Shown here one piece after another: positions 1 to 64,000 of a DNA stretch of 64,000 bases. The notes under the pieces are model-generated. The model saw only the letters and a list, made by a program, of their open reading frames with translations, ran no database searches and had not been told where the DNA came from. Each line of letters begins with the position of its first letter. Position 1 is the first letter of the stretch. Position numbers and translations under genes: made by a program. The stretch comes from Marsupella aquatica (lineage: Eukaryota > Plantae > Marchantiophyta), in NCBI GenBank assembly GCA_973895155.1, contig OZ316896.1, positions 17,906,754-17,970,753 of the forward strand. Reading direction: 5' to 3'.

Positions 1-1487
1 TCTCTCCCTATCGGTTATGGTGAGGGGATAGGAATCTTTGAAACTTTTTGTTGGCAGCTTTTTGTTCAGTAATTTTTGTTGGCACTTGTCTCAATGATTA
101 GGTTTTCTTGAAACTGCTCCACGTTAACATCTCCAAGGAATCAAGAGTCTACTTCAGAATCAGATTTTGTTCTTATCAATGCACATTCTAACCCAAGTGG
201 AGGTAAACAATGGATGCTCAGGATCTCCAAAGCACTCTAGGCTGCTGTGCATCGAAGATAGAGAAAAGGGGAATGAAGGCTGGCGATGGGAGATATAGTG
301 GAATGCAGCACAGGCCGTGGAATTGTTTTGCTGCCAAGTTTTGAGATCCGAACAAAAAGGAGAGGAAAGGGCTGCGCATGTTGCTTCAATTCAATGCCCA
401 AAAATCCTGCTTTGCCTTGATTTGTCAATGCATTCTCCCTGGTATGCAGTCCGGTACGTGCACCATCTGCAGAATATTTTTAAAATGTGGACACTCGTTT
501 CTTGATTGTATTTAGACCTGGAATGGCTTCTTTTATTTGGCAGAATGGATGCCAGGCTGCTGCAACTAGTCGTTGTGTGCAAGAAAAGAGGATGCATGAA
601 ATTACTTTCACATTGTAACTGGTCATGATTAATTTGAAGCTTTCAGTAGCTGGGAAATGTATCAAAAATGCAAAGGCATCTAGGCTGGATGAAAAATTTT
701 GTTTGGAAATATTCTAATTAATACTAGTTCACGGCCTCTTGAATGACAGATGCTGTGATGTAAATAATGTTCTTTGTACATTGCACTCAAAATGAGCGTC
801 TTTGTAGTTAATTTTGACCGTATGAATATTTGGGGTAGGATGAGACTAGGGTTAGTGCTGCTCATAGAGTTCGTCAAAAGGCCGTTGAATCATTTTTAAT
901 TTCTGTTTCAAAGTTCAATGGAGGACAGGAAGCACTGTTGACGATAGACTTTGTTGCACATGCATACTTCTAAGTGGAAATCTCTATAATTAGCAGGAGA
1001 AATGAAATGGCTTTCCTGCTTTAGTTGTTCTTTGCTCTTATTTTCCTACTTTCAAGAGGAGATGCTTCTGAATGTCTGGAGAGTGGAGAGAGATCTAGCC
1101 ACTTGCCTATGTTAGACAAACTTACAGTGCCAAGTCGCTCTTATCCTGGCTATTTCTACAGTAGTTGTTTTTTGTAGGTGGCTTTTGGTCTGATAGGACA
1201 AGATAGTTGGAACCCAACTGCCTTGCCTTCAGTTACAATTTTGGAAGTCATGATGTCATCTTTTGGCTTTGGGATCTTTCATTCTGAGCCTGCACAAAAT
1301 TATCTTACAAGTGTCGGTTGCGGTGAGGTGATAGGCTAGGAATCTTTGAAGCTTTTTGTTTGCAGCTATTTGTTCAGTGCCTTGTGTTGGCAGCTTTTTG
1401 TTTAGTATACAGGTATTTTTCTAATGTTATAATGTGCACTTTATTATGCATCATTCTCATGCGTGACAAAAATTTCCTATGTTGCAG

Positions 1488-2156
1488 GCTGATGCTAAGG
1501 ATGAGTACACAGACCCAGCCAGAATTCAAAATGTAATGAAAAATTATTCTCATTTCATTTCAATCCCAATCTACACCTATCAAGAAAATTCAAGGACAAA
1601 AGAGGTAACAAGAGCAGTGCCATATTGTGCTTGCGCTCTGTGTATCCTCCATGGGCTGCTACTCATCCTTGTACATGATTACTTGCTTGGATAGCTTGAA
1701 GATTAAGAATCGGCTTCTCCTGAAGGTGCCTCCAAGGAAGCTACTAAGGTAGGGTCTGAATGAATGTTTTGTCCCCATGGAATTTTACGTCCACATATGA
1801 TTGGATCAAATCATTTGTAATATGATTGTCATATTGTTCTACTTTTCTTTTGGAATTCTTACGAAAGAATGATGTGGCCTGTGCATAAGAAGACGAAGAA
1901 AGTCAGAGAAATATTGGGATTGGGAGCTGCTGACAAATGAGACAAAACACCTTTGGGTGAGTCAGTTTACTGTTCAAGATACCTGGTTTTACTAACTGTA
2001 CTGTTTGTTTGAGAATGTTTCATTCAGGCAGTAACCGAATATATTTGTTGACGTATTTTTAACAGTTCAGGTCAGAAAAGGATGTCACGAAGGCAGGACT
2101 CCAATGGGTTCTTCAAGAGTACATTTGGGGATTTCTTAGAAGCAATGGCTTATACT
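1488..2156 (+). pseudogene. HSP90: Organellar (plastid/mitochondrial-type) HSP90 pseudogene fragment, 4 exon remnants
   Basis: Remnants at 1488-1604 (ADAKDEYTDPARIQNVMKNYSHFISIPIYTYQENSRTKE), 1695-1748 (in-frame TAA at 1704), 1887-1956 (KKTKKVRE/YWDWELLTNETKHLW, frameshift, acceptor mutated to CAT) and 2066-~2156 (FRSEKDVTKA/DSNGFFKSTFGDFLEAMAYT, frameshift). These match the KNYSQF-x-x-FPIYTWQEK, YWDWEL-x-NETxPxW and EFLDPLA motifs of plant organellar HSP90s. Confidence 0.85.
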
Positions 2157-3289
2157 CCTGATATTTTTATATGCCCGGTATACTCAATATTGTTGTGGAT
2201 TGACAGTGATATCTTATATGAGTTGTAAATGGGGGCATTTATAAAATCGTTGGGGCCTGCCTAGCTTTTTGAACTTTCAAATATCAAATTCTTTCCCTAC
2301 TGTGATCAGCTGGCAGGTGCTCAGTGCTCTCCATCAGCACATCTGTGGGTGGAACCAGTGACGGTTCTTATCAAGAGGAGGGCCAAAATAATTCTTCAAG
2401 CCCGGGAAATGTTTGGAATAAGGCAAGGTTTAAGTCATGTGCTATTTAAGTGATACTTAAGTGATATACCGGTGCTGTTTTGTCCTTCTTCACCATTTGT
2501 ATCACTTGTACAAATTAAAATAAGTTCTATTTTCCTCTTAATACTTGTAGTTTTGATTCTCAAGTTGGCATGGCAAAGTTGGGATTAATTCTTGGAGAAT
2601 TACAGCAATTTGTCATGCAGGAGAAGAAATCTTTGAGAAGATAGTGCAACTGGTATGCTCCAATTGTTAAATTGAGCTCATTATATTCCTCTGCCCAGGT
2701 GAATAATGTTTCCAACAGAGCCTTTGCCTGGTGAATTCTCATTCTGGTTAATCAATTGAAGCCAGACTTCCTAACAATCATTTCACATAATACAGATTGA
2801 TGCAGATGATGTCTCACAACTCCCGTGTGTGATTACAGCACTACCATTGCATCAATTTTACATGCATCATGTCTTGCTATGATCAATTTCTGGTGAGCTG
2901 TGAAATCACTCCTAGAGCACATTTGACAAACTTCAAGGAGCAGAAGCTAGTTTGAGGCAAAAATAGGATTACTTAGATGGTCAGGATTTCCCTCATACTC
3001 TATTGATAGTGTGACCTGAAATGTAAAGTTATATGAGATAATCAAAACATTTGGATTCTTTCAATATGAGACCTAAGAGCTATCATTTGGTTATTGAGTT
3101 CTTTTTATTATGAATGTCATCTGAATGATGATTGTGTGAATTTCACTTCTTCTGTTATTGTTAGTGTTCCAGTCATTGTGATGTAAACAGGGATGTGAAG
3201 TGCTTGCATTTTTAATATCATTATTGACACGTTGTAGATTTCACTTTGAATACATTGAATGTGTACAATGTCTCTTTATGAAGTAACCC

Positions 3290-3849
3290 TAAAACTTGAA
3301 ATAGCTCCAATAACATGTGAAATGACATTACCTAATGGCAGTTCATATGACAATCCTAATTGACATGGCATATGATGTCTTAAATGACACCCTATGTGAC
3401 ACCCTTTATGACACCCCATATGACTGTCAACATGACTCCATAAATGACTACACGTGTCACACCATGTGCCCACAACGGTATTGGTTCAATATTATGTCAT
3501 TTATGACATGTCTTAAATGACTTATAATGATGACATTATGTAAGCTCACATATTTGCCACGTGTTGTAGTATCATTCATTCAGATGTGTGTCATTTGGAA
3601 TGTCATTAAAGACATGAATAAATGACTGACGGCCGTTCATTCAGTCATTTTGGACACCATGTCATTTCAGAAATTGTGTGTCATTTAGGACAACTATAAA
3701 TGACTGATGAGAATTTTAGTCATTTGTCTTAATTGACTGTCCTAAAAGACGAGGTAGGTATGACAGAAAAACTCTAGTCATAAAATGGTATATATGACTT
3801 CTTTGCCAGTCCTCATTACAGTCCTTAAAGACACTATTTTCCACTAGTG
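3290..3849. mobile_element. Right end of a CACTA (En/Spm) DNA transposon: TIR plus subterminal repeat field
   Basis: Ends ...TATTTTCCACTAGTG at 3849 (reverse complement CACTAGTGGAAAATA). It is preceded by about 550 bp densely packed with ATGAC/GTCAT motifs in both orientations. No left end is visible in the window. Confidence 0.7.
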
Positions 3850-5169
3850 ACGATCACTCAGCCAGATTAGAAACGATCACAGCAGCTCCACAAAAATTTT
3901 GCCAATGAAATTCTGGCCGAGTAAGCGACTCTATGGAAACACGCTGAATGTAAAACAGAGGTGAGACATTGCTTCAATCTGCTTCAAATTGAGTCTGGTT
4001 CAGATCGGATGAAAACTGCAAAGTACCAAAATTGTGTAAGTGAAGGAACGCTGATTGCTGATTGCTGTCGGTGGAACCCGCAATTCAGCAGGCGTGGAAG
4101 GATGGAGAGAGATGGGGCACGCACACACAGGCGTTGAAGGACAGAGAGAGATGGGCTGAAGTCGTCACTTGCAAACAAAAAATGCCTGCCTTTCACTCAC
4201 CCTGCGTCGGAGAGGAATGCGGAAAAGTTGCCGGGCCGAAGGACTGTTCACCTGGGATTACTGTGCATCCGGGCAGCAAAGAATGACTAGGCGGGCAGAC
4301 CAAGGGCCCTTTTATACTGGCACCTGTGGTTTAAACACTTGCACTGCTCAGGGTATTTTCATTCTTTCTATTTTTATACTCTTTTTTCTTTCCACACCTT
4401 ATTAGGCAAACCTGGAAACTACAGGTTTAACTTTTTTCAAAGAGACAAGGAGAAGACAAACCTGGAAACTGTAGGTTTAAGCTTCTTACAAACAGACAAG
4501 TCGAACGACCACGGTTCGAGGCCAAGTCAAACGACCTGACACGGGCTTACTGCTTTACAGAGCCCAAACGGGTCAGCGTGGTCGGAGCTGTTTGCAACTT
4601 AATTGATGAATCAGAATCTCTTGATTGATCAGAATCTCTTGATTGATTGTGTTGCACGTCGACCTTTGGTCCCTTCCTTTTTGTGGCCCCCCTTTTTGTA
4701 TGCTGGCTTTTTGAATGGAATTCATTTGACTTTTTCAAGGCAAACAAAAAGAATCTCTTGATTGAATCTCTCGTCAATTAGACAGCTTCGATTCAATCTC
4801 TGCCACCTAAATCACACAGCTTTTAATTAAATCTCTACCTCGTCAACACTCTCTTCAATTGATTTCTCATCCTAGTAAAATACTGCGTTTAACACACAAA
4901 AAAGGTCTGCCTACGACTCACCGTGCATACTTTCTTGCCGGTCAAGCAGAAGGACTTATTATCGTCACACGAGGACTGTAGTTTGTGGGTCCAGAGCATG
5001 GCAGGCTATCTCGTTGCCACCACACTGAAGATAATGAAACAATTGGAAACGACAAAGTATTGGGAAAGTTGGCCACGACCACATTCACGGTTTTGGATAG
5101 CTGCAGATCTGCAGAGCTTGGTCAGCTTCTGCAACCGCAGAGAGATTTTGTAGTACTAGACGGGTACTC

Positions 5170-5500
5170 ATTGGCAAGTAATCTTCTACGACAGGACATG
5201 ACTCTGTCTAGTCTTACCCGGAGAACTGGCAAGTCCCACTCGGATTGGGAAGTCTCACAACTGAAATAGCTGCGAGAGAGAACTGTCTGGTCTCTGGAGT
5301 ACGGTGACAATGTATCGACTCCTTCCTAGACTGTATATTGTTCAGTGGATCTAGACACGGGAGTTGCAGCACAGTAGAGCTGGAATAATTGTCGCGGAGC
5401 AGTGTACAGCTACATCCTGATTGCACGTGATCCTTGAATCCATCGGCTAGGGTACGATTTATATGGAGAGATACGTCCAGATAAATGTGCAATCTCGCAG
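5170..5500 (+). repeat. ~330-bp flanking direct-repeat element, upstream of HNL1
   Basis: GCAAGTAATCTT...AAATGTGCAATCTCGC block. Homologous copies at ~12512-12820, ~17063-17388 and ~23977-24272, with split partial copies at ~13082-13140 and ~13563-13650. Confidence 0.8.
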
Positions 5501-5914
5501 AGAGAGTTTGTAGCAGTGGACCTCCGCAAAATTCCGAAACAAAGTGCTGTGGATCGCCTCTTGTCTCCGTAGGTTGGAGCAGTATCATGTGTCACTGTGT
5601 TTCCTCTAAATTTTACTTGATGATGGGGACATCTGCCTACCAGAGTCACAGAACGGAGCCCATTCTGAGTAGATTGGCCCATCAACAACGGCCATCACGG
5701 GATCGACACCAACCGTGTTGATCTTGACGTTGATCTGCCGCGATTGAAGTTTTTGTGGACAAAGTGCTGGACCTTCTCGTCGCCGGATCTGGACGGATCG
5801 CAGGACTGATTGGGCTGGGAGCTTTTCCGAGTACGTCTGACGACGGGAGGTCGGGAGGGAGGTAGCTTAAACTAGTTGCATTCTTCTCTGTCGGTCTACC
5901 ACCCGGACAAATTC

Positions 5915-6437
5915 ATGAACATCAGGTGAGACTTTTGCACAGGAAAGAAGTTGCTGTCTTAAACATTATCTCAAACAAATACACTCAAATTTTGGAACTG
6001 TCATGGCGTGATATATTACGTTTAGTACAAAGCAAGCTATTGTTGTGGTATTTCTCACATTCGACTTGATCTCATCTAGTGAATGGTTTGCCGCCATCCG
6101 GCAACAAGTTTATGTTGTGCGATGACGTGTCTACATTAATGCATGGTGGTACTCATTCTCCCAATTGGCCTACGCGCGAGCGGGACTGCTGCAAACTGAT
6201 CACCTCAATTAGGTTAGGATCTTTCTAGAGGTAGTTCGGGGCTCCTCTTCTCGTTCATCCAAACATTGATTCAAAACTTCGGACGAAAGTAAGCAAGTTC
6301 TGTTTAAATCTGTGTCATTTGGTTCCTACTGCGAGTTGAAGTCTCTGCAAGCTGACGCAGAGTCTACGATTGGGTTTACATGGTCATCAGTTTCGTTCTT
6401 GCCACGATTAATATGTGGAATTGATGTTTGTAGGTAA
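5915..6437 (+). promoter_or_regulatory. 5'-UTR intron of HNL1 with an intron-spanning uORF (MNIR*) and an AG|GTAAG acceptor/donor site
   Basis: ATGAACATCAG|GTGAG (donor at 5926) joins to TTTGTAG|GTAAGC (acceptor at 6433), giving ATG AAC ATC AGG TAA. The same arrangement is at 17803-18325 in copy 2. Confidence 0.5.
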
Positions 6438-6500
6438 GCAGAGCCCGCCCACTATGGAGCAAAATCGACAAGTTCTCAGCAATTAATCTAAGCCATCGCT

Positions 6501-9500
6501 ATGGCTCAGCAGGCCTCCTCTGGTCGCAGCCAAACTGGAGAGCCCTCCCATCACACAATTACGCAGGTATCTTACGGCATTAACCGCGATCTTGACCTCT
6601 TTGGGAATTCCTGTTCAGTCTATTTGGTGGTACTTTCGACATATGTAACGTGAAGATATTTCTCAATGATGAGTATTCTGAGATTCATCTATATATGTAA
6701 GTTTTCTATTTGGTGTTGTATCCAATCTCAAGTCGTATACAGCTAATTTTTATGCCTACATTATGTCGGCGTGCTTGGGTTTTACAGCTTAATGAATCTC
6801 TCTTTGAACTTTACAAACCGAAAGGCCGTGCTAGCATGGTGGTCTTGTTTTTTCACGGCTTTCAGCATGGAAATTATGAAAATGCCCATTTGTCAACATG
6901 GACAACGGACGATGGACGAGAGGATGGATCATCCACATGGCTCCAGACTTGGTTGGTTGATGACGACCAGTACCCCGATGCTCACATCCTTTCTGTTGAG
7001 TATAATGCGAGCTTGATGAAAAGCAACCAAGAAGGAAGCTTTGACCTCTACGTCATAGGGGAAAATATTATTTCAGATTTGCTAGAGGCAAATATTGCGC
7101 AAGATCTCCACTGTCCGATAGTATTGGTAGGACACAGTTTTGGGGGCCTTGTAGTGAAGGAACTATGCGTTCAAGCACATAAGAGAGGCAGCATGGGTAG
7201 CTCCAAGCACAAAACCTTTCTGGAAAATATCAAGGGGGCATTTTTCTACTCCACCCCTCATCATGGGATTTCAGGAGAAATTTCCGAGTATTTTGTGAGC
7301 AAAACAAATGAACCCTTGTTGAAATATGTGAAAGTCCTGAGTACTTCTGCAGCAAGATTGCATGAAGATTTTGAAAAGCTACGAAAGCAGTGCGCTTGGC
7401 AGACGGCAGGAGTAGGAGAAGGTTTAGCTACCCATCTGGTACGGGGCATTCACTCTCAATCTTATGAAATGGAAATATATTGAAGATTTCTGACAGCTTC
7501 CAATTATTTCTAAAGCAAATCAATGATTAGATATTACTTATAGACGGTAAAACATTTTCTCGATTGTTGACTAATTTGTTTCAGTTCATTCCATAGAACT
7601 GATAGACATAGGCAATGCGCAGTAACAGTTTCTTTTCTATGGATACCACTAACTCATCTACGTAGCATATAAGGGAGTTGATCAAGAGTAATTTGTGTGA
7701 AGGATATTGTAGATGCTTCATTCATTGGATCGTCACTTGCTTGTTTGCTTGTATGTGCGCAGAGCACATTTAAAACAGCGGTAATTGTACCGGAGGGATC
7801 GTCAAGATACGGAGACACCTTTGTTATCGTGCCAGAGGCTGATCACATATCAATCTGTCGGCCAAAATCAAAAATCTCAAGAACATTCAAGTCCTTGTCC
7901 AGCTTCCTGCGTGGAGTTTCCATTACTTGGAAGGTACGTGAAGTCAAATTGTCTCTCATATTTTTGGTGTACTTAATACAAAAGGTAGTGCTATGTCGCT
8001 TTGTGTCCACCGGTGCTTATTTTAGATTTTCTTTGTATTCATTGTTGGATTACAGAGACCAGTCCGGCCTCAGAACCGTCAATCTTTACCCAAATCAACG
8101 ATTGGTATTGATAATGTCATGAAAGAACTGAAACACAAGCTTGAGACGGTCACTAGTTTGGGCTTGACGGGTATGGGAGGGATTGGAAAGACCACCATGG
8201 CCAAGGCGTTATTCAATGATATCGAGCATCTTTACGAGTACACCTGTTTCGTTGGGGAGGTGAAGAATTACAGTGAGCACGAGGTTGAGGGTATGGTTTT
8301 AAGGAACATGCATCATATGGGAAGGAGGTTCACAGAGAAGGATCGTGGGTTAGAGTTCTTGGAAGGGGAACAGTTACTGTTGGTTCTCGATGATGTGGCT
8401 TCGGAAAAACATATTACGCTACTGTCAACCTTGATTGGTGACATTGGTATCCATGAAGACAGTCGCTTTGTGGTAACATCCAGAGATAGGGAACTTCTAG
8501 ATCAATGCTTGCAGGCAGTGCACCCTATGCCGTTTCTAAGCCAAGGAGATGCGAGGAAACTTTTCTTGGCCCATGCTGTTAGGCAAGAAGCTTCTCCTTC
8601 CTTTGAGGAACTCTTAGACATTGTTGTGAAAAAGTGCAGTGGGCTGGCTTTGACTCTGGAAGTCATCGGGAAGCATCTGTATAAAAAACCTGTGGCGATT
8701 TGGATGGAAGCGATCTCTATACTGGACAGGGCAGATTCTGTCCGTGGATTTGATGAGAAGTTGTGGAGTAAGCTCCGGATAAGTTTTGATGGTTTGGATG
8801 TTGAGGAGAAACACATATTCCTTGATTGTGCGACAGTATTCCATAGGGAAGGTCTGCTTGTGGCAAAGGCTGCCTGGAGCATCACCACAAATGGGCTTGA
8901 GGAGACACTTTGGCAACATCTTCTTGACTTATCGTTGGTCTGGGAAGATACTCAGTTCGATGATAGTCTAACTTGCGGCATGCATGAGCAACTTTTGAGC
9001 CTTGGGAAGAAAATAGCATCAAATGAAGTGGAATATGGCCTCAGGATGTGGAATCAGCCTAGAAGGGCTTTCCTTTTGTTATCATCAGATAATTGCAGTG
9101 ACAATGATGTGAAGGTGAGTTTGAAGAGTATGGTCTTTATTTGAGAATTTCCATGCACTGCATCATCGAATTGCCCGGGTTTGTATGATGGCCATTATTG
9201 AATGCTGCATGCTGTAGACCAAGGAGGGTCTCCCATGCTGTTGAATTTTCTCAAGACGTCACTGATATTGAGGAATATTCCACTTTGACATGGACAGGGC
9301 CACATGTACAAATTGGGTTTTGAAACTAAGAATGACTTGTGAGTTGAGATTTGTAGGCCATTGCTGCTATCAATGTGGATGGACGAGAACAAGGACATTT
9401 AACTGATGACGAGGTTTGTTGGTGGCATTTTGAAAAAGTTAATTTAGTCTGTGGAAAAGTTATAAGACAAGACTTCTCTAAATAAATATTTAGAACTAAT

Positions 9501-12419
9501 TAAAATGGATACTTGTGATCTTCTTTTTGATAGTAAGGTACTCAATGAAGAGCCCATTTGGTGTGAATGTATAAATCCTTGTTTACTTGGAATTGTTTTA
9601 CGAGAGAGGTCTAATCTTAGCCACAAACTGAAATGGTTTTTCTCGAAGTGAATATATATTTAAAAAAAGGCGTTGACTCGCGAGGTACTGTCAGTAGGTG
9701 TTAGTGCTTGTTTTGAATTTTTCTGAAGAAAGTTTCCACGCCAATGTTTTCTTTCACTACCTGCTTTCTTCATTCAGGCCACTTTTTTGTCAAAAATGAG
9801 CCATAGGGCATGTCTGGTTAAGCAAACTACACATGCCTGGTTAAGCAGATATATTCTTTTTGAATTTTGTTTGCTAACTGCACAAAAACAGTCATGACCT
9901 TTCAATTGCGAAAAGATCTATTTAATTTTGACCAATGTTAGAAAACCGGATGAGAGATATTGAATGGTAATTCTGTGTTGTTTGGTTGTAATTTCCATTG
10001 GTTCCACTTACTGCATTCCAAGTCTAGGAAATCATCTGTATGCTAGAGTCAATTTGCTGGAGCAGATCATGCAACTTCAGAAGGTCAGAATATTTAAAAA
10101 CTGTTTCATAGCTGGTCAGCTGTAACACTTACCCTTGAATTTTTTACTTTGTTCAGGAAAGCGTCACTCCCGTTAATACTGGGGACGCCGAAAACAGAAC
10201 TCTACCAGAAAACTCAACTGCAGAGACTTCCACCCGGGTCGTCGACAAATTTGTACGTTGTGACGAGTGTTCAATGAGAGTACCCATAGAGGGCCCGAGA
10301 TTCAAGTCTATGGTACAATATGACTATGATTTGTGTGGCGGGTGTTTTGAGAAGGGCGGTCACAGAAAAGACCAGTATGTTCGTATTGATCTACCTAATG
10401 TAAGTAACCGCAAGCGACTGACCGACCTCTTGAAAGAATTTTAAAGATATTTGTAATGAGCATTTCATCTCCTCACACAAAACTTTTACTATGGAAGGTT
10501 TGGCTGGACGCAAACACAGCATTCCTGTTGGAATATTAGAATGTATTGAAACAGAGTGCATGATCCACCTTCTGGAACACATGTGCTAATTGAGCTACTT
10601 TCAAATGATGTAGAAAGTATACAAGTCAGTAAAGTGATTTAAATTAGAGAGGTTGAAGGAAGATCAGATAGCTGTAGCACAAACATGTCAAACCTCTGAC
10701 ATGCCTGCACTGGATGTTTTGAAATGAATCTGCGTACAATGGTGGAAATTTTGACCCATAGTTGCCTTTGCTAATATCGCGTGCTCTCCCGAGGCATCTG
10801 GAGTGTTGAGGCTGTCCTACTCTCCCAAGGATATACTAATAAAGAGGAGATGAAAGAGGTTACATTAAGAAACAAATTCTAAGCCGGTTGTAGAGGACTG
10901 AGCACAGGATTATTTTTTATTGGATTGTTGATTCTATGGGGATGAAATAAAAACTGAATTTTGAGTTGGGATTTGTAGGATTATCGAGCTATCCGTGAGG
11001 GCCTCAGAGCAAATGTACAATCACATTCTGATGAGGTTTGTTTGTTACCTTTTCTTGACAAAGGGAAAACCTCGGGGCATGATGAGGTTTGTTGATGAGA
11101 TTTTGGAAAAGTTATTGTGGAAAAACACTCTAACCCAGGCCTTAGTATAGATTAGACGAGTATATAAAACTAAAGGTGTATTTGAGTTTTTCTTCTCAGA
11201 TGGTCCAACATGAAGAGCTACTGTAGTTTGGTGTGAATGGTTAAAACCTCTAACTTACTTTAAGGTAATAATAATGATAAAATGTTCTGAAGAGATGGAA
11301 CTTATCAGGATAACAAAAGCCTTTACTCAAAATTTATGGAAACTGTCTCGGGATTTCTAAGATGACCAAATGCTAGAAAGCTTGGACTGTCTACTACAAT
11401 ATATCTGTAGTTTTGAGGTTGTCCACGTGTCTCCCAAAGATACGTTCGAAAAGGTAAGATAAATGTGATGATATTCACAAACAAAGTCTAAGAAGGTAGG
11501 TTGTAATCTGTTTTATTGTTCTAATTCTGATTTTCAACGTAAAGTCTGAGACGGTAGTAGAGGACCAAGTACCAGCAAATTTCGTGAATCATCACTATTT
11601 AGGAGTAATTCAAAGCTGCGGCCTTCATTACTTCCGCTTACAGTAGTTAGAAAAACTAACCTGTTGTCTGGTGCCGTTGATGGTATTTGGTAGGACTTGC
11701 CCCCTCTTGAAGGAAGCACATTGTGCAATATGCGAAATCTGAGATATCTGGAGATGCACGGCTTAAGCATTGATCAAACTCATGGTGCAACACTGCCGTC
11801 GACACTCGTCTCCCTTAGGATGCGTCGAGTGCAGTTTTCTGATTTTCCTTTCCGTCCAAGCGACCATGAGCGGATGGCCATTCTGAGGATAGCGGATTGT
11901 GCTGGACTTCGTACCCTTCCCACTACTTTTGGCCGACTCTCTTCCCTTCAAGTGTTAAATATTACTGGGGCTCCTGATTTGAAGACCTTGCCTGACTCGC
12001 TTGGGAGTTTACGAAAGCTCTCAATTCTATGGCTATCCGATTGTTCGAGTCTATCGGAGTTACCGAAAATATTTGGTCAATTGGTATCTTTGAAACAGTT
12101 AACAATATTTGACTGTGATGCTCTATCAGCCTTGCCAAAGTCGTTTGGATTTTTACCAAAACTCAAAATTCTGTCTATCCGAGGCTGTCGTCGTCTTCAC
12201 ACCCTGCCCGATACATTCCTGGAGCTTCAAGGATTGAAGAAGTTAAAACTAGACGGGACATATTTGCAGAGCATTCCCAACTTGGAGAATCTTAGGTCAT
12301 TGGAAGATCTCGATGTACATCAGGATGCTCCTGATATTGCAATCGAGAGTCTATCCGATTTGATTCGTTGGAAGGCTGAGAGTGAAGCTCGTGAGGTTGA
12401 GGAAACTCGTCATGAATAA
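6501..12419 (+). CDS. alpha/beta-hydrolase-NB-ARC-ZZ-LRR immune receptor (HNL with integrated ZZ domain), copy 1, ~1009 aa
   Basis: Predicted exons 6501-6566, 6788-7438, 7763-7933, 8056-9114, 9357-9413, 10157-10399, 10979-11035, 11694-12419; all introns GT-AG and phase 0, frame open. Hydrolase motifs FFHG, GHSFGG, STPHHG, ADHISIC (SERAC1/PGAP1/SesB-like). NB-ARC motifs GMGGIGKT, LLVLDDV, SRFVVTSRD, GLAL, MHE. About 9 LxxLPxxFGxLxxLxxLxIxxC repeats. Confidence 0.9.
10157..10399 (+). other. Integrated ZZ-type zinc-finger exon (plant NBR1-like) of HNL1
   Basis: 243-nt phase-0 exon (TTCAG|GAA...AAT|GTAAGT) encoding ...RCDECSMRVPIEGPRFKSMVQYDYDLCGGCFEKGGHRKDQYVRID. Not in the ORF track. Confidence 0.85.
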
Positions 12420-12511
12420 AGTTGAGCTCTTGCAGACAAATATTTATCCAGCGGCCATTCTCTACTCCCACACCGTACGTATCGGCTGACTGAAGGGGGA
12501 AGGGCAATCCT

Positions 12512-12820
12512 CTGCAAGTAATCTTGTAGCAGTAAACATCACTCTGGCTAGTCTCGTCCGGCTTGGCAAGTGAATAACTGAAACACCGGCGAGGAAAACA
12601 CGTCTGGTATCTGAGAACGGCGACAATATCGACTCCTTCCCGAGCTCCTTCCTATTATATTGTTCAGTGGAGCAAGACATGTGAGATGAAGCACAGTAGC
12701 ATTGAAATAATTGTCGGGAGCAGTCTACAGCTACATCCGGATTGCACGTGATCCCTTGAATCCATCGGCTTGGGAAAGATTTACGTGGAAAGAAAGGTCC
12801 AGATAAATGTGCAATCTCGC
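12512..12820 (+). repeat. ~310-bp flanking direct-repeat element, downstream of HNL1
   Basis: Homologous to 5170-5500 (e.g. TATATTGTTCAGTGG, ACAGCTACATCC, GTCCAGATAAATGTGCAATCTCGC). Confidence 0.8.
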
Positions 12821-14779
12821 TATTCTCCACCTACCTAATGCATTCCTGTACCTTCAGAGACTCGAGCCCTTAGGCCTACTAAGGACATATTTGGAAAGCA
12901 TTCCTGACTTAGAACGTTCTCCGCTAATATATATATTTTTTTAAAGTAGTTTTCCGCTGTTGAAAGAATCCTGGTTGTCTTTGGCTGTGGAAAGTGGTCG
13001 CAACGAGAATGGAGCACTTGCAGGCTGTGAATTGTCGAACAGCCATTTGTCTGCCACATCTCCCAATCCATCTCGATCTGAGAAAGGAAGGGGCATCATC
13101 GGCAAGTAATCTTCCAGCAATCACCATCACTCTGGCGAGTCCATAGATTAGAACTTCTGGAACGTGTACGTTCGGAACAGATTGGTTGTCCTCTGCCAAC
13201 CCCAAATTCTTGATAGATTGGCTTTTTGTGTTGGAAATCAAATGGTTTCCATGTAATTTAACGCAACGAAGTTCGCTACATTAGTGACTGTCCTCTATCG
13301 TAGTTTTAGCTCCACTCCCGGGATCTCCGGGAGCTTTCCTCTGTGACATATGCGTGCTCCACTCCTTCCCCTAAGGATACTTTCTTGTGGCTGCCGTTTG
13401 TACCTTAGCTCTTCTTGCTGGCCTAAGTTTCCTTTCTGCTCCTGTATTTAGCTGGGCTCCCCCCGCTGGGTCTCTCATGCATTCAGCATCAATAAACATT
13501 CCTAGAAAGTTTATATTTTGGAGGCAACAGGTTCTTCCTATCTTGATTCTGGTGTGATCCATCTGGCTAGTAAATTAGTCTCACCGGGATCGGGAATTGC
13601 ACAACCGAAACGCCTGTGAGTGAAACACTGTTGGTCATGGAGTACAGTGATCCAGACAAGGGACATGAAAGCAGAGCAAAATTTGCCTTTCCTAGGAGCA
13701 GTCTAGGAACTCAGATCTCAGCCTGAATGACGTTGAATGCTAAACGTTGAACTCCATCTGTTAACAGGTAATGTCGGTAATTTCATTCTCCTCCAACAAA
13801 TTTCAAATCTTCATTCTCATTTCGAGCGAGACTAACGACATTATAGCTGAATGTTTGCTACGAGACATTCAGGTGATGGTCTAGTGATATAGTCTTCCCT
13901 GGAGGGCCCACCCTGATCCTCTGATTTCGGAAAGCCTCGAGCATCGGCAATTTTGTGTTCTGAAATATTGGGCTGTAGGGCATTAAATTTGAAGTCGATG
14001 ATGCTGGTGGCAGTTTGGAGTGATGGCCCCAGGGGCTGATAGTTGGGGTAGGGGGATGGGTAGCACGGGGATCCCCAATCTGGGGTCATGGCCCGCGCTC
14101 ATTTTGAGCTACTGGTGCTGCCTGGGCGCTCTTGCGTGGTCTCCTACCTTTTCATTTTCAAATTAATTCGTGGACCCCATGTTCATCCAAAGAATGTGTG
14201 TTTGATGAAGTGAAATCAATTTTCAACAAGGCGGTAATCGACGGTTTTGAGTCTCTCGATGGTCTTGGTGTGTGCTCGTACAAAAGAAAACGCTCAAAAG
14301 ATAGAGAGGAGATTTATCAACGGAAGGTTGAATATGGAGGAATTGAGTTTTTTGACGATTTTTGCTTACACATTGGAGAAATCGTGTTTCTATCATTCAT
14401 GATTGATCGTTTGTGAGTTACATTGAGCATTACCGCCACAAGACAGACTAGAGGACAACACTTAGCTATTGGCAAAAGAACGCTTGTCGATTCGGTGGGA
14501 AGAACACACAAAACAAACGAGTCATCGCTTCACATGAAGGATTTATAATTTTTTTATTTAAGAAAGCTATAGTGTGAAAGGGAGCCCAACAATTGTTTCT
14601 TTGACATAGTGGCTGCATTTGGCGTCAACCTATGTTCAGAGTGAGCTTCAGTTGAAGACTAGAGGAATGCGAACAATTCAATCCGGGAAGCAAGCATTGT
14701 GGACAAGGGATGGCGACGTAATCAAAAAAATCAATTTTCAACGGCTAAGTTTGTGAAGGTGATGAGATTGTGATATCTC

Positions 14780-15275
14780 TTAATCGAGAAAAGGTTTCCA
14801 ATGAGCCTCAAATTGACAAATTTTGTCAAGTTTCAAATGAGTTTTTGAATTTCTTTGTCTTTCCAATGAGTGTGAGTATAAGAAATATTGATCATGAGTC
14901 CATGAATTTTTTTAGCTTTCCAATATTGAGTCCGACATTGACAAATTTTACGTCAGATTTTGTCACGATACTAAAGAGATCACGAGGTTTTCAATCTCTC
15001 TAGCTTTCTAATGTGTGACATTGAGATTATTCGTCAAAAATTAGAGAGATCATGAGTATCTGAATTTCTCTAGCTTTCCAATGAACCTAGCATTGATAGA
15101 TTTTGTCAAATACTAAGGAGACGATGAGTTTTTAATTTTACTTTAGCTTTCCAATGAGTGTGACATTGATATATTTTATCAAGACAATACTAAAGAGGTC
15201 ACGAGTTTCTAAATCTTGATCTTGAGTTTTCCAATGAATCAAACATTGACATATTTTTTCAAATACTAAGGAGAT
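14780..15275 (+). repeat. Degenerate ~65-70-bp tandem repeat array
   Basis: Recurring core TAGCTTTCCAATGA...CATTGA...TTTTGTCAAATACTAAGGAG, about 7 units. The same family occurs inverted at ~47580-48345. Confidence 0.75.
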
Positions 15276-18200
15276 TGATTATTTAATTTTACTATGTACA
15301 TTTCTATTGGTTGGTTTTTTCAAGCTTGCAAATAATTAAAAAATACAAGCATTTTGATATAAAACACTGATATATCTTTGACAAACATCAAATTGGTAAC
15401 TTTATTTTACTAAATGACATATCTCTCTTTGTATTTTGGTTTTTTTTACGTTCAATATTTACGGTATGGCGCCCCAAAAATTATGTTGTTTTTGCCACAA
15501 ACAGGATTGTGCACATTTGTTATTGTTAAAAGTAGGACTGCGCAACCTCATGGCAAAGAATTTGCAAGAGACCTCTCATGGAGGTCCGTAATGAATTTCC
15601 TACTCGTGTGGTTTAACGAGACCAGAGCGTTGAGACGATAGATCAACAGCTATACACACTTTGAGAAGGCAAACTACAGTATTGTATCGACCACATGAAA
15701 GCTCATTAGCTTATTCCATGAGGTTTTCATTGATACCAAAATTATTCATGAAATTCAAAATTACGGAAAAGATGATGGCTGCAATTTTCACTTCAAAATA
15801 GTGATACACGATTCTACAAACTGATCAAATAACCTGTCCCAGTGAAAATTTGAAACAGTTTTCCTTTCATAAAAAATTGCTATCTGAGTCTACGAAATGA
15901 TTAATTAAGCTATCCCACTGAAAGTTTCGAGTAGTTCTCACTCCATTTGTAGTGCTATTCGCTAGTACAAAATCATCAACATGAGTTGTCCCAGTGAATC
16001 TTTCAAACCCACTTTCCCAGACTTTTGTAACTAACCCATTAAAAAGTATGGAACTTATGGATCAAACAAGTATTGAAGTTTGAACCCGCTTTAGTGTCCA
16101 CTAAAAATCCATAACCCATTGCTTCCACGCCCCACAATGTTCACAAATCTAATTTGCGGTTTGCGGGTAAACCTAGCCAGTGATTTAAGTTTTGCAGGGC
16201 AATTATAGCACATTTGCCCCGCCAACAGGGTCTTAAACAGTTGCACTGCTCAGGGATTTTTCATTCTTTCTATTTGTATACTCTTTTTTCTTTCCACACC
16301 TTAGGCAAACCTGGAAACTCCAGGTTTAACTTTTTACTAAGAGACAGACAAGTAGAAGACAAAGATGGAAACTGTAGTAGGTTTCAGCTTCTTACAAACA
16401 GACAAGTCGAACGACCACGGTTCGAGGCCAAGTCAAACGACCTCACACGGGCTTACTGCTTTACAGAGCCCAAACGGATCAGAGTGGTCGGAGCTGTTTG
16501 CAACTTAGTTGCTGAATCAGAATCTCTTTATTGAATCTCTCGTCAATTAGACAGCTTCAATTCAATTTCTGCCACCTAAATCACACAGCGTCCAGTCAAT
16601 CTCTGCCACTTCAGTCAAACAGCTTTTAATTCAATCTCTACCTCGTCATTCAGACAGCTCCGAGTCAACACTCTCTTCAATTGATTTATCTTCCTACTAA
16701 AATATTGCGTTTAACTCAGACAGCTCCGAGTCAACACTCTCTTCAATTGATTTATCTTCCTACTAAAATACTGCGTTTAACACAGAAAAAAGGTCTGCCT
16801 ATGACTCACCGTGCATACTTTCTTGCTGGTCAAGCAAAAGGACTTTTATTATCGTCACACGAAGACTGTAGTTTGTGGGTCCAGAGCATGGCAGGCTATC
16901 TCGTTGCCACCACACTGAAAATATTGAAACAATTGGAAATGACAAAGTATTGGGAAAGTTGGCCAAGAACACATTCACGGTTTTGGATAGCTGCAGACCT
17001 GCAGAGGCTTGGTCAGGTTCTGCAACCGCAGAGAGATTTTGTAGTAGTAGACGGGCACTCATTGGCAAGTAATCTTCTACGAAAGAACATGACTCTGTCT
17101 AGTCTTACCCGGAGAACTGGCAAGTCCCACTCGGATTGGGAAGTCTCACAACTGAAACAGCTGCGAGAGAGAACTGTCTGGTCTCTGGAGTACGGTGACA
17201 ATGTATCGACTCCTTCCTAGACTGTATATTGTTCAGTGGATCTAGACACGGGAGATGCAGCATAGTAGAGTTGGAATAATTGTCGCGGAGCAGTGTCCAG
17301 CTACATCCTGAATGCACGTCCCTTGAATCCGTCGGCTAGGGTACGATTTATATGGAGAGATATGTCCAGATAAATGTGCAATCTCGCAGAGAGAGTTTGT
17401 AGCAGTGGACTCCGCAAAATTCCGAAACAAAGTGCTGTGGATCGCCTGTTGTCTCCGTAGGTTGGAGCAGTATCATGTGTCACTGTGTCCCCTCTAAATT
17501 TTGCTTGATGATGGGGACATCTGCCTACCAGAGTCACAGAACGGAGCCCTTTCTGAGTAGATTGGCCCATTAACAACGGCCATCACGGGATCGACACCAA
17601 CCGTGTTGATCTTGACGTTGATCTGCCGCGATTGAAGTTTTTGTGGACGAAGTGCTGGACCTTCTCGTCGCCGGATCTGGACGGATCGCAGGACTGATTG
17701 GGCTGGGAGCTTTTTCGAGTACGTCTGACGACGGGAGGTCGGAAGGGAGGTAGCTTAAACTAGTTGCATTCTTCTCTGTCGGTCTACCACCCGGACAAAT
17801 TCATGAACATCAGGTGAGACTTTTGCACAGGAAAGAAGTTGCTGTCTTAAACATTATCTCAAACAAATACACTCAAATTTTGGAACTGTCATGGCGTGAT
17901 ATATTACGTTTAGGACAAAGCAAGCTATTGTTGTGGTATTTCTCACATTCGACTTGATCTCATCTAGTGAATGGTTTGCCGCTATCCGGCAACAAGTTTA
18001 TGTTGTGCGATGACGTGTCTACAGTAATGCCTGGTGGTACTCATTCTCCCAATTGGCCTACGCGCGAGCGGGACTGCTGCAAACTGATCACCTCAATTAG
18101 GTTAGGATCTTTCTAGAGGTAGTTCGGGGCTCCTCTTCTCGTTCATCCAAACATTGATTCAAAACTTCGGACGAAAGTAAGCAAGTTCTGTTTAAATCTG

Positions 18201-18410
18201 TGTCATTTGGTTCCTACTGCGAGTTGAAGTCTCTGCAAGCTGACGCAGAGTCTACGATTGGGTTTACATGGTCATCAGTTTCGTTCTTGCCCCGATTAAT
18301 ATGTGGAATTGATGTTTGTAGGTAAGCATTTGGAGGCTCGGCAGAGCCCGCCCACTCTGGAGTTAGCTGCAAAATTGACAAGTTCTCAGCAATTAAACTA
18401 AGCCATCGCT

Positions 18411-21400
18411 ATGGCTCAGCAGGCCTCCTCTGGTCGCAGCCAAACTGCAGAGCCCTCCAATCACACAATTACGCAGGTATCTTACGGCATTAACCGCGAT
18501 CTTGACCTCTTTGGGAGTTCCTGTTCAGTCTATTTGGTGGTACTTTCGACATATGTAACGTGAAGATATTTCTCAATGATGAGTATTCTGAGATTCATCT
18601 ATATATGTAAGTTTTCAATTTTGTGTTGTATCCAATCTCAAGTCGTATACAGCTAATTTTTATGCCTACTTTATGTCGGCGTGCTTGGGTTTTACAGCTT
18701 AATGAATCTCTCTTTGAACTTCACAAACCGAAAGGCCGACCTAGCATGGTCCTGTTGTTCTTTCACGGCTTTCAGCATAGGAATTATGAAAATGCCCATT
18801 TGACGGCATGGAAAACTAAGGATGGACGAGAGGATGGATCATCCACATGGCTCCAGGCTTGGCTGGCTGATGACGACCAGTACCCCGACGCTCACATTCT
18901 TTCTGTTGCATATAATGCTAGCTTAATGAAAAGCAAAGAAGAAGGATGCTTTGACCTCTACATCGTAGGGGAAAATATAATTTCAGATTTGCTAGAGGCA
19001 AATATTGCCCAAGATCTCCACTGTCCCATAGTATTGGTAGGACACAGTTTTGGGGGCCTCGTGGTAAAGGAAGTGTGTGTTCAGGCACATAAGAGAGGCA
19101 GCACGGGTAGCTCCAAGCACAAAATCTTTCTGGAAAATATCAAGGGGGTATTTTTCTATTCCACCCCTCATCATGGGATTTCAGGAGAAATTTCAGAGTA
19201 TTTTGTGAGCAAAACAAATGAACCCTTGTTGGAATTCGTGAAACTCCTTAGTACATCTGCGGCAAGATTGCGTGACGACTTTGACAAGGTACGAGAGCAG
19301 TGCGCTTGGCAGACGGCAGGAGTAGGAGAAGGTTTACCCACCCACCTGGTACGGGCATTCTCTCTGACTCTTATGAAATGGAAATATATTGAAGGTCAAA
19401 TCAATGATCATACAATACTTACACACAAAACACTCTTTTAGATCGTTGACGTACTAGTTTGTTTCAATTTATTCCAAAGAACAGATAGACAAAGGCAAAG
19501 CGCAGTAACAGATTCATAGTGAAGTGCAACTCTATGGATGCAATCTACTTTAGTAGTAATTCATCTAAAGTAGCATATAAACGAGTTGATAAAGAGTAAT
19601 TTGTATGAAGGATATTGTAGATACTTCATTCATTGGATCGTCAGTTAGTTGTTTGCTTGTACATGCACAGAGCACATTTAAAAAACAGGTAATTGTACCA
19701 GAAGGATCGTCAAGATATGGAGACGCCTTTGTTATCGTGCCAGACGCTGATCACATATCAATCTGTCGGCCAATATCAAAAATCTCAAGACCGTTCACGT
19801 CCTTGTCCAGCTTCCTGCGTGGAGTTTCCACTACTTGGAAGGTGAAGTCAAATTCTCGGGCCCTCATAATTTTGGTGTATTTCATACAGAAGGTAATGTT
19901 ATGTCACTTTGTGCCCACCGGTACTTATTTTTATATTTGCTTTTCATTGTTGACTTACAGAGACCAGCCCGTCCTCACAACCATCAATCTTTGCCTACGT
20001 CAATGATTGGTATTGATAACGTCATGAAGGAACTCAAACAGCAGCTTAAGACGGTCACCAGTTTAGGCTTGGCGGGTATGGGAGGGATTGGAAAGACCAC
20101 CATGGCCAAGGCGTTATTCAATGAAATGGAGCATCTTTATGAGTACACCTGTTTCGTTGGGGATGTGAAGAATTACAGTGAACACAAGGTTGAGGGTATG
20201 GTTTTAAGGAACATGCATCACATGGGAAAGAGGTTCACAGAGAAGGATGGTGGGTTAGAGTTCTTGGAGGGGAAACAGTTACTGTTGGTTCTCGATGATG
20301 TGGCCTCAGAAAAACACATTATGCTCTTGACAACCTTGATTAGTGACATTGGCGTCCATGAAGATAGTCGCTTTGTGGTAACATCGAGAGATAGTGAACT
20401 TCTAAATCAATGCTTGGAGGCAGTGCACCCTATGCCGTTTCTAAGCCAAGGAGATGCGAAGAAACTTTTCTTGACCCATGCTGTTAGGCAAGAAGCTTCT
20501 CCTTCTTCTGAGGAACACATAGACATTGTTGTGAAAAAGTGCGGTGGGCTGGCTTTGACTCTGGAAGTCATAGGGAAGCATCTGTATAGAAAACCTGTGG
20601 CGGTTTGGAAGGAAGCTATTCCAATACTGGACCGGGCAGATACTGTCCATGGATTTGATGAGAAATTGTGGAGTAAGCTTCGGATAAGTTTTGATGGTTT
20701 GGATCTTGAGGAGAAACACATGTTCCTAGATTGTGCAACAGTATTCCGTGGGGAACCTCTAAGTACAGCAAAGGTAGCATGGAGCGTCACCACAAATGGG
20801 CTGCAAGAGACACTGTGGCAACATCTTCTTGACTTATCGTTAGTCTGGGAAGTTCCTCTGTTCGGGTATCTAACTTGTGGCATGCATGAGCAACTTTTGA
20901 GCCTCGGGAGGAAAATAGCATCAAATGATGCGGAATATGGCCTCAGGATTTGGGATGACCATACTAGGGGTTTCCGTTTGCTGTCAGCTAAGGATTGCAA
21001 TGAGAATGATGTGAAGGTGAGTTTGAAGAGTATGGTCTCGATCTGAGAACTTCCGTTCACTGCAGCCAAGAATTGCTTAATTAGGGGTTTGCCTCTTGGC
21101 CATTATTGAATGCTGCATGCTGTACATCTAACTAAGGAAGGTCTCCAATCTGGATCTTCTGAACATATGACTAATACGGAGGATTATTCCACTTTGATCA
21201 TGTACAGGGCTATGTGTAGAAATTCAGTTTTGAGAAAAAGATTGACTTGTGAGTTGGGATTTGTAGGACATTGCTGCTATCAATGTGGAGGGAGGAGGAA
21301 GAGTACATTTGTCTTTACTTGAGGTTTGTTGGTGGCTTTTTGAAAAAGTTGTTTTGGAAAAGTTATAATTAACGCAAACCTTCTATACATGAATGCTTAG

Positions 21401-23971
21401 AACTAAATGGATAGTTGGAGTTTCCTTATTGAAATGTAGTAGATGACGAGCTCATTCATGTGAACGAATAAATCCTTGCTTTACTTATTTTAAATTGATT
21501 TTTTTTAATAAATAGAAAATTATGTAGTCTTAGCCTCAAACTAAAATGTTTTCTCTCTTAAGTAAACCGCATGCACTCCTCTAGACCTGACGGTAAAGCG
21601 ATGACTTTTCAATGTGTTGGTGAAACAGCGTGAATATATCTACTTTTCTGAGAAAGGCTCCGGGAAAGGCTTTCCTCCGGGGGCTCTCACAAGAACTCTA
21701 CCAGAAAACGCAACACCAGAGAATTCGACCAAGGTCTTCCACAAGTATAAAGTTTGTGACAGGTGTTCAATGTACCCCATAGAAGGGCCGAGATTCCACT
21801 CTCGGGTGCAATTCAACTATGACTTGTGTGCCCGGTGTTTCGAGAAAGGTGGTCACACAAAAGACGAGTACTCTCGTATCGATCTACCTCCTGTAAGTAA
21901 CCCCAAGCGACTGACCTCTTGCAAAAATTTAAATTATTTTCCATGAGCGTTTCATCTGATCACACGAAACTGTGTCTATGGAAGGTTTGGCTTGTACATT
22001 CAAACATAAAATTCCGATTTGATCATAAGAGTGTTAGTATTGAAAATATAGTCCATGATCCACCTTCTGTAATACATGTACTAAGCTCCTTTCAGAATGT
22101 AGAAAGACCGTATAGAAAGTCAATAAATTGATTTGATTAGAAGATGTTGAGGGAAGGTAAGAGAGTCGACGCGCGAACTGGTCAGACCTTCGATGTGCCG
22201 GTATTTATTTAGAATTTTTGAATAGAATCTTCAGAGTAAATTTTTTAAGACTTTTTTTTATAAATTTGCGGACGATGATGGAAAATGAATTGCTAACATC
22301 TTGAATTTGGAGTTTTGAGGCTGTCCTCTTCAACCTCGCAATGATATACTACTGAAGAGGAGATGCACATGATTACATTAAGAAACAAATTCTAAGATGG
22401 CGGTAGACCGAGGAGTAAGCACAAGAACATTTTCTAATGAATTATTTTCATTCTGTGGGGATTCAATATAAACTGACTTTTGAGTTGATCTTTGTTCGAT
22501 ATTCAGGCTATCAATGTGGGTGGAGGAGCAAGTGTACTGTCCTCTGATAAGGTTTGTTTTTCTTTTTTTGCGCAAAGTGGAAGGGAAATCCTGCGGATGA
22601 TGAGGTTTGTTGGTGGGGTTTGGAAAAAGTTAATGTGGAAAAACTCTGTAACCTTCGTAGAGATACCTTCATAGAGATGAAAACATATATGAATACATAG
22701 AATTAATGTATAAGTAGGTGGTTCTTCTTCTCGGGATGTACAAGCTGAAGAGCTCCTTTGGTGTGAATGGAAAAACGTTCCTTGTTTTCTGTTAACTAAA
22801 ACAATGCTCTAAAGAGATAGGACCTTCCAGTATGACTAGAATGTTTTCTGGAAATTTTCCTAGATATATGTCTGGACTTATAATTGACCAAATGGTAGAA
22901 ACTTTTGTACTGTGAGAAGATATATCTGTACTTTGAGGCTGTCCATAAGTCTCTCAAACATATATTCTGAAAGAGAGGATGAATGTGATTACATCTAGAT
23001 GCAAATTCTAAGACGGTAGGTTGGATCGATCCTGTCAGTTTAGATGTTTTAAATTCCAAGGCAAAGTCTAAGACGATCGTAGAGGACCAAGTACCAGCAA
23101 ATTTCGTATTGAATCATCATTAGGATTAACTCGAAGCTGCGGCCTTCGTACTTAAATACGCTTACAGTCGTCAAGCCAGTTGCAAACTGTGAAAGAAACT
23201 AACCTGTTGTGTGGTGGGGTTGATGGGCTTTGGTAGGACTTGCCCATTCTTGAAGGAACCACATTGTGCAAAATGCGAAATCTGAGATACTTGACGATGT
23301 CTGGCTTAACCATTGATCAAACTCATGGTGCAACACTGCCGTTCACACTTGTTTCCCTTCGGATGGCTGGGATGCAGTTTTCTGATTTTCCTTTCCGCCC
23401 AATCGACCATGAGCGGATGGCCATTCTGAAGATAGAGTGGTGTTCTGGTCTGCGTACCCTTCCCAGTACTTTTGGCCAACTCTCATCCCTTCAAGAGTTA
23501 CATATATGGGGGGCTCGTCATTTGAAGACCTTGCCTGAATCGCTCGGTCTTTTACCGAAGCTGACATCTCTAAGCTTTTCCAGTTGTTCAACTCTAGTGG
23601 AGTTACCGCAAACGTTTGACCAATTGGTATGTTTGGAAACACTAGAAATTAATTTCTGCGATGCTCTATCAGGCTTGCCAAAGTCGTTTGGATATTTGTC
23701 GAAGCTCAAATATCTGGATATCAGAGGCTGTTGTCGTCTTCACACCCTACCTGATACATTCCTGGAGCTTCAAGGATTGGAGCGCCTATACCTCTTGCAC
23801 ACATCGTTGCAGAGCATTCCCAACTTGGAGAATGTTAGGTCATTGAAAGATCTCAGAGTATATCAGCATACTCCTTATATCAGTATCCCAAGTGTGTCCG
23901 AGTTGCTGCTTCGGAAGGCCACTCATGAAGCTCGTGACGTTCAGGAGGAAACTGGTCATGAAGAAAGTTGA
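18411..23971 (+). CDS. alpha/beta-hydrolase-NB-ARC-ZZ-LRR immune receptor (HNL with integrated ZZ domain), copy 2, ~1006-1014 aa
   Basis: Predicted exons 18411-18476, 18698-19348, 19671-19841, 19961-21016, 21267-21323, 21629 (or 21653)-21892, 22507-22551, 23237-23971; all phase 0. Same motifs as copy 1: GHSFGG, DHISIC, GMGGIGKT, LLVLDDV, GLAL, MHE, LRRs. Confidence 0.9.
21629..21892 (+). other. Integrated ZZ-type zinc-finger exon (plant NBR1-like) of HNL2
   Basis: Encodes VFHKYKVCDRCSMYPIEGPRFHSRVQFNYDLCARCFEKGGHTKDEYSRID, with donor CCT|GTAAGT at 21893. Two in-frame acceptors are possible (CAG 21628, GAG 21652). Confidence 0.85.
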
Positions 23972-26900
23972 GCTCCTGCAAGTAATGTTTTACCAGCAAA
24001 CATTACTCTGGCTAGTGTCGCCCGGGTTGGGAAGAGCTGCAACTGAAACGCCTGTCAGTGAAACACGTCGGGTCTTTTGTGACAATTTGTCGATTCCTTC
24101 CGACTATATTGTTTAGTGGATCTAGACATGAGAGATGAAGGCACGGCAGAATTCACTTGCAATAATTGTCGGGGAGCAGATACCTACATCCGGATTGCAC
24201 GTGATGCCTTGAATCCATGGGCGAGGGAAACATTTATATGCAGGAACACATCCAGGGAAATGTGCAATATTGCTGTACTGAAGCTTAAGGACTGGAAATT
24301 TGGTTTGATAGCAGTGTGCCCAATCCACATGATTATGCTTTGAATCTTACTGAATTTGGGAATGTTAGGTGCATCGAAGGCCTGACTTCGAGGTGCTCTG
24401 CGCACTGGCTGAGTGGGTACTGGCACGTACTGATCCCAAACGGTACTCGATGGAGGAAACATCTGTCAGGGAGTCACGGGAAATTCACACTTCCCTCCGC
24501 TGGTCCGAGGAGGCTGGGATGCGACGAGACGAGAGTTAAGGCTACCATTGAATTGGGGGCGACAATGGATGGACTGGAAATGTGATCGACTAGCAGCTCT
24601 AGGCTGATAAGGCTAGCTAGCCTACTTGAATTTGCACATCAGATCGTGCAGATCGAAGCATGCCAGATGGCTGGCTCACTTGAATGGACGAAGTTCTGTA
24701 GACTAATTGTTTAGCTTTCTTGAGGTTGCACTGTTCTCCATCGCAATTTGCGTGACATTCTGATGCCATCGTCCGGGTCCGTCCTTTTATTTCATTGTCA
24801 TGATTGATATTCAGGATCGACGGAATCGTACCCATTGACAGAGAATGTTTTTTCGAGATCTCTAAATAATTCACCACTCCCCAAATTGATTCTCCTACCC
24901 AACCCCGTTGTTCTCTGGATTCCTGTCTGCATTGCGCATGAGCAAGCGTTCCCCCTCCCCTACTTTTCCCTTCTATTTGCCAGATCCTTATCTAGAGAAG
25001 AGAGGTTTAAGGTCTAGAGGGACCCAATGGCTTGAATATGGCGAGATTGCACATTTCCTTTCACTGAAGGAGCAAAAACGCCAATCACACTTCTGTCCCA
25101 AAATGGGGAAAATGGTTGGCCTGGACCAAGCTCTGCCTGCACTCTCCACCCCCATAGCTCTCCTTGTGACTCGACTCTCTTTGTACTGATCCTGCTGCCT
25201 CTCCTTCCGAGCTTGCAGCAGCCATCCCTTTGGCTTTGGAGCTCTCGGCTACCGCCATACTAAGCTGTAAAGCTCAATGTTGCCAACGCTTCCTTGTGTG
25301 CATATTAATTAAGTTGCCAAGGAAAGTCGCTCTTTGGTGGACTTGTTCATGAGCTCGCATTTGTCCCTCACTTTGGTTGATGTGGGACTTCTTTGGTGCA
25401 CGATGGACGACACAATGTTCATCCTAATTAGTGTTAGGAACAAATTAGCGTCACTACCAAATAAGTGTTAGTAACACTAACCTTTGAAAGTTATCTTAAA
25501 GTCCATGACAAAACCTGGATTCACGAGGTTTCACCACTTTTAGTACTTTTTTTCTAAAATTGTGGAGCAAAGTCTCCCCCTCGAGGTGAGGAATGTGGAA
25601 AAGGGAGAAGTCTCGAACACTTTTCCTTTTATATGGCCAATGGTGATTTAAGTTCAAAGTAAGACTAATTCTTGTCCGTTTTTGAAAGTAGTTTCTTTCC
25701 ACTCCTGTTTAAAGTTCTAGGAAAAAATGGGTCATCTTGAGTCTCCAAAGTAACACTAACTCTTGTGTATTTTCAAAATAGTTTTGTTTCCCACTATGAG
25801 CCTAAATGCCCATTCTTTGAGTATTAATACTAGGAATGATGACAAAAATGATCTTGCGTCATTCATTTAGACATACATAGAATGATCTATCTTTCTTTCC
25901 ATCTGCAAATTTTGGTGGGGCCCTAGAGTCACATCCTAGATAGATCTAGCTTCTATTCCCGCTTTATTAGTACTATATTTCCACTCTTGAGGCCAAAGTA
26001 ACACTGATTCATGTGTGCAGAATTAATATTATAACAGAATTAGAGTGAGTAATACTAATTAATGGGTAGAGCCCAAAATTGGCCCCTTGCATATTATAAT
26101 ACTAATCAATATGAACAGCTCAAGAGGTTAACTCAGTGTACATTTTGGGGTTATGCACCCATCCTAGCCTAATATAATTGCATCTATTTTATCAAGAAAA
26201 ATTTCCAAAAATATTCTTAATTTTCAATATGGATTATTTATTGTACTTTATAGAAGGCATATATTAGAGAACATTTTATAAATGTGAGTTTAATATACCT
26301 TCTTTTGTCTCTTACGCTTTTTAAGTTTTTAGCTAATTTCAAGCAAAAATATTTATTTTGGATCACTTTCCTACAATTTTTTTCTATTAGGACCCCCCCC
26401 CCCCCCCCAGGTAAACAATGTAGCTTTTCATGGTAAATGGATGCAGCCATTGTAAAAAGGTCTCCTCCACATATTTCCTATCAAAACATTGAAAATGGGA
26501 CCTTGTTTGTTAATTTCCATACTTCCAATTACATTTACATTTGTTCAAATTATCATGACATGCATGGTTACTGTATTGTTATCACACTTTAAATCTAACA
26601 ATACAAATGGCACCTTCATTTTCTGGGGTTTACCTGGTGTTTGTCTCCATGGAAGGATGGCCAGATTGAACAATCTATTGTTTCCAGTATGTAGAGCTCT
26701 CACAACTCCCATCATGACTGCAGCGCGTGAACTGTGATGGTACCCTACCCAGGGATACCAGCCAAGAATTATAGTGATCGATCAAGTGAACGTCCCGATA
26801 GTGAGGTTCTGTATAGACACAAAAGACTGACACTCAAGGCGCTTGGATGGAGTGACTACCAACCTTGATAGGCACAATCTAGACATTGATTACACTCCCA

Positions 26901-29900
26901 TAGACAAGTGGTATTTGCAATTTTCTCCATGTACTTGACCGTTACACTAAAGTTTGATTGTGTTTGTGTGAGACCCCATAACCAAGAATTGTGTCAGATA
27001 TCAAAGACCTTGTTATTGGATACATAGTGCTAAATGTGTAATTTGGGTCAATCTTCTTAAGTTCTTAAAGGTACAAGACAAAGAGCCTCGGGGGCCTCAC
27101 TCCAAGAGAGTTCCCATATCACGTGAGTTTCAAGTAGTGAACACCCTCAAACTTAATAATATTAAGCAAAATTTTAATTTTTTCCCTAACTTTATCAATG
27201 GAACATTTCAAGTTCATCTTTTGACCCTTGGAGTGAGCCTTCCAATGTTTCTTAATTTTTGTCACTTGCACTGGAGATGAGCTTGGTGGTACCATTTGCA
27301 GCTACATTGATTGGAAACAGAACATTCAAGGAGAGTACAATGTCTAATTGGAAGGTGAGCAATGCAAAGTTTGAGTCATGGCCTCATTCACAATTGGAGG
27401 ACCCAAAAGGAACGTCACACTCAGAAGTGACCATAGTTTATGATGCTTTAGGACATCATTTGTAAGGTGTAATGAGATGTATATGCAAAATTTGATGTAC
27501 TATACGTAATAAACATCCTGTAGGTTGGTAACATTCATTAAACTATCTAGCATTTGAGACTTTGAAGCTTTCCTTATATGTCCTTCAAAGATCGATAAAA
27601 TGACTTGTCACGCAACGAGTCACATCATTTCAGGACTAGAAAGGACTCTAAAACTTGCATTTTAGACAATGAAATTTTACCAAGGCATGGCATACTAATA
27701 GAATAATCTTATATTTCAAAACTCAAATATTGACACACACTGAACCTTTATGTACATGACACAAATAATAAGTAATTTTGGCTTATTTAGGGCCATTAAT
27801 AAAAGGATCCCTTAAAAAAGTTAAAAACTTGATTTATCTACATGGTGAGGTAGGTTATACCATGTAAAATAGTCTTGTGAAAAAATTAGATTTAAATGTC
27901 TTGAGATAAACTCATGATGAAGCTTTTTCCATGTTACGAAAGTCATTTCTCACTTCTAATGTTTTTGAGTCTTGAAAGTGGTTCCTGCAAGGTACACCCA
28001 ATTGTGAATGAGACCTCATGGCTCTTTGCGCAGGGTCCTCATTTCTTTTCTTTTGACCCATCACGTGCGAATAAGTATACGGTGAGTGGTGGGCCTAGCC
28101 ACCCAGCGCCCTCACCAATCCCAACACTTGCGCCCAAGTGCCCTTGGTGCCCGAACGCCTCCACGGAATACCTCGAGCAAGCATTCAAGTGCCTCTAGCA
28201 CCACCAGCAGCCTCTCCCATACGAAGCCGCACTTGCTCACCTACACGACCTCTACTCAACGGTCCTCACTATCTGCACAAACAACCAAGCACTTCAATAA
28301 GTAACCCCTCCGGATCTAGACTTGCCAAGTCTAGCATCCTAACTCAAGCTCAATAGACGTTGGTAAATAGGTCAGCGATAGGTCCTCCCGATGCCATAAG
28401 TCGGAACCAGAACCCACGTCCACTGTCCGTCCAGGACAGCTCCTTCCTTGGGCGCGGCCCGGGTTCCCCCTCGTACCTATCCATCACCAACTGACCGTCC
28501 TGACCTCAGGACATGCTCATGGCCCAAATAGCGTAGCTTGTCCTAAAGCTTGTCCCAAGCGGGGTCCCAAGCTTGTCCCAACGCTCAGCCTCCATACCTA
28601 CTTGGCCTTGCCTCCCCAACGCAAGCTCCCTTGGGAGACTGAACGCGGCTTGGCTGCTGTTCGGCAGGATTTGGTACACGGGCGAGATAACACCCGCAAA
28701 CCACAAGAACCCATGGCACCCCCAGACCCAGATGAGCTGAGGAGGGCGTTTAGGGTTTCCAACACACCTAAGAAGTCCTCCAACGGACTTCCTGTTGGGA
28801 AGATATCGCCATTTCCGTTTGGCGGTTTCCCTTAGTGTCGCGACCGCCACGGCTCACGACTTCGGTTTGCCCTTAGCCCCCAGGGAGACACCACTCCTCT
28901 CATATATGCTTCTGGAGACCTGCCACCCCCGGATCAGCTTTGGTCCCTAAACATTTGGCCCCCAACCCGGATCCCATCGCGCATAATGGGCGCGCCACCA
29001 ACTGGCAACGCCCATAACTTTCTTGATAGGCATCCGCAAGCGGAGTGCCTTAGCCCGTTGCGACCGGGCCGACCCAGTGCTCATGCCTAGGCCCTCAGGT
29101 CTGATCGTCGCTCGGGGCCCCCGACCGGCCCAACCCGACTCGGGCCACAACTTGCGCCACAAGCATCCGTTGCCAATGGCATCAACTCCATTGGCCTTGG
29201 GCCCAAGAGGAGCTCACTCCCAAGCCCTCAGAACTCAAAGCCCATCCGATGGTCCTGACGGCCACCCTTGAGCCCAACCCATTTCCCCTTGACCCAACCA
29301 ACCATAGGCTAGTCCAAGTCCTTAGTGTGTGTCCCCAGCTTGGCCCTTTGCCTCGCTAGTGCCACGTCTCATTGCCCACAAGTCTCCCCATGCTAAGTCC
29401 TCCCGGGATGGCCTATCCGGGCCTGGACCATAAGGGAGCTCGGCGTCGGAGTCAGCGACGCCGGAGCTAAGTGTTCGAGTTCCGCGACTCGGTGTTTTAA
29501 TTGCGACTAGTAATAAAAAGACTTTAAATTTTTTTGGAAGAACACGAGGGGTGTATTAATCCATTTTTGAGAATTATAATAATCATATGGGTTTTTAACA
29601 ATATATGAAAATATTCCAAGAATATTCCAAAATATCAGGGATTAAAATACCCTCTAAATTTTTTAATTTTTTTATGTTTTAGGGTGCTTTTTCCCCCAAA
29701 TCTTTGTGCATGATATAAGACCCTCTTTGGAGTGAGGCTCCCACGCACCCGTTTAGAAAATTGTTGGTATCACCACGGAGTTGATTGTAGGGAGAACTAC
29801 CACAAACAATTTTGGTCAAAACTGAGTTTGTTTGCCCCCCAAATCACCAAAATGCTACCAAAAAAGTGCTCTCAAATATCAGGAGTTTTCTATAGAACGG

Positions 29901-32896
29901 TTCTTGATAGGAAGCATTTCCCAAGTGACAGGGTTGTTTGAGTGGTGATTCTGAACCGTTCCATTGTGTGGGTGCACCACATATATTGCTACAAGGAATA
30001 ATGCAGGAGAAAGGGGGGGGGGCTGAAAACAAACTACTGTAAGTAGGTGCAGCCTGTCACATGCATTGAGGCAGTTCTAGAACCTGGGTGCTCCCAATAA
30101 ATTACAGTCCGTGCTAAAGGGGCCTCTAAGAACAATTCTCTGGCTCAACACATTTGGGTCACTCCAAGCTCCAAGCTCGCATTGAATATTATTGCCATCA
30201 CTTGATCAATGCAACCGCATTGTCAAGAAATTTTCTGCTGTTCTTCCCGAGGTCCTTCCCGAGGTCCTTCCCATGCTGCCTGAGCTCCCGAAAATGCAAG
30301 AAAACTTCAAACCCTCCATTTGAAGTCATCGCTTGCTTGTTTTAGCGTTCCGCCCACGGAAATGACCAGCTCTCATTGCCTTCAACAAATGCTCGGTTCA
30401 AGAACAGTCACCAAATTGTCAAAACAAGAATTAAACTGACAGATCAAATCATTGATTACTTAGCGTTTAGACCTTTGAAATACTGAGAGACCATTCCAAT
30501 CAAAAATCAATCTCCTCTATCTTTTAAGAATTCCCCCTTGTACTTTCACACAACAAACCTTTGGGAGACTTAATCTTGTGGATGATCTCCTTGCTGGATT
30601 GCTCTGACATCACCTATTGAGAAAATCAACAATGTTGTACACAAGAAACCAGCAAACACACATTACACGAATGCCATGGATACGCGGTTCTCAGACGTGG
30701 TTCACCTTCATCAAGTCTATGTTTATGGGCATACAAGAGCTTTACTAAGATTGGCCATCATAGTCACACCAAGCCTCCAAGTACAAGCTCCAAGATTGCC
30801 ATTGTAGCTTCTGGCTTGCTTGCTCCCTCACAAATGAGCATGTCTCACCAAAGAACTCTCCCCGCTCCTCTATATGCTAGGCATGTCTTGTCGTGTCTAA
30901 CCACCATAAATTAAGGCCCTAATGTTGATTAAACAAAGAGAGGTTAACCCAAGACTAAAAGTTAACCCTAACACTTAGTAATTTAGGCATGAGCTGCAAA
31001 TTGCCACTTCTGGGAAGGAAGATTGTGTCAGTTTTGTGGAGAACACCTTGACTAGTTTGGGCATGAGCAGCAACTACTACCAGGTAAACTGATTAAATCT
31101 GATTGCAAACGGCCATGTGTCCATTTACAGGTCACATTTCAGTGGAGACTGCAAAAGGTGTCATCCAAGCTGCATTATTAAATGCTCTGTGTTGGTCCAT
31201 CCAAGCTTTGAAAATCCATCCAAGTTTCACAGGAGACCCTTTTGTCCACCCAGACTATATATTTCTTTACAAATGCAATATGAAATCTTATAATAAAGAT
31301 TGTTAAAACTCACATATTAGAGTTCTACCTAGATGGATTGGAGAGGAGGGTGCTCCAATCACAGGCCTAAACTGACCCCTAAACTGACTGACCATAAAAT
31401 ATGCTGAGCAGTTTGCTTGATGTCAAAAATACCAGGAGAGTTATTTCCTCCCTCATGCTAGACGAAACACATCCACTCCTGAGCTAAGTTTGTAGTGTTG
31501 TGATTTCTGGGTGACTTAAGGGAAAGCACCTCTAGGAAGCCTAAACATAGTTCCCCCCCAGGTGTTGAACACCTACTATAGTAGTTACGGACCCCACTAG
31601 AGGTCCCTTCCAAAATTCCTGGCACCACAGCGTGCCACGTCAACAACAACCGCAACAAACAAGATTCATCGGTTTTGTGAATCAAACTTATAGTTTTCAT
31701 TTGTGTTTGTGTCAATTTGGGTGTAAAGTTTGGGACGCCGTGCCGTAAAAAGAAAAGTAAAAACATTGGAAATGCAAAGTCAGAGCAAGACTGTTAAAAC
31801 TGTCATTATGTAACCGTTTTAGTTACATTTCCAATTTTAAAACTTAAATTCAAAGATTTATAAAAAGTATTTTTCATATAATAAATAATGACTAATAACT
31901 AACTTGATAACTTCCTTGTTAAACCGCAACTCCCGGTATGTAAGGACCTCTCGTTTTGTACAGCCATTAATGCTGGGAAGAGCACATAGAAACCCAGGAT
32001 CGGGGAGGAGGAATGGCTGGAATCTTGAAAGTTCATCAAATTTTATACTCAAAACTATTTACTCATTCTCAAAACAAAAAATACTCAATCGTAGATCTCA
32101 TTGAGATCTTTCTTTTGCACCCTAGATCACCTTCTAACATGGATGAATAAGATTTCTAGAGACATTACAAAATGGACGGCAAAGATCCTAAAATCAACAA
32201 AATCGACAGCTAGGAAGGCTTGGATTTGTTTAATTTTTCATTTGAAAAATATTAACCCATTTGCAAAACGGACAGAACCCATCCATAGATCTATTTGAGA
32301 TCTTTCTTTTGAGCCATACATTGGCCATTATGATGACGGACGAGATTTCTGGAGATAAGAAATGGAGACGGCTCAGATCGACTCTTCCCCCTGATTTTAT
32401 TAGCCAAGGGGTCCACGAACCAATTAATGTCAATGTTAAACAACAACTCAACTCAAATAAAAATGGTGGTAAACTCTTCTAAGTCTTAGCCACTTTATGT
32501 ATTATAAAATACGAGCCCTATGCCCATGCATTGCACGGCGCAAGGAGGGCCCGGGCCCATAGGAGGTCGGGCCAGGGCATTTATGGGGCATTTATGGGGC
32601 AATGTGGGGAAGCACCTATGCGCCAGGGGTGCCCATTTCCTCCATCAATGGTCAGGGAAACAGCCAAATAAATCCAACCATTGTGGATCTTTCTCGTCCA
32701 GGAGCTTTTTCTTGTATTGGGACAAAGGACAAAAAAATATAGGATCGCTTACTTTAGTTGTAAATATTAACATGTTGTGCCAATTTTTACCTTGCATGTC
32801 ATTCAAATTTGTAGGGCACAGAAAATGAGAAATCTGGTCAAAGAAAAAGAATAAAGACAAAAAATGAATTGAGTTTAGTGTGAAGAAACAAAAAAG

Positions 32897-33085
32897 ATAG
32901 TAACACATGCACGAGGATCAAGGAGGATACTCCCTTCATGATCCATTCAAGGAAGAAATGTGCATACTGAGTAGGGTGTACATATTAGATAGTAACACAA
33001 TGCACCAGGATCAGGAGGATCTCCCCAGGATCCTCCATGATCCATGAAGGAACTAATGTACATACTCAATTGGGTGTACATATTA
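32897..33085 (+). repeat. Two diverged ~90-bp tandem repeats
   Basis: GATAGTAACACA..TGCAC..GGATC..GGAGGAT..CATGATCCAT..GGGTGTACATATTA occurs twice in succession. Confidence 0.8.
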
Positions 33086-34777
33086 CCTAGAGTGATACTA
33101 CATAATTTTGTGTAATACTGGTAGGAATTAAATTATAGATATCATTTCAGTCAATAGAGGGCTACATACATTAATCAAATAAAAACCCATTCTCCCAATA
33201 TTTGGGGTGATTTTTTACATTCGTCTTTTGTGTCATTTTCAGTGCCAAAAAAACAAAATCAATAAGGCAGGGCGTTGATGGCAAGGTGTTAGGTAAGGGA
33301 CACACTTTTACTTGATGACATCTTTTTAGTTCACAATATCTTTCACATAAGTACATCTTTGGTGAAATAATAATTTTTTATTAACATCTTTTTAAGTGAT
33401 GATGTCTTTGTACTTCCCGACATGTTTCACATCACGACATCTTGGGCGACATGACATCTTGGGCGACACAACATTTTTTTCTTAACGACATCGTTTGTGT
33501 AACGCACATGTATTGAGCTAGTTAGAGGATCTCCACTGGTTTGGTGGCAAACACTCCCCAAACAATGTAAATAGAGGTGTGTTTACATGCATTGAGATGA
33601 CGCTATCGTTACTGACAGTCCACAACCCAATTTGAAAAGACCCAACCTGACCTCCATTCCTAAAAAGGGACTCATAGCTTCAAAAGTACTGTCCAAATGG
33701 ATCTGGATGTATCTGTTTCCCCCTAGTTGATGACCACCTATCTTGCTAATTTTGATAGTGGACAGTTTGGATTTGGACGACCTCTAAATATTTGGAGACA
33801 CTGGTTTCTCTCCCTACCAGAAACCCCCAAGCTTTCTCTCCATAGAGTTCATTTGGCAGTTTAGTGGTGGATGATATGGAGCTCCTTGTAAATCTTTTAG
33901 GCCCCACAAGGCCCCACAAAATGTACCCACCCTGTTTGCATGGAGATCAGGCGCCATTTATGCTCCAAAAGCCCACTCACTGATCCACTCGCAATCCTCA
34001 CAGTTCGCCCTTGATTACTTTTTTCGTGTCGAGAGATTTCAACGAATGACGTACTGTACTTTTCGTTGGGCCGGATGATTTCTTCCTGGCTGTGATCGAG
34101 CAATCGGGCAGCTGAACAGTATTTTTCCCAGCTAGCAACCCATCTCAGCCCACTCGAGATTCGTTCGCTTCGCTTCGGGCAATTACAAGCCATAGCGTTT
34201 CCTCTGCTGGACTCGGTGATGAAACGAAAGCCCACCTTCTGAGGCGATCCATGTCCTAAAAGACATTGCCGGATCAGCGATAGGGCTGTTGGAACTTTGC
34301 CCCAAATCGCTTGTCTCAAAGAGAAGCGATGAAGTGGTGAATGATGCGTGCCCTGCCCGGTTGTGAGATAAGAATTGGTTCTCGATCCGTTTCGAGAGAA
34401 GGTAGAAGCAGACTCAGTGCCCTTGCAGCTGTACAAGGAATTGCATGTACAGTGCGCTTTGAGTTCTTGTCTTCGAGGGTCGGCCCGGTGTTTCCGAGGA
34501 TATGTTTCCAGGATCTACTTTCCTTGCCATCGACCGATCGATCGGGCTTCGTTGATCCATCAGTATGACTACCATTCTGCGTCAATTGGAGGACGGTGTG
34601 AGCTGCGGTGGTGCGAAGGGGTCATTTGACACGTTCCTCGAGTAGGTATTGCAAAGAGAGGGAGAGGAGGGAGGGAGGTGGATTCACACATAGGTGAGGT
34701 AGGGAGGCAGTGAGGAATCCGGTTTGATCCCCAACGGAGGATTGAGGGGTGTGCAGCAGTACCAGGCTGTAGATAGA

Positions 34778-37417
34778 ATGATGGCTAAGATGTTGCGGAA
34801 TACCCACTTGTTGCTTCTGGGCCTGCTCTTCGGCCTCTTGCTGCTGTTTGTCAAGGATGCTGGAGCCACGATTCTCCTGTTCGGGAACCAAACTCTCTCC
34901 TTTCCCACTTTGGATGCCAGCTTTAGTAAGTTCCCCACACCCAACCCCCCTCCTCCTCCTCTGCACCTTTGTGACATAAGAAATGGTTCATTGCTTTCGC
35001 TGGGTCGCTGTATGCAGAGAAGGATTGGTGGAGACTGATTATTAATGGCCGACATTGGAGCTGATTCTATGTCTTTGCCTGTAGAGAAAATTGCCCATAG
35101 ATCATTTCTCTGTGTAAGAAGAGTCGTTGCCAAAGTTATGAGAGTCAGAGCTCACGAAATTAGTTCTTCCTGTTTGGAAACTGTTTGAAATGCCCGAAAT
35201 CTTCTCACTTAGTTGCAGAGATCCGTGTTTGTCAACTTGGGGTAAGAATTATGAAACGGAGTCTTATCTCTGATCCTTTTTTTGTGATGCATTTGTGGGA
35301 ACGACCCATGGAGTTGATTTGTGTAGTTTTTCCGTAGAGCTGTACTGTACTCATAGTTAGTCTTCGAAATGTTTGTCGATGTCGTTGGGTTCCCTTCTCT
35401 TGCTTTAAAGGACAATGCAGCTTGCTTTGTTAAGGCACGCGAGAAAGTTTTATTGGTCTCCCAGCTGGAAAAGGTGGAAAATCCTATTTCTGATACTTCT
35501 GTTTGGATGGACTTCAAGCTTAATAGATGTCACTAAAACTCGAAGGGCATGCTTAAATTCCCCTCTGCCTGTTTCTTCGTTCCTTTCTGGATTTTCATAT
35601 CGGTGAGAAGTAGCACAATGACTTTCGCAATACATGCAACTTATCTTCTGCATGTTTTCTGTGTTGGAGTTTTGCTTTTCGAAAAGGTTGGGGGCCGGTT
35701 GCTCATTTTCTCCCAAGGCAGATATTCTGTTGTTCTTTTCTTGAGAGTTCTCCTGAGTCTTCGCCAGGCGATATCAGAATTATTGTGAGAAGTTCACTAA
35801 GGACATTGACAGACAAATTGAATGCAGGACAGTAGTCATAATACTTCATTGTCGAAGAGCCTACTTTCTTATTAGTACTGAAAGCAAATAACAATCATCC
35901 AGAAAAATTAGGATCCAAACGAAACAAGGCAAAGGTAGACTGTTATGTTTCAAGTTTCTTGTTTCGCATATGCTCATAACAATTACTTTTCCGTTAATTA
36001 GTTCAAATTCATCAAATCCTTGTAATGTTGTCCCTCGATGAAATCGAAGTTGGTTTCTGATTAGGTGAGCAAGGGAGAGCTATTTTAGTCACTATATATT
36101 GAACTTTTGTGTCCTGTGCAGCTCCTCCTATCCCAGAGATAGGCTTATATGGCGAAGTTCACGTGGCAGACCCCTTGAATGGATGTTCAGCTTTCGAGGG
36201 ACCAGTTACAGTCAGCGATGCTTTTGCCGTTGTCGAGCGTGGCGGGTGCCTCTTCGAGGACAAAGTTCGGAATAGTCAGAATGCAGGATGTGTAGGCACT
36301 ATCGTCTTTGATAATGAAGAAGATAATCTTGTAACGAGTGAGTTCTGTGCCTCCTGAATTTTCGTTCTAAGAAGATTGCAAATTGCAATTGCTATTGAAC
36401 AATGTCCTTCATGTTCTCTTGATCGGTTGAAATTCTGGATCTGAAAAGGAAGGTGTATTGTGGCGAAGAATCCATTTGCAGTTGTGTATCATCCCAACCA
36501 TATTGGTGAAGGGTTATTATGATCTGCTTGAGCTAACATCTCATTGTTCTACTCACAGAGAATTTAATCTAATCGAATTGAGAACCTTTGCAGTGTCAGG
36601 TGATGGAGAGGGTATAACAGCATACGCCCTATTTGTGAGCAAGGTAGCGGGGGAAAGCCTATTGAGTCTGGAAGGAGGAAGTGTATATATTCTACCCGGC
36701 AGCAAGAAAACATCGTTTTCTATCAAGTGGTTGATAATATGTGTGTCTATTATTGTTGTCGTCATAGTCGGAGCACTTGTGCTTGCTCTGTATTGTATTC
36801 GGGCACATATCTTAGCTGTGGCTCAGGAGGAAGCCCTTAACGAACAACTCCTACAGGATGATGACTACGATATATTAAGTAAGCCTCTCGTTTCCCAAGT
36901 ATCGATTCATACAGTATTGAAGGGCGGCGTTGTCTAAGATTATGATGAGCAGCGGTTACAGAAGCTGGGGTCTTGGTCAGCATGATTTCGTTGGTATTCC
37001 AAAGTCTTAGCATCTTAAGTCAGTAGTTGAGAAGAATGCTGTAATTCATCCCGGGAGCAGAGATGAAAGCTGTAATCCATCCCGCTGTTACTGCAGATAA
37101 GACATTACTTCAAGCCAGAAAGGTTATGTTTGTTATGCACATAGCTACTGCCCTTAATGTTTCAATTTGGTTGTAAGTTCCGCTGCTGTCAAATACGATG
37201 TACCCTTATTTCCGTCCTAGGGAATTCGGCCCATTACCGCTTCTAACCTCTATTTGCCTATGTTGTTCTGTTTCACCCTCTTGCAGACCGCGAATTTATT
37301 CCTGATGAAGAGGGTCTGAAAGGCGAAGGTGCGACGACAGATATTGATGGTGACGATGTGCCTACTAGCGAAGGTCCACCTGAAAGCAATTATACGCTAG
37401 AGAATCCAGATAAATAG
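34778..37417 (+). CDS. RMR-like type I membrane protein: signal peptide, PA domain, TM helix, acidic tail, no RING-H2 (~259 aa)
   Basis: Exons 34778-34925, 36122-36337, 36594-36878, 37287-37417 (all phase 1, GT-AG). TLSFPTLDASF/TPPIPEIGLYGEVHVADPLNGC...ERGGCLFEDKVRNSQNAG...IVFDN...LVT/MSG...ALFVSKVAGESL is the PA domain of plant RMR proteins. TM is WLIICVSIIVVVIVGALVLALYCI. Confidence 0.85.
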
Positions 37418-38386
37418 ACTCTATTTTATGGAGTATAAATGTGTAGTCGATGGCAGATGTGTTTACTGATCCCAGAACACTTGAGGACTAGGGTTGCACA
37501 GTACAGGGGTGGGAGACGCTGATTTGTTTGTGAAGTCTTCGTCTCTTTGTCAACACAAGTCCACACTTTCGCACACACACGTTTACTCTTTTACTCCCTT
37601 TCTCTTCAACGTGGCTCTAAAGCTGAGTCAGATCTCGAAGGACAAAATCAGGGATCAAGATGATAGCTGGCAGTGTCTAATTAATTAATTCCCAATCAGA
37701 CTGGGTAATAGTACTTTGTCTGTTCCTGGTCCAATATAGAAATTATGTCTGGAAATCCTGATACTACAATGCCATAATCTCCCTATGATAGGGTGTTGAC
37801 ATGCTGTTTGGAAGGAACTAGTCAGCTTGGGACTAGAGCGCAATTTCTGATAGACAGCATTGACCTGCCTGTCACCAGAAGAAATGCAAGAGGCAATTTG
37901 GGTTCTCATGGTCCAAATACTTGGGCTAGTGAATTTACTTTGTGTTTTTCTATCCAGTAGATGACATTGTCAATAAGAAGAAATTATTAATATCTAATAC
38001 AGGACTCGTTTGGTTGATGACATGTGAACACGAAAATCTGATTTCCAGGGTTTGCAGTACAATTCTGCTGAGAGAAACTTTGAAGGGAAAAGCTGCATGT
38101 TCTAGTTCCTCTCAAGAATGGTTGGTTGCCACAATTGACTATTTGTAATGAAATTCCATCACCCTACAAGTGATATTTTGTGGTGAATAAGAAAGAGTCT
38201 CAGGACGAAACAGGTGAAGCTTTCCAGCATAAAGGCCAGCCGTCTAAACATGACAATTGCCTGGACCATCCAAGTTTTAGAGTCAACTTGCTCCAATCTG
38301 AAGTTTGGGTGATTGCATCATCAGATTGATGGGCTTTTCTGTTAGGCAACTTGTGATGTTGACAGACAGATGAGTCTCATTGGAAC

Positions 38387-38770
38387 GCTCGTCATCCGCT
38401 TTGAACATGCACTATTGTCAAGCTCGTCATCCGCTTTGAACATGCACTATTGTCAACAAATTTCAGTGACATTACACCATGCTTTGACCATGCACTTTTA
38501 TCAACAAATTTCAGTGACATTAGGCCATGCGCAAAGTAGAGCAATCTACCATAGATCTCTCTTTGTGAGTGCCTCCACAGAAGCTTGCCCCCTTAGAGTA
38601 CATCCTTGTCCCACTTGTAGGATTATATGATCTCTCGTTGTGGGTGCTAGTGTGCCACTCTTTGTGGGTGCTAGTGTGCCAGTGTGCCTCCACAGAAGCT
38701 TGCCCCCTTACATCCCTGTTCCACAGAAGCTTGCCCCCTTAGAGAACATCCCTGTCCCACTTGTAGGATC
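38387..38770 (+). repeat. Cluster of nested short tandem duplications (35, 48 and ~30-bp units)
   Basis: GCTCGTCATCCGCTTTGAACATGCACTATTGTCAA x2; CAACAAATTTCAGTGACATTA x2; CCACAGAAGCTTGCCCCCTTA x3; TGTGGGTGCTAGTGTGCCA x2. Confidence 0.85.
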
Positions 38771-39267
38771 AGTTACAGCATTAGAAATGGACCATTAGTT
38801 CTTGACACATTTGCCTTAGCCATGAACAATAAGTTATCACACTCGACATGGTAACTCGTTTTCCCTTTTTCCTTCTTTTCTTCAGTTTTGGGGTTGCATT
38901 TGCCTTTTTTTTTAGTGTTTGACCACTTCAAATCTCTTACGCTATGCCTTCCCTTCATTGTCTTTATCAGTTATGGTCCTTTCTAATGTGAGGCTGTGTA
39001 CTTCCAAATCAGGGTGATCTCCTTCCAAACTTGAAAGATGAGCAGGCCACCAACACTTCGATCAAATGAATTCCCACATTTGGGTTTTCTTTTGCACTCT
39101 GCATAGATATAGATCAGCTGTGCGATTGATTAGGGGCCCTGTTATGGAAAACCAATCCAAACCTATGGACACACACACACACACACATATTCTGCTTGGA
39201 GTGTACATGCCAGAAAGGGGTCTCCTCCGAGCAGTTTATGCACTCTCCACACAAGGGTGGTTTCCTA

Positions 39268-39573
39268 TTAGGGTGTCTCAAACTTCAATAAATGGGGACT
39301 TTTAGTTGGGCCAAGAGTTTGCAGTGCGGGACACAGCCTCAAAGTGTGCGATAAGTACACCGAGTTGGCGACCGTATATTTTTGCTGAATGCTTTTTTGT
39401 GGATCTCCCACTACTTCTGCAGCTTCTACACCACCTCTCAAAGTTATCACCCGCGCCCCCCCCCCCCCCCCCCCCCCCCTTGCTAACTCATGCCACCTCA
39501 AACCTTGAAGTTGCAGGACAAAAATGATGCCCAAAAGTACTAGGGTCACGGTCAGCAGTATGCGGACACTCAT
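39268..39573 (-). CDS. Possible small secreted protein (signal-peptide-like N-terminus); doubtful
   Basis: MSVRILLTVTLVLLGIIFVLQLQG looks like a signal peptide and is followed by a possible phase-1 donor (G|GTTTGA). The frame then crosses a ~24-nt C homopolymer and has no recognisable domain. Confidence 0.2.
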   Translation of the reverse strand: MSVRILLTVTLVLLGIIFVLQLQGLRWHELARGGGGGGGARVITLRGGVEAAEVVGDPQKSIQQKYTVANSVYLSHTLRLCPALQTLGPTKSPHLLKFETP

Positions 39574-39664
39574 TTTTGTATCTGCCACTTTTTTTCTGTG
39601 AATTTGGAGCTGATCAGGACTGGATGCAGAAATGAGTTTTATTCTTTTTCTCTGGGAATTTGTA

Positions 39665-39821
39665 GCTGATCACAACTGAATGCAGAAAGGAGAGGTTTGA
39701 GAGGCACTATGGTACTAATTAACTTACACGCTGGTCCCTGATCACAACTGGATGCACTGGATGCAGAAAGGAGAGGTTTGAGAGGCCCTATTGTACTAAT
39801 TAACTTACACCCTGGTCCCTG
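39665..39821 (+). repeat. Tandem ~75-84-bp duplication
   Basis: ATGCAGAAAGGAGAGGTTTGAGAGGC..TACTAATTAACTTACAC.CTGGTCCCTG x2, plus a partial copy at ~39609. Confidence 0.8.
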
Positions 39822-40942
39822 CCTCCAGAGCCTGCCCCCCAGAAAGCGAGATGAGTACAAAAGCAATAATTGGCAATGAATGAATGTCGCTTCGAGACAA
39901 GGATTGGAAAGGACAACAGTCAAAGCGAAGGCAGGACAGCAGAATACAGCAGTGATCGAAGCACTGGGTGAAGACAAGCCAGCGTGGTGTTGTCGGTACG
40001 GTGGAGTACAAGCGAAGTAAGTAATCCTGAGTGAGGATTACATAGAACAGCAGAATCCAACGAGAAACTCCTCCCTCTCAAATTCATTCCCTCTCTGGCG
40101 CTCTGCCTCTCTCCCAGTCCCTCCCTCCCTCCCTCCCTTTCCCTTTCCCTTTTCGTGCTGTTCAATACTTCTATCGTTGGTGCCACGGCGTGCAATCTCG
40201 TGGAACCCAGAGTGGCACTGGCTCCACACGCGTCCACATGGCCGCATTTCCTGCAAGTGTGAGGTTTCAGTCGCACGGCACCCGACGTGATGCGACTAGA
40301 TGTAATAAAAGTCAAGCTCACGGATCATGGATCTCCATTGCACGGAGTTCAGGTGGCCTCCCTGAACGACATTTCTACTCAACTGAACTGAATCCTGGAG
40401 AACCGTTTAGAAGAGGGAAACAGTTAATCTGTGTCTGTTCAAAATTTGTACCGGGAGTTATCCAGTTTCGCTCGAGGTGAACTGGTGAAGGGAAGGAAAG
40501 GACTGAGAGCCCAGATTCATAACTGTGAATTGTAATTCGTCGTTTTGCGAATTGAAGGTAGGCAGGCAGGCAGGCAGGGTAGAGGGAGAAACCAGCTGAT
40601 CTCTCTGAACTGACCTCGGAAGAGAAAATCCGTTCAGCGGTGGAAAGCCGGTTGTTGAGCTGGATTGCTTTGCCAGAGTAGTCATTCTCGCTCGAGGTGA
40701 CGGAGAGAGAGTTGAAGGAGTTGTCGTTGTTGGTAGCAAGTGAGGAAAGAAGAATTGAAGGACAGAATTCGGAGTTGAGGAAGGGATTGGCTAGTTGTGG
40801 AAAGGAAGGATCGAAGGGTCTCTGGTTCTAGTGAGGAACCAAGGTAGAAATCAGTGCAGGAACGGATTGTTTAGTTTTGGAAACGAAGGATCAAAGTTTG
40901 GTTACAGGAAACGAAGGATCGGACTAGAGCATAGTAGTGGAG

Positions 40943-42890
40943 ATGAGAGAGCTATGGAGTTGGATGGGCACAGCCTTGGCACTTACAGGGATCTTGAGAG
41001 GATTGCTACCAGCCGAGTACCGAGATTTCTTTTCTGGGTTCTTGCTTAAATGGATTAACTTCCTGTCCCCTTTCGCTTACTTTGTCATCCCGGAGTTTGA
41101 AGGTGCAAACCTGAACGAGCTCTACTCATCGGTTCAGAGCTACTTGAGCACCAAGACCGCAACCGGAGCTATGGTCTCGAATTTGTGTCAACCCAAGAAT
41201 GCCAAAACGATCACCTTCTCTCTGGCGAATGATCAGCGAGTTCTGGACACATTCGATGGCGTGAATGTGGAATGGAGGCATCTTACACAGGAGAGGAAGA
41301 ACGCGAACATAGCGGTTTCGAATGACCCTAACAACGATGAGAAGAGGTCTTTCAAGCTGAGAGTGCATCGATCTCAGAAGGAGCAGATCTTAGCAGGCTA
41401 CTTTAGTCACATTTCAGCTCGAGCGAAGACTATCCAAAGAGAGAATCGTGATCTTCAGCTGTATACTAATAACAAAAACAACAGGTCACGGGGCAAAGCT
41501 TGGGAGGCTGTGCCATTCTTGCATCCTGCCAGCTTTGAAAGTCTGGCTCTGGACCCCGTTCTCAAATCTCAGATTGTCGAGGATTTGGACGAATTTGTGG
41601 AAGGGGAAGAGTTCTACCGCCGCGTCGGTAAGGCGTGGAAGAGGGGCTACTTGCTATTTGGACCACCAGGCACAGGTGAGAGATCTGGACGCTTGTCTGT
41701 TACTTTGCAAAACAGAATTTGTCTACCGTGAGAGAAGTTTTCTATGTCCTATGTTCAGTGATTTGTGAATGACTGAGTCGTAGGAATGAACAGTTTTCAA
41801 GGTTAAGCTATAATGAATTACATGATCCCCTCCTTCTCCTCTCGTCTCTGGTTTAGGGTGCGAGGAAAGGGGAGAGAGAATGTATGCATGAATGAATGAA
41901 TCCCCTCATTCACGTCCTGTTCCAGCCAGACCTTACATGATTAGTTGTCCCATTCCAGGATTGTCGTCACATATGTGCTTGCTGCTGCTAAAACTTTGCC
42001 CCAAAATTGCATTTCAACTCCGTTTGTATCGACGACTTTTGATGGTGGAGTGTTATTCCCAATTTCTGACAATCGTTGCTTGTTGACGTGCTTATGAATG
42101 TGCAGGAAAGAGCAGTATGATAGCGGCCATTGCCAACAAATTGCGCTATGATGTATACGACCTGGAGTTGACAGAGGTGGAGTCCAACGCCGACTTGAGG
42201 AAGCTTCTGCTTCAGACCTCGAATAAGTCTATAATTGTGATCGAAGACATCGATTGTTCACTAGACCTCTCTGGCCAACGGCAGCAGGGTGGTAAGAGAA
42301 AGGAGAAAGCAGAAGAATTTCCTGAACAGCAGCAGTTACTAACTGCAAAGTCGGCGAGGGAAGATACAAGCAGGGTGACCCTCTCTGGGCTGCTCAACTT
42401 CACTGATGGGTTATGGTCATCATGTGGATCGGAGCGTATCTTCATCTTCACAACTAACTTTGTTTCAAAGCTCGACCCGGCGTTGCTGCGCCCGGGACGC
42501 ATGGACATGCACATAAGTCTCAGCTACTGTACATTCCTGGCATTCAAGGTTCTAGCCAAGAACTTTCTGCAAATCAAGGATCACCGCCTCTTTCCACAAG
42601 TGGAGAGTGAGATGGAAGGGTGTCCCATCACTCCAGCCGAAGTGGCAGAAATTCTGACAAAAAACAAGCGGAGTGATGACCTAGCTCTCGAGAGTTTGAT
42701 TGAGGCCTTCCGACTTCGCAAATTGGAGCCTCCTCCCATGGAAGAGGAGCCTGAACTTTATACAGAAGAAGTAGATCAGAAGTCAGGTTCAGATCTGAGA
42801 CAGAATTCCATGGAGAAGATATTGAGACCCAGGAGACTCGAGGGTAGAGGTAATCGTGGGGGCGGCCGAGGATTCCGAGGAACGCAGTGA
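40943..42890 (+). CDS. BCS1-like plant AAA-ATPase (AAA_assoc + AAA; ASD/OM66 family), ~505 aa
   Basis: Exons 40943-41675 and 42106-42890, with a phase-1 intron inside the P-loop (GPPGTG|KSS). Motifs HPASFESLA, GKAWKRGYLLFGPPGTGKSS, Walker B IVIEDIDC, VTLSGLLNFTDGLWSSCG, DPALLRPGRMDMHI, TPAEV. Confidence 0.95.
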
Positions 42891-43282
42891 TGGATGTATG
42901 TCAGCAGAGACTTGTAGCACTTGAAGTCCATCTCTGTCTGAATTCTGATCATTCTCTGGAATGAGGAGGCCAAGTTTTTGAACGTTGGATATGTATGCTT
43001 TTTCGAGATTTCCAATCGCGAGGTGTAAAAATCACCTGCTGGACACTTATAGCAGAGAAAAGTTTCGTTTCAACAAGTTTTTTCAATGTAGAAGGAAAGG
43101 GTTTTATCTGCCATGGACGGGAAAGGCTACAAAATGGCAGCAAAATTCGTTTTGGACAGAAGTCCACTTTTGATATAGAACTCGACCTCATCCACTGACC
43201 TTGTAAGAGGATTGCTCACAGGTCTGATAATCCATGGGTCAGGAAACATCTGCAACCGGAGAATCACGAATCTATGTGCTCC

Positions 43283-43431
43283 GAGTCTTGGGAATACGAT
43301 GACAGCGTTAGAAATTTGTAGAGTCTTGGGATACGATTACAGCGTTAGCAATTTGTAGAGTCTTGGGATACGATTACAGCGTTAGCAATTTGTAGAGTCT
43401 TGGGATACGATTACAGCGTTAGCAATTTGTA
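43283..43431 (+). repeat. 37-bp tandem minisatellite x4
   Basis: GAGTCTTGGGATACGATTACAGCGTTAGCAATTTGTA in three exact copies plus one diverged first copy; no spacers. Confidence 0.95.
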
Positions 43432-45821
43432 GAAAAGGTTTTGTAAAAAATTGACGACCAATTGAAGTCTTTCAAATTATAAAGTAAATGGTCATATCAT
43501 TCGTTTGTCATGGCATCTCCAGCTGTGGCCTTCATCTATGATCTCCGAGTATTGCATGTGCCAACTGGAACATCGAATGCAATACGCAATTTTGGACGGA
43601 CAGGATTACAGAATCTGTGATCTGTCCCAATGTTATCCGAGATGATGAGTTCTACTTTCTTTGCACTGTCCACATCGAAACTACCATTTTGATGGCTTTG
43701 TTAAGGTCTACAATTCAGCTGCATGTACTTTGCATTGTCAGCATTTTTAAGGTCTAAAATTCGGCTGCAAACAAATTCTCCACATCGGAATTCCCATAAA
43801 ATCCAGCTGCAAACAGATTGTCCACATCTCAACTACCATAAAATTAACCGGCAAACACCGGGTTGATTTGACAAACGGCCCAATGCTCTCATGCTCAGTG
43901 TATTTTGATGTTACAGCCATCAACTTGCCTAGCAAACATTGAGAAACTGTGAATGGTAAATTTTTAAGCAAACTGGACATAGGTTTCGAAGGAAGTACTT
44001 TCAAGCACTCGAGCTGCATTTTTGAAAGGTTAAACGAAAATTTGCCAGTCATCAAGAAAAAGGTAAGAGGCTCGACAAATTGTAAAAAAGACTCCTGAAA
44101 CTTAGGAGATCGACAGTGCAAAAATTTAAAATACTCCTGAAACTTTGGACATTGATAGTCCAAAGTTTTATAAAAATGTCAGTCTACATTTATAAAACAG
44201 GAAAAAAACAAAGTACTTTGAAAGGGCCAAATAGTAGAAACACCCAAAACGGAAAAGGTGGTGGAATTGCAGAGTGACAAATGTCATACTCTGCCCTTTG
44301 AGAGGATTTGCGCTAAAGTGACTTCTTAACCCCTCTCCAAAGTTGGATTAGATTGGGAGGCATGTAGCTACTTGGTGTGGACCACATGTAATCCGGACAG
44401 CTCTCCTTTTTAATAAGGCAACTTTTTATTCTTTATAATGACTTTTATCCAACTTTTATCCCCTCTGTGAGTGATTGACAATGTCGAACTCTATTTTAGT
44501 CTAGTACTGTAACTCTTGTACTGTAGCTCTCAACTTAGCGAATCCAAAAATATAACTTACAAAGGAAACAAACTGGTTATGGAAAAAACTCTTTCAAAAC
44601 CAAATTCTATGATCAGTTTTAATAAAGGTGCCTGTATCCAAACTGGTCAGCATTTACAGTTTTTTTGCAAAACTCTCTTACTAAAATGACAGCAATGTTA
44701 GTGAATCTTTTTTCTGATGTGGAAAGGGAGCAAAACCCCAATTTACTTTCAATTTTTCCTATTTATTACAGCCACCTTTTAAGGTCATATCAAAATATTA
44801 TTATACAAGAGTTGTCAATCCTGGCCCACTCTCACTTCACTTTAGACCAAATCGAACCTCTCAACTTTCCTCACATATCTTATCTCAACTTCTATGACCC
44901 TACGTGCAATCCATGCAACCCAAACACACCGCCACCTTTCAGCCCCCAATTCGATCTTTCCCTGTTTGGCTTAGCTTTTGGAATCAATGTGGAGGGTTTC
45001 TCCCTGCCGCAGGTTTCCTTTGCATGCTGGATAAATGCAATGGCCACGTTTCCGTCCCCCTTTAAAAATACAAAATAAGCTGCCTACCTCGGTACAGTAG
45101 CTCTTTAGGACTCTCACTCCACATCTGATGAGTTTAGCAGTTTGGATTCCCTAGTGCCATCCCAGTTTGCAAAGGACCTGAGCCAAACAATACTTAGTTT
45201 TCATTATAAGAAACAACGCTAGGCCAGAATGTTATTCTCCTATGATTTTTCAATATTCAATTTTAAAAATAGTGTATACACTGAAGAGTCAGTGTTTACT
45301 TACACCAGGAGGCTTAGCATACTCAGGACCAGGGACGAAATGAAAGTAAATTCAGGAGTGGAGACCAGGGGGCAAAGAAAATAGACCAAAGAGGGGACAG
45401 GGAACTTCTTGGGTGGGTGAAAGAAAGTATGGTAGGAGGGGGGAGAACAACAATTGTGAGTTTGGGCGCAGGGCAATGTAGAGAAATGCATGATTGAAAA
45501 GCCATGAAAATTAATTTGAATACTCAGTGCAAATAAAAAATCACCCCAAGAGCCAGCCTGAGAGAGGCCCAGGGCAAAGAAGAATCCCACCCCCCATACA
45601 AGGGGACAAAACAGAACACTCTTAGAGCCCACCCCAGAAAACCTCTCCCTAAAGGAAAATCTAAAAAAATAGTAATTTTGTCCTCCCAAAAACCCATCAA
45701 TCTTCTTTTGTCTAACAAAACACTGATTGGAGATGAAAATGGAATATTGAAAAAAGAAACCTAGAAAACAGAATGGCCAGCTTGTGTTGCGCTTTTCTAG
45801 GGTAATCTCCAGGCACACAGT

Positions 45822-46394
45822 CCCGGTTTAACCTGACGGGCAAGTTGACGGCTTGCCGGGCACGTCAAACTGTCAAATGACGGCTCGAAAATGACCAATT
45901 TGACGGATATTCCACAATATTCTCCCGAACTCACCCGAACTCCCCCGGACCCTTCCCGGACTCCCCCAGACCCGAACCCGGACTCCCCCGGACCCCGGTT
46001 CGGGGTGGCAGCCAGCCGGGGGCGGGTCTGGGGTCGGGGCTGGGGGAAGGAGGGCGGGGTTTAGAGTCCCAGACTCCCCCGGACCCAAACCCGGACGCTT
46101 CCCGAACTCCCCCAAACTCCCCCGACCCTCCCCCGAACTCCCCCGACCTACCCTGAACTCCCGGTCCCCCGAACCTCGCCCGAACTCCCCCGAACCCCGG
46201 CCCAGACTCCCCCTCACCCGAACTCCCCCTCACCCGAACTCCCCCGAACTCCCCCGACCTCCCCCAAACCTTGCCCGAACCCGGCCCGAATGTCTCCCGA
46301 ACTTGTCCCGGCCCGGACTGCTCCCGAACCCGGGTGCCGGGTTGCCGATTTGCCGACGATTTTCGGCCAGTTTGACGGGCAAGGTCAAACCGGG
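45822..46394. mobile_element. Non-autonomous TIR DNA transposon (hAT-like by 8-bp TSD), 573 bp
   Basis: TIRs CCCGGTTTAACCT (45822) and AGGTCAAACCGGG (ends 46394), 12/13 match. Exact TSD CACACAGT at 45814-45821 and 46395-46402. Interior is made of CCGAACTCCCC-type repeats. Confidence 0.85.
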
Positions 46395-47579
46395 CACACA
46401 GTTAGTTCACTTGCTAAATGTTTGTAGGTGGCCTGGTTTTTAAAGAGAAAAGACAGTCACCATAAAAACTTTATGGCAAGATAAGAGAGACGTAGTATAA
46501 CCAACCAAAATACACGGATAGAAACAACCTCAAAATGTAATGTCAATGACAACAGCATGGATGGCAACGAGCCCTGGGAATCTTATGGCTACAAATTAAA
46601 CAGCTGGCTACACTAAGGTCCAGTTTGGAAAGTATCATACTTGGCAGTCAGATAAAGCTTAAGAAAGCACGGCTGCAAAAGAGCGTGTGAAGTAGGGCAA
46701 GTGAATATAATTCATCCTATTGTAAGTATCTGAGGACTGTATCTGATGACTGTATCTTGTGAAAGAGCCAATCTCTACGAGTTATCTTGAATGTAACATG
46801 CACTCATAAATTCTTAGGCATTAAATCTCCCAAAACTGCCAAGAAATTGCTGAGGAAAAGCCCTGCTTTGTAGTTTCTGTGTAGATGCTTGTGTAGATGC
46901 TTTGCAAGGCGCACTTTCAAGGAATTAGTAAGTTTCAAAGGTCCGGACATCAAGGAAAGTAACATAAGTGCTAAAATGAGGTCTTTCAATAGCTTTCATC
47001 TTTCAGTAGCCTTCATTTTTCTTGCACCAAGCCTGGTTAATGAGGTCTTTCAGTAGCTTTCTCTTTCAGTAGCCTTCATTTTTCTTGCACCAACTAGTTG
47101 CCAGACCATCGGTGTAAGGCCAACTACATACAAGATCACTCTAAAAGCCACCCCCAGCACCAACCTGTTGGGTGTAGATAAGAATTTGTCAAATAAAACT
47201 GGCTCTTTTCACTCTTTGCAGACCCCAGAGAAAGTTCTTCCCAAATTCCCTAGCAAGTGTGACCACATCAGCACATTTGATCATGAACAGGAACCGGGAC
47301 AAGAACAATCAATGATGTTTTTAACGAGTCACAAACCAACACAATTGTTTGGGTTTGACACAATGCAACAAAAACAGTTTGACGTTCCTAGGAACTGTAG
47401 AAAGATAAATAATTGAGAAGTAAAATTTAAATAATAAACAGCAGGATACAAAATAATCAATTGGAACTTACCCAGGAAAAATAAAGTAACAACTCATGTT
47501 CTCTTGGCATGTTGGCCTTAGTATATGACAAAAAAATTTCAATATTAATTTGAAAGCTAGTCAGAGTAATTCAGACATG

Positions 47580-48345
47580 ATCACCTTAATTAGTACTTGA
47601 CTAAATATGCCAATGTTAGGTTCATTGATCTCAAGCTAGAGAAATTCTCAAACTCATCTCAAAAACTGATCTCCAAAGAACTTTCCCTAGGCCCCAGTCT
47701 TATCAATATACAAAGTACCAAGTACTTCCCTAGGCCCCCAGTCTTATCCATATACAAAGTACTAAGCCAAGTACGTGTGAACACTTGAAAACTGGTTTTT
47801 ACAGATTTTGAACTAATAATTATTATATTACAGATAACAAAACAACTGTTTATAGAAAAACAAAAATAACAAGGGGTAAGAGTGACGGGATCACAATTGC
47901 AGGGGGTTCAGTAATTTTACTTGGACTAAGGGCTCGACTAGCTAAGGGCTTAGGGAGTACTTTACAAAATCTACCACTGTTAGGATCATTGGAAACTACA
48001 TTAGAGAGATTCATGAATTCATGATATATCTCCTTTAGTTTTGACAAAATTGTCAATGTTAGGCTCATTGGAAAGCTAGAGATATTTTGAAATTCAGGAT
48101 CACTTTTGTATTGGAGAAAATTTTCTAGTATGAAGCTCATTCCCGAGTTCATTAGAGAACCATTTCTACAAGCTAGAGAAATTTTGAAATTCAGGATCTC
48201 TTTTGTATTGGAGAAAATATGCTAGTATGAAGCTCATTAGAGAGCCATTTCTACAAGCTAAAGAAAAATTGAAATTCAGGATCTCTTTTGTATTGGAGAA
48301 AATATGCTAGTATGAAGCTCATTAGAGAACCATTTCTACAACGCT
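47580..48345 (-). repeat. Degenerate ~70-90-bp tandem array, same family as 14780-15275 but inverted
   Basis: TTTGACAAAA..CAATGTTAGGCTCATTGGAAAGCTAGAGA core; GAAATTCAGGATC..TTTTGTATTGGAGAAAA..CTAGTATGAAGCTCATT x3. Confidence 0.75.
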
Positions 48346-49338
48346 TCTATGGTAAGTATTTAAGCACAAAGGTTTCAGGGATGAGTGAGAAATTGGAAAT
48401 AGGATTCTACTAAGGCTACTAAAGAATCCCTGATCTCTCCTGAAATATTTGAAATATTTGGCTCAGGGATTCTACTAAGGCTAAGAATCTCTCCATGAAA
48501 TATTTGGTTCTTAATGACTGAGAAATTGGAAATATTTCAGGGATGAGTGAGAAATTGGAAATATTTGTGTACTTAAGGTCTAGACTTTCAAGAAAGGGCA
48601 AAACAATTTAAATAGAAATCAGTGCGCTTTACATTACTTGATGAAATCTAGCAATGTTAAGAACTGAACACAACAAAGCTCTTCCAAAACCTTCATTTTC
48701 TAAGAGATGAGCATCAAAGGTTTTGTCAAGAGATGAGGGGAAAATTCAACTAAATTGGTCTTTGTTGGTCACATAGCTAGAGACTTTCAAGTAACTCAAG
48801 GATTGAACAATTTATTCACAAACTTGTGAGCTCTTTGATGCTTGACAAATCTTGCAATGTTATGCTCTTTGGGAATATCTCTCAAAAACACTGCCAAGAA
48901 TTATAATTAAGAACCAAATATTTCATGGAGAGATCAGGGAGAAATTTGACATTATTAGTTGTTGGTGCCATTGTTAGACTTTCAACAAAGGGTACGTACG
49001 GTCAATACTTGATGATATCATACAATGTTAAGGTTATTAAAAAGTTCCTTCTAAAATATTTTTCTGACTAAATACACTAGAGGTTTCATTCATAGATAAG
49101 GGGGCCATTGGAAATGGGTTGAGGGCTATCCAGAACTAAACCTCCAAGTTAATTACTATAAATGTTGAAAGAAATGGAGAGAAAAGAATTGGTGATAACC
49201 ATCCCATAGCTGACGCCTTGGATGGGTTCATGTAGTTAGTCAATGTTTTGGAGAGAACCAAAATGAGAGCAACATGGAAAGAATCCAAGTTTGAAAATGA
49301 TCTAGATGATGGTGATTGTGAAGGTACTAAGTAGTTAG

Positions 49339-52300
49339 TGTTGAGAGGTGACCATAATTCTTAGGAGAGAAAATGTTAAGTCCATCAACAACTAAGTTTC
49401 ATCCATTCATAGGGGGTTTACTAATACCTCCCTAGGTATACATGTAGTGGTAGTTATAGTAGCTACCTCAATCCCCTAACTAGGGTTGGATGTTGACCTA
49501 ACCTTTGGGTTACAACACTCCCCCTTGGTTGTTTTATCATTATAGATAATGCAACCACACTAGGGTTAACATCTAGCAATAAGTGCTATTATATCTATGT
49601 AGTACATGGTATCCATTGGCGTGGTCTCATTAAAACAATCCTGCTTTCTTCTAAGTGAAAGAGTGCCACCACCAATGTAACTACATTTATAGTCATTTTG
49701 GATATGTCTCAAGGGGGTGAAAATATAAATCTAAAATTTGGTCTTAAATATATTGGGTCCCCTATTGAGAGTAAGTCAATATGAACTCTTAATCTGGGTG
49801 AAGCTTGAAGCTTGAGGCTTGAAGCGTGAAGAAACTTGAATGTTGGATTTTCATTTCTGATTGGTCCCACATTTGTCCTTCACACGAGAGTCTTCATTTG
49901 GGTTCTTCATTAGATCTCAAGTTTTCCTTCATGGTGTTTATAATCAGATGTGCATTTTCTGCAACCAACTTGCCTACATCAGTCTTCCATCATTCATTGT
50001 GACATTCCATTACCTTTGGTTGCCTTTGGTCCATATATGTGAGAATCATTTTTCCCAGGCATGTGATATAAATTGTTGGCCAACATACATGTCATGTTCA
50101 TAAGTAGTAGTGGCAAAGCCGTGGTGGTGTAAGGAATGGTCACACACTTCCATTATTTAATGGCTTTTCAAATCTTAAGGATAAATTCTTTTCTCTTCTC
50201 TTCACTTATCTTATTTGTTTTGACAAAGTACTTTTCATGGTTGGCCATCATAGGTATTTCATGTGCTCAGAGCACTTGTGCACTTCATTTCATATCATGT
50301 GCTAAAGGCACTTCCTCATTTGATATCATTTGCAAAATGGGGCTCAAATAATCCATTGGATGCATATGAGGAGGGTGTACTTCTCTCCCCCTCAAATCTC
50401 AAATTCTCATTTGTATGTGCATTCTTCACCCATTATTGGAATTCCAAAATTTAAGTCATGTCTAAATACCTTATATATTTATATCTTATATGAGGTTGGC
50501 CCCTATATCCTCCATGGTAAACTTAACAACTATCCCCACTAGATATAGGAGGTGAACCTCTATCTATACCTTGTATTAGTATTGCCAGTGAGTTCATATT
50601 TGAATGCCTTAAGGGCTATATGATTGGGGCAATACATTATTTTCTCCCCCTCGAATTGAGGTGTAGGGAGTTTTCATTGTAATAACTTCTGCCAGCCAAG
50701 CAAAGAGATGATCCTTCCATGTTTGTCCCTGGTATATTGCTGTTAAGTTTGTAATTTTGATTAGTGGTTAGTTACAACCCACTAATTCATTTTGATGACC
50801 CAATTAATGGCTTAATTATGTTTCTTTGCCGAGGTGGTACTTTTTCTCTAAGAAATGGAGTTTTAGGTATGTTGGGTCTTTTGGTATGTTTTAAGTGTTT
50901 CCCTGGTTAAGTGCACATTTTTATTTGTAAACTGAATTTTCTTTGACAGGGTTTTCACTTAAAGAGAATTTGCACTTGATGATGTTTTCTCGAGGTTTTC
51001 TTGACGTTGTGCGATTGAATGTTGTCAGTGGGATTTGGTTTGTTTCTTCACATTCTTTGGCTCCAAGCTCCTCAACGATCTCTGCTTCTCTCCTTTATGC
51101 TTGTAATTGGTCTGGCCGCTCTTGATTGTTCTCTTCCTTCTCTTGATCGTGATTCCCTTTGGACTCCTTTTTGTGGTTTGCTACTTTGCTTGTTTATTTC
51201 TCTTGTCCCTCAAAAATAGTTAACCTTCCTGGCCGGTCACTCACAATCTGTTCTTCCTCCTGTTTCTCCCTCGAATTCCCTTCGTCTGTGGATTGATTGT
51301 GCCTTATGGATGTCTTCTTCGTGCCTTCGTCTGTAGGTAATTCCTCTTTGCTGTAGTGTCCTTATGAATCTCTTTGGTGGATGCGTGCCCTTCTATTGTT
51401 TCGTCTATGCTATTGCTTCTTGTCTTTGAATCATTATTCTGTTGAATTGTATCTCCTTTCTGTTGAATTTCTGATAGTGCTGTGGTAAGGTTAGACGATA
51501 GTCTGGTCGGTAAGCCTCATTGTCTGAAATCCCTCTCTCTTGATGCTAGGAGTCCTATGACAATTGTCACATGTCCCACCGAATTCAGCCTGCTTTTGGA
51601 ATTGAATGATGGTGTTCTCAGAGATGAACATTATCCTATAGTGTATTATCGGCAAGGCAAGCCACAAATGGAATTGGATCTCATCGGTTTGCTGGCTCCT
51701 GCCAGTCAGTCCGTTACTAAAATCTAGTGTGCCTTGCAGATGTGGTAGAATAATGAGTTTATTAGGGCTGAGGAAAATTGTCACTCGAATTTGGGGACAA
51801 GATTGTCATGGGCACAGGTAAGAAAGAGCACAGTTTCCCATTTGATCTTGTTTTCTCTTGTTTTTCTTTCTCAAAAGCAAATTCTTGTGTCTTGACTGCT
51901 ATGCTTTTGCTTCTCTCATTTCTGTAGATTTCAATGGCTTCTTTTGATTTTGATTCCCTGCGATTGAAATTGTCTCTAGTCCTTGTCGTTCTTCCTTCTT
52001 TTGCTCTCAAACTGCTGTAAGGCTCAGCTTCTAGTGATGGAGTCGTGTGGGATTTGCATTTGTTGTAGCTCCAAAATGAATCGCCTGCAATCCCTAGAAT
52101 TCCTTATCACATATGCTTGGTTTTATCACCCCTTAGTAGATTCGTGGATCATTTTTGAAAAAAACACAAATTGGTTCTACTTACTTCCTGAGCCAACATC
52201 TTCCTATTCCACATTTCTAGTTCTAATTCGATTTCAATCTGAGTCAATTCTCCTTCTACCCCATCGAGAAATAAATGTGTCAAATCTATGAACATTTAAT

Positions 52301-52545
52301 GTAAATGTGATCTTTTCTCAAAGAAAAATTGCTCGTGGAGAGCTATGCGCTGATAACATGTTGAGATGTGAAGATAATTCTTAGGACCGAGAGAAAATAT
52401 TAAGTCCATCAACAACTAAGTTACATCCATTCATAGGGGGTTTACTAATACCTCCCTAGGTATATATACATGTAGTGGTAGTTATAGTAGCTACCTCAAT
52501 CCCCTAACAAGGGTTGGATGTTGACCTAACCTTTGGGTTGCAACA
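49339..52545 (-). mobile_element. Non-autonomous LTR retrotransposon (probably Copia-derived), 3.2 kb, both LTRs present
   Basis: LTRs at 49339-49517 and 52359-52545 (TG...CA, about 7 substitutions and two 4-bp indels). TSD GTTAG on both sides. On the minus strand, PBS-like TGTTATCAGCGCATAGCTC next to the 52359 LTR and PPT AAGGGGGAG next to the 49517 LTR. No intact internal ORF. Confidence 0.9.
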
Positions 52546-54025
52546 GTTAGAATAAATTTCAATTTAGGGTTAAGAAGGATGAGCACTAATATAGAGATCC
52601 AAAATGATTTCATCTTCAAAAGTGCTCCACAAACTCTCATATCTCATATCTTGTTCATATAATCATAGTAAATGCAGTTACTTGCACAGCTTTTATACAA
52701 CATTTAAGACATTTCCAAGGACCCACCTCAGACAGTCTCAGATTGACTATAAGTACCACTAAAAGGAGAAGAGAGATTGAGGATGAGATCTATGAAATGA
52801 TGCTGATTTCTGGCTTGTGCATTATTATGTCTTGCTTTTCAATTAGGTCTCATCCCTGGCCTACTTGGGCAAACATTCGCCTATATATAACCTATTGGTA
52901 CTTCAAAAAAACTTGAATTCTCTGTATGCGGGCAGCTGTGTACGGAGGCTCTTAAAGAGCCACGAGATTGAGTTTGGTGGTGAATGAACCCATTGCTCAC
53001 AAGACAATATTAAATTTTTGATTCAAATTGCTATCACAAATTAGTCATGAATCATCAAATGGACTAGACATAACTGTTTCCCTCAGAGGTTGATGGATTT
53101 TCAACTTGCAAAAAAAGAGATTGATTATGTGACTCATGATTGCAAATTTAAGGAAAATTAACATGGCTGGGTTGCAAGATCTGTTGTTGTGCTGATTTTA
53201 AAATTATAATAAGCTTTTACAATTACAATTTTCTATATAATACAAGTGATTTTGCTTTGTAATACTTTTTAGACCCTGCATTGTTTTGTGACCATGCTGT
53301 TAAGAGTCTACATTATCAAGCCATCTTAATGCTGGCTTGAAGGTAGTCCAGATTTGTAATAATGCCTATGATGACATTACAAGTTTTGCTTTAAGAGTTA
53401 TTTTGGAGAAAAAGTGCTAGTTTTTCTTTATAATTCATAGCCAATTAATAGATGTATTTAAATTTGACTCTAAGTATTGAAAGCAAAAAATAACAAAAAA
53501 CTAGTATCAAAGAATAAGAGAGGAATTGGGTTAAGGGATTTTTCTTGCATTTGCACTTGCATTTGCAATCACAATCATAGCAAACTATCCTTGAACCACT
53601 CTATTGTTCGATTAATTACTAGGACTCACAATTCAATATTCAGGCTGAATGATTAGGACTGATCAGACAGATTGAATGATAATTCCGGGTAGGAATTGGA
53701 TTTGAAAGGCTGGTCAACCTGAGCTTCATGGCACATATACACTTAGACAATAAACATCTGCAATCATGAGGGACCAGGCTTTAAAAAATAGCTCACATCT
53801 TTTATTCATTTTTTTATGTACAAATCACTGACATGTTGATCTACGTAAATCTTACAAGTCAGCTAAAAAAATAAGAAAATAAAAAATAAAAAACTTACCA
53901 GCCAAGAGCTCCCCTATTGTATCAAGTAAAAGTGCCCAAAACATTCTTGACCAAGGGAGTACTGGTTCCAAACAAAGAAGTGGCCTATCTAAAGATGCAC
54001 TGAAAGATTCAGCCAGAGGATCTGT

Positions 54026-55492
54026 CTAAAGCTCAAGAGAACGTAAGAAGGGAGAAATCAAACCCTCAAAGAAGAAAGCTAATACTCTCTCCCACACAAT
54101 TCTTTTGTTATGGATACTAGGCCCTTTGCTTTGAATAAGGGAAAGAGGAACATAGCCCCTAGGTTGGCTAGGTTGTCTTGTTCCATGATAATAGACATAC
54201 CATTTATCTAATGCTAGAAGCTGGTCATCAACTGCAAGAAGTGCAGCTGGCACCCGATGTGGAGTGTAGCTGCCTCCCAAGGCTAGTTTTCTTGGTTCAA
54301 TTGAATTTACACAAGTCAAGAAATGTCTCTCAAGATCAAGGTGAAATATATGAGACCTGGTCATGAAATGCAATTTGCCCTCCATAACAAACATCGATAT
54401 TTTTCTGCGATCAATAGAATCTTGCATTTCTGGATGTTGGAGTGGTCTTCTCCACTCATTTCTGGTAGGGTTATAAACCTCAAAATGATTCGCATGGTTT
54501 GCTCCCTGAATCCAACCTGGTGCATGGTTTGCCAATGAATCTCTCCCCGAGTCCAATCGTTGATGAACAAACCTTCGTTGATGAAAAGAACTTCCGCCAT
54601 ACACTAAAAGCTCATCGCCCACAATTCCGATAGCAGTACCTGTCCACCTCGATGGCATTGGCGTGAGCTCAGTCCAAACATCGAGTTCGGGATCATACAT
54701 CTCTGTTCCAGAAACAGGTTCAAGACCAGAAAAACCACCGCATGCATATATCTTCCCGTTCATAACGCCACACGCAAAGCTCTGTCTAGGTGATTTCATA
54801 CTAGCACACTTCTTCCAGTCCGTCTGTCCTGCCACATCCAGCATATATACGTCTGCGCTGCTGAGCTGAGTAGAAGGCTGCTCCAACCCTCCTAAGATAT
54901 ATATTCTTCCGTCCAATGTAATGCATTCGCATGACTGTGGGATTCCACTATTCACTTGTGGGATTGGAGGAAGTAGATCACAAGCTCTGGATTTGAGGCA
55001 ATAGAGAGCAAGACCATACATATGGTCAGCGATGGTGTAATTGAGGACTACAACCTTGTTTGTTGCGTTGGACTGAACTCTTGCTTCATGCACTTGGTGA
55101 CTTTCCATTGCTATCTGCCAGTCAGGGCTCAGTGAAGATAGAGTGAGCAAATCGCTCCAATCCAGCTTTGTGCAGATGTGATGTAACGTCACGTCATTAG
55201 GAATGCCAGGAAACAGTGGCTCCATGATGCAGTCTTCCTCCATTGTAACGTCATCAGCAATGCCAGGAAGGAGTTCTATGTTGCGGCCGTCTTCGTCCAT
55301 TGCCGTAGATGAAGAGCCTGCCTCATGTACAGTAGTGTTGTTTTCGCTCTCTCTGATCTGCCTCTTTCTCTCCGGCTCCTCCATTGGCATAAATGAAGAG
55401 CGCTCATGATATACAGTAGTGCCGTCTTTGTTCTCGTTGAACTTTCTCTTTAAAGTTCTCTCTGCCTTCAGCTTGTCCTTCGATAGAATCAT
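54026..55492 (-). CDS. F-box/kelch-repeat protein, 488 aa, single coding exon
   Basis: F-box start LFPGIPNDVTLHHICTKL...LSPDW. Kelch repeats GRIYILGG...DWKKCASMKSPRQSFAC, GKIYACGG...MYDPELDVWTELTPM, ELLVYGG...YNPTRNEW. Confidence 0.92.
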   Translation of the reverse strand: MILSKDKLKAERTLKRKFNENKDGTTVYHERSSFMPMEEPERKRQIRESENNTTVHEAGSSSTAMDEDGRNIELLPGIADDVTMEEDCIMEPLFPGIPNDVTLHHICTKLDWSDLLTLSSLSPDWQIAMESHQVHEARVQSNATNKVVVLNYTIADHMYGLALYCLKSRACDLLPPIPQVNSGIPQSCECITLDGRIYILGGLEQPSTQLSSADVYMLDVAGQTDWKKCASMKSPRQSFACGVMNGKIYACGGFSGLEPVSGTEMYDPELDVWTELTPMPSRWTGTAIGIVGDELLVYGGSSFHQRRFVHQRLDSGRDSLANHAPGWIQGANHANHFEVYNPTRNEWRRPLQHPEMQDSIDRRKISMFVMEGKLHFMTRSHIFHLDLERHFLTCVNSIEPRKLALGGSYTPHRVPAALLAVDDQLLALDKWYVYYHGTRQPSQPRGYVPLSLIQSKGPSIHNKRIVWERVLAFFFEGLISPFLRSLEL

Positions 55493-56715
55493 CTTTGACT
55501 ATAATGTGAATTTCGGATGTGGTCTCTGCTGCAATTGACGCCGCAAGATTGGAAACGATGTCCGCTTGCTAGGTTGTTGGATCGAATGAGCACTCGGGGA
55601 TATCCACGGACTCCGCCCAGCTAGTACACACAGGAATTATCTGGGTGATCAACTCCTGCTTCTGCAAATAGTGCCCTCGCCGATTGGGGAGAAGTACAGG
55701 TGCTACTGGTTCACAAAAGCCATGACCTTCATCTCCCACGCGGGCTCCCACGTACTTGCACGATCACACATCAGACCCAGTTACGATCTGCTGCACAACA
55801 AGTAAGTAAGATGAGTAAGTTGAATCGAACGTCAATCTACGAATTAAATTCGGGGTAGCCGGTACAAAGCTACAAAAAACCACAAATTTGGTTATGTCAT
55901 GAACCTAAAGTAGTCTCGCCATGCCGACGACAGGACTAGATTACAGAAAAGCTACACAATTGAAGGCAGCTAGACCTAAGACGGATTAGTAACTTGCAAT
56001 AAGTCTATTTACTTGGAGATATTGGCGGCTACCTGTGGGGGAGGGGGCGGTGGTGCTCGCGGAAGAAGAGCACTTCAAGCAAATACTCAATCAAATGCGT
56101 TCGCTCTCGATAATAGGAAATGAAAAGAATCCAAACGCAGCATGTGCATGTATGCTACCACTCCGCAACTGCTGCAAACAGGATGGGGTCGTGTCGAATT
56201 CATTGGTTGACGGCAACGCTTTACGCCATTTCGATAATTAGTAGCGTTGATTGAAGGTGGAAGATGTCACTGACAAAAAAAGAAAAGAAGCCCGAGCCGT
56301 TATTAATTTCGTATATTTGCTCCATGCATCCATCCAAAATAAAACCAACGAAGGAGTTCTTGCTACTCCATTAAAAAGGCAGGTAAGAAACTCACAAACG
56401 GATTCGGACGTTGACAACACCGTGAAGCAGCAAAGATCAGATGACGTACGCCAGCCTGAGCTTACAGCGCAAGAGTGAGTCACGTACATACAAGTTCTCC
56501 TGTGGGAGGATTATAATTGCAGACGAACAAATTGTGGAGAAAGAGTGTGGGAACAACTCCTTATAACACTTTTAGGTTGATCTGCTGCAGCACCTGCTGG
56601 AAACGAATGAGGACCGAACCAATGACTCACTGAAGTGCCGTTGAAGGGAAATTCTTGCGCTCATGATGAAGAGTTCATTACCAGTAGAATGCTTGGTCAC
56701 TGGTCAGTCTGGGCT

Positions 56716-57327
56716 TACACTCCAGGAAAGGTCTGCTGTATGGAGCGGAGAATCTGAATAGTTGGTGACACAGTGGTGACACATTGGCGTGGCACCCTAA
56801 ACCCTTAGAAAACTCACTCTTTTGCAGTGGCAGTACGACCATGAGTCCAGGTCCGACTCGCTCTTTACCACACACCCCAACGCAATTTTTAGTCAGCCTG
56901 TGTTAATTTGAATGATATGAATATATCCTCGCAGAAAACCCCAAACTCCAGGAAATGCCTATTGTATGGAGAGAAGTATATTTCATTGGTACATTGACGT
57001 GGCACGCTAAACCCTCAGCAACCTCTCTTTTCTGACACTGCCTCCTTTGCTCGCATGGTAATGATATTCTTGTACGTAGTCTGACCATATGCCCGACCCG
57101 ATTTCATCCAGGCTATGTTTGATATGAATCCTCGCAGAAAATCCCCACACTCCAGAAAGGTACGTTTGTTGTATGGATAGGAGGTGCCTTAAACCCTCGG
57201 CACACCCCCTTTTTGTGACAGGACCTCCATTGCTCCGGAACTGACATTTGTTGTAGTCCAACTCTTTAACATACACCACCGATTTTCAGCCAGGTTATGT
57301 TTATATGAATCCTCGCTGAAAATCCAC
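56716..57327 (+). repeat. Three diverged ~180-230-bp tandem units upstream of the F-box gene
   Basis: ACTCCAG(G)AAA..TGTATGGA..TAAACCCT..ATCCTCGC.GAAAA recurs at ~56716, ~56944 and ~57147. Confidence 0.7.
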
Positions 57328-60300
57328 GTCTAGGGCTTTCCTCCGATTAAAGCTGTGCTTGTGTAATTGAATGATATCTTCACCCGCCCGAGAGAATTGG
57401 GTCGGACGGCTGTCCATAGTCTATTTCCTTTGTTGATGCAGAACTTCAAAACTCTGACAGAGAGCCATTTGAATATGATGCAATGCCAATCAATTTGGTC
57501 AGGGTCGAGTCTAATGGGGGAGATCTGAAACTGAGTGACTTTGGTTTAGATTATCTAGCTTGCTCCAGGGCATAATGTGCATGCGGGATCGATATGTACG
57601 TACCGAACATTATGCAACGTATTCACTAAGGAAAAGTAGCTGACATCCGTCTCCACGGCAGAAATTTTCAGATCTCCGTGGGCAATATATTTAATTCTGG
57701 GAGCATAATCGATCAAACTCTACGGCTACAATTTGAGTATCAACCTCGGTATTATTAATCAATATGAAATAGCCACGTCCCTGCCTCTATTGATGACGCC
57801 CGATTGACAAGAAGGCAGTCGCGAAAGAGAGCTATCAATTGCCGGCGGTGAACTCGCAATCTTCCGGCACTTACTAGAGGATCTATTATGAAGGAATTCT
57901 TCATTTGTCCTCGCTTAGTTGTGCAGTCGTCACATATTATTTCCAGGAGCGTGCAATTGCTTTGACCAGAACAACCTGATGGAACTAAATATTCATTGTG
58001 TTTCCTGTCATAGGGCCTGTGGTACCTGCGCAAAATATTATGGGCCCGGGCTCAAGATCTTCACAGCAGGGTCTGTACGATCGGGAGGGTCAATTGGGAG
58101 ATATGGAAGTTTTCTCCCATTGGCGGATGTCGGATCAGTAGATCCACTTATGACTTCACCTTTAAGTTGGTAATTTGAGGAAAATTGCAATGGTCCTTAT
58201 CAGGCTTCATGTCTGGCGAATTCTCCATTGATATATTGCAGCTTTAAGTCGGTCAGTATCCATTTTTTATAGCGCAATGTAGACGGACATACAAGTGGCA
58301 AGATCTATATAATACTTGAGAAATGATTTCGTTCGGTGTGGACTGTGACTCTTCGGACCAGGTGGGACCATAATCGATCGCTATTGCAGCTAAGTTTAGC
58401 CGGGAGTTTAGTAGCTGCTGGAATTAAGATACTGCTTAATTAGCCTTCGCTTGATTCTGCAAGACCAGAGCTCAAGCTACTTTAGTGCCAAAGGTATCTT
58501 CAATTTCTTATCCCTGTTTTTTATGCTCACCATGTTAGTATGTGAGCATTTGAAGACCTAAAGTCTGAGAAATAGTTTCAATCTCTGAAAAGTAAGCTGC
58601 CACGACGGCTGAAAGTCCCGCTGAAAGTCCCGCTGAAAGTTCATTCTTGTGGGCGTCATTTAAAGCCAATTTCCATCAAAGAGATTTCCCATTTCATTGA
58701 ACTCTTTTACGACTATGTCGTTTTTTACTTTTGTCAAACCCGAGATGAATCTGTAATTCGCATTTTGTTCCAGATCAATGAATCTCGCATCAACCACTAT
58801 GTTGTGAAGAATTAGCTTCAGATGTAAATTGCTTTTAAGATTATCAAACCATTCTATGCCTTCAAAGAATAACACGGAACTCAAATGGGGTGAAATGGGG
58901 GTGAAATTTGTTTCAATGAGGTTGGCTATTGTCAATTGGAGTTGGGTTAAATCGCAACTAGACGAAAGGAACTACGAGATAGGGAGAGTTGGAATTGTTG
59001 GGAAGAACTGTCACCAAAATATGTTATCTCGAACGAATAGTGGAAAATGAAATCCTGTCTAACGAGACATATTTCAACAGGTCGAGGAACCATGATCACC
59101 AAAAATGTCTCATCTTAGGAGAAACCTTAACAAAAGTATGGTATACTATACTCAGTACCAGGTGCCAGGTCATAGCGGCACCAACAATGGGGAGCACTGC
59201 CATGATATGAGAATGCTGTGCTGCTTGGAGAAAATATTGGATATTTGAACAGCGATGTGAAGATCTATTCCCTATATTTTAGGTCACGGCAAGAAATTTT
59301 CATTCAAATTTTTGTTGATTGGGGATTGGCATTGGCTGTGCTACTTGGAGAAAACATTGGAGGTATGAAGAGCGGTGTACATCTTCTCTGGCACCAAACA
59401 TCTCTACTTTTGGTGACAGCAAGAAATTTCTATTCGCATTTTTAAAGTGGAGAGATTGTCTCCGGTGTTTTCGTATGTCCCGTGGAACATGGATAAGTGT
59501 AGTGGCTCGGGGCACACCCTAAACTTTCGTCTCTGTGTGACAGAGGAATACAATGCCGGAGGACATGGAGGATTCTCCCTATTCTCCCAGTATCTCCCTA
59601 ATTCTCCTCAATCCTCCCCGGTATTGATAAATCCTTCCTTGCATTTCATCTATATTGCAGAGGAGAAACCTTCAGTGAAAAATGTACGTGCTCCAAGAGT
59701 CTGTCGTCGTGGGTCCTCTCAAAATGTTGCTCAATCAAATTGTGCCGTCGTGGGTCTCCTCAAAATGTCCACTATCGGAGTTCGGTATCGTTGTTCTGGA
59801 GGAGCGTTGTGATGCGACCATCACTGAGATTACCTCCTGGGCCAAAATGGCTGCCAATCGTGAGCAATTCGTTCGTGATGAGGTAGTATGCGTTCGCCAA
59901 CGAGCTGGAACACAAATACAGTCCACTCGTGACTCTATGGATGTGCTCCACACCAGTGGTCATCATCCTCCGAGCCCGAGATCATTCAGGAAGCGATGTT
60001 CGCACGGGACAGCGTCTTCATAGGCAGACCTCAGTTCCGGTCATTGAAAATCCTCCTCGATGGATACAAAAGCCAGGTGTTCGGGCAAAAGGCGAGGGAC
60101 AATGAAAGATGATGTTCTTCGAAATCGTGAGTAACAAGAGAGTAAGCAAGAAATAGAGATCCTGGCCGAGAGTTTGAAGACCCAGCGCGCAAAAACGATA
60201 ACAACGGCGGAACCGTCACAAATTTCCCTCCAATGATCCATTCTACCATCTGCAACTTGATGGTGAGAGTTCTCTTGGTGAGGAGATACCGTCGAGCAAA

Positions 60301-61637
60301 CCAAGGGACTTCATGCCCGCCTGGCTGCCGGACAGGAAAGCCATCGAGGTCTAGTGGGAATTGCGAAGGAAAGTCTCAGATCTTAGACCTGCTCATCGAG
60401 GACAGGAGGCAAGCCCTTCAGTCAGGACAGACAGAGCATCAAGCCACATCTGTCGACCCTCTGTTGGGGCTGCGAGATGGGAAAATCCAGAGCCCATTCG
60501 AGATCTTGAATACAGGGATTGTGTTGATAAGCATCGAAGTTCTCACCTGTCGACACACAGGAACCAAATCGAATTGCACTGAACTCCGGGATATTGCACT
60601 GCAAGCCTCATCAACAATCCGCAGATCCACGAGAAGTTGGCAGCCCCGTTGATGTCTGCCGTTGTGGGCGAGAGAATGGGGCGAGAGAATGGTTAATGAG
60701 GATGACACACCCCTACTTAGAAGCTGTAGCCAAAGAGGGTTTGTGGATGCAGCACTTCACTAGTTGGCACTTCCCACACGGGCGCTGTCAGCTACCAAGC
60801 TCGCAGACTATGACATTCCGGTGAATGCACCAGGTGGGTAGCGTCTAGAAGAACACCGGGTTAAATCAACACCGCATTAAGGCTCCCCAGCCTTCTTGGG
60901 GCCCCGTACCCTGCCCGTCACTAATCCCAATGCTGCTGCCCGCAAGCCCACGCATCCGTCAATCATCGTTCTGGCGCACTTGAAACGTATTAGCCCCGAT
61001 CGGCGACGAAAATTTCCGTCCATTTCAAATTTCACGGCCTATAGGGCGTGGGACACGCTTACCCGGCCTCCAGTCCCCCTCTATTTTTGTCACATGTTCT
61101 CATTCTCAGTTGTTATCATTGTGGTCCCGCTGCTGGAAATACTCGATGTGCAACGTTGTGCGTTCTGTCGTCATATCATTTTCTAGCGCGCGCGAGCGTT
61201 CTGCCCAAAGTTTGCAGAGTCTTGAGCTCTTGTTTCTTGTCTCCCACGCGCATTATCAAATGCGATTCGGCCTTTTCAGTTAAGATTGTCAGTGTTTTTC
61301 CACTGTGCATATATGTTTTTACTTTTTCTTCACCACGGATTATGTTAACAATGTCTTTCGTATTAGGTTCTAATTTCTTTCACTAAGCACCTCAGTAGTG
61401 TTCAACGTTCTGTACTTGGCGCCTCTGCCCCAAGCAAGAGAAGATCAAGATCAGGTTACTGGCGACGTTGTAGTGCACTTTTTGCATGTGTGGACCCTAT
61501 CACTATTGAGGAGCATTGTTCGTGGGACAGATTGCCTCCGTCATCTCTTTCCATGTAAAACGTGTTAGAACAATGGTGTTTGTGTAGTCGTTCTACCAGT
61601 CCCACACAGTTATTGGATGTGACGTACCCTAGTTGTA

Positions 61638-64000
61638 ATGGACATGACAGGGGGCGTGATTCAGGACCCACCTCTTGGGAAGTTCTCCGCATTGTCACTT
61701 GTTTGGACTCTTAATCAAGCTATCATTCCTTGGGAACGCCTGACAGACTTTAGGGATGGGGAGGGCAAAAGAGATCCTAAATTTGAGACATCTTTTTACA
61801 TTAGGACTTCAAAGAAATCAGATTCTGAGAACACAGATTGGGTAGAGTATAAGATATTCTGGTGTTCTTATGGCCCGCAAGAACACAATGTCAATCTATG
61901 TGTTCCTCCTCTCCAAGGAACACATCCAAAGTCAGGAATTGGGAGCAGGCCACGTCTATGCAAAAAGAACTTCAACAATCACGCAAAAAGGAATTGTCAA
62001 TGCCACTTCATTGCAAAGAGATTCAAGATGATCCCTGACGCTGTTCAAATCACCTATAGTAATAGGTACAAACTACCTTCTGACTCAAAATGAACTTCTA
62101 TGACTCTGTTCTTGCGTTCCAGTTTGAGTTTTCCTTACTGTTCTGCCACCATGTACTCTTCACATCAGAGTAAGTTATTTGCAATATAGTGTGTGTTCTG
62201 GCATCAAACTTCATTGAAACTATGTGATGTTGTTACTGTTCTGTCACCAAACATCACTGAAACTATGTGTGGTTATTACTGTTCTGGTTGCAGAATCCAT
62301 TGCAACCTCAGAGGCGACATAGTGCATGGTTCTTGGGAGCATGAAATGGGGCCGCCATCATGGGGGCCAAAGTGTAGTGTTGCTCCATGGCTGACCAACG
62401 AGTTGCAAAAACACCTAGAAGACTTGTTGAGGGCAAAGTGGTCTGTCCTTGACATATATGACCTACACTGCCAGTCACAATTTGAGAGGGATGGTGATGA
62501 TCGTGGCCATAATGTCACTGACATGGAAGTCACACTAAGCTTTGATGGTAGAGACGACCTTTTGTCAAAACAGGACCTGCGAAACCTGAAGAGGAAAATT
62601 GACAAAGAGTTGTGGTTATGGGATGACAATGACCAAGCCTCAATGCGGAAATGGAAATGCCTTTACCCTGAAAGAGTTTTTCTTTCCCATGAGTACTTGG
62701 AGGGACCTCCAGAGCAGGAGTTCATGCTTGGACTCCAATCACCTTGGCAGCTTGCTCAAATGACAAAGTTGTCTCATGGGTCGGTCTTGGCCCTAGACTC
62801 CACATTTGCAATTAACAAATATGGGGTCAGTTCTCTTGGTCCCTTTCCTACATTATCTTTTATTCATTTTTGTGATGTTATCGTGTGTTTGAATTACCGT
62901 TCTGGTTGATTTCTATGTTGAATGACATTATTGTTTTGGTTTATTTTTGTATTGACTGACATTACTGTTCTGGCATGTAACCTTAATTACATTTGTTATG
63001 ATGACAGTTTCCTTTCTTTACTCTTGTTGCATTTGATGAACACCAAATGAGACTACCCATAGCATGGTGTATACAACAGTCAGAGTCAGCAGAACATATT
63101 GGGTCGTTTTTACAAGCTGTGAAAGACAGAGCCTTGTTGACCAAACCAGATTGGAGTCCAAGTTGTTTCATCATCGACTGCGCTCAGGCTGAAGTTAGTG
63201 CCTTACAAGCAGTGTTTCCTAACATCCCAATATACTTCTGTAGTTGGCATGTCAGAAGGTATGTTTGAAACCACATACCACGGACCATTCTCATGTTTAG
63301 TTAACATCATCACTTATAGAGTCTTTCTGTTATAGTTCTACCCATTTCACTCACAGGTTCTTCCATACAGGGCTTGGAAGGAGAATCTGATCAAGAAGGT
63401 TCCCAACAGAGCCAAGCTCCTAAACATGAATGATGATCTTGGAGATTTAATGTATGCTGAGACTGAGGAAGACATGCAAGCCTTGTGGCATGCCTTCAAA
63501 ATTAAATACAACTCTGAAAAGCTATTTCTGAAGTATTTTGAGGACACTTGGATGTGCAGAACAGGTATGTGGTTTGCTATTTGGGATACGCCTGGCCATT
63601 TTAGTAAATTCTTTGTTGTCAACATGTCCATTCAATGGTCTAAGGTTTTTGTATTGTATTTATATCTTGCCATGTATTTTATTTTTGCAATGTTTTTGTA
63701 GTTGTTCTATACTGCACAAGTTTGTGTGCCTTTGTAGCTGTTCTGTATTGCATAATATCCTGTGTCTTTGTAGTTGTGGAATACTTCAGAACTCCGCCTG
63801 GATCTCTGGTACTTAATGTTGTGGCATGTCTTATATTCCAGCAAAGTGGATGAGGGCTGTTTGATCAATGCCCCGTGCCAACCAGAATACAAATGGTGCA
63901 ATTGAAGCTTGGCATTGCACTTTGAAAAAGATGATAAGGAGAGTAATAGGGGCCATTGGAGCACGTCGCCTTGATCGGATTGTGAATGCACTTTTTCAAG
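61638..64000 (+). pseudogene. MULE/MuDR-superfamily transposase (SWIM-type family), disrupted, truncated by the window end
   Basis: Exons 61638-62065, 62294-62825, 63008-63258, 63371-63564, 63842->64000. Motifs IPWERL, WCSYGP, CQCHF, LALDSTFAINKYG/FPFFTL, FIIDCAQAE, CSWHVRR/AW, NQNTNGAIEAWH. In-frame TGA at 63862-63864 and a frameshift near 63930 before RRLDRIV. Confidence 0.85.

Follow-up and report, generated by a model that had tools for sequence, protein, structure and literature searches.

Two tandem hydrolase-NLR genes, each with an internal ZZ zinc-finger exon, lie in a 64,000-nucleotide stretch of the Marsupella aquatica genome (hereafter the window). On balance we favor, with moderate confidence, the explanation that the ZZ derives, by capture, from an NBR1-family gene of the same plant and serves as an integrated sensor. 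The two genes represent a real, lineage-conserved and apparently undescribed variant of hydrolase-NLR with an integrated domain.

Both genes have open eight-exon models, in which exon use is predicted, with no internal stops and with GT-AG introns that are all in phase 0 (Table 1). The encoded proteins (1009 and 1014 aa) are 78% identical, and Pfam assigns the same domain order to both, namely alpha/beta-hydrolase, NB-ARC, ZZ and LRR. The initial annotation had described two intact genes of approximately 1010 aa, placed head-to-tail and each carrying an in-frame ZZ exon. The gene models and Pfam agree with the arrangement, the ZZ exon boundaries and the open frames, but the total length is unsure because exon 7 duplicates exon 5. 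The duplicated block takes in approximately 1.7 kb upstream of each gene and goes on at 73% identity (10196-12452 versus 21692-23997, self-BLAST). Gene 1 and gene 2 are recent tandem duplicates.

Table 1. Positions of the two genes and their parts within the window; exon 7 candidates are in parentheses
Feature	Position	Strand	Basis or remark
Gene 1, hydrolase-NB-ARC-ZZ-LRR	6501..12419	+	Pfam; 990 aa if exon 7 is skipped, otherwise 1009 aa
Gene 1 exons	6501-6566, 6788-7438, 7763-7933, 8056-9114, 9357-9413, 10157-10399, (10979-11035), 11694-12419	+	
Gene 1 alpha/beta-hydrolase, exons 2-3	6788..7933	+	Pfam DUF676 E 4.5e-7
Gene 1 NB-ARC and winged helix, exon 4	8056..9114	+	Pfam PF00931 E 1.4e-26
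Gene 1 exon 5, conserved beta-strand likely opening the LRR, then start of variable loop	9357..9413	+	ZZ-less relatives; C. fissa model
Gene 1 ZZ exon, NBR1-like linker and one-zinc ZZ	10157..10399	+	Pfam PF00569
Gene 1 candidate exon 7, a second copy of exon 5 not followed by a ZZ exon	10979..11035	+	DNA-level duplication
Gene 1 LRR exon	11694..12419	+	Pfam LRR_14 E 1.3e-20
Gene 2, architecture as gene 1	18411..23971	+	Pfam; 1014 aa with exon 7, 999 aa without
Gene 2 exons	18411-18476, 18698-19348, 19671-19841, 19961-21016, 21267-21323, 21629(or 21653)-21892, (22507-22551), 23237-23971	+	
Gene 2 ZZ exon	21629..21892	+	Pfam ZZ E 5.5e-9; AlphaFold model
Gene 2 exon 7 candidate	22507..22551	+	Homologous acceptor mutated; in-frame AG 12 nt downstream
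Duplicated block, matching 16730-21557 at 88.7% identity	4842..9644	+	Self-BLAST

The contigs in all four sequencing runs compared span introns and show no exon joints. Those of two runs from two studies, one of which may be the assembly's own sample, match 21260-23340 without difference, and exact contigs run from exon 5 of gene 2 through the ZZ exon and exon 7 into the beginning of the LRR. For gene 1, no single contig among those listed bridges exon 5 to the LRR start. Mis-assembly or a chimera was rejected in view of the exact bridging contigs and of a second species in which the architecture recurs. The possibility of an independent ZZ gene lying inside an intron was likewise rejected, since the exon has no start or stop and its splice sites are in phase. 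The window holds only two NLR genes, head-to-tail and both with a ZZ, and no linked helper NLR without a ZZ, which in such pairs usually stands head-to-head, was found within it, which argues against a sensor-helper pair.

The assignment to the hydrolase-NLR (HNL) class made in the initial annotation is supported by Pfam domains, conserved motifs and NB-ARC grouping. The DUF676 serine-hydrolase and PF00569 score above the Pfam cut-off in both genes. The hydrolase of gene 1 retains Ser139 in GxSxG and His267, and Glu233 is a candidate for the acid of the catalytic triad; in 31 aligned rows (the two window genes and 29 bryophyte hits) these positions hold Ser in 29 and Glu and His in all 31. The P-loop (Lys341 in gene 1), Walker B and RNBS-B are intact in both genes, so that the claimed integrity of the P-loop and of the catalytic Ser and His stands. 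The MHD motif reads MHE in 31/31 rows (605-607 in gene 1), and GLPL is GLAL in both genes. NB-ARC E-values are 1e-26 (gene 1) and 4e-25 (gene 2), and a C-terminal LRR was identified by Pfam in both. A PDB search with the hydrolase exon gave no significant match; plant NLR structures come first in a fold search with the model of a homolog from the leafy liverwort Calypogeia fissa. Section 8 of Chia et al. 2024 (PMC11218826) describes HR-like death in N. benthamiana caused by two Marchantia hydrolase domains.

The ZZ occupies a separate phase-0 exon in both genes and matches PF00569 (cut-off 21.4 bits) with 31.7 bits in gene 1 (E 1e-7) and 36.1 bits in gene 2 (E 6e-9). Each copy retains 16 of the 17 residues in columns conserved in at least 90% of 23 NBR1 ZZ domains. 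Both keep the four Zn1 cysteines (Cys703/706/728/731 in gene 1), with the central Cys pair replaced by S..Q, as expected from the NBR1-type signature that had been recognized initially; loss of the Zn2 Cys pair is not diagnostic alone, and a rough pattern count puts it at 138 of 305 non-NLR domains. Judged by alignment, the positions of the p62 pocket residues Asp129, Asp147 and Asp149 (taken, with Asn132, from PMC6098011) would be Asp704, Asp724 and Asp726 in gene 1 and Asp, Asn and Asp in gene 2, the latter being the set found in the second ZZ (ZZ2) of the C. fissa NBR1 family. The gene 2 exon has two in-frame acceptors, 21629 (CAG) and 21653 (GAG), of which the second is homologous to the ZZ-exon acceptor of gene 1.

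The predicted fold, the Zn1 Cys4 site and the putative acidic pocket positions are shared with plant NBR1/Joka2 and with ZZ readers of N-termini (p62, S. pombe Nbr1, PRT1, BIG, HERC2 and KCMF1), and land-plant NBR1 has also lost the Zn2 Cys pair. The differences are that the window-gene proteins have no PB1, FW or UBA and that Ser replaces p62's Asn132 in both. Among the best 150 of 865 representative hits, the closest non-NLR match is ZZ2 of the C. fissa PB1-ZZ-ZZ-UBA-UBA proteins P0112 and P0259 (83.8 bits, next 77.1), and the C. fissa NBR1-family ZZ2 has the best pairwise score for six of seven NLR ZZs. The likeness reaches approximately 18 residues into the linker before ZZ2 (52% over 71 aa); capture of an NBR1 segment is therefore likely. 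One ZZ tree joined six NLR ZZs with the four from the C. fissa NBR1 family, plus a single outsider on a long branch (99/84). A second (mixture model, 38 rows, 54 columns) placed the NLR ZZs with streptophyte NBR1 ZZs (96/90) and did not recover a special link to the C. fissa NBR1-family copies; a topology in which the NLR ZZs are the sister group of every NBR1 ZZ was not rejected by an AU test on these 54 columns (p 0.30). The decayed P0006 was left out of the trees. The expected grouping with NBR1, against two-zinc ZZs, appeared in both trees, but their rows held no identified plant PRT1, BIG or ADA2; by phmmer, the ZZs of these three match the ZZ exons at 13-24 bits. The likely source of the exon is an NBR1-family gene of the plant itself.

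By NB-ARC, the window genes stand closest to hydrolase-NLRs of C. fissa, with up to 67% identity compared to 33-41% for Marchantia hits. In the NB-ARC tree (P0097, which is short, omitted) three C. fissa proteins form the sister group of the window genes (100/100), and the whole falls within a C. fissa clade of 15 rows (100/100); a hydrolase and NB-ARC tree omitted P0003, which has a duplicated front. Of the 23 C. fissa NB-ARC hits, five carry a ZZ in the same loop, compared to none of the 82 others; three of the five helped build the profile, and Pfam marks those three independently. These unnamed predictions (CAM6114803.1, CAM6114805.1, CAM6100455.1, CAM6098506.1 and CAM6109739.1) share the architecture and insertion loop of the window genes and include the ZZ in their gene models, but are 51-65% identical where compared and have no exon 7 duplicate. 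Two of their ZZs are intact and three altered or decayed: P0007 lost a pocket Asp, P0010 one Cys, and P0006 keeps 9 of the 17 residues. No internal ZZ exon was found in 14 Marchantia, 2 Riccia and 6 Sphagnum hits, and none of 22 loci in a metagenome scan matched gene 1 or P0005 in the NB-ARC, the hydrolase or the LRR.

We predict that the insert occupies a loop of variable length where the LRR begins. The exon 5 strand is conserved in relatives without a ZZ and corresponds to residues 645-649, a strand in the C. fissa homolog's model. The loop tolerates inserts, because its length is 10-35 aa in nine ZZ-less relatives and 84 aa in one, P0009, where the insert is acidic and unrelated. The isolated gene 2 ZZ folds as a ZZ in an AlphaFold model (pLDDT 87, TM 0.81 to the HERC2 ZZ); a Foldseek search with the 53-aa model gave no hit at E <0.001, and all 39 listed rows were ZZ-bearing chains. 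When the C. fissa homolog is modelled at full length, the LRR is confident on either side of the insert, but the ZZ is poor (pLDDT <50 for most of 653-703), so its placement in the receptor is predicted only. The initial annotation had put the ZZ between NB-ARC and LRR, in an unusual internal position; it does follow the NB-ARC, but its predicted place is a loop at the LRR start. Domains placed between NB-ARC and LRR are rare, though cases are known.

Such a permissive loop raises the question of whether the ZZ is a tolerated passenger, included or skipped without effect while the LRR does the sensing, and kept only insofar as a folded insert harms less than an unfolded one. Decay in three of five C. 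fissa copies and the unrelated P0009 insert fit this reading, as does another copy in which a joint from 10318 to 10697 (short side 35 nt, in both runs) removes half of the ZZ exon. Skipping would also be harmless, because any combination of exons 5-7 keeps the frame. The LRR is the fastest-evolving large exon (dN/dS 0.79, compared to 0.42 for NB-ARC and 0.52 for the ZZ core of only 53 codons), and DNA identity of the ZZ exon (78.5%) is no higher than that of the flanking introns (79-80%). These ZZ values, like the frame-neutral skipping and the altered C. fissa copies, count against the integrated-sensor explanation. Between the two genes, however, 15 of 17 NBR1-conserved columns are identical compared to 21 of 37 others (Fisher p 0.021), and conservation of the ZZ core exceeds neutral expectation (neutral simulation P 0.001-0.026). 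The four intact copies, which come from two lineages with proteins sharing only 51-65% identity, also retain pocket and surface residues beyond the cysteines. We regard the passenger reading as rather unlikely.

A regulatory role, in which the ZZ binds a host protein or the receptor's own N-terminus and sets its resting state, location or turnover, also seems unlikely to us. In its favor, ZZ pockets bind host N-termini with loose specificity. Host RPS6 is bound by an Arabidopsis NBR1 fragment that includes the ZZ, NBR1 of rice binds to the NLR BPH14, whose output it dampens, and the insert is predicted to adjoin the switch region. Against such a role, the ZZ is present in only one subclade and is lost in some copies with other motifs visibly unaffected, and neither PB1 nor UBA, the parts linked to autophagic turnover, was taken over.

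At the DNA level, exon 7 is in both genes a copy of exon 5 together with its intron flanks, with a GT donor and an in-frame acceptor in each. Exon 5 plus the ZZ exon could alternate with exon 7 as cassettes that yield receptors with and without a ZZ; skipping exons 5-6 and using 7 leaves open frames of 909 and 907 aa. We think a switch of this kind improbable, given that the homologous acceptor is mutated in gene 2, exon 7 has diverged at its opening strand residues, and C. fissa gene models have no counterpart. It would be compatible with the integrated-sensor explanation.

Bryophyte hydrolase-NLRs (Hyd-NLR/HNL; Chia et al. 2024, PMC11218826; Chia and Carella 2023, PMC10952240) share an alpha/beta-hydrolase at the N-terminus, NB-ARC and LRR, to which the window genes add an internal ZZ exon. 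The available text of Chia et al. 2024 reports integrated domains, including zinc fingers, in non-flowering NLRs including Hyd-NLRs, and defines them as N- or C-terminal. As in other NLRs with integrated domains (Sarris et al. 2016, PMC4759884; Bailey et al. 2018, PMC5819176; RefPlantNLR, PMC8559963), a host-gene domain is fused with intron-exon pieces at a recurring tolerant site, with subclade duplication and decay. Validated integrated domains lie at termini or before the NB-ARC, whereas the ZZ follows it, and the window has no linked helper; mid-protein cases have been annotated (Arabidopsis ZBTB8B, maize REC104). ZZ is absent from the six zinc-finger rows of the Sarris et al. domain table. 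The initial impression that no HNL-ZZ had been described holds in the literature searched, where we found no hydrolase-NLR with a ZZ, although catalogue rows labelled only "ZZ" may be missed. A ZZ in another NB-encoding bryophyte protein had nevertheless been mentioned once: one sentence in the available text of Andolfo et al. 2019 (PMC7145615) places PF00569 in Physcomitrium patens NLR-like proteins, giving no gene, position, ZZ type or N-terminal class.

We infer that a genomic piece with the NBR1 linker and second ZZ landed, probably once, in a phase-0 intron of an ancestral hydrolase-NLR, at the length-tolerant loop. The ZZ would fold independently around one zinc, attached where the LRR begins and close to the winged-helix switch. 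The integrated copy would be bound by a pathogen protein that targets NBR1's ZZ, whether by binding or by attack, or that this ZZ would catch in its acidic N-terminus pocket, and the LRR/ARC2 hold on ADP would loosen; nucleotide exchange and oligomerization would then cluster the hydrolase domains for a cell-death-type response. Copies no longer meeting their ligand would decay, as in C. fissa. In favor of this reading, ligand N-termini are bound by the pocket's Asp residues in p62 and in the Nbr1 of S. pombe; against it, the ZZ of mammalian NBR1 has been described as perhaps not an N-recognin. The initial annotation had proposed self-contained receptors that would guard selective autophagy through a ZZ decoy, which we treat as hypothetical. 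Known contacts, in the source text available, involve other parts of the pathway: effector SDE4405 contacts NBR1 via UBA, BISP turnover needs NBR1 PB1/UBA/LIR, and PexRD54 competes for ATG8CL. No effector binding the ZZ of plant NBR1 was found in the available text on effector-NBR1 contacts. Alternatively, though we doubt it, the ZZ could be a working N-terminus trap rather than a passive decoy, with NLRs that fire on exposed N-termini and possibly cassette-spliced isoforms; such N-termini would belong to proteins of microbial origin on entry into the cell or to host proteins cleaved by proteases. We found no description of NLRs recognizing exposed N-termini in the literature consulted.

In the literature text available, no ligand is assigned to the plant NBR1 ZZ and no activating ligand is described for hydrolase-NLRs, on which the ZZ variant offers a handle. 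The LRR-start loop takes 50-120 extra residues, and the natural series of intact, altered and decayed ZZ copies makes a direct test possible. Integrated domains indicate pathogen targets. An NBR1-derived ZZ kept in a liverwort NLR subclade would point to the plant NBR1 ZZ as a contact point for microbes, and to selective autophagy as part of the bryophyte immune battleground.

Tandem hydrolase-NLR genes carrying a ZZ zinc finger are present in Marsupella aquatica. Gene models assembled from GT-AG sites in window positions 5001-26000 contained eight exons per gene, with every intron in phase 0 and internal stops absent, and encode predicted proteins of 1009 aa (gene 1) and 1014 aa (gene 2) that are 78% identical. 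Consistent with the initial annotation, Pfam identified a DUF676 hydrolase, NB-ARC, ZZ, and LRR in both genes (ZZ scores of 31.7 and 36.1 bits, respectively; cut-off 21.4), and the NTPase (P-loop) and hydrolase catalytic motifs are intact in each. The head-to-tail arrangement described there was also recovered, as a duplicated block with 88.7% identity over 4.9 kb, including about 1.7 kb of upstream DNA per gene. Contigs from two runs in two studies had zero differences across window positions 21260-23340, and these matching contigs span the stretch of gene 2 that runs from exon 5 through the ZZ exon to the beginning of the LRR. Gene 1 was covered by contigs in pieces only, and divergent contigs over its ZZ exon, for example with 14 differences in 160 nt, indicate that further copies or alleles exist.

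The presence of a 270-300 nt element upstream and downstream of each gene suggests that the tandem array was once longer. An open frame at 16630-17220, over one element copy, had no convincing Pfam match. Among the neighboring genes, the AAA ATPase is of the BCS1-like class, members of which have been tied in flowering plants to stress and to cell death, and the PA-domain exons resemble RMR-type sorting receptors.

Features surrounding the tandem hydrolase-NLR genes, in window coordinates
Feature	Position	Strand	Remarks
Hsp90 exon	1467-1694	+	
270-300 nt element	5226-5498, 12544-12820, 17117-17387, 23976-24274		Copies 71-79% alike; flank each gene on both sides
Broken piece of LRR from another hydrolase-NLR	12765-12914		Lies a short way downstream of gene 1; matches C. 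fissa LRRs in tblastn
High-copy repeat	about 14060-15850		Between genes 1 and 2; in each of the four runs, contigs lie hundreds of times deeper here than the background
Exons with PA domain and likely membrane span	34703-36937	+	
AAA ATPase gene	40928-42890	+	AAA_assoc and At3g28540-like lid domains (Pfam)
Inverted relative of the intergenic high-copy repeat	near 47590-48120		
Kelch-repeat gene, FKB95-like	54026-55498	-	

The ZZ is inserted after a conserved beta-strand (exon 5) and before the first clear LRR unit. The earlier placement between NB-ARC and LRR is correct in that the ZZ lies downstream of NB-ARC, but the insert is within the loop following the exon-5 strand rather than simply interdomain; from general NLR architecture, this strand may be the first LRR rung. 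The loop spans 10-35 aa in nine ZZ-less relatives and 78-146 aa in the six ZZ carriers examined; the tenth ZZ-less relative measured has an 84-aa acidic loop at this site. In the AlphaFold model of P0005, a Calypogeia fissa hydrolase-NLR, confidence is high for the strand (645-649) and for the LRR, starting at about 730, but not for most of the insert.

In both genes, exon 7 is a copy of exon 5 together with its intron flanks, a feature with no counterpart in the models of relatives. Its homologous acceptor is lost in gene 2, where an in-frame AG lies 12 nt further on, and the ZZ exon of gene 2 has two in-frame acceptors, 21629 and 21653. Because all eight combinations of exons 5-7 are in frame in each gene, the original estimate of about 1010 aa describes the eight-exon models but widens to 990-1014 aa with the ZZ, and ZZ-less forms are possible. 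The ZZ could thus be part of a splicing switch, although we consider this quite improbable.

The best 13 matches in a search with the NB-ARC exon were all from C. fissa (up to 67%), followed by Marchantia. The search yielded no near-identical protein, which makes a different leafy liverwort the probable source of the window. A ZZ-like stretch occurred in five of 105 NB-ARC matches, comprising 5 of 23 from C. fissa and none of 82 others. Two of these five carriers have an intact ZZ with all 17 residues conserved in NBR1, whereas P0010 has lost one Cys and one pocket Asp, P0007 one pocket Asp, and P0006 all but 9 of the 17. ZZ carriers formed two groups inside an unresolved C. fissa clade in an NB-ARC-only tree and lay on one side of a branch (73/94) in a hydrolase plus NB-ARC tree, in which a single grouping was neither shown nor rejected. 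The most economical account is a single insertion at a single site, and the architecture has been kept in two or more lineages of liverworts. Separately, three C. fissa hydrolase-NLR models (P0003, P0004, P0008) have doubled fronts or a second NB-ARC past the LRR, reflecting either tandem fusions or annotation merges.

An initial ZZ search identified a JOKA2-like protein from Silene (56%). When 1.84 billion representatives were scanned in full, 865 matched, of which the best 150 were analyzed; none of these 150 contained NB-ARC. Rescored against a profile that was built from five NLR ZZs, they had as top non-NLR domain the second ZZ (ZZ2) in a PB1-ZZ-ZZ-UBA-UBA protein from C. fissa, with flowering-plant NBR1s next. 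This ZZ2 was also the top pairwise match for six of seven NLR ZZs, and the likeness extends into the linker preceding the domain. One tree united NLR and C. fissa NBR1-family ZZs (99/84), plus one long-branch stray; a second, using a mixture model, placed NLR ZZs among NBR1 ZZs (96/90) with the C. fissa link gone, and a sister position of NLR ZZs to the NBR1 ZZs as a whole was not rejected in an AU test (p 0.30). With NLR ZZs grouping with NBR1 ZZs against two-zinc ZZs in both trees, the NBR1-type origin first proposed is well supported at the sequence level; the scores suggest a C. fissa-type ZZ2 paralogue as donor, which the trees do not prove. The C. fissa NBR1-family proteins P0112 and P0259 have PB1, two ZZ, and two UBA domains without a Pfam FW domain, and P0136 from Riccia has PB1 and two ZZ only; the liverwort NBR1 family looks remodelled, or these models are incomplete. 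Another fusion of this ZZ type is P0163, a Logan protein in which an alpha-kinase is joined to two NBR1-like ZZ domains without the central Cys pair.

Of the 17 residues that are conserved across 23 NBR1 ZZ domains, 16 are present in each window ZZ. An AlphaFold model of the isolated domain has the ZZ fold (pLDDT 87; TM 0.81 to HERC2 ZZ). The Cys4 site is preserved in both genes, as are the equivalents of p62 Asp129 and Asp149 in an alignment to p62; the Asp147 equivalent is Asp or Asn, as in NBR1s. ZZ pocket residues of p62 hold the ligand's alpha-amino group (PMC6098011; bioRxiv 2021.02.07.430097). Genes 1 and 2 agree at 15 of 17 NBR1-conserved positions but at 21 of the other 37 (p 0.021). 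For ZZ conservation, neutral simulation with intron-like divergence gave P 0.001-0.026. Counting against selection on the ZZ are a core dN/dS of 0.52 (53 codons) and ZZ exon DNA identity between the genes equal to that of the flanking introns. A tolerated passenger is an alternative, unlikely in our judgment but the least so of those considered.

We lean toward the view that the ZZ is an integrated sensor domain. A microbial protein that attacks, or can be captured by, the ZZ of NBR1 would bind the integrated copy at the LRR start, ligand binding would release the ADP-bound state, and this release would lead to clustering of the hydrolases. Beyond the intact motifs and the HR-like death caused by two Marchantia hydrolase domains (PMC11218826), we infer these steps. 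Guarding of selective autophagy, as initially proposed, would be one form of the integrated-sensor reading and has no direct support: SDE4405 contacts the UBA of NBR1 and PexRD54 is a competitor for ATG8CL (PMC13140610), and BISP turnover requires PB1, UBA, and LIR (PMC10284691). A 314-aa plant NBR1 fragment containing the ZZ binds host RPS6 (PMC7140714), the only ZZ-containing interaction of plant NBR1 found in the literature examined, including PMC9582228. The ZZ might instead be a regulatory module, which we place between the passenger and splicing explanations in likelihood. No helper NLR was found within the 64-kb window, and genes 1 and 2 may function as singletons.

Integrated domains are common in NLRs as a class. 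They occur in about 4% of non-flowering NLRs, including Hyd-NLR carriers and zinc fingers (Chia 2024, PMC11218826), and rare domains between NB-ARC and LRR are on record in RefPlantNLR (PMC8559963) and the maize NLRome (PMC10257044). A ZZ is mentioned without detail as one of the domains that NLR-like proteins of P. patens carry (Andolfo 2019, PMC7145615) and is absent from the 11 of 15 Sarris 2016 supplements searched (PMC4759884). In agreement with the initial annotation, full-text literature searches (also covering PMC5819176, PMC10156165, PMC10952240, and PMC12512272) turned up neither a publication describing a ZZ in a hydrolase-NLR nor one dealing with NLRs of Calypogeia, though the domain could be listed in the supplements to Chia 2024 and RefPlantNLR. 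Public C. fissa predictions already contain the hydrolase-NB-ARC-ZZ-LRR architecture, unnamed. The hydrolase-NLR with an integrated ZZ is real and apparently undescribed as an architecture. Hydrolase-NLRs with an integrated domain are a known kind, from which these genes differ by ZZ donor and position; the specialist value of the finding lies in these two features, with ZZ inclusion here predicted.

Follow-up and report, generated by a model that had tools for sequence, protein, structure and literature searches.

N-degron binding is known for the ZZ domains of p62 and fission-yeast Nbr1. For mammalian NBR1 the reviews conflict (no in PMC9582228, yes in PMC8037982), and plant NBR1 is termed just a potential N-degron receptor (PMC8037982). 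The sequence-only reading of the DNA described here had taken such binding as established for p62/NBR1-type ZZ domains in general; in the accessible text of these sources, that premise holds for p62 and fission-yeast Nbr1. In p62, D129 and D149 hold the ligand's alpha-amino group, D147 engages the first peptide bond irrespective of sequence, and N132 is the side-chain reader. The pocket residues are said to be positioned by both zincs (PMC6098011, accessible part). Arabidopsis PRT1 uses D312 and D336 and has a Gly at the D147 position. Its aromatic preference comes from Y317, I333, and mainly F352, and its Gly308 pairs with the ligand backbone (PMC12370974, accessible part). According to the accessible text of bioRxiv 2021.02.07.430097, N-terminus binding via the ZZ pocket is a conserved mechanism in which Asn can serve, and the pocket is tolerant of varied N-termini.

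Hydrolase-type NLRs (Hyd-NLRs) include integrated domains, and two Marchantia hydrolase domains caused cell death in N. benthamiana (PMC11218826). ZZ (PF00569) has already been mentioned among Physcomitrella NLR-like genes (PMC7145615). Both statements come from the parts of these papers available to us.

We analyzed a 64,000-nucleotide stretch of Marsupella aquatica DNA, hereafter the window. Two tandem NLR genes were predicted, with both gene models derived from DNA alone:

6501..12419, + strand: predicted NLR gene copy 1; seven exons, all phase 0, no internal stop
6501-6566, 6788-7438, 7763-7933 (hydrolase), 8056-9114 (NB-ARC), 9357-9413, 10157-10399 (ZZ), 11694-12419 (LRR), + strand: predicted exons of copy 1
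18411..23971, + strand: predicted NLR gene copy 2, the tandem paralogue, with a layout like copy 1
18411-18476, 18698-19348, 19671-19841, 19961-21016, 21267-21323, 21653-21892 (ZZ), 23237-23971, + strand: predicted exons of copy 2
9357..9413, + strand: 19-codon mini-exon upstream of the ZZ exon (copy 2: 21267-21323)
10157..10399, + strand: predicted ZZ exon of copy 1; 243 bases, 81 codons, phase 0-0, CAG acceptor, GTAAGT donor, no stop
10979..11035, + strand: diverged duplicate of the mini-exon downstream of the ZZ exon (copy 2: 22507-22551), in frame, AG/GT
21653..21892, + strand: predicted ZZ exon of copy 2; ZZ core 21755-21892, with Asp at 21758, Tyr at 21773, Asn at 21815, and Asp at 21821

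The predicted exons joined a DUF676 alpha/beta-hydrolase, a PF00931 NB-ARC, and LRR_14 in one open frame, which is the layout of the Hyd-NLR class. GHSFGG, P-loop, and kinase-2 motifs were present. In both gene models the ZZ exon sat between NB-ARC and LRR, and it was in frame with the NLR on the window DNA as well as in gene models of the liverwort Calypogeia fissa. Two diverged copies of a block with a 15-19 codon mini-exon flanked the ZZ exon in both genes. Local alignment scores of the block were above those of all 300 shuffles in three of three comparisons. This duplicated block may be the mark of an insertion event, and it may allow ZZ-less isoforms. The homologous acceptor of the copy 2 ZZ exon was a weak GAG, which counts against its predicted inclusion; an in-frame CAG lies 24 bases upstream and would start the exon at 21629. 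Contigs from runs X1 and X3 covered 21260-23340 without any difference from the window. Among the joints listed for contigs of four runs, none crossed an intron, an observation that carries no information about expression.

The 3' part of the copy 1 ZZ exon (10259-10399, + strand) follows a 34-residue linker and translates to a ZZ zinc finger, with a Pfam PF00569 score of 31.1 bits (cut-off 21.4, E 2.1e-7). The copy 2 domain (21755-21892, + strand) scored 35.7 bits against the same cut-off of 21.4. As both copies scored above the cut-off, the domain is not a chance match. The motifs that the sequence-only reading had named, CDEC, RFKS, and DYDLC in copy 1 and CDRC, RFHS, and NYDLC in copy 2, were all present in the translations. 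The features of the copy 1 domain were as follows:

10244..10246, + strand: Asp, by alignment at the site of a His, five residues upstream of the first Cys
10259..10399, + strand: ZZ core, with Cys at 10259, 10268, 10334, and 10343
10262..10264, + strand: Asp aligned to p62 D129 and PRT1 D312, which bind the alpha-amino group there
10277..10282, + strand: Arg-Val, holding a one-residue insertion in loop 1; the extra codon is ambiguous between the two
10307..10318, + strand: Ser-x-x-Gln where a two-zinc ZZ has its middle Cys pair
10322..10330, + strand: D-Y-D, its two Asp aligned to p62 D147, which contacts the backbone, and D149, which binds the alpha-amino group

The ZZ domains were compared with two sets. 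The NBR1 set held 74 domains of 66 NBR1-type proteins, chosen by their Pfam domain set from among 120 listed matches. The background set held 365 ZZ domains, drawn from 139 of 150 listed proteins, and was counted with the same pattern. One protein of the NBR1 set is labelled frog at source and is likely a contaminant. The middle Cys pair was absent in 74/74 NBR1 domains, as in both window copies, and Ser-x-x-Gln also replaced it in copy 2. The second zinc site of the canonical two-zinc ZZ (p62, PRT1, HERC2), a middle Cys pair plus two His, was found in neither copy. With four Cys, a Ser where the middle pair would begin, and NBR1-type proteins as best matches, the window ZZ is, by sequence, of the green-plant NBR1 type, in which the second zinc site is gone. 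The sequence-only reading had mentioned neither the lost middle Cys pair nor the His-to-Asp change of copy 1.

That reading had described copy 2 as lacking one residue after the first Cys pair. Copy 2 is indeed one residue shorter there, and the direction is the reverse. Between the second Cys and the conserved Arg, 74/74 NBR1 and 344/365 background domains have a spacer of eight residues, and none of either set (0/74, 0/365) has the nine of copy 1; p62 has seven. Five residues ahead of the first Cys, 74/74 NBR1 and 304/365 background domains have a His, where copy 1 has Asp. Copy 2 has both this His and the eight-residue spacer, as in the NBR1 type, and copy 1 has neither. Judged by this alignment, copy 1 rather than copy 2 is the derived paralogue, since it carries the extra spacer residue and has lost the His. 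We rejected a reading of copy 2 as the degenerate copy, its spacer and His being NBR1-typical. In contigs from three runs (X1, X3, and X4), one and two bases were absent at 10278 and 10280, as would fit alleles or paralogues that do not have the extra codon of copy 1.

For both copies, the closest match was the second ZZ (ZZ2) of the C. fissa PB1-ZZ-ZZ-UBA proteins P0126 (CAM6119610.1) and P0275 (CAM6104089.1), which have no FW-domain match. Identity to the linker plus ZZ2 of P0275 was 36/73 for copy 1 and 36/69 for copy 2 (49-52%), so the likeness reaches into the upstream linker. The donor-like ZZ2 carries N-Y-D and the eight-residue spacer. A word-based search with the copy 2 ZZ returned one candidate and no match. 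Among 672 NB-ARC matches, the best 16 were all from C. fissa, with up to 68% identity. Five of these 16 closest NLR relatives, belonging to two NB-ARC clades, have a ZZ insert at the same place and 11 have no ZZ; with the window pair, this gives seven inserts. The length of the insertion site is highly variable across this NLR family. P0275 ZZ2 was the best outside-lineage match for each of three NLR ZZ lineages or, in the one case of P0010, scored within one point of the best. Trees of 45 and 17 ZZ rows (53-70 columns) did not separate the donor or the number of captures (support for one NLR clade 32/78), and AU tests rejected neither a grouping of the window copies with P0005/P0007 (p 0.245) nor one with ZZ2 (p 0.298). 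The ZZ exon was likely captured from an NBR1/p62-like autophagy receptor gene, and, as the simplest reading, we infer that the second ZZ of a PB1-ZZ-ZZ-UBA gene was the source.

The seven NLR inserts differed in their state. Four (copy 1, copy 2, P0001, and P0005) keep all four Cys and both of the Asp residues that in p62 hold the alpha-amino group. In P0007 the D149 equivalent is gone, P0010 lacks this residue and one Cys, and P0006, otherwise a full-length NLR, is without both Cys pairs and both Asp residues. The pocket was damaged in 3/7 NLR inserts versus 0/74 NBR1 domains (Fisher p 0.0004), a p value that is overstated, as the sequences are kin, an NBR1 set found by profile and pattern favours intact domains, and damaged copies may be dying genes.

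We favour, at about an even chance, the reading that the window ZZ is an integrated NBR1-like bait and that its acidic pocket is a legacy of the donor, not a product of new selection. In this mechanism, the ZZ2 exon of a PB1-ZZ-ZZ-UBA gene would have been taken up, leaving the duplicated mini-exon block on either side. A pathogen protein that has the autophagy receptor as its target, or is itself a target of that receptor, would then bind the NLR-borne ZZ via the pocket or another surface. Ligand binding would release the NB-ARC switch, and the N-terminal hydrolase domain would signal. As the paralogues drifted, the donor-like surface would have been kept in copy 2, altered in copy 1, and lost in P0006, P0007, and P0010. 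The bait is favoured because plant NBR1 is entangled with pathogen proteins, engaging XopL, HopM1, CaMV P4, and HCpro (PMC9582228, accessible part), because an integrated domain is the mark of a sensor NLR and such domains are present in Hyd-NLRs, and because Marchantia hydrolase domains cause cell death when expressed (PMC11218826, accessible part). The uneven retention of ZZ across the paralogues would fit baits that track changing ligands. Against it, non-flowering plants have yet to yield a demonstrated case of NLR immunity to pathogens according to the accessible text of PMC11218826, and our literature search, with sources seen partly, found no publication on a pathogen protein that binds the ZZ of plant NBR1.

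The sequence-only reading had instead suggested, rather than a passive decoy, a sensor of pathogen protease cleavage with a different specificity in each paralogue. In the form considered here, the pocket would bind a free N-terminus, either the product of a pathogen protease or that of a processed effector, and so trigger the NLR. We consider this unlikely. Its starting observation stood in part. The Asp pair for the alpha-amino group was present in both window copies; it was also present in 74/74 NBR1 and 293/365 background domains and is therefore expected under any reading, and it does not favour a sensor over a decoy. With this pair invariant in the donor family and the pocket damaged in 3/7 NLR inserts, the preference over a decoy was not borne out, and nothing in this analysis ties the ZZ domain to pathogen proteases. 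Effector proteases such as AvrRpt2 do create neo-N-termini (PMC8037982, accessible part), which speaks for such a sensor in general.

The fold bears on the same reading. A model of copy 1 built from 18 sequences, which contains no zinc, had a pLDDT of 79.8; an alignment-free fold was set aside (pLDDT 53.7). Foldseek returned the p62 ZZ as the best match of the model (TM 0.73, rmsd 2.7, E 1.2e-3, probability 1.00). The top rows were all ZZ domains, none at E 0.001 or less. With peptide-bound p62 ZZ, the TM was 0.72-0.73. A search of the ESM Atlas with the ZZ returned ZZ clusters only (0.79-0.80), which we treat as a lead. As the four Cys, the alpha-amino Asp pair, and, in the model, a p62-like fold are kept, binding of a free N-terminus by the window ZZ is possible, and the conserved pocket mechanism, in which Asn is usable (bioRxiv 2021.02.07.430097, accessible part), agrees with this.

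The details of the pocket speak largely against a sensor. The second zinc site, said in the accessible text of PMC6098011 to be necessary for placing the p62 pocket residues, is missing. The p62 Asn132 equivalent is Ser in both copies. Three residues before the first Cys, where PRT1 Gly308 pairs with the ligand backbone, 71/74 NBR1 domains have Gly, whereas both window copies have Phe/Tyr. The loop with Phe352, the primary determinant of the hydrophobic PRT1 pocket and unique to PRT1, is absent in both copies. A pocket that tolerates varied N-termini (bioRxiv 2021.02.07.430097, accessible part) would moreover meet host ligands too.

The proposed difference in specificity between the paralogues fared no better on its original grounds. 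The D147 equivalent is present in copy 1 alone, but the site contacts the backbone and PRT1 binds with Gly there, so the D/N difference predicts no change of specificity. The N-Y-D state is also common (21/74 NBR1 and 106/365 background domains). A D-to-N change acting alone was therefore rejected. The RFKS/RFHS difference was rejected as a pocket change as well: 29/365 background domains have His after RF, and this residue is not named as part of the pocket for p62 or PRT1 in the accessible parts of the sources. Loop 1 gives a better, still weak argument. Where PRT1 has Tyr317, copy 2 also carries Tyr, as do 5/74 NBR1 domains, and it carries Phe at the Ile333 position; the copy 1 insertion falls in the Tyr317 loop. 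The sensor would be a special case of the bait with the pocket as the working surface, an improbable one that no evidence here favours. That this liverwort NLR family detects proteolysis itself through the captured pocket, with loop 1 changes tuning the residue that is read, seems more doubtful still.

It is likewise improbable that the ZZ is a passenger, namely a symmetric exon in a tolerant linker that is decaying or mostly skipped and has no sensing role. The variable length of the insertion site, the 11/16 relatives without ZZ, and the loss of both Cys pairs in the otherwise full-length P0006 suggest a tolerant position, and a phase 0-0 exon with duplicated mini-exons on either side permits skipping. 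Copy 1 has also lost the invariant His. However, four Cys and the Asp pair are kept in 4/7 inserts across two NB-ARC clades and two organisms, and copy 1 and copy 2 are 74% identical in the ZZ core versus 47% in the linker of the same exon. Between the two copies, dN/dS was 0.39 for the 46 codons of the ZZ core (bootstrap 0.14-1.15); the main hydrolase exon gave 0.25, NB-ARC 0.42, LRR 0.79, and the linker 0.87. These values lean towards constraint on the ZZ core, with an interval that spans 1, so that dN/dS is not significantly below 1 and a passenger is compatible with it. A regulatory module, in which the ZZ binds the native N-terminus of a host partner (a guardee, helper, or other NLR) and loss or change of this contact turns the receptor on or controls its turnover, is very unlikely: the Nbr1 ZZ does bind native N-termini plus extra surfaces of Ams1 and Ape4 (bioRxiv 2021.02.07.430097, accessible part), titles of structure entries pair the HERC2 ZZ with H3 and SUMO1, and the ZZ, lying between NB-ARC and LRR, could be coupled to the switch, but no partner is known and damage in 3/7 inserts fits poorly with an essential brake.

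Integrated domains indicate host proteins under pathogen attack. Under the bait reading, the presence of an NBR1-like ZZ in liverwort NLRs points to selective autophagy receptors as one such target among early-diverging land plants, and to the ZZ domain as the contact. The intact, altered, and broken ZZ inserts, together with the donor-like protein, form a natural series. With it, both the binding of N-termini by a one-zinc plant NBR1 ZZ and the reading of N-termini by an NLR become testable. If it is true that an NLR reads N-degrons directly, this would be a new recognition logic for plant NLRs.

The locus shares with bryophyte Hyd-NLRs the hydrolase-NB-ARC-LRR layout, and NLRs with integrated domains are known there (PMC11218826, accessible part). 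A difference is that the accessible text of PMC11218826 and PMC7145615 gives no NBR1 origin, no NB-ARC/LRR position, and no pocket analysis. The main text of Sarris et al. (PMC4759884) mentions neither PF00569 nor NBR1. In a literature search mostly without subscription papers, we found none that describes a ZZ of NBR1 origin within a liverwort NLR (the supplement of PMC11218826 may list ZZ-bearing Hyd-NLRs) and none on an NLR that reads N-degrons via an integrated domain.

With the ZZ of Arabidopsis PRT1 (a type-2 N-recognin; PDB 8ZG8-8ZGB), the window ZZ shares equivalents of D312 and D336 and, in copy 2, the Tyr and Phe at the Tyr317 and Ile333 sites. It differs in having no long loops 2 and 3, hence no Phe352, and one zinc site instead of two. 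The ZZ of p62/SQSTM1 (an N-recognin; PDB 5YP8, among others) is similar in fold (TM 0.72-0.73) and in the equivalents of D129, D149, and R139, with D147 in copy 1. Unlike p62, the window ZZ has no second zinc site, has Ser for Asn132, and has a loop 1 that is one or two residues longer. With the ZZ of green-plant NBR1/Joka2, it has in common four Cys, Ser at the first lost-Cys site, PIEGPRF plus YDLC, and the Asp pair. In contrast to NBR1/Joka2, it is fused inside an NLR, has Phe/Tyr for Gly, and, in copy 1, carries the insertion and the His-to-Asp change. The C. fissa ZZ hydrolase-NLRs P0005 (CAM6114803.1), P0007, and P0001 have the same domain order and insertion site. The NB-ARC domains of P0005-P0007 are 65-68% identical to those of the window NLRs. 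The C. fissa NLRs differ by the damaged pocket in P0006, P0007, and P0010, with just remnants of the ZZ in P0006 and P0010, and the donor-like ZZ2 scores at least as high against the window copies as their ZZ cores do.

In both tandem hydrolase-NLR genes (copies 1 and 2), the exon encoding the NBR1-type ZZ zinc finger is flanked on both sides by diverged copies of an intron block, each with an in-frame mini-exon. Because this flanking pair is present in both genes, the block duplication is older than the split of the gene pair. The duplicated mini-exon blocks may allow isoforms that include or skip the ZZ domain. Features in and around the two genes were as follows.

9290-9660 and 10900-11330, intron-block pair with in-frame mini-exons, copy 1
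21195-21570 and 22420-22830, intron-block pair with in-frame mini-exons, copy 2
8056-9114 (copy 1) and 19961-21016 (copy 2), NB-ARC exon
about 14175-15590, high-copy repeat between copies 1 and 2, from contig depth
5226-5498, 12512-12821, 17117-17387 and 23976-24274, element of roughly 280 bases

Divergence between the copies varied along the gene. Intron 1 was 98% identical (within 6501-6787 vs 18411-18697), whereas the dS of the ZZ exon (10157-10399 vs 21653-21892) was 0.48, about twice that of the NB-ARC and LRR regions (0.22-0.28). This unevenness could reflect 5'-end gene conversion, or else a ZZ split of greater age.

The contig depth of the high-copy repeat was about a hundredfold that of its flanks. 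The roughly 280-base element brackets each NLR gene, one occurrence before and one after, with 71-80% identity among occurrences. Elsewhere in the window, three frames presumably resemble an AAA-type ATPase (40928-42887, +), an F-box/kelch-like gene (54029-55498, -) and a membrane receptor-like gene (34703-36934, +).

Both copies carry GLAL in the NB-ARC domain; GLPL was matched in 15 of the 16 Calypogeia fissa relatives (best 16 of 672). MHE replaces MHD in both copies and in 15 of these 16. The predicted start of the copies is MAQQAS (6501-6520 in copy 1). The C. fissa relatives P0005-P0007 begin with MGQGAS, which we take to resemble a myristoylation signal.

The C. fissa proteins P0126 and P0275 are autophagy-receptor-like, with PB1, two ZZ and UBA domains. 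An FW domain was not matched in P0126; allowing for a possible gene-model error, the layout therefore appears p62-like.
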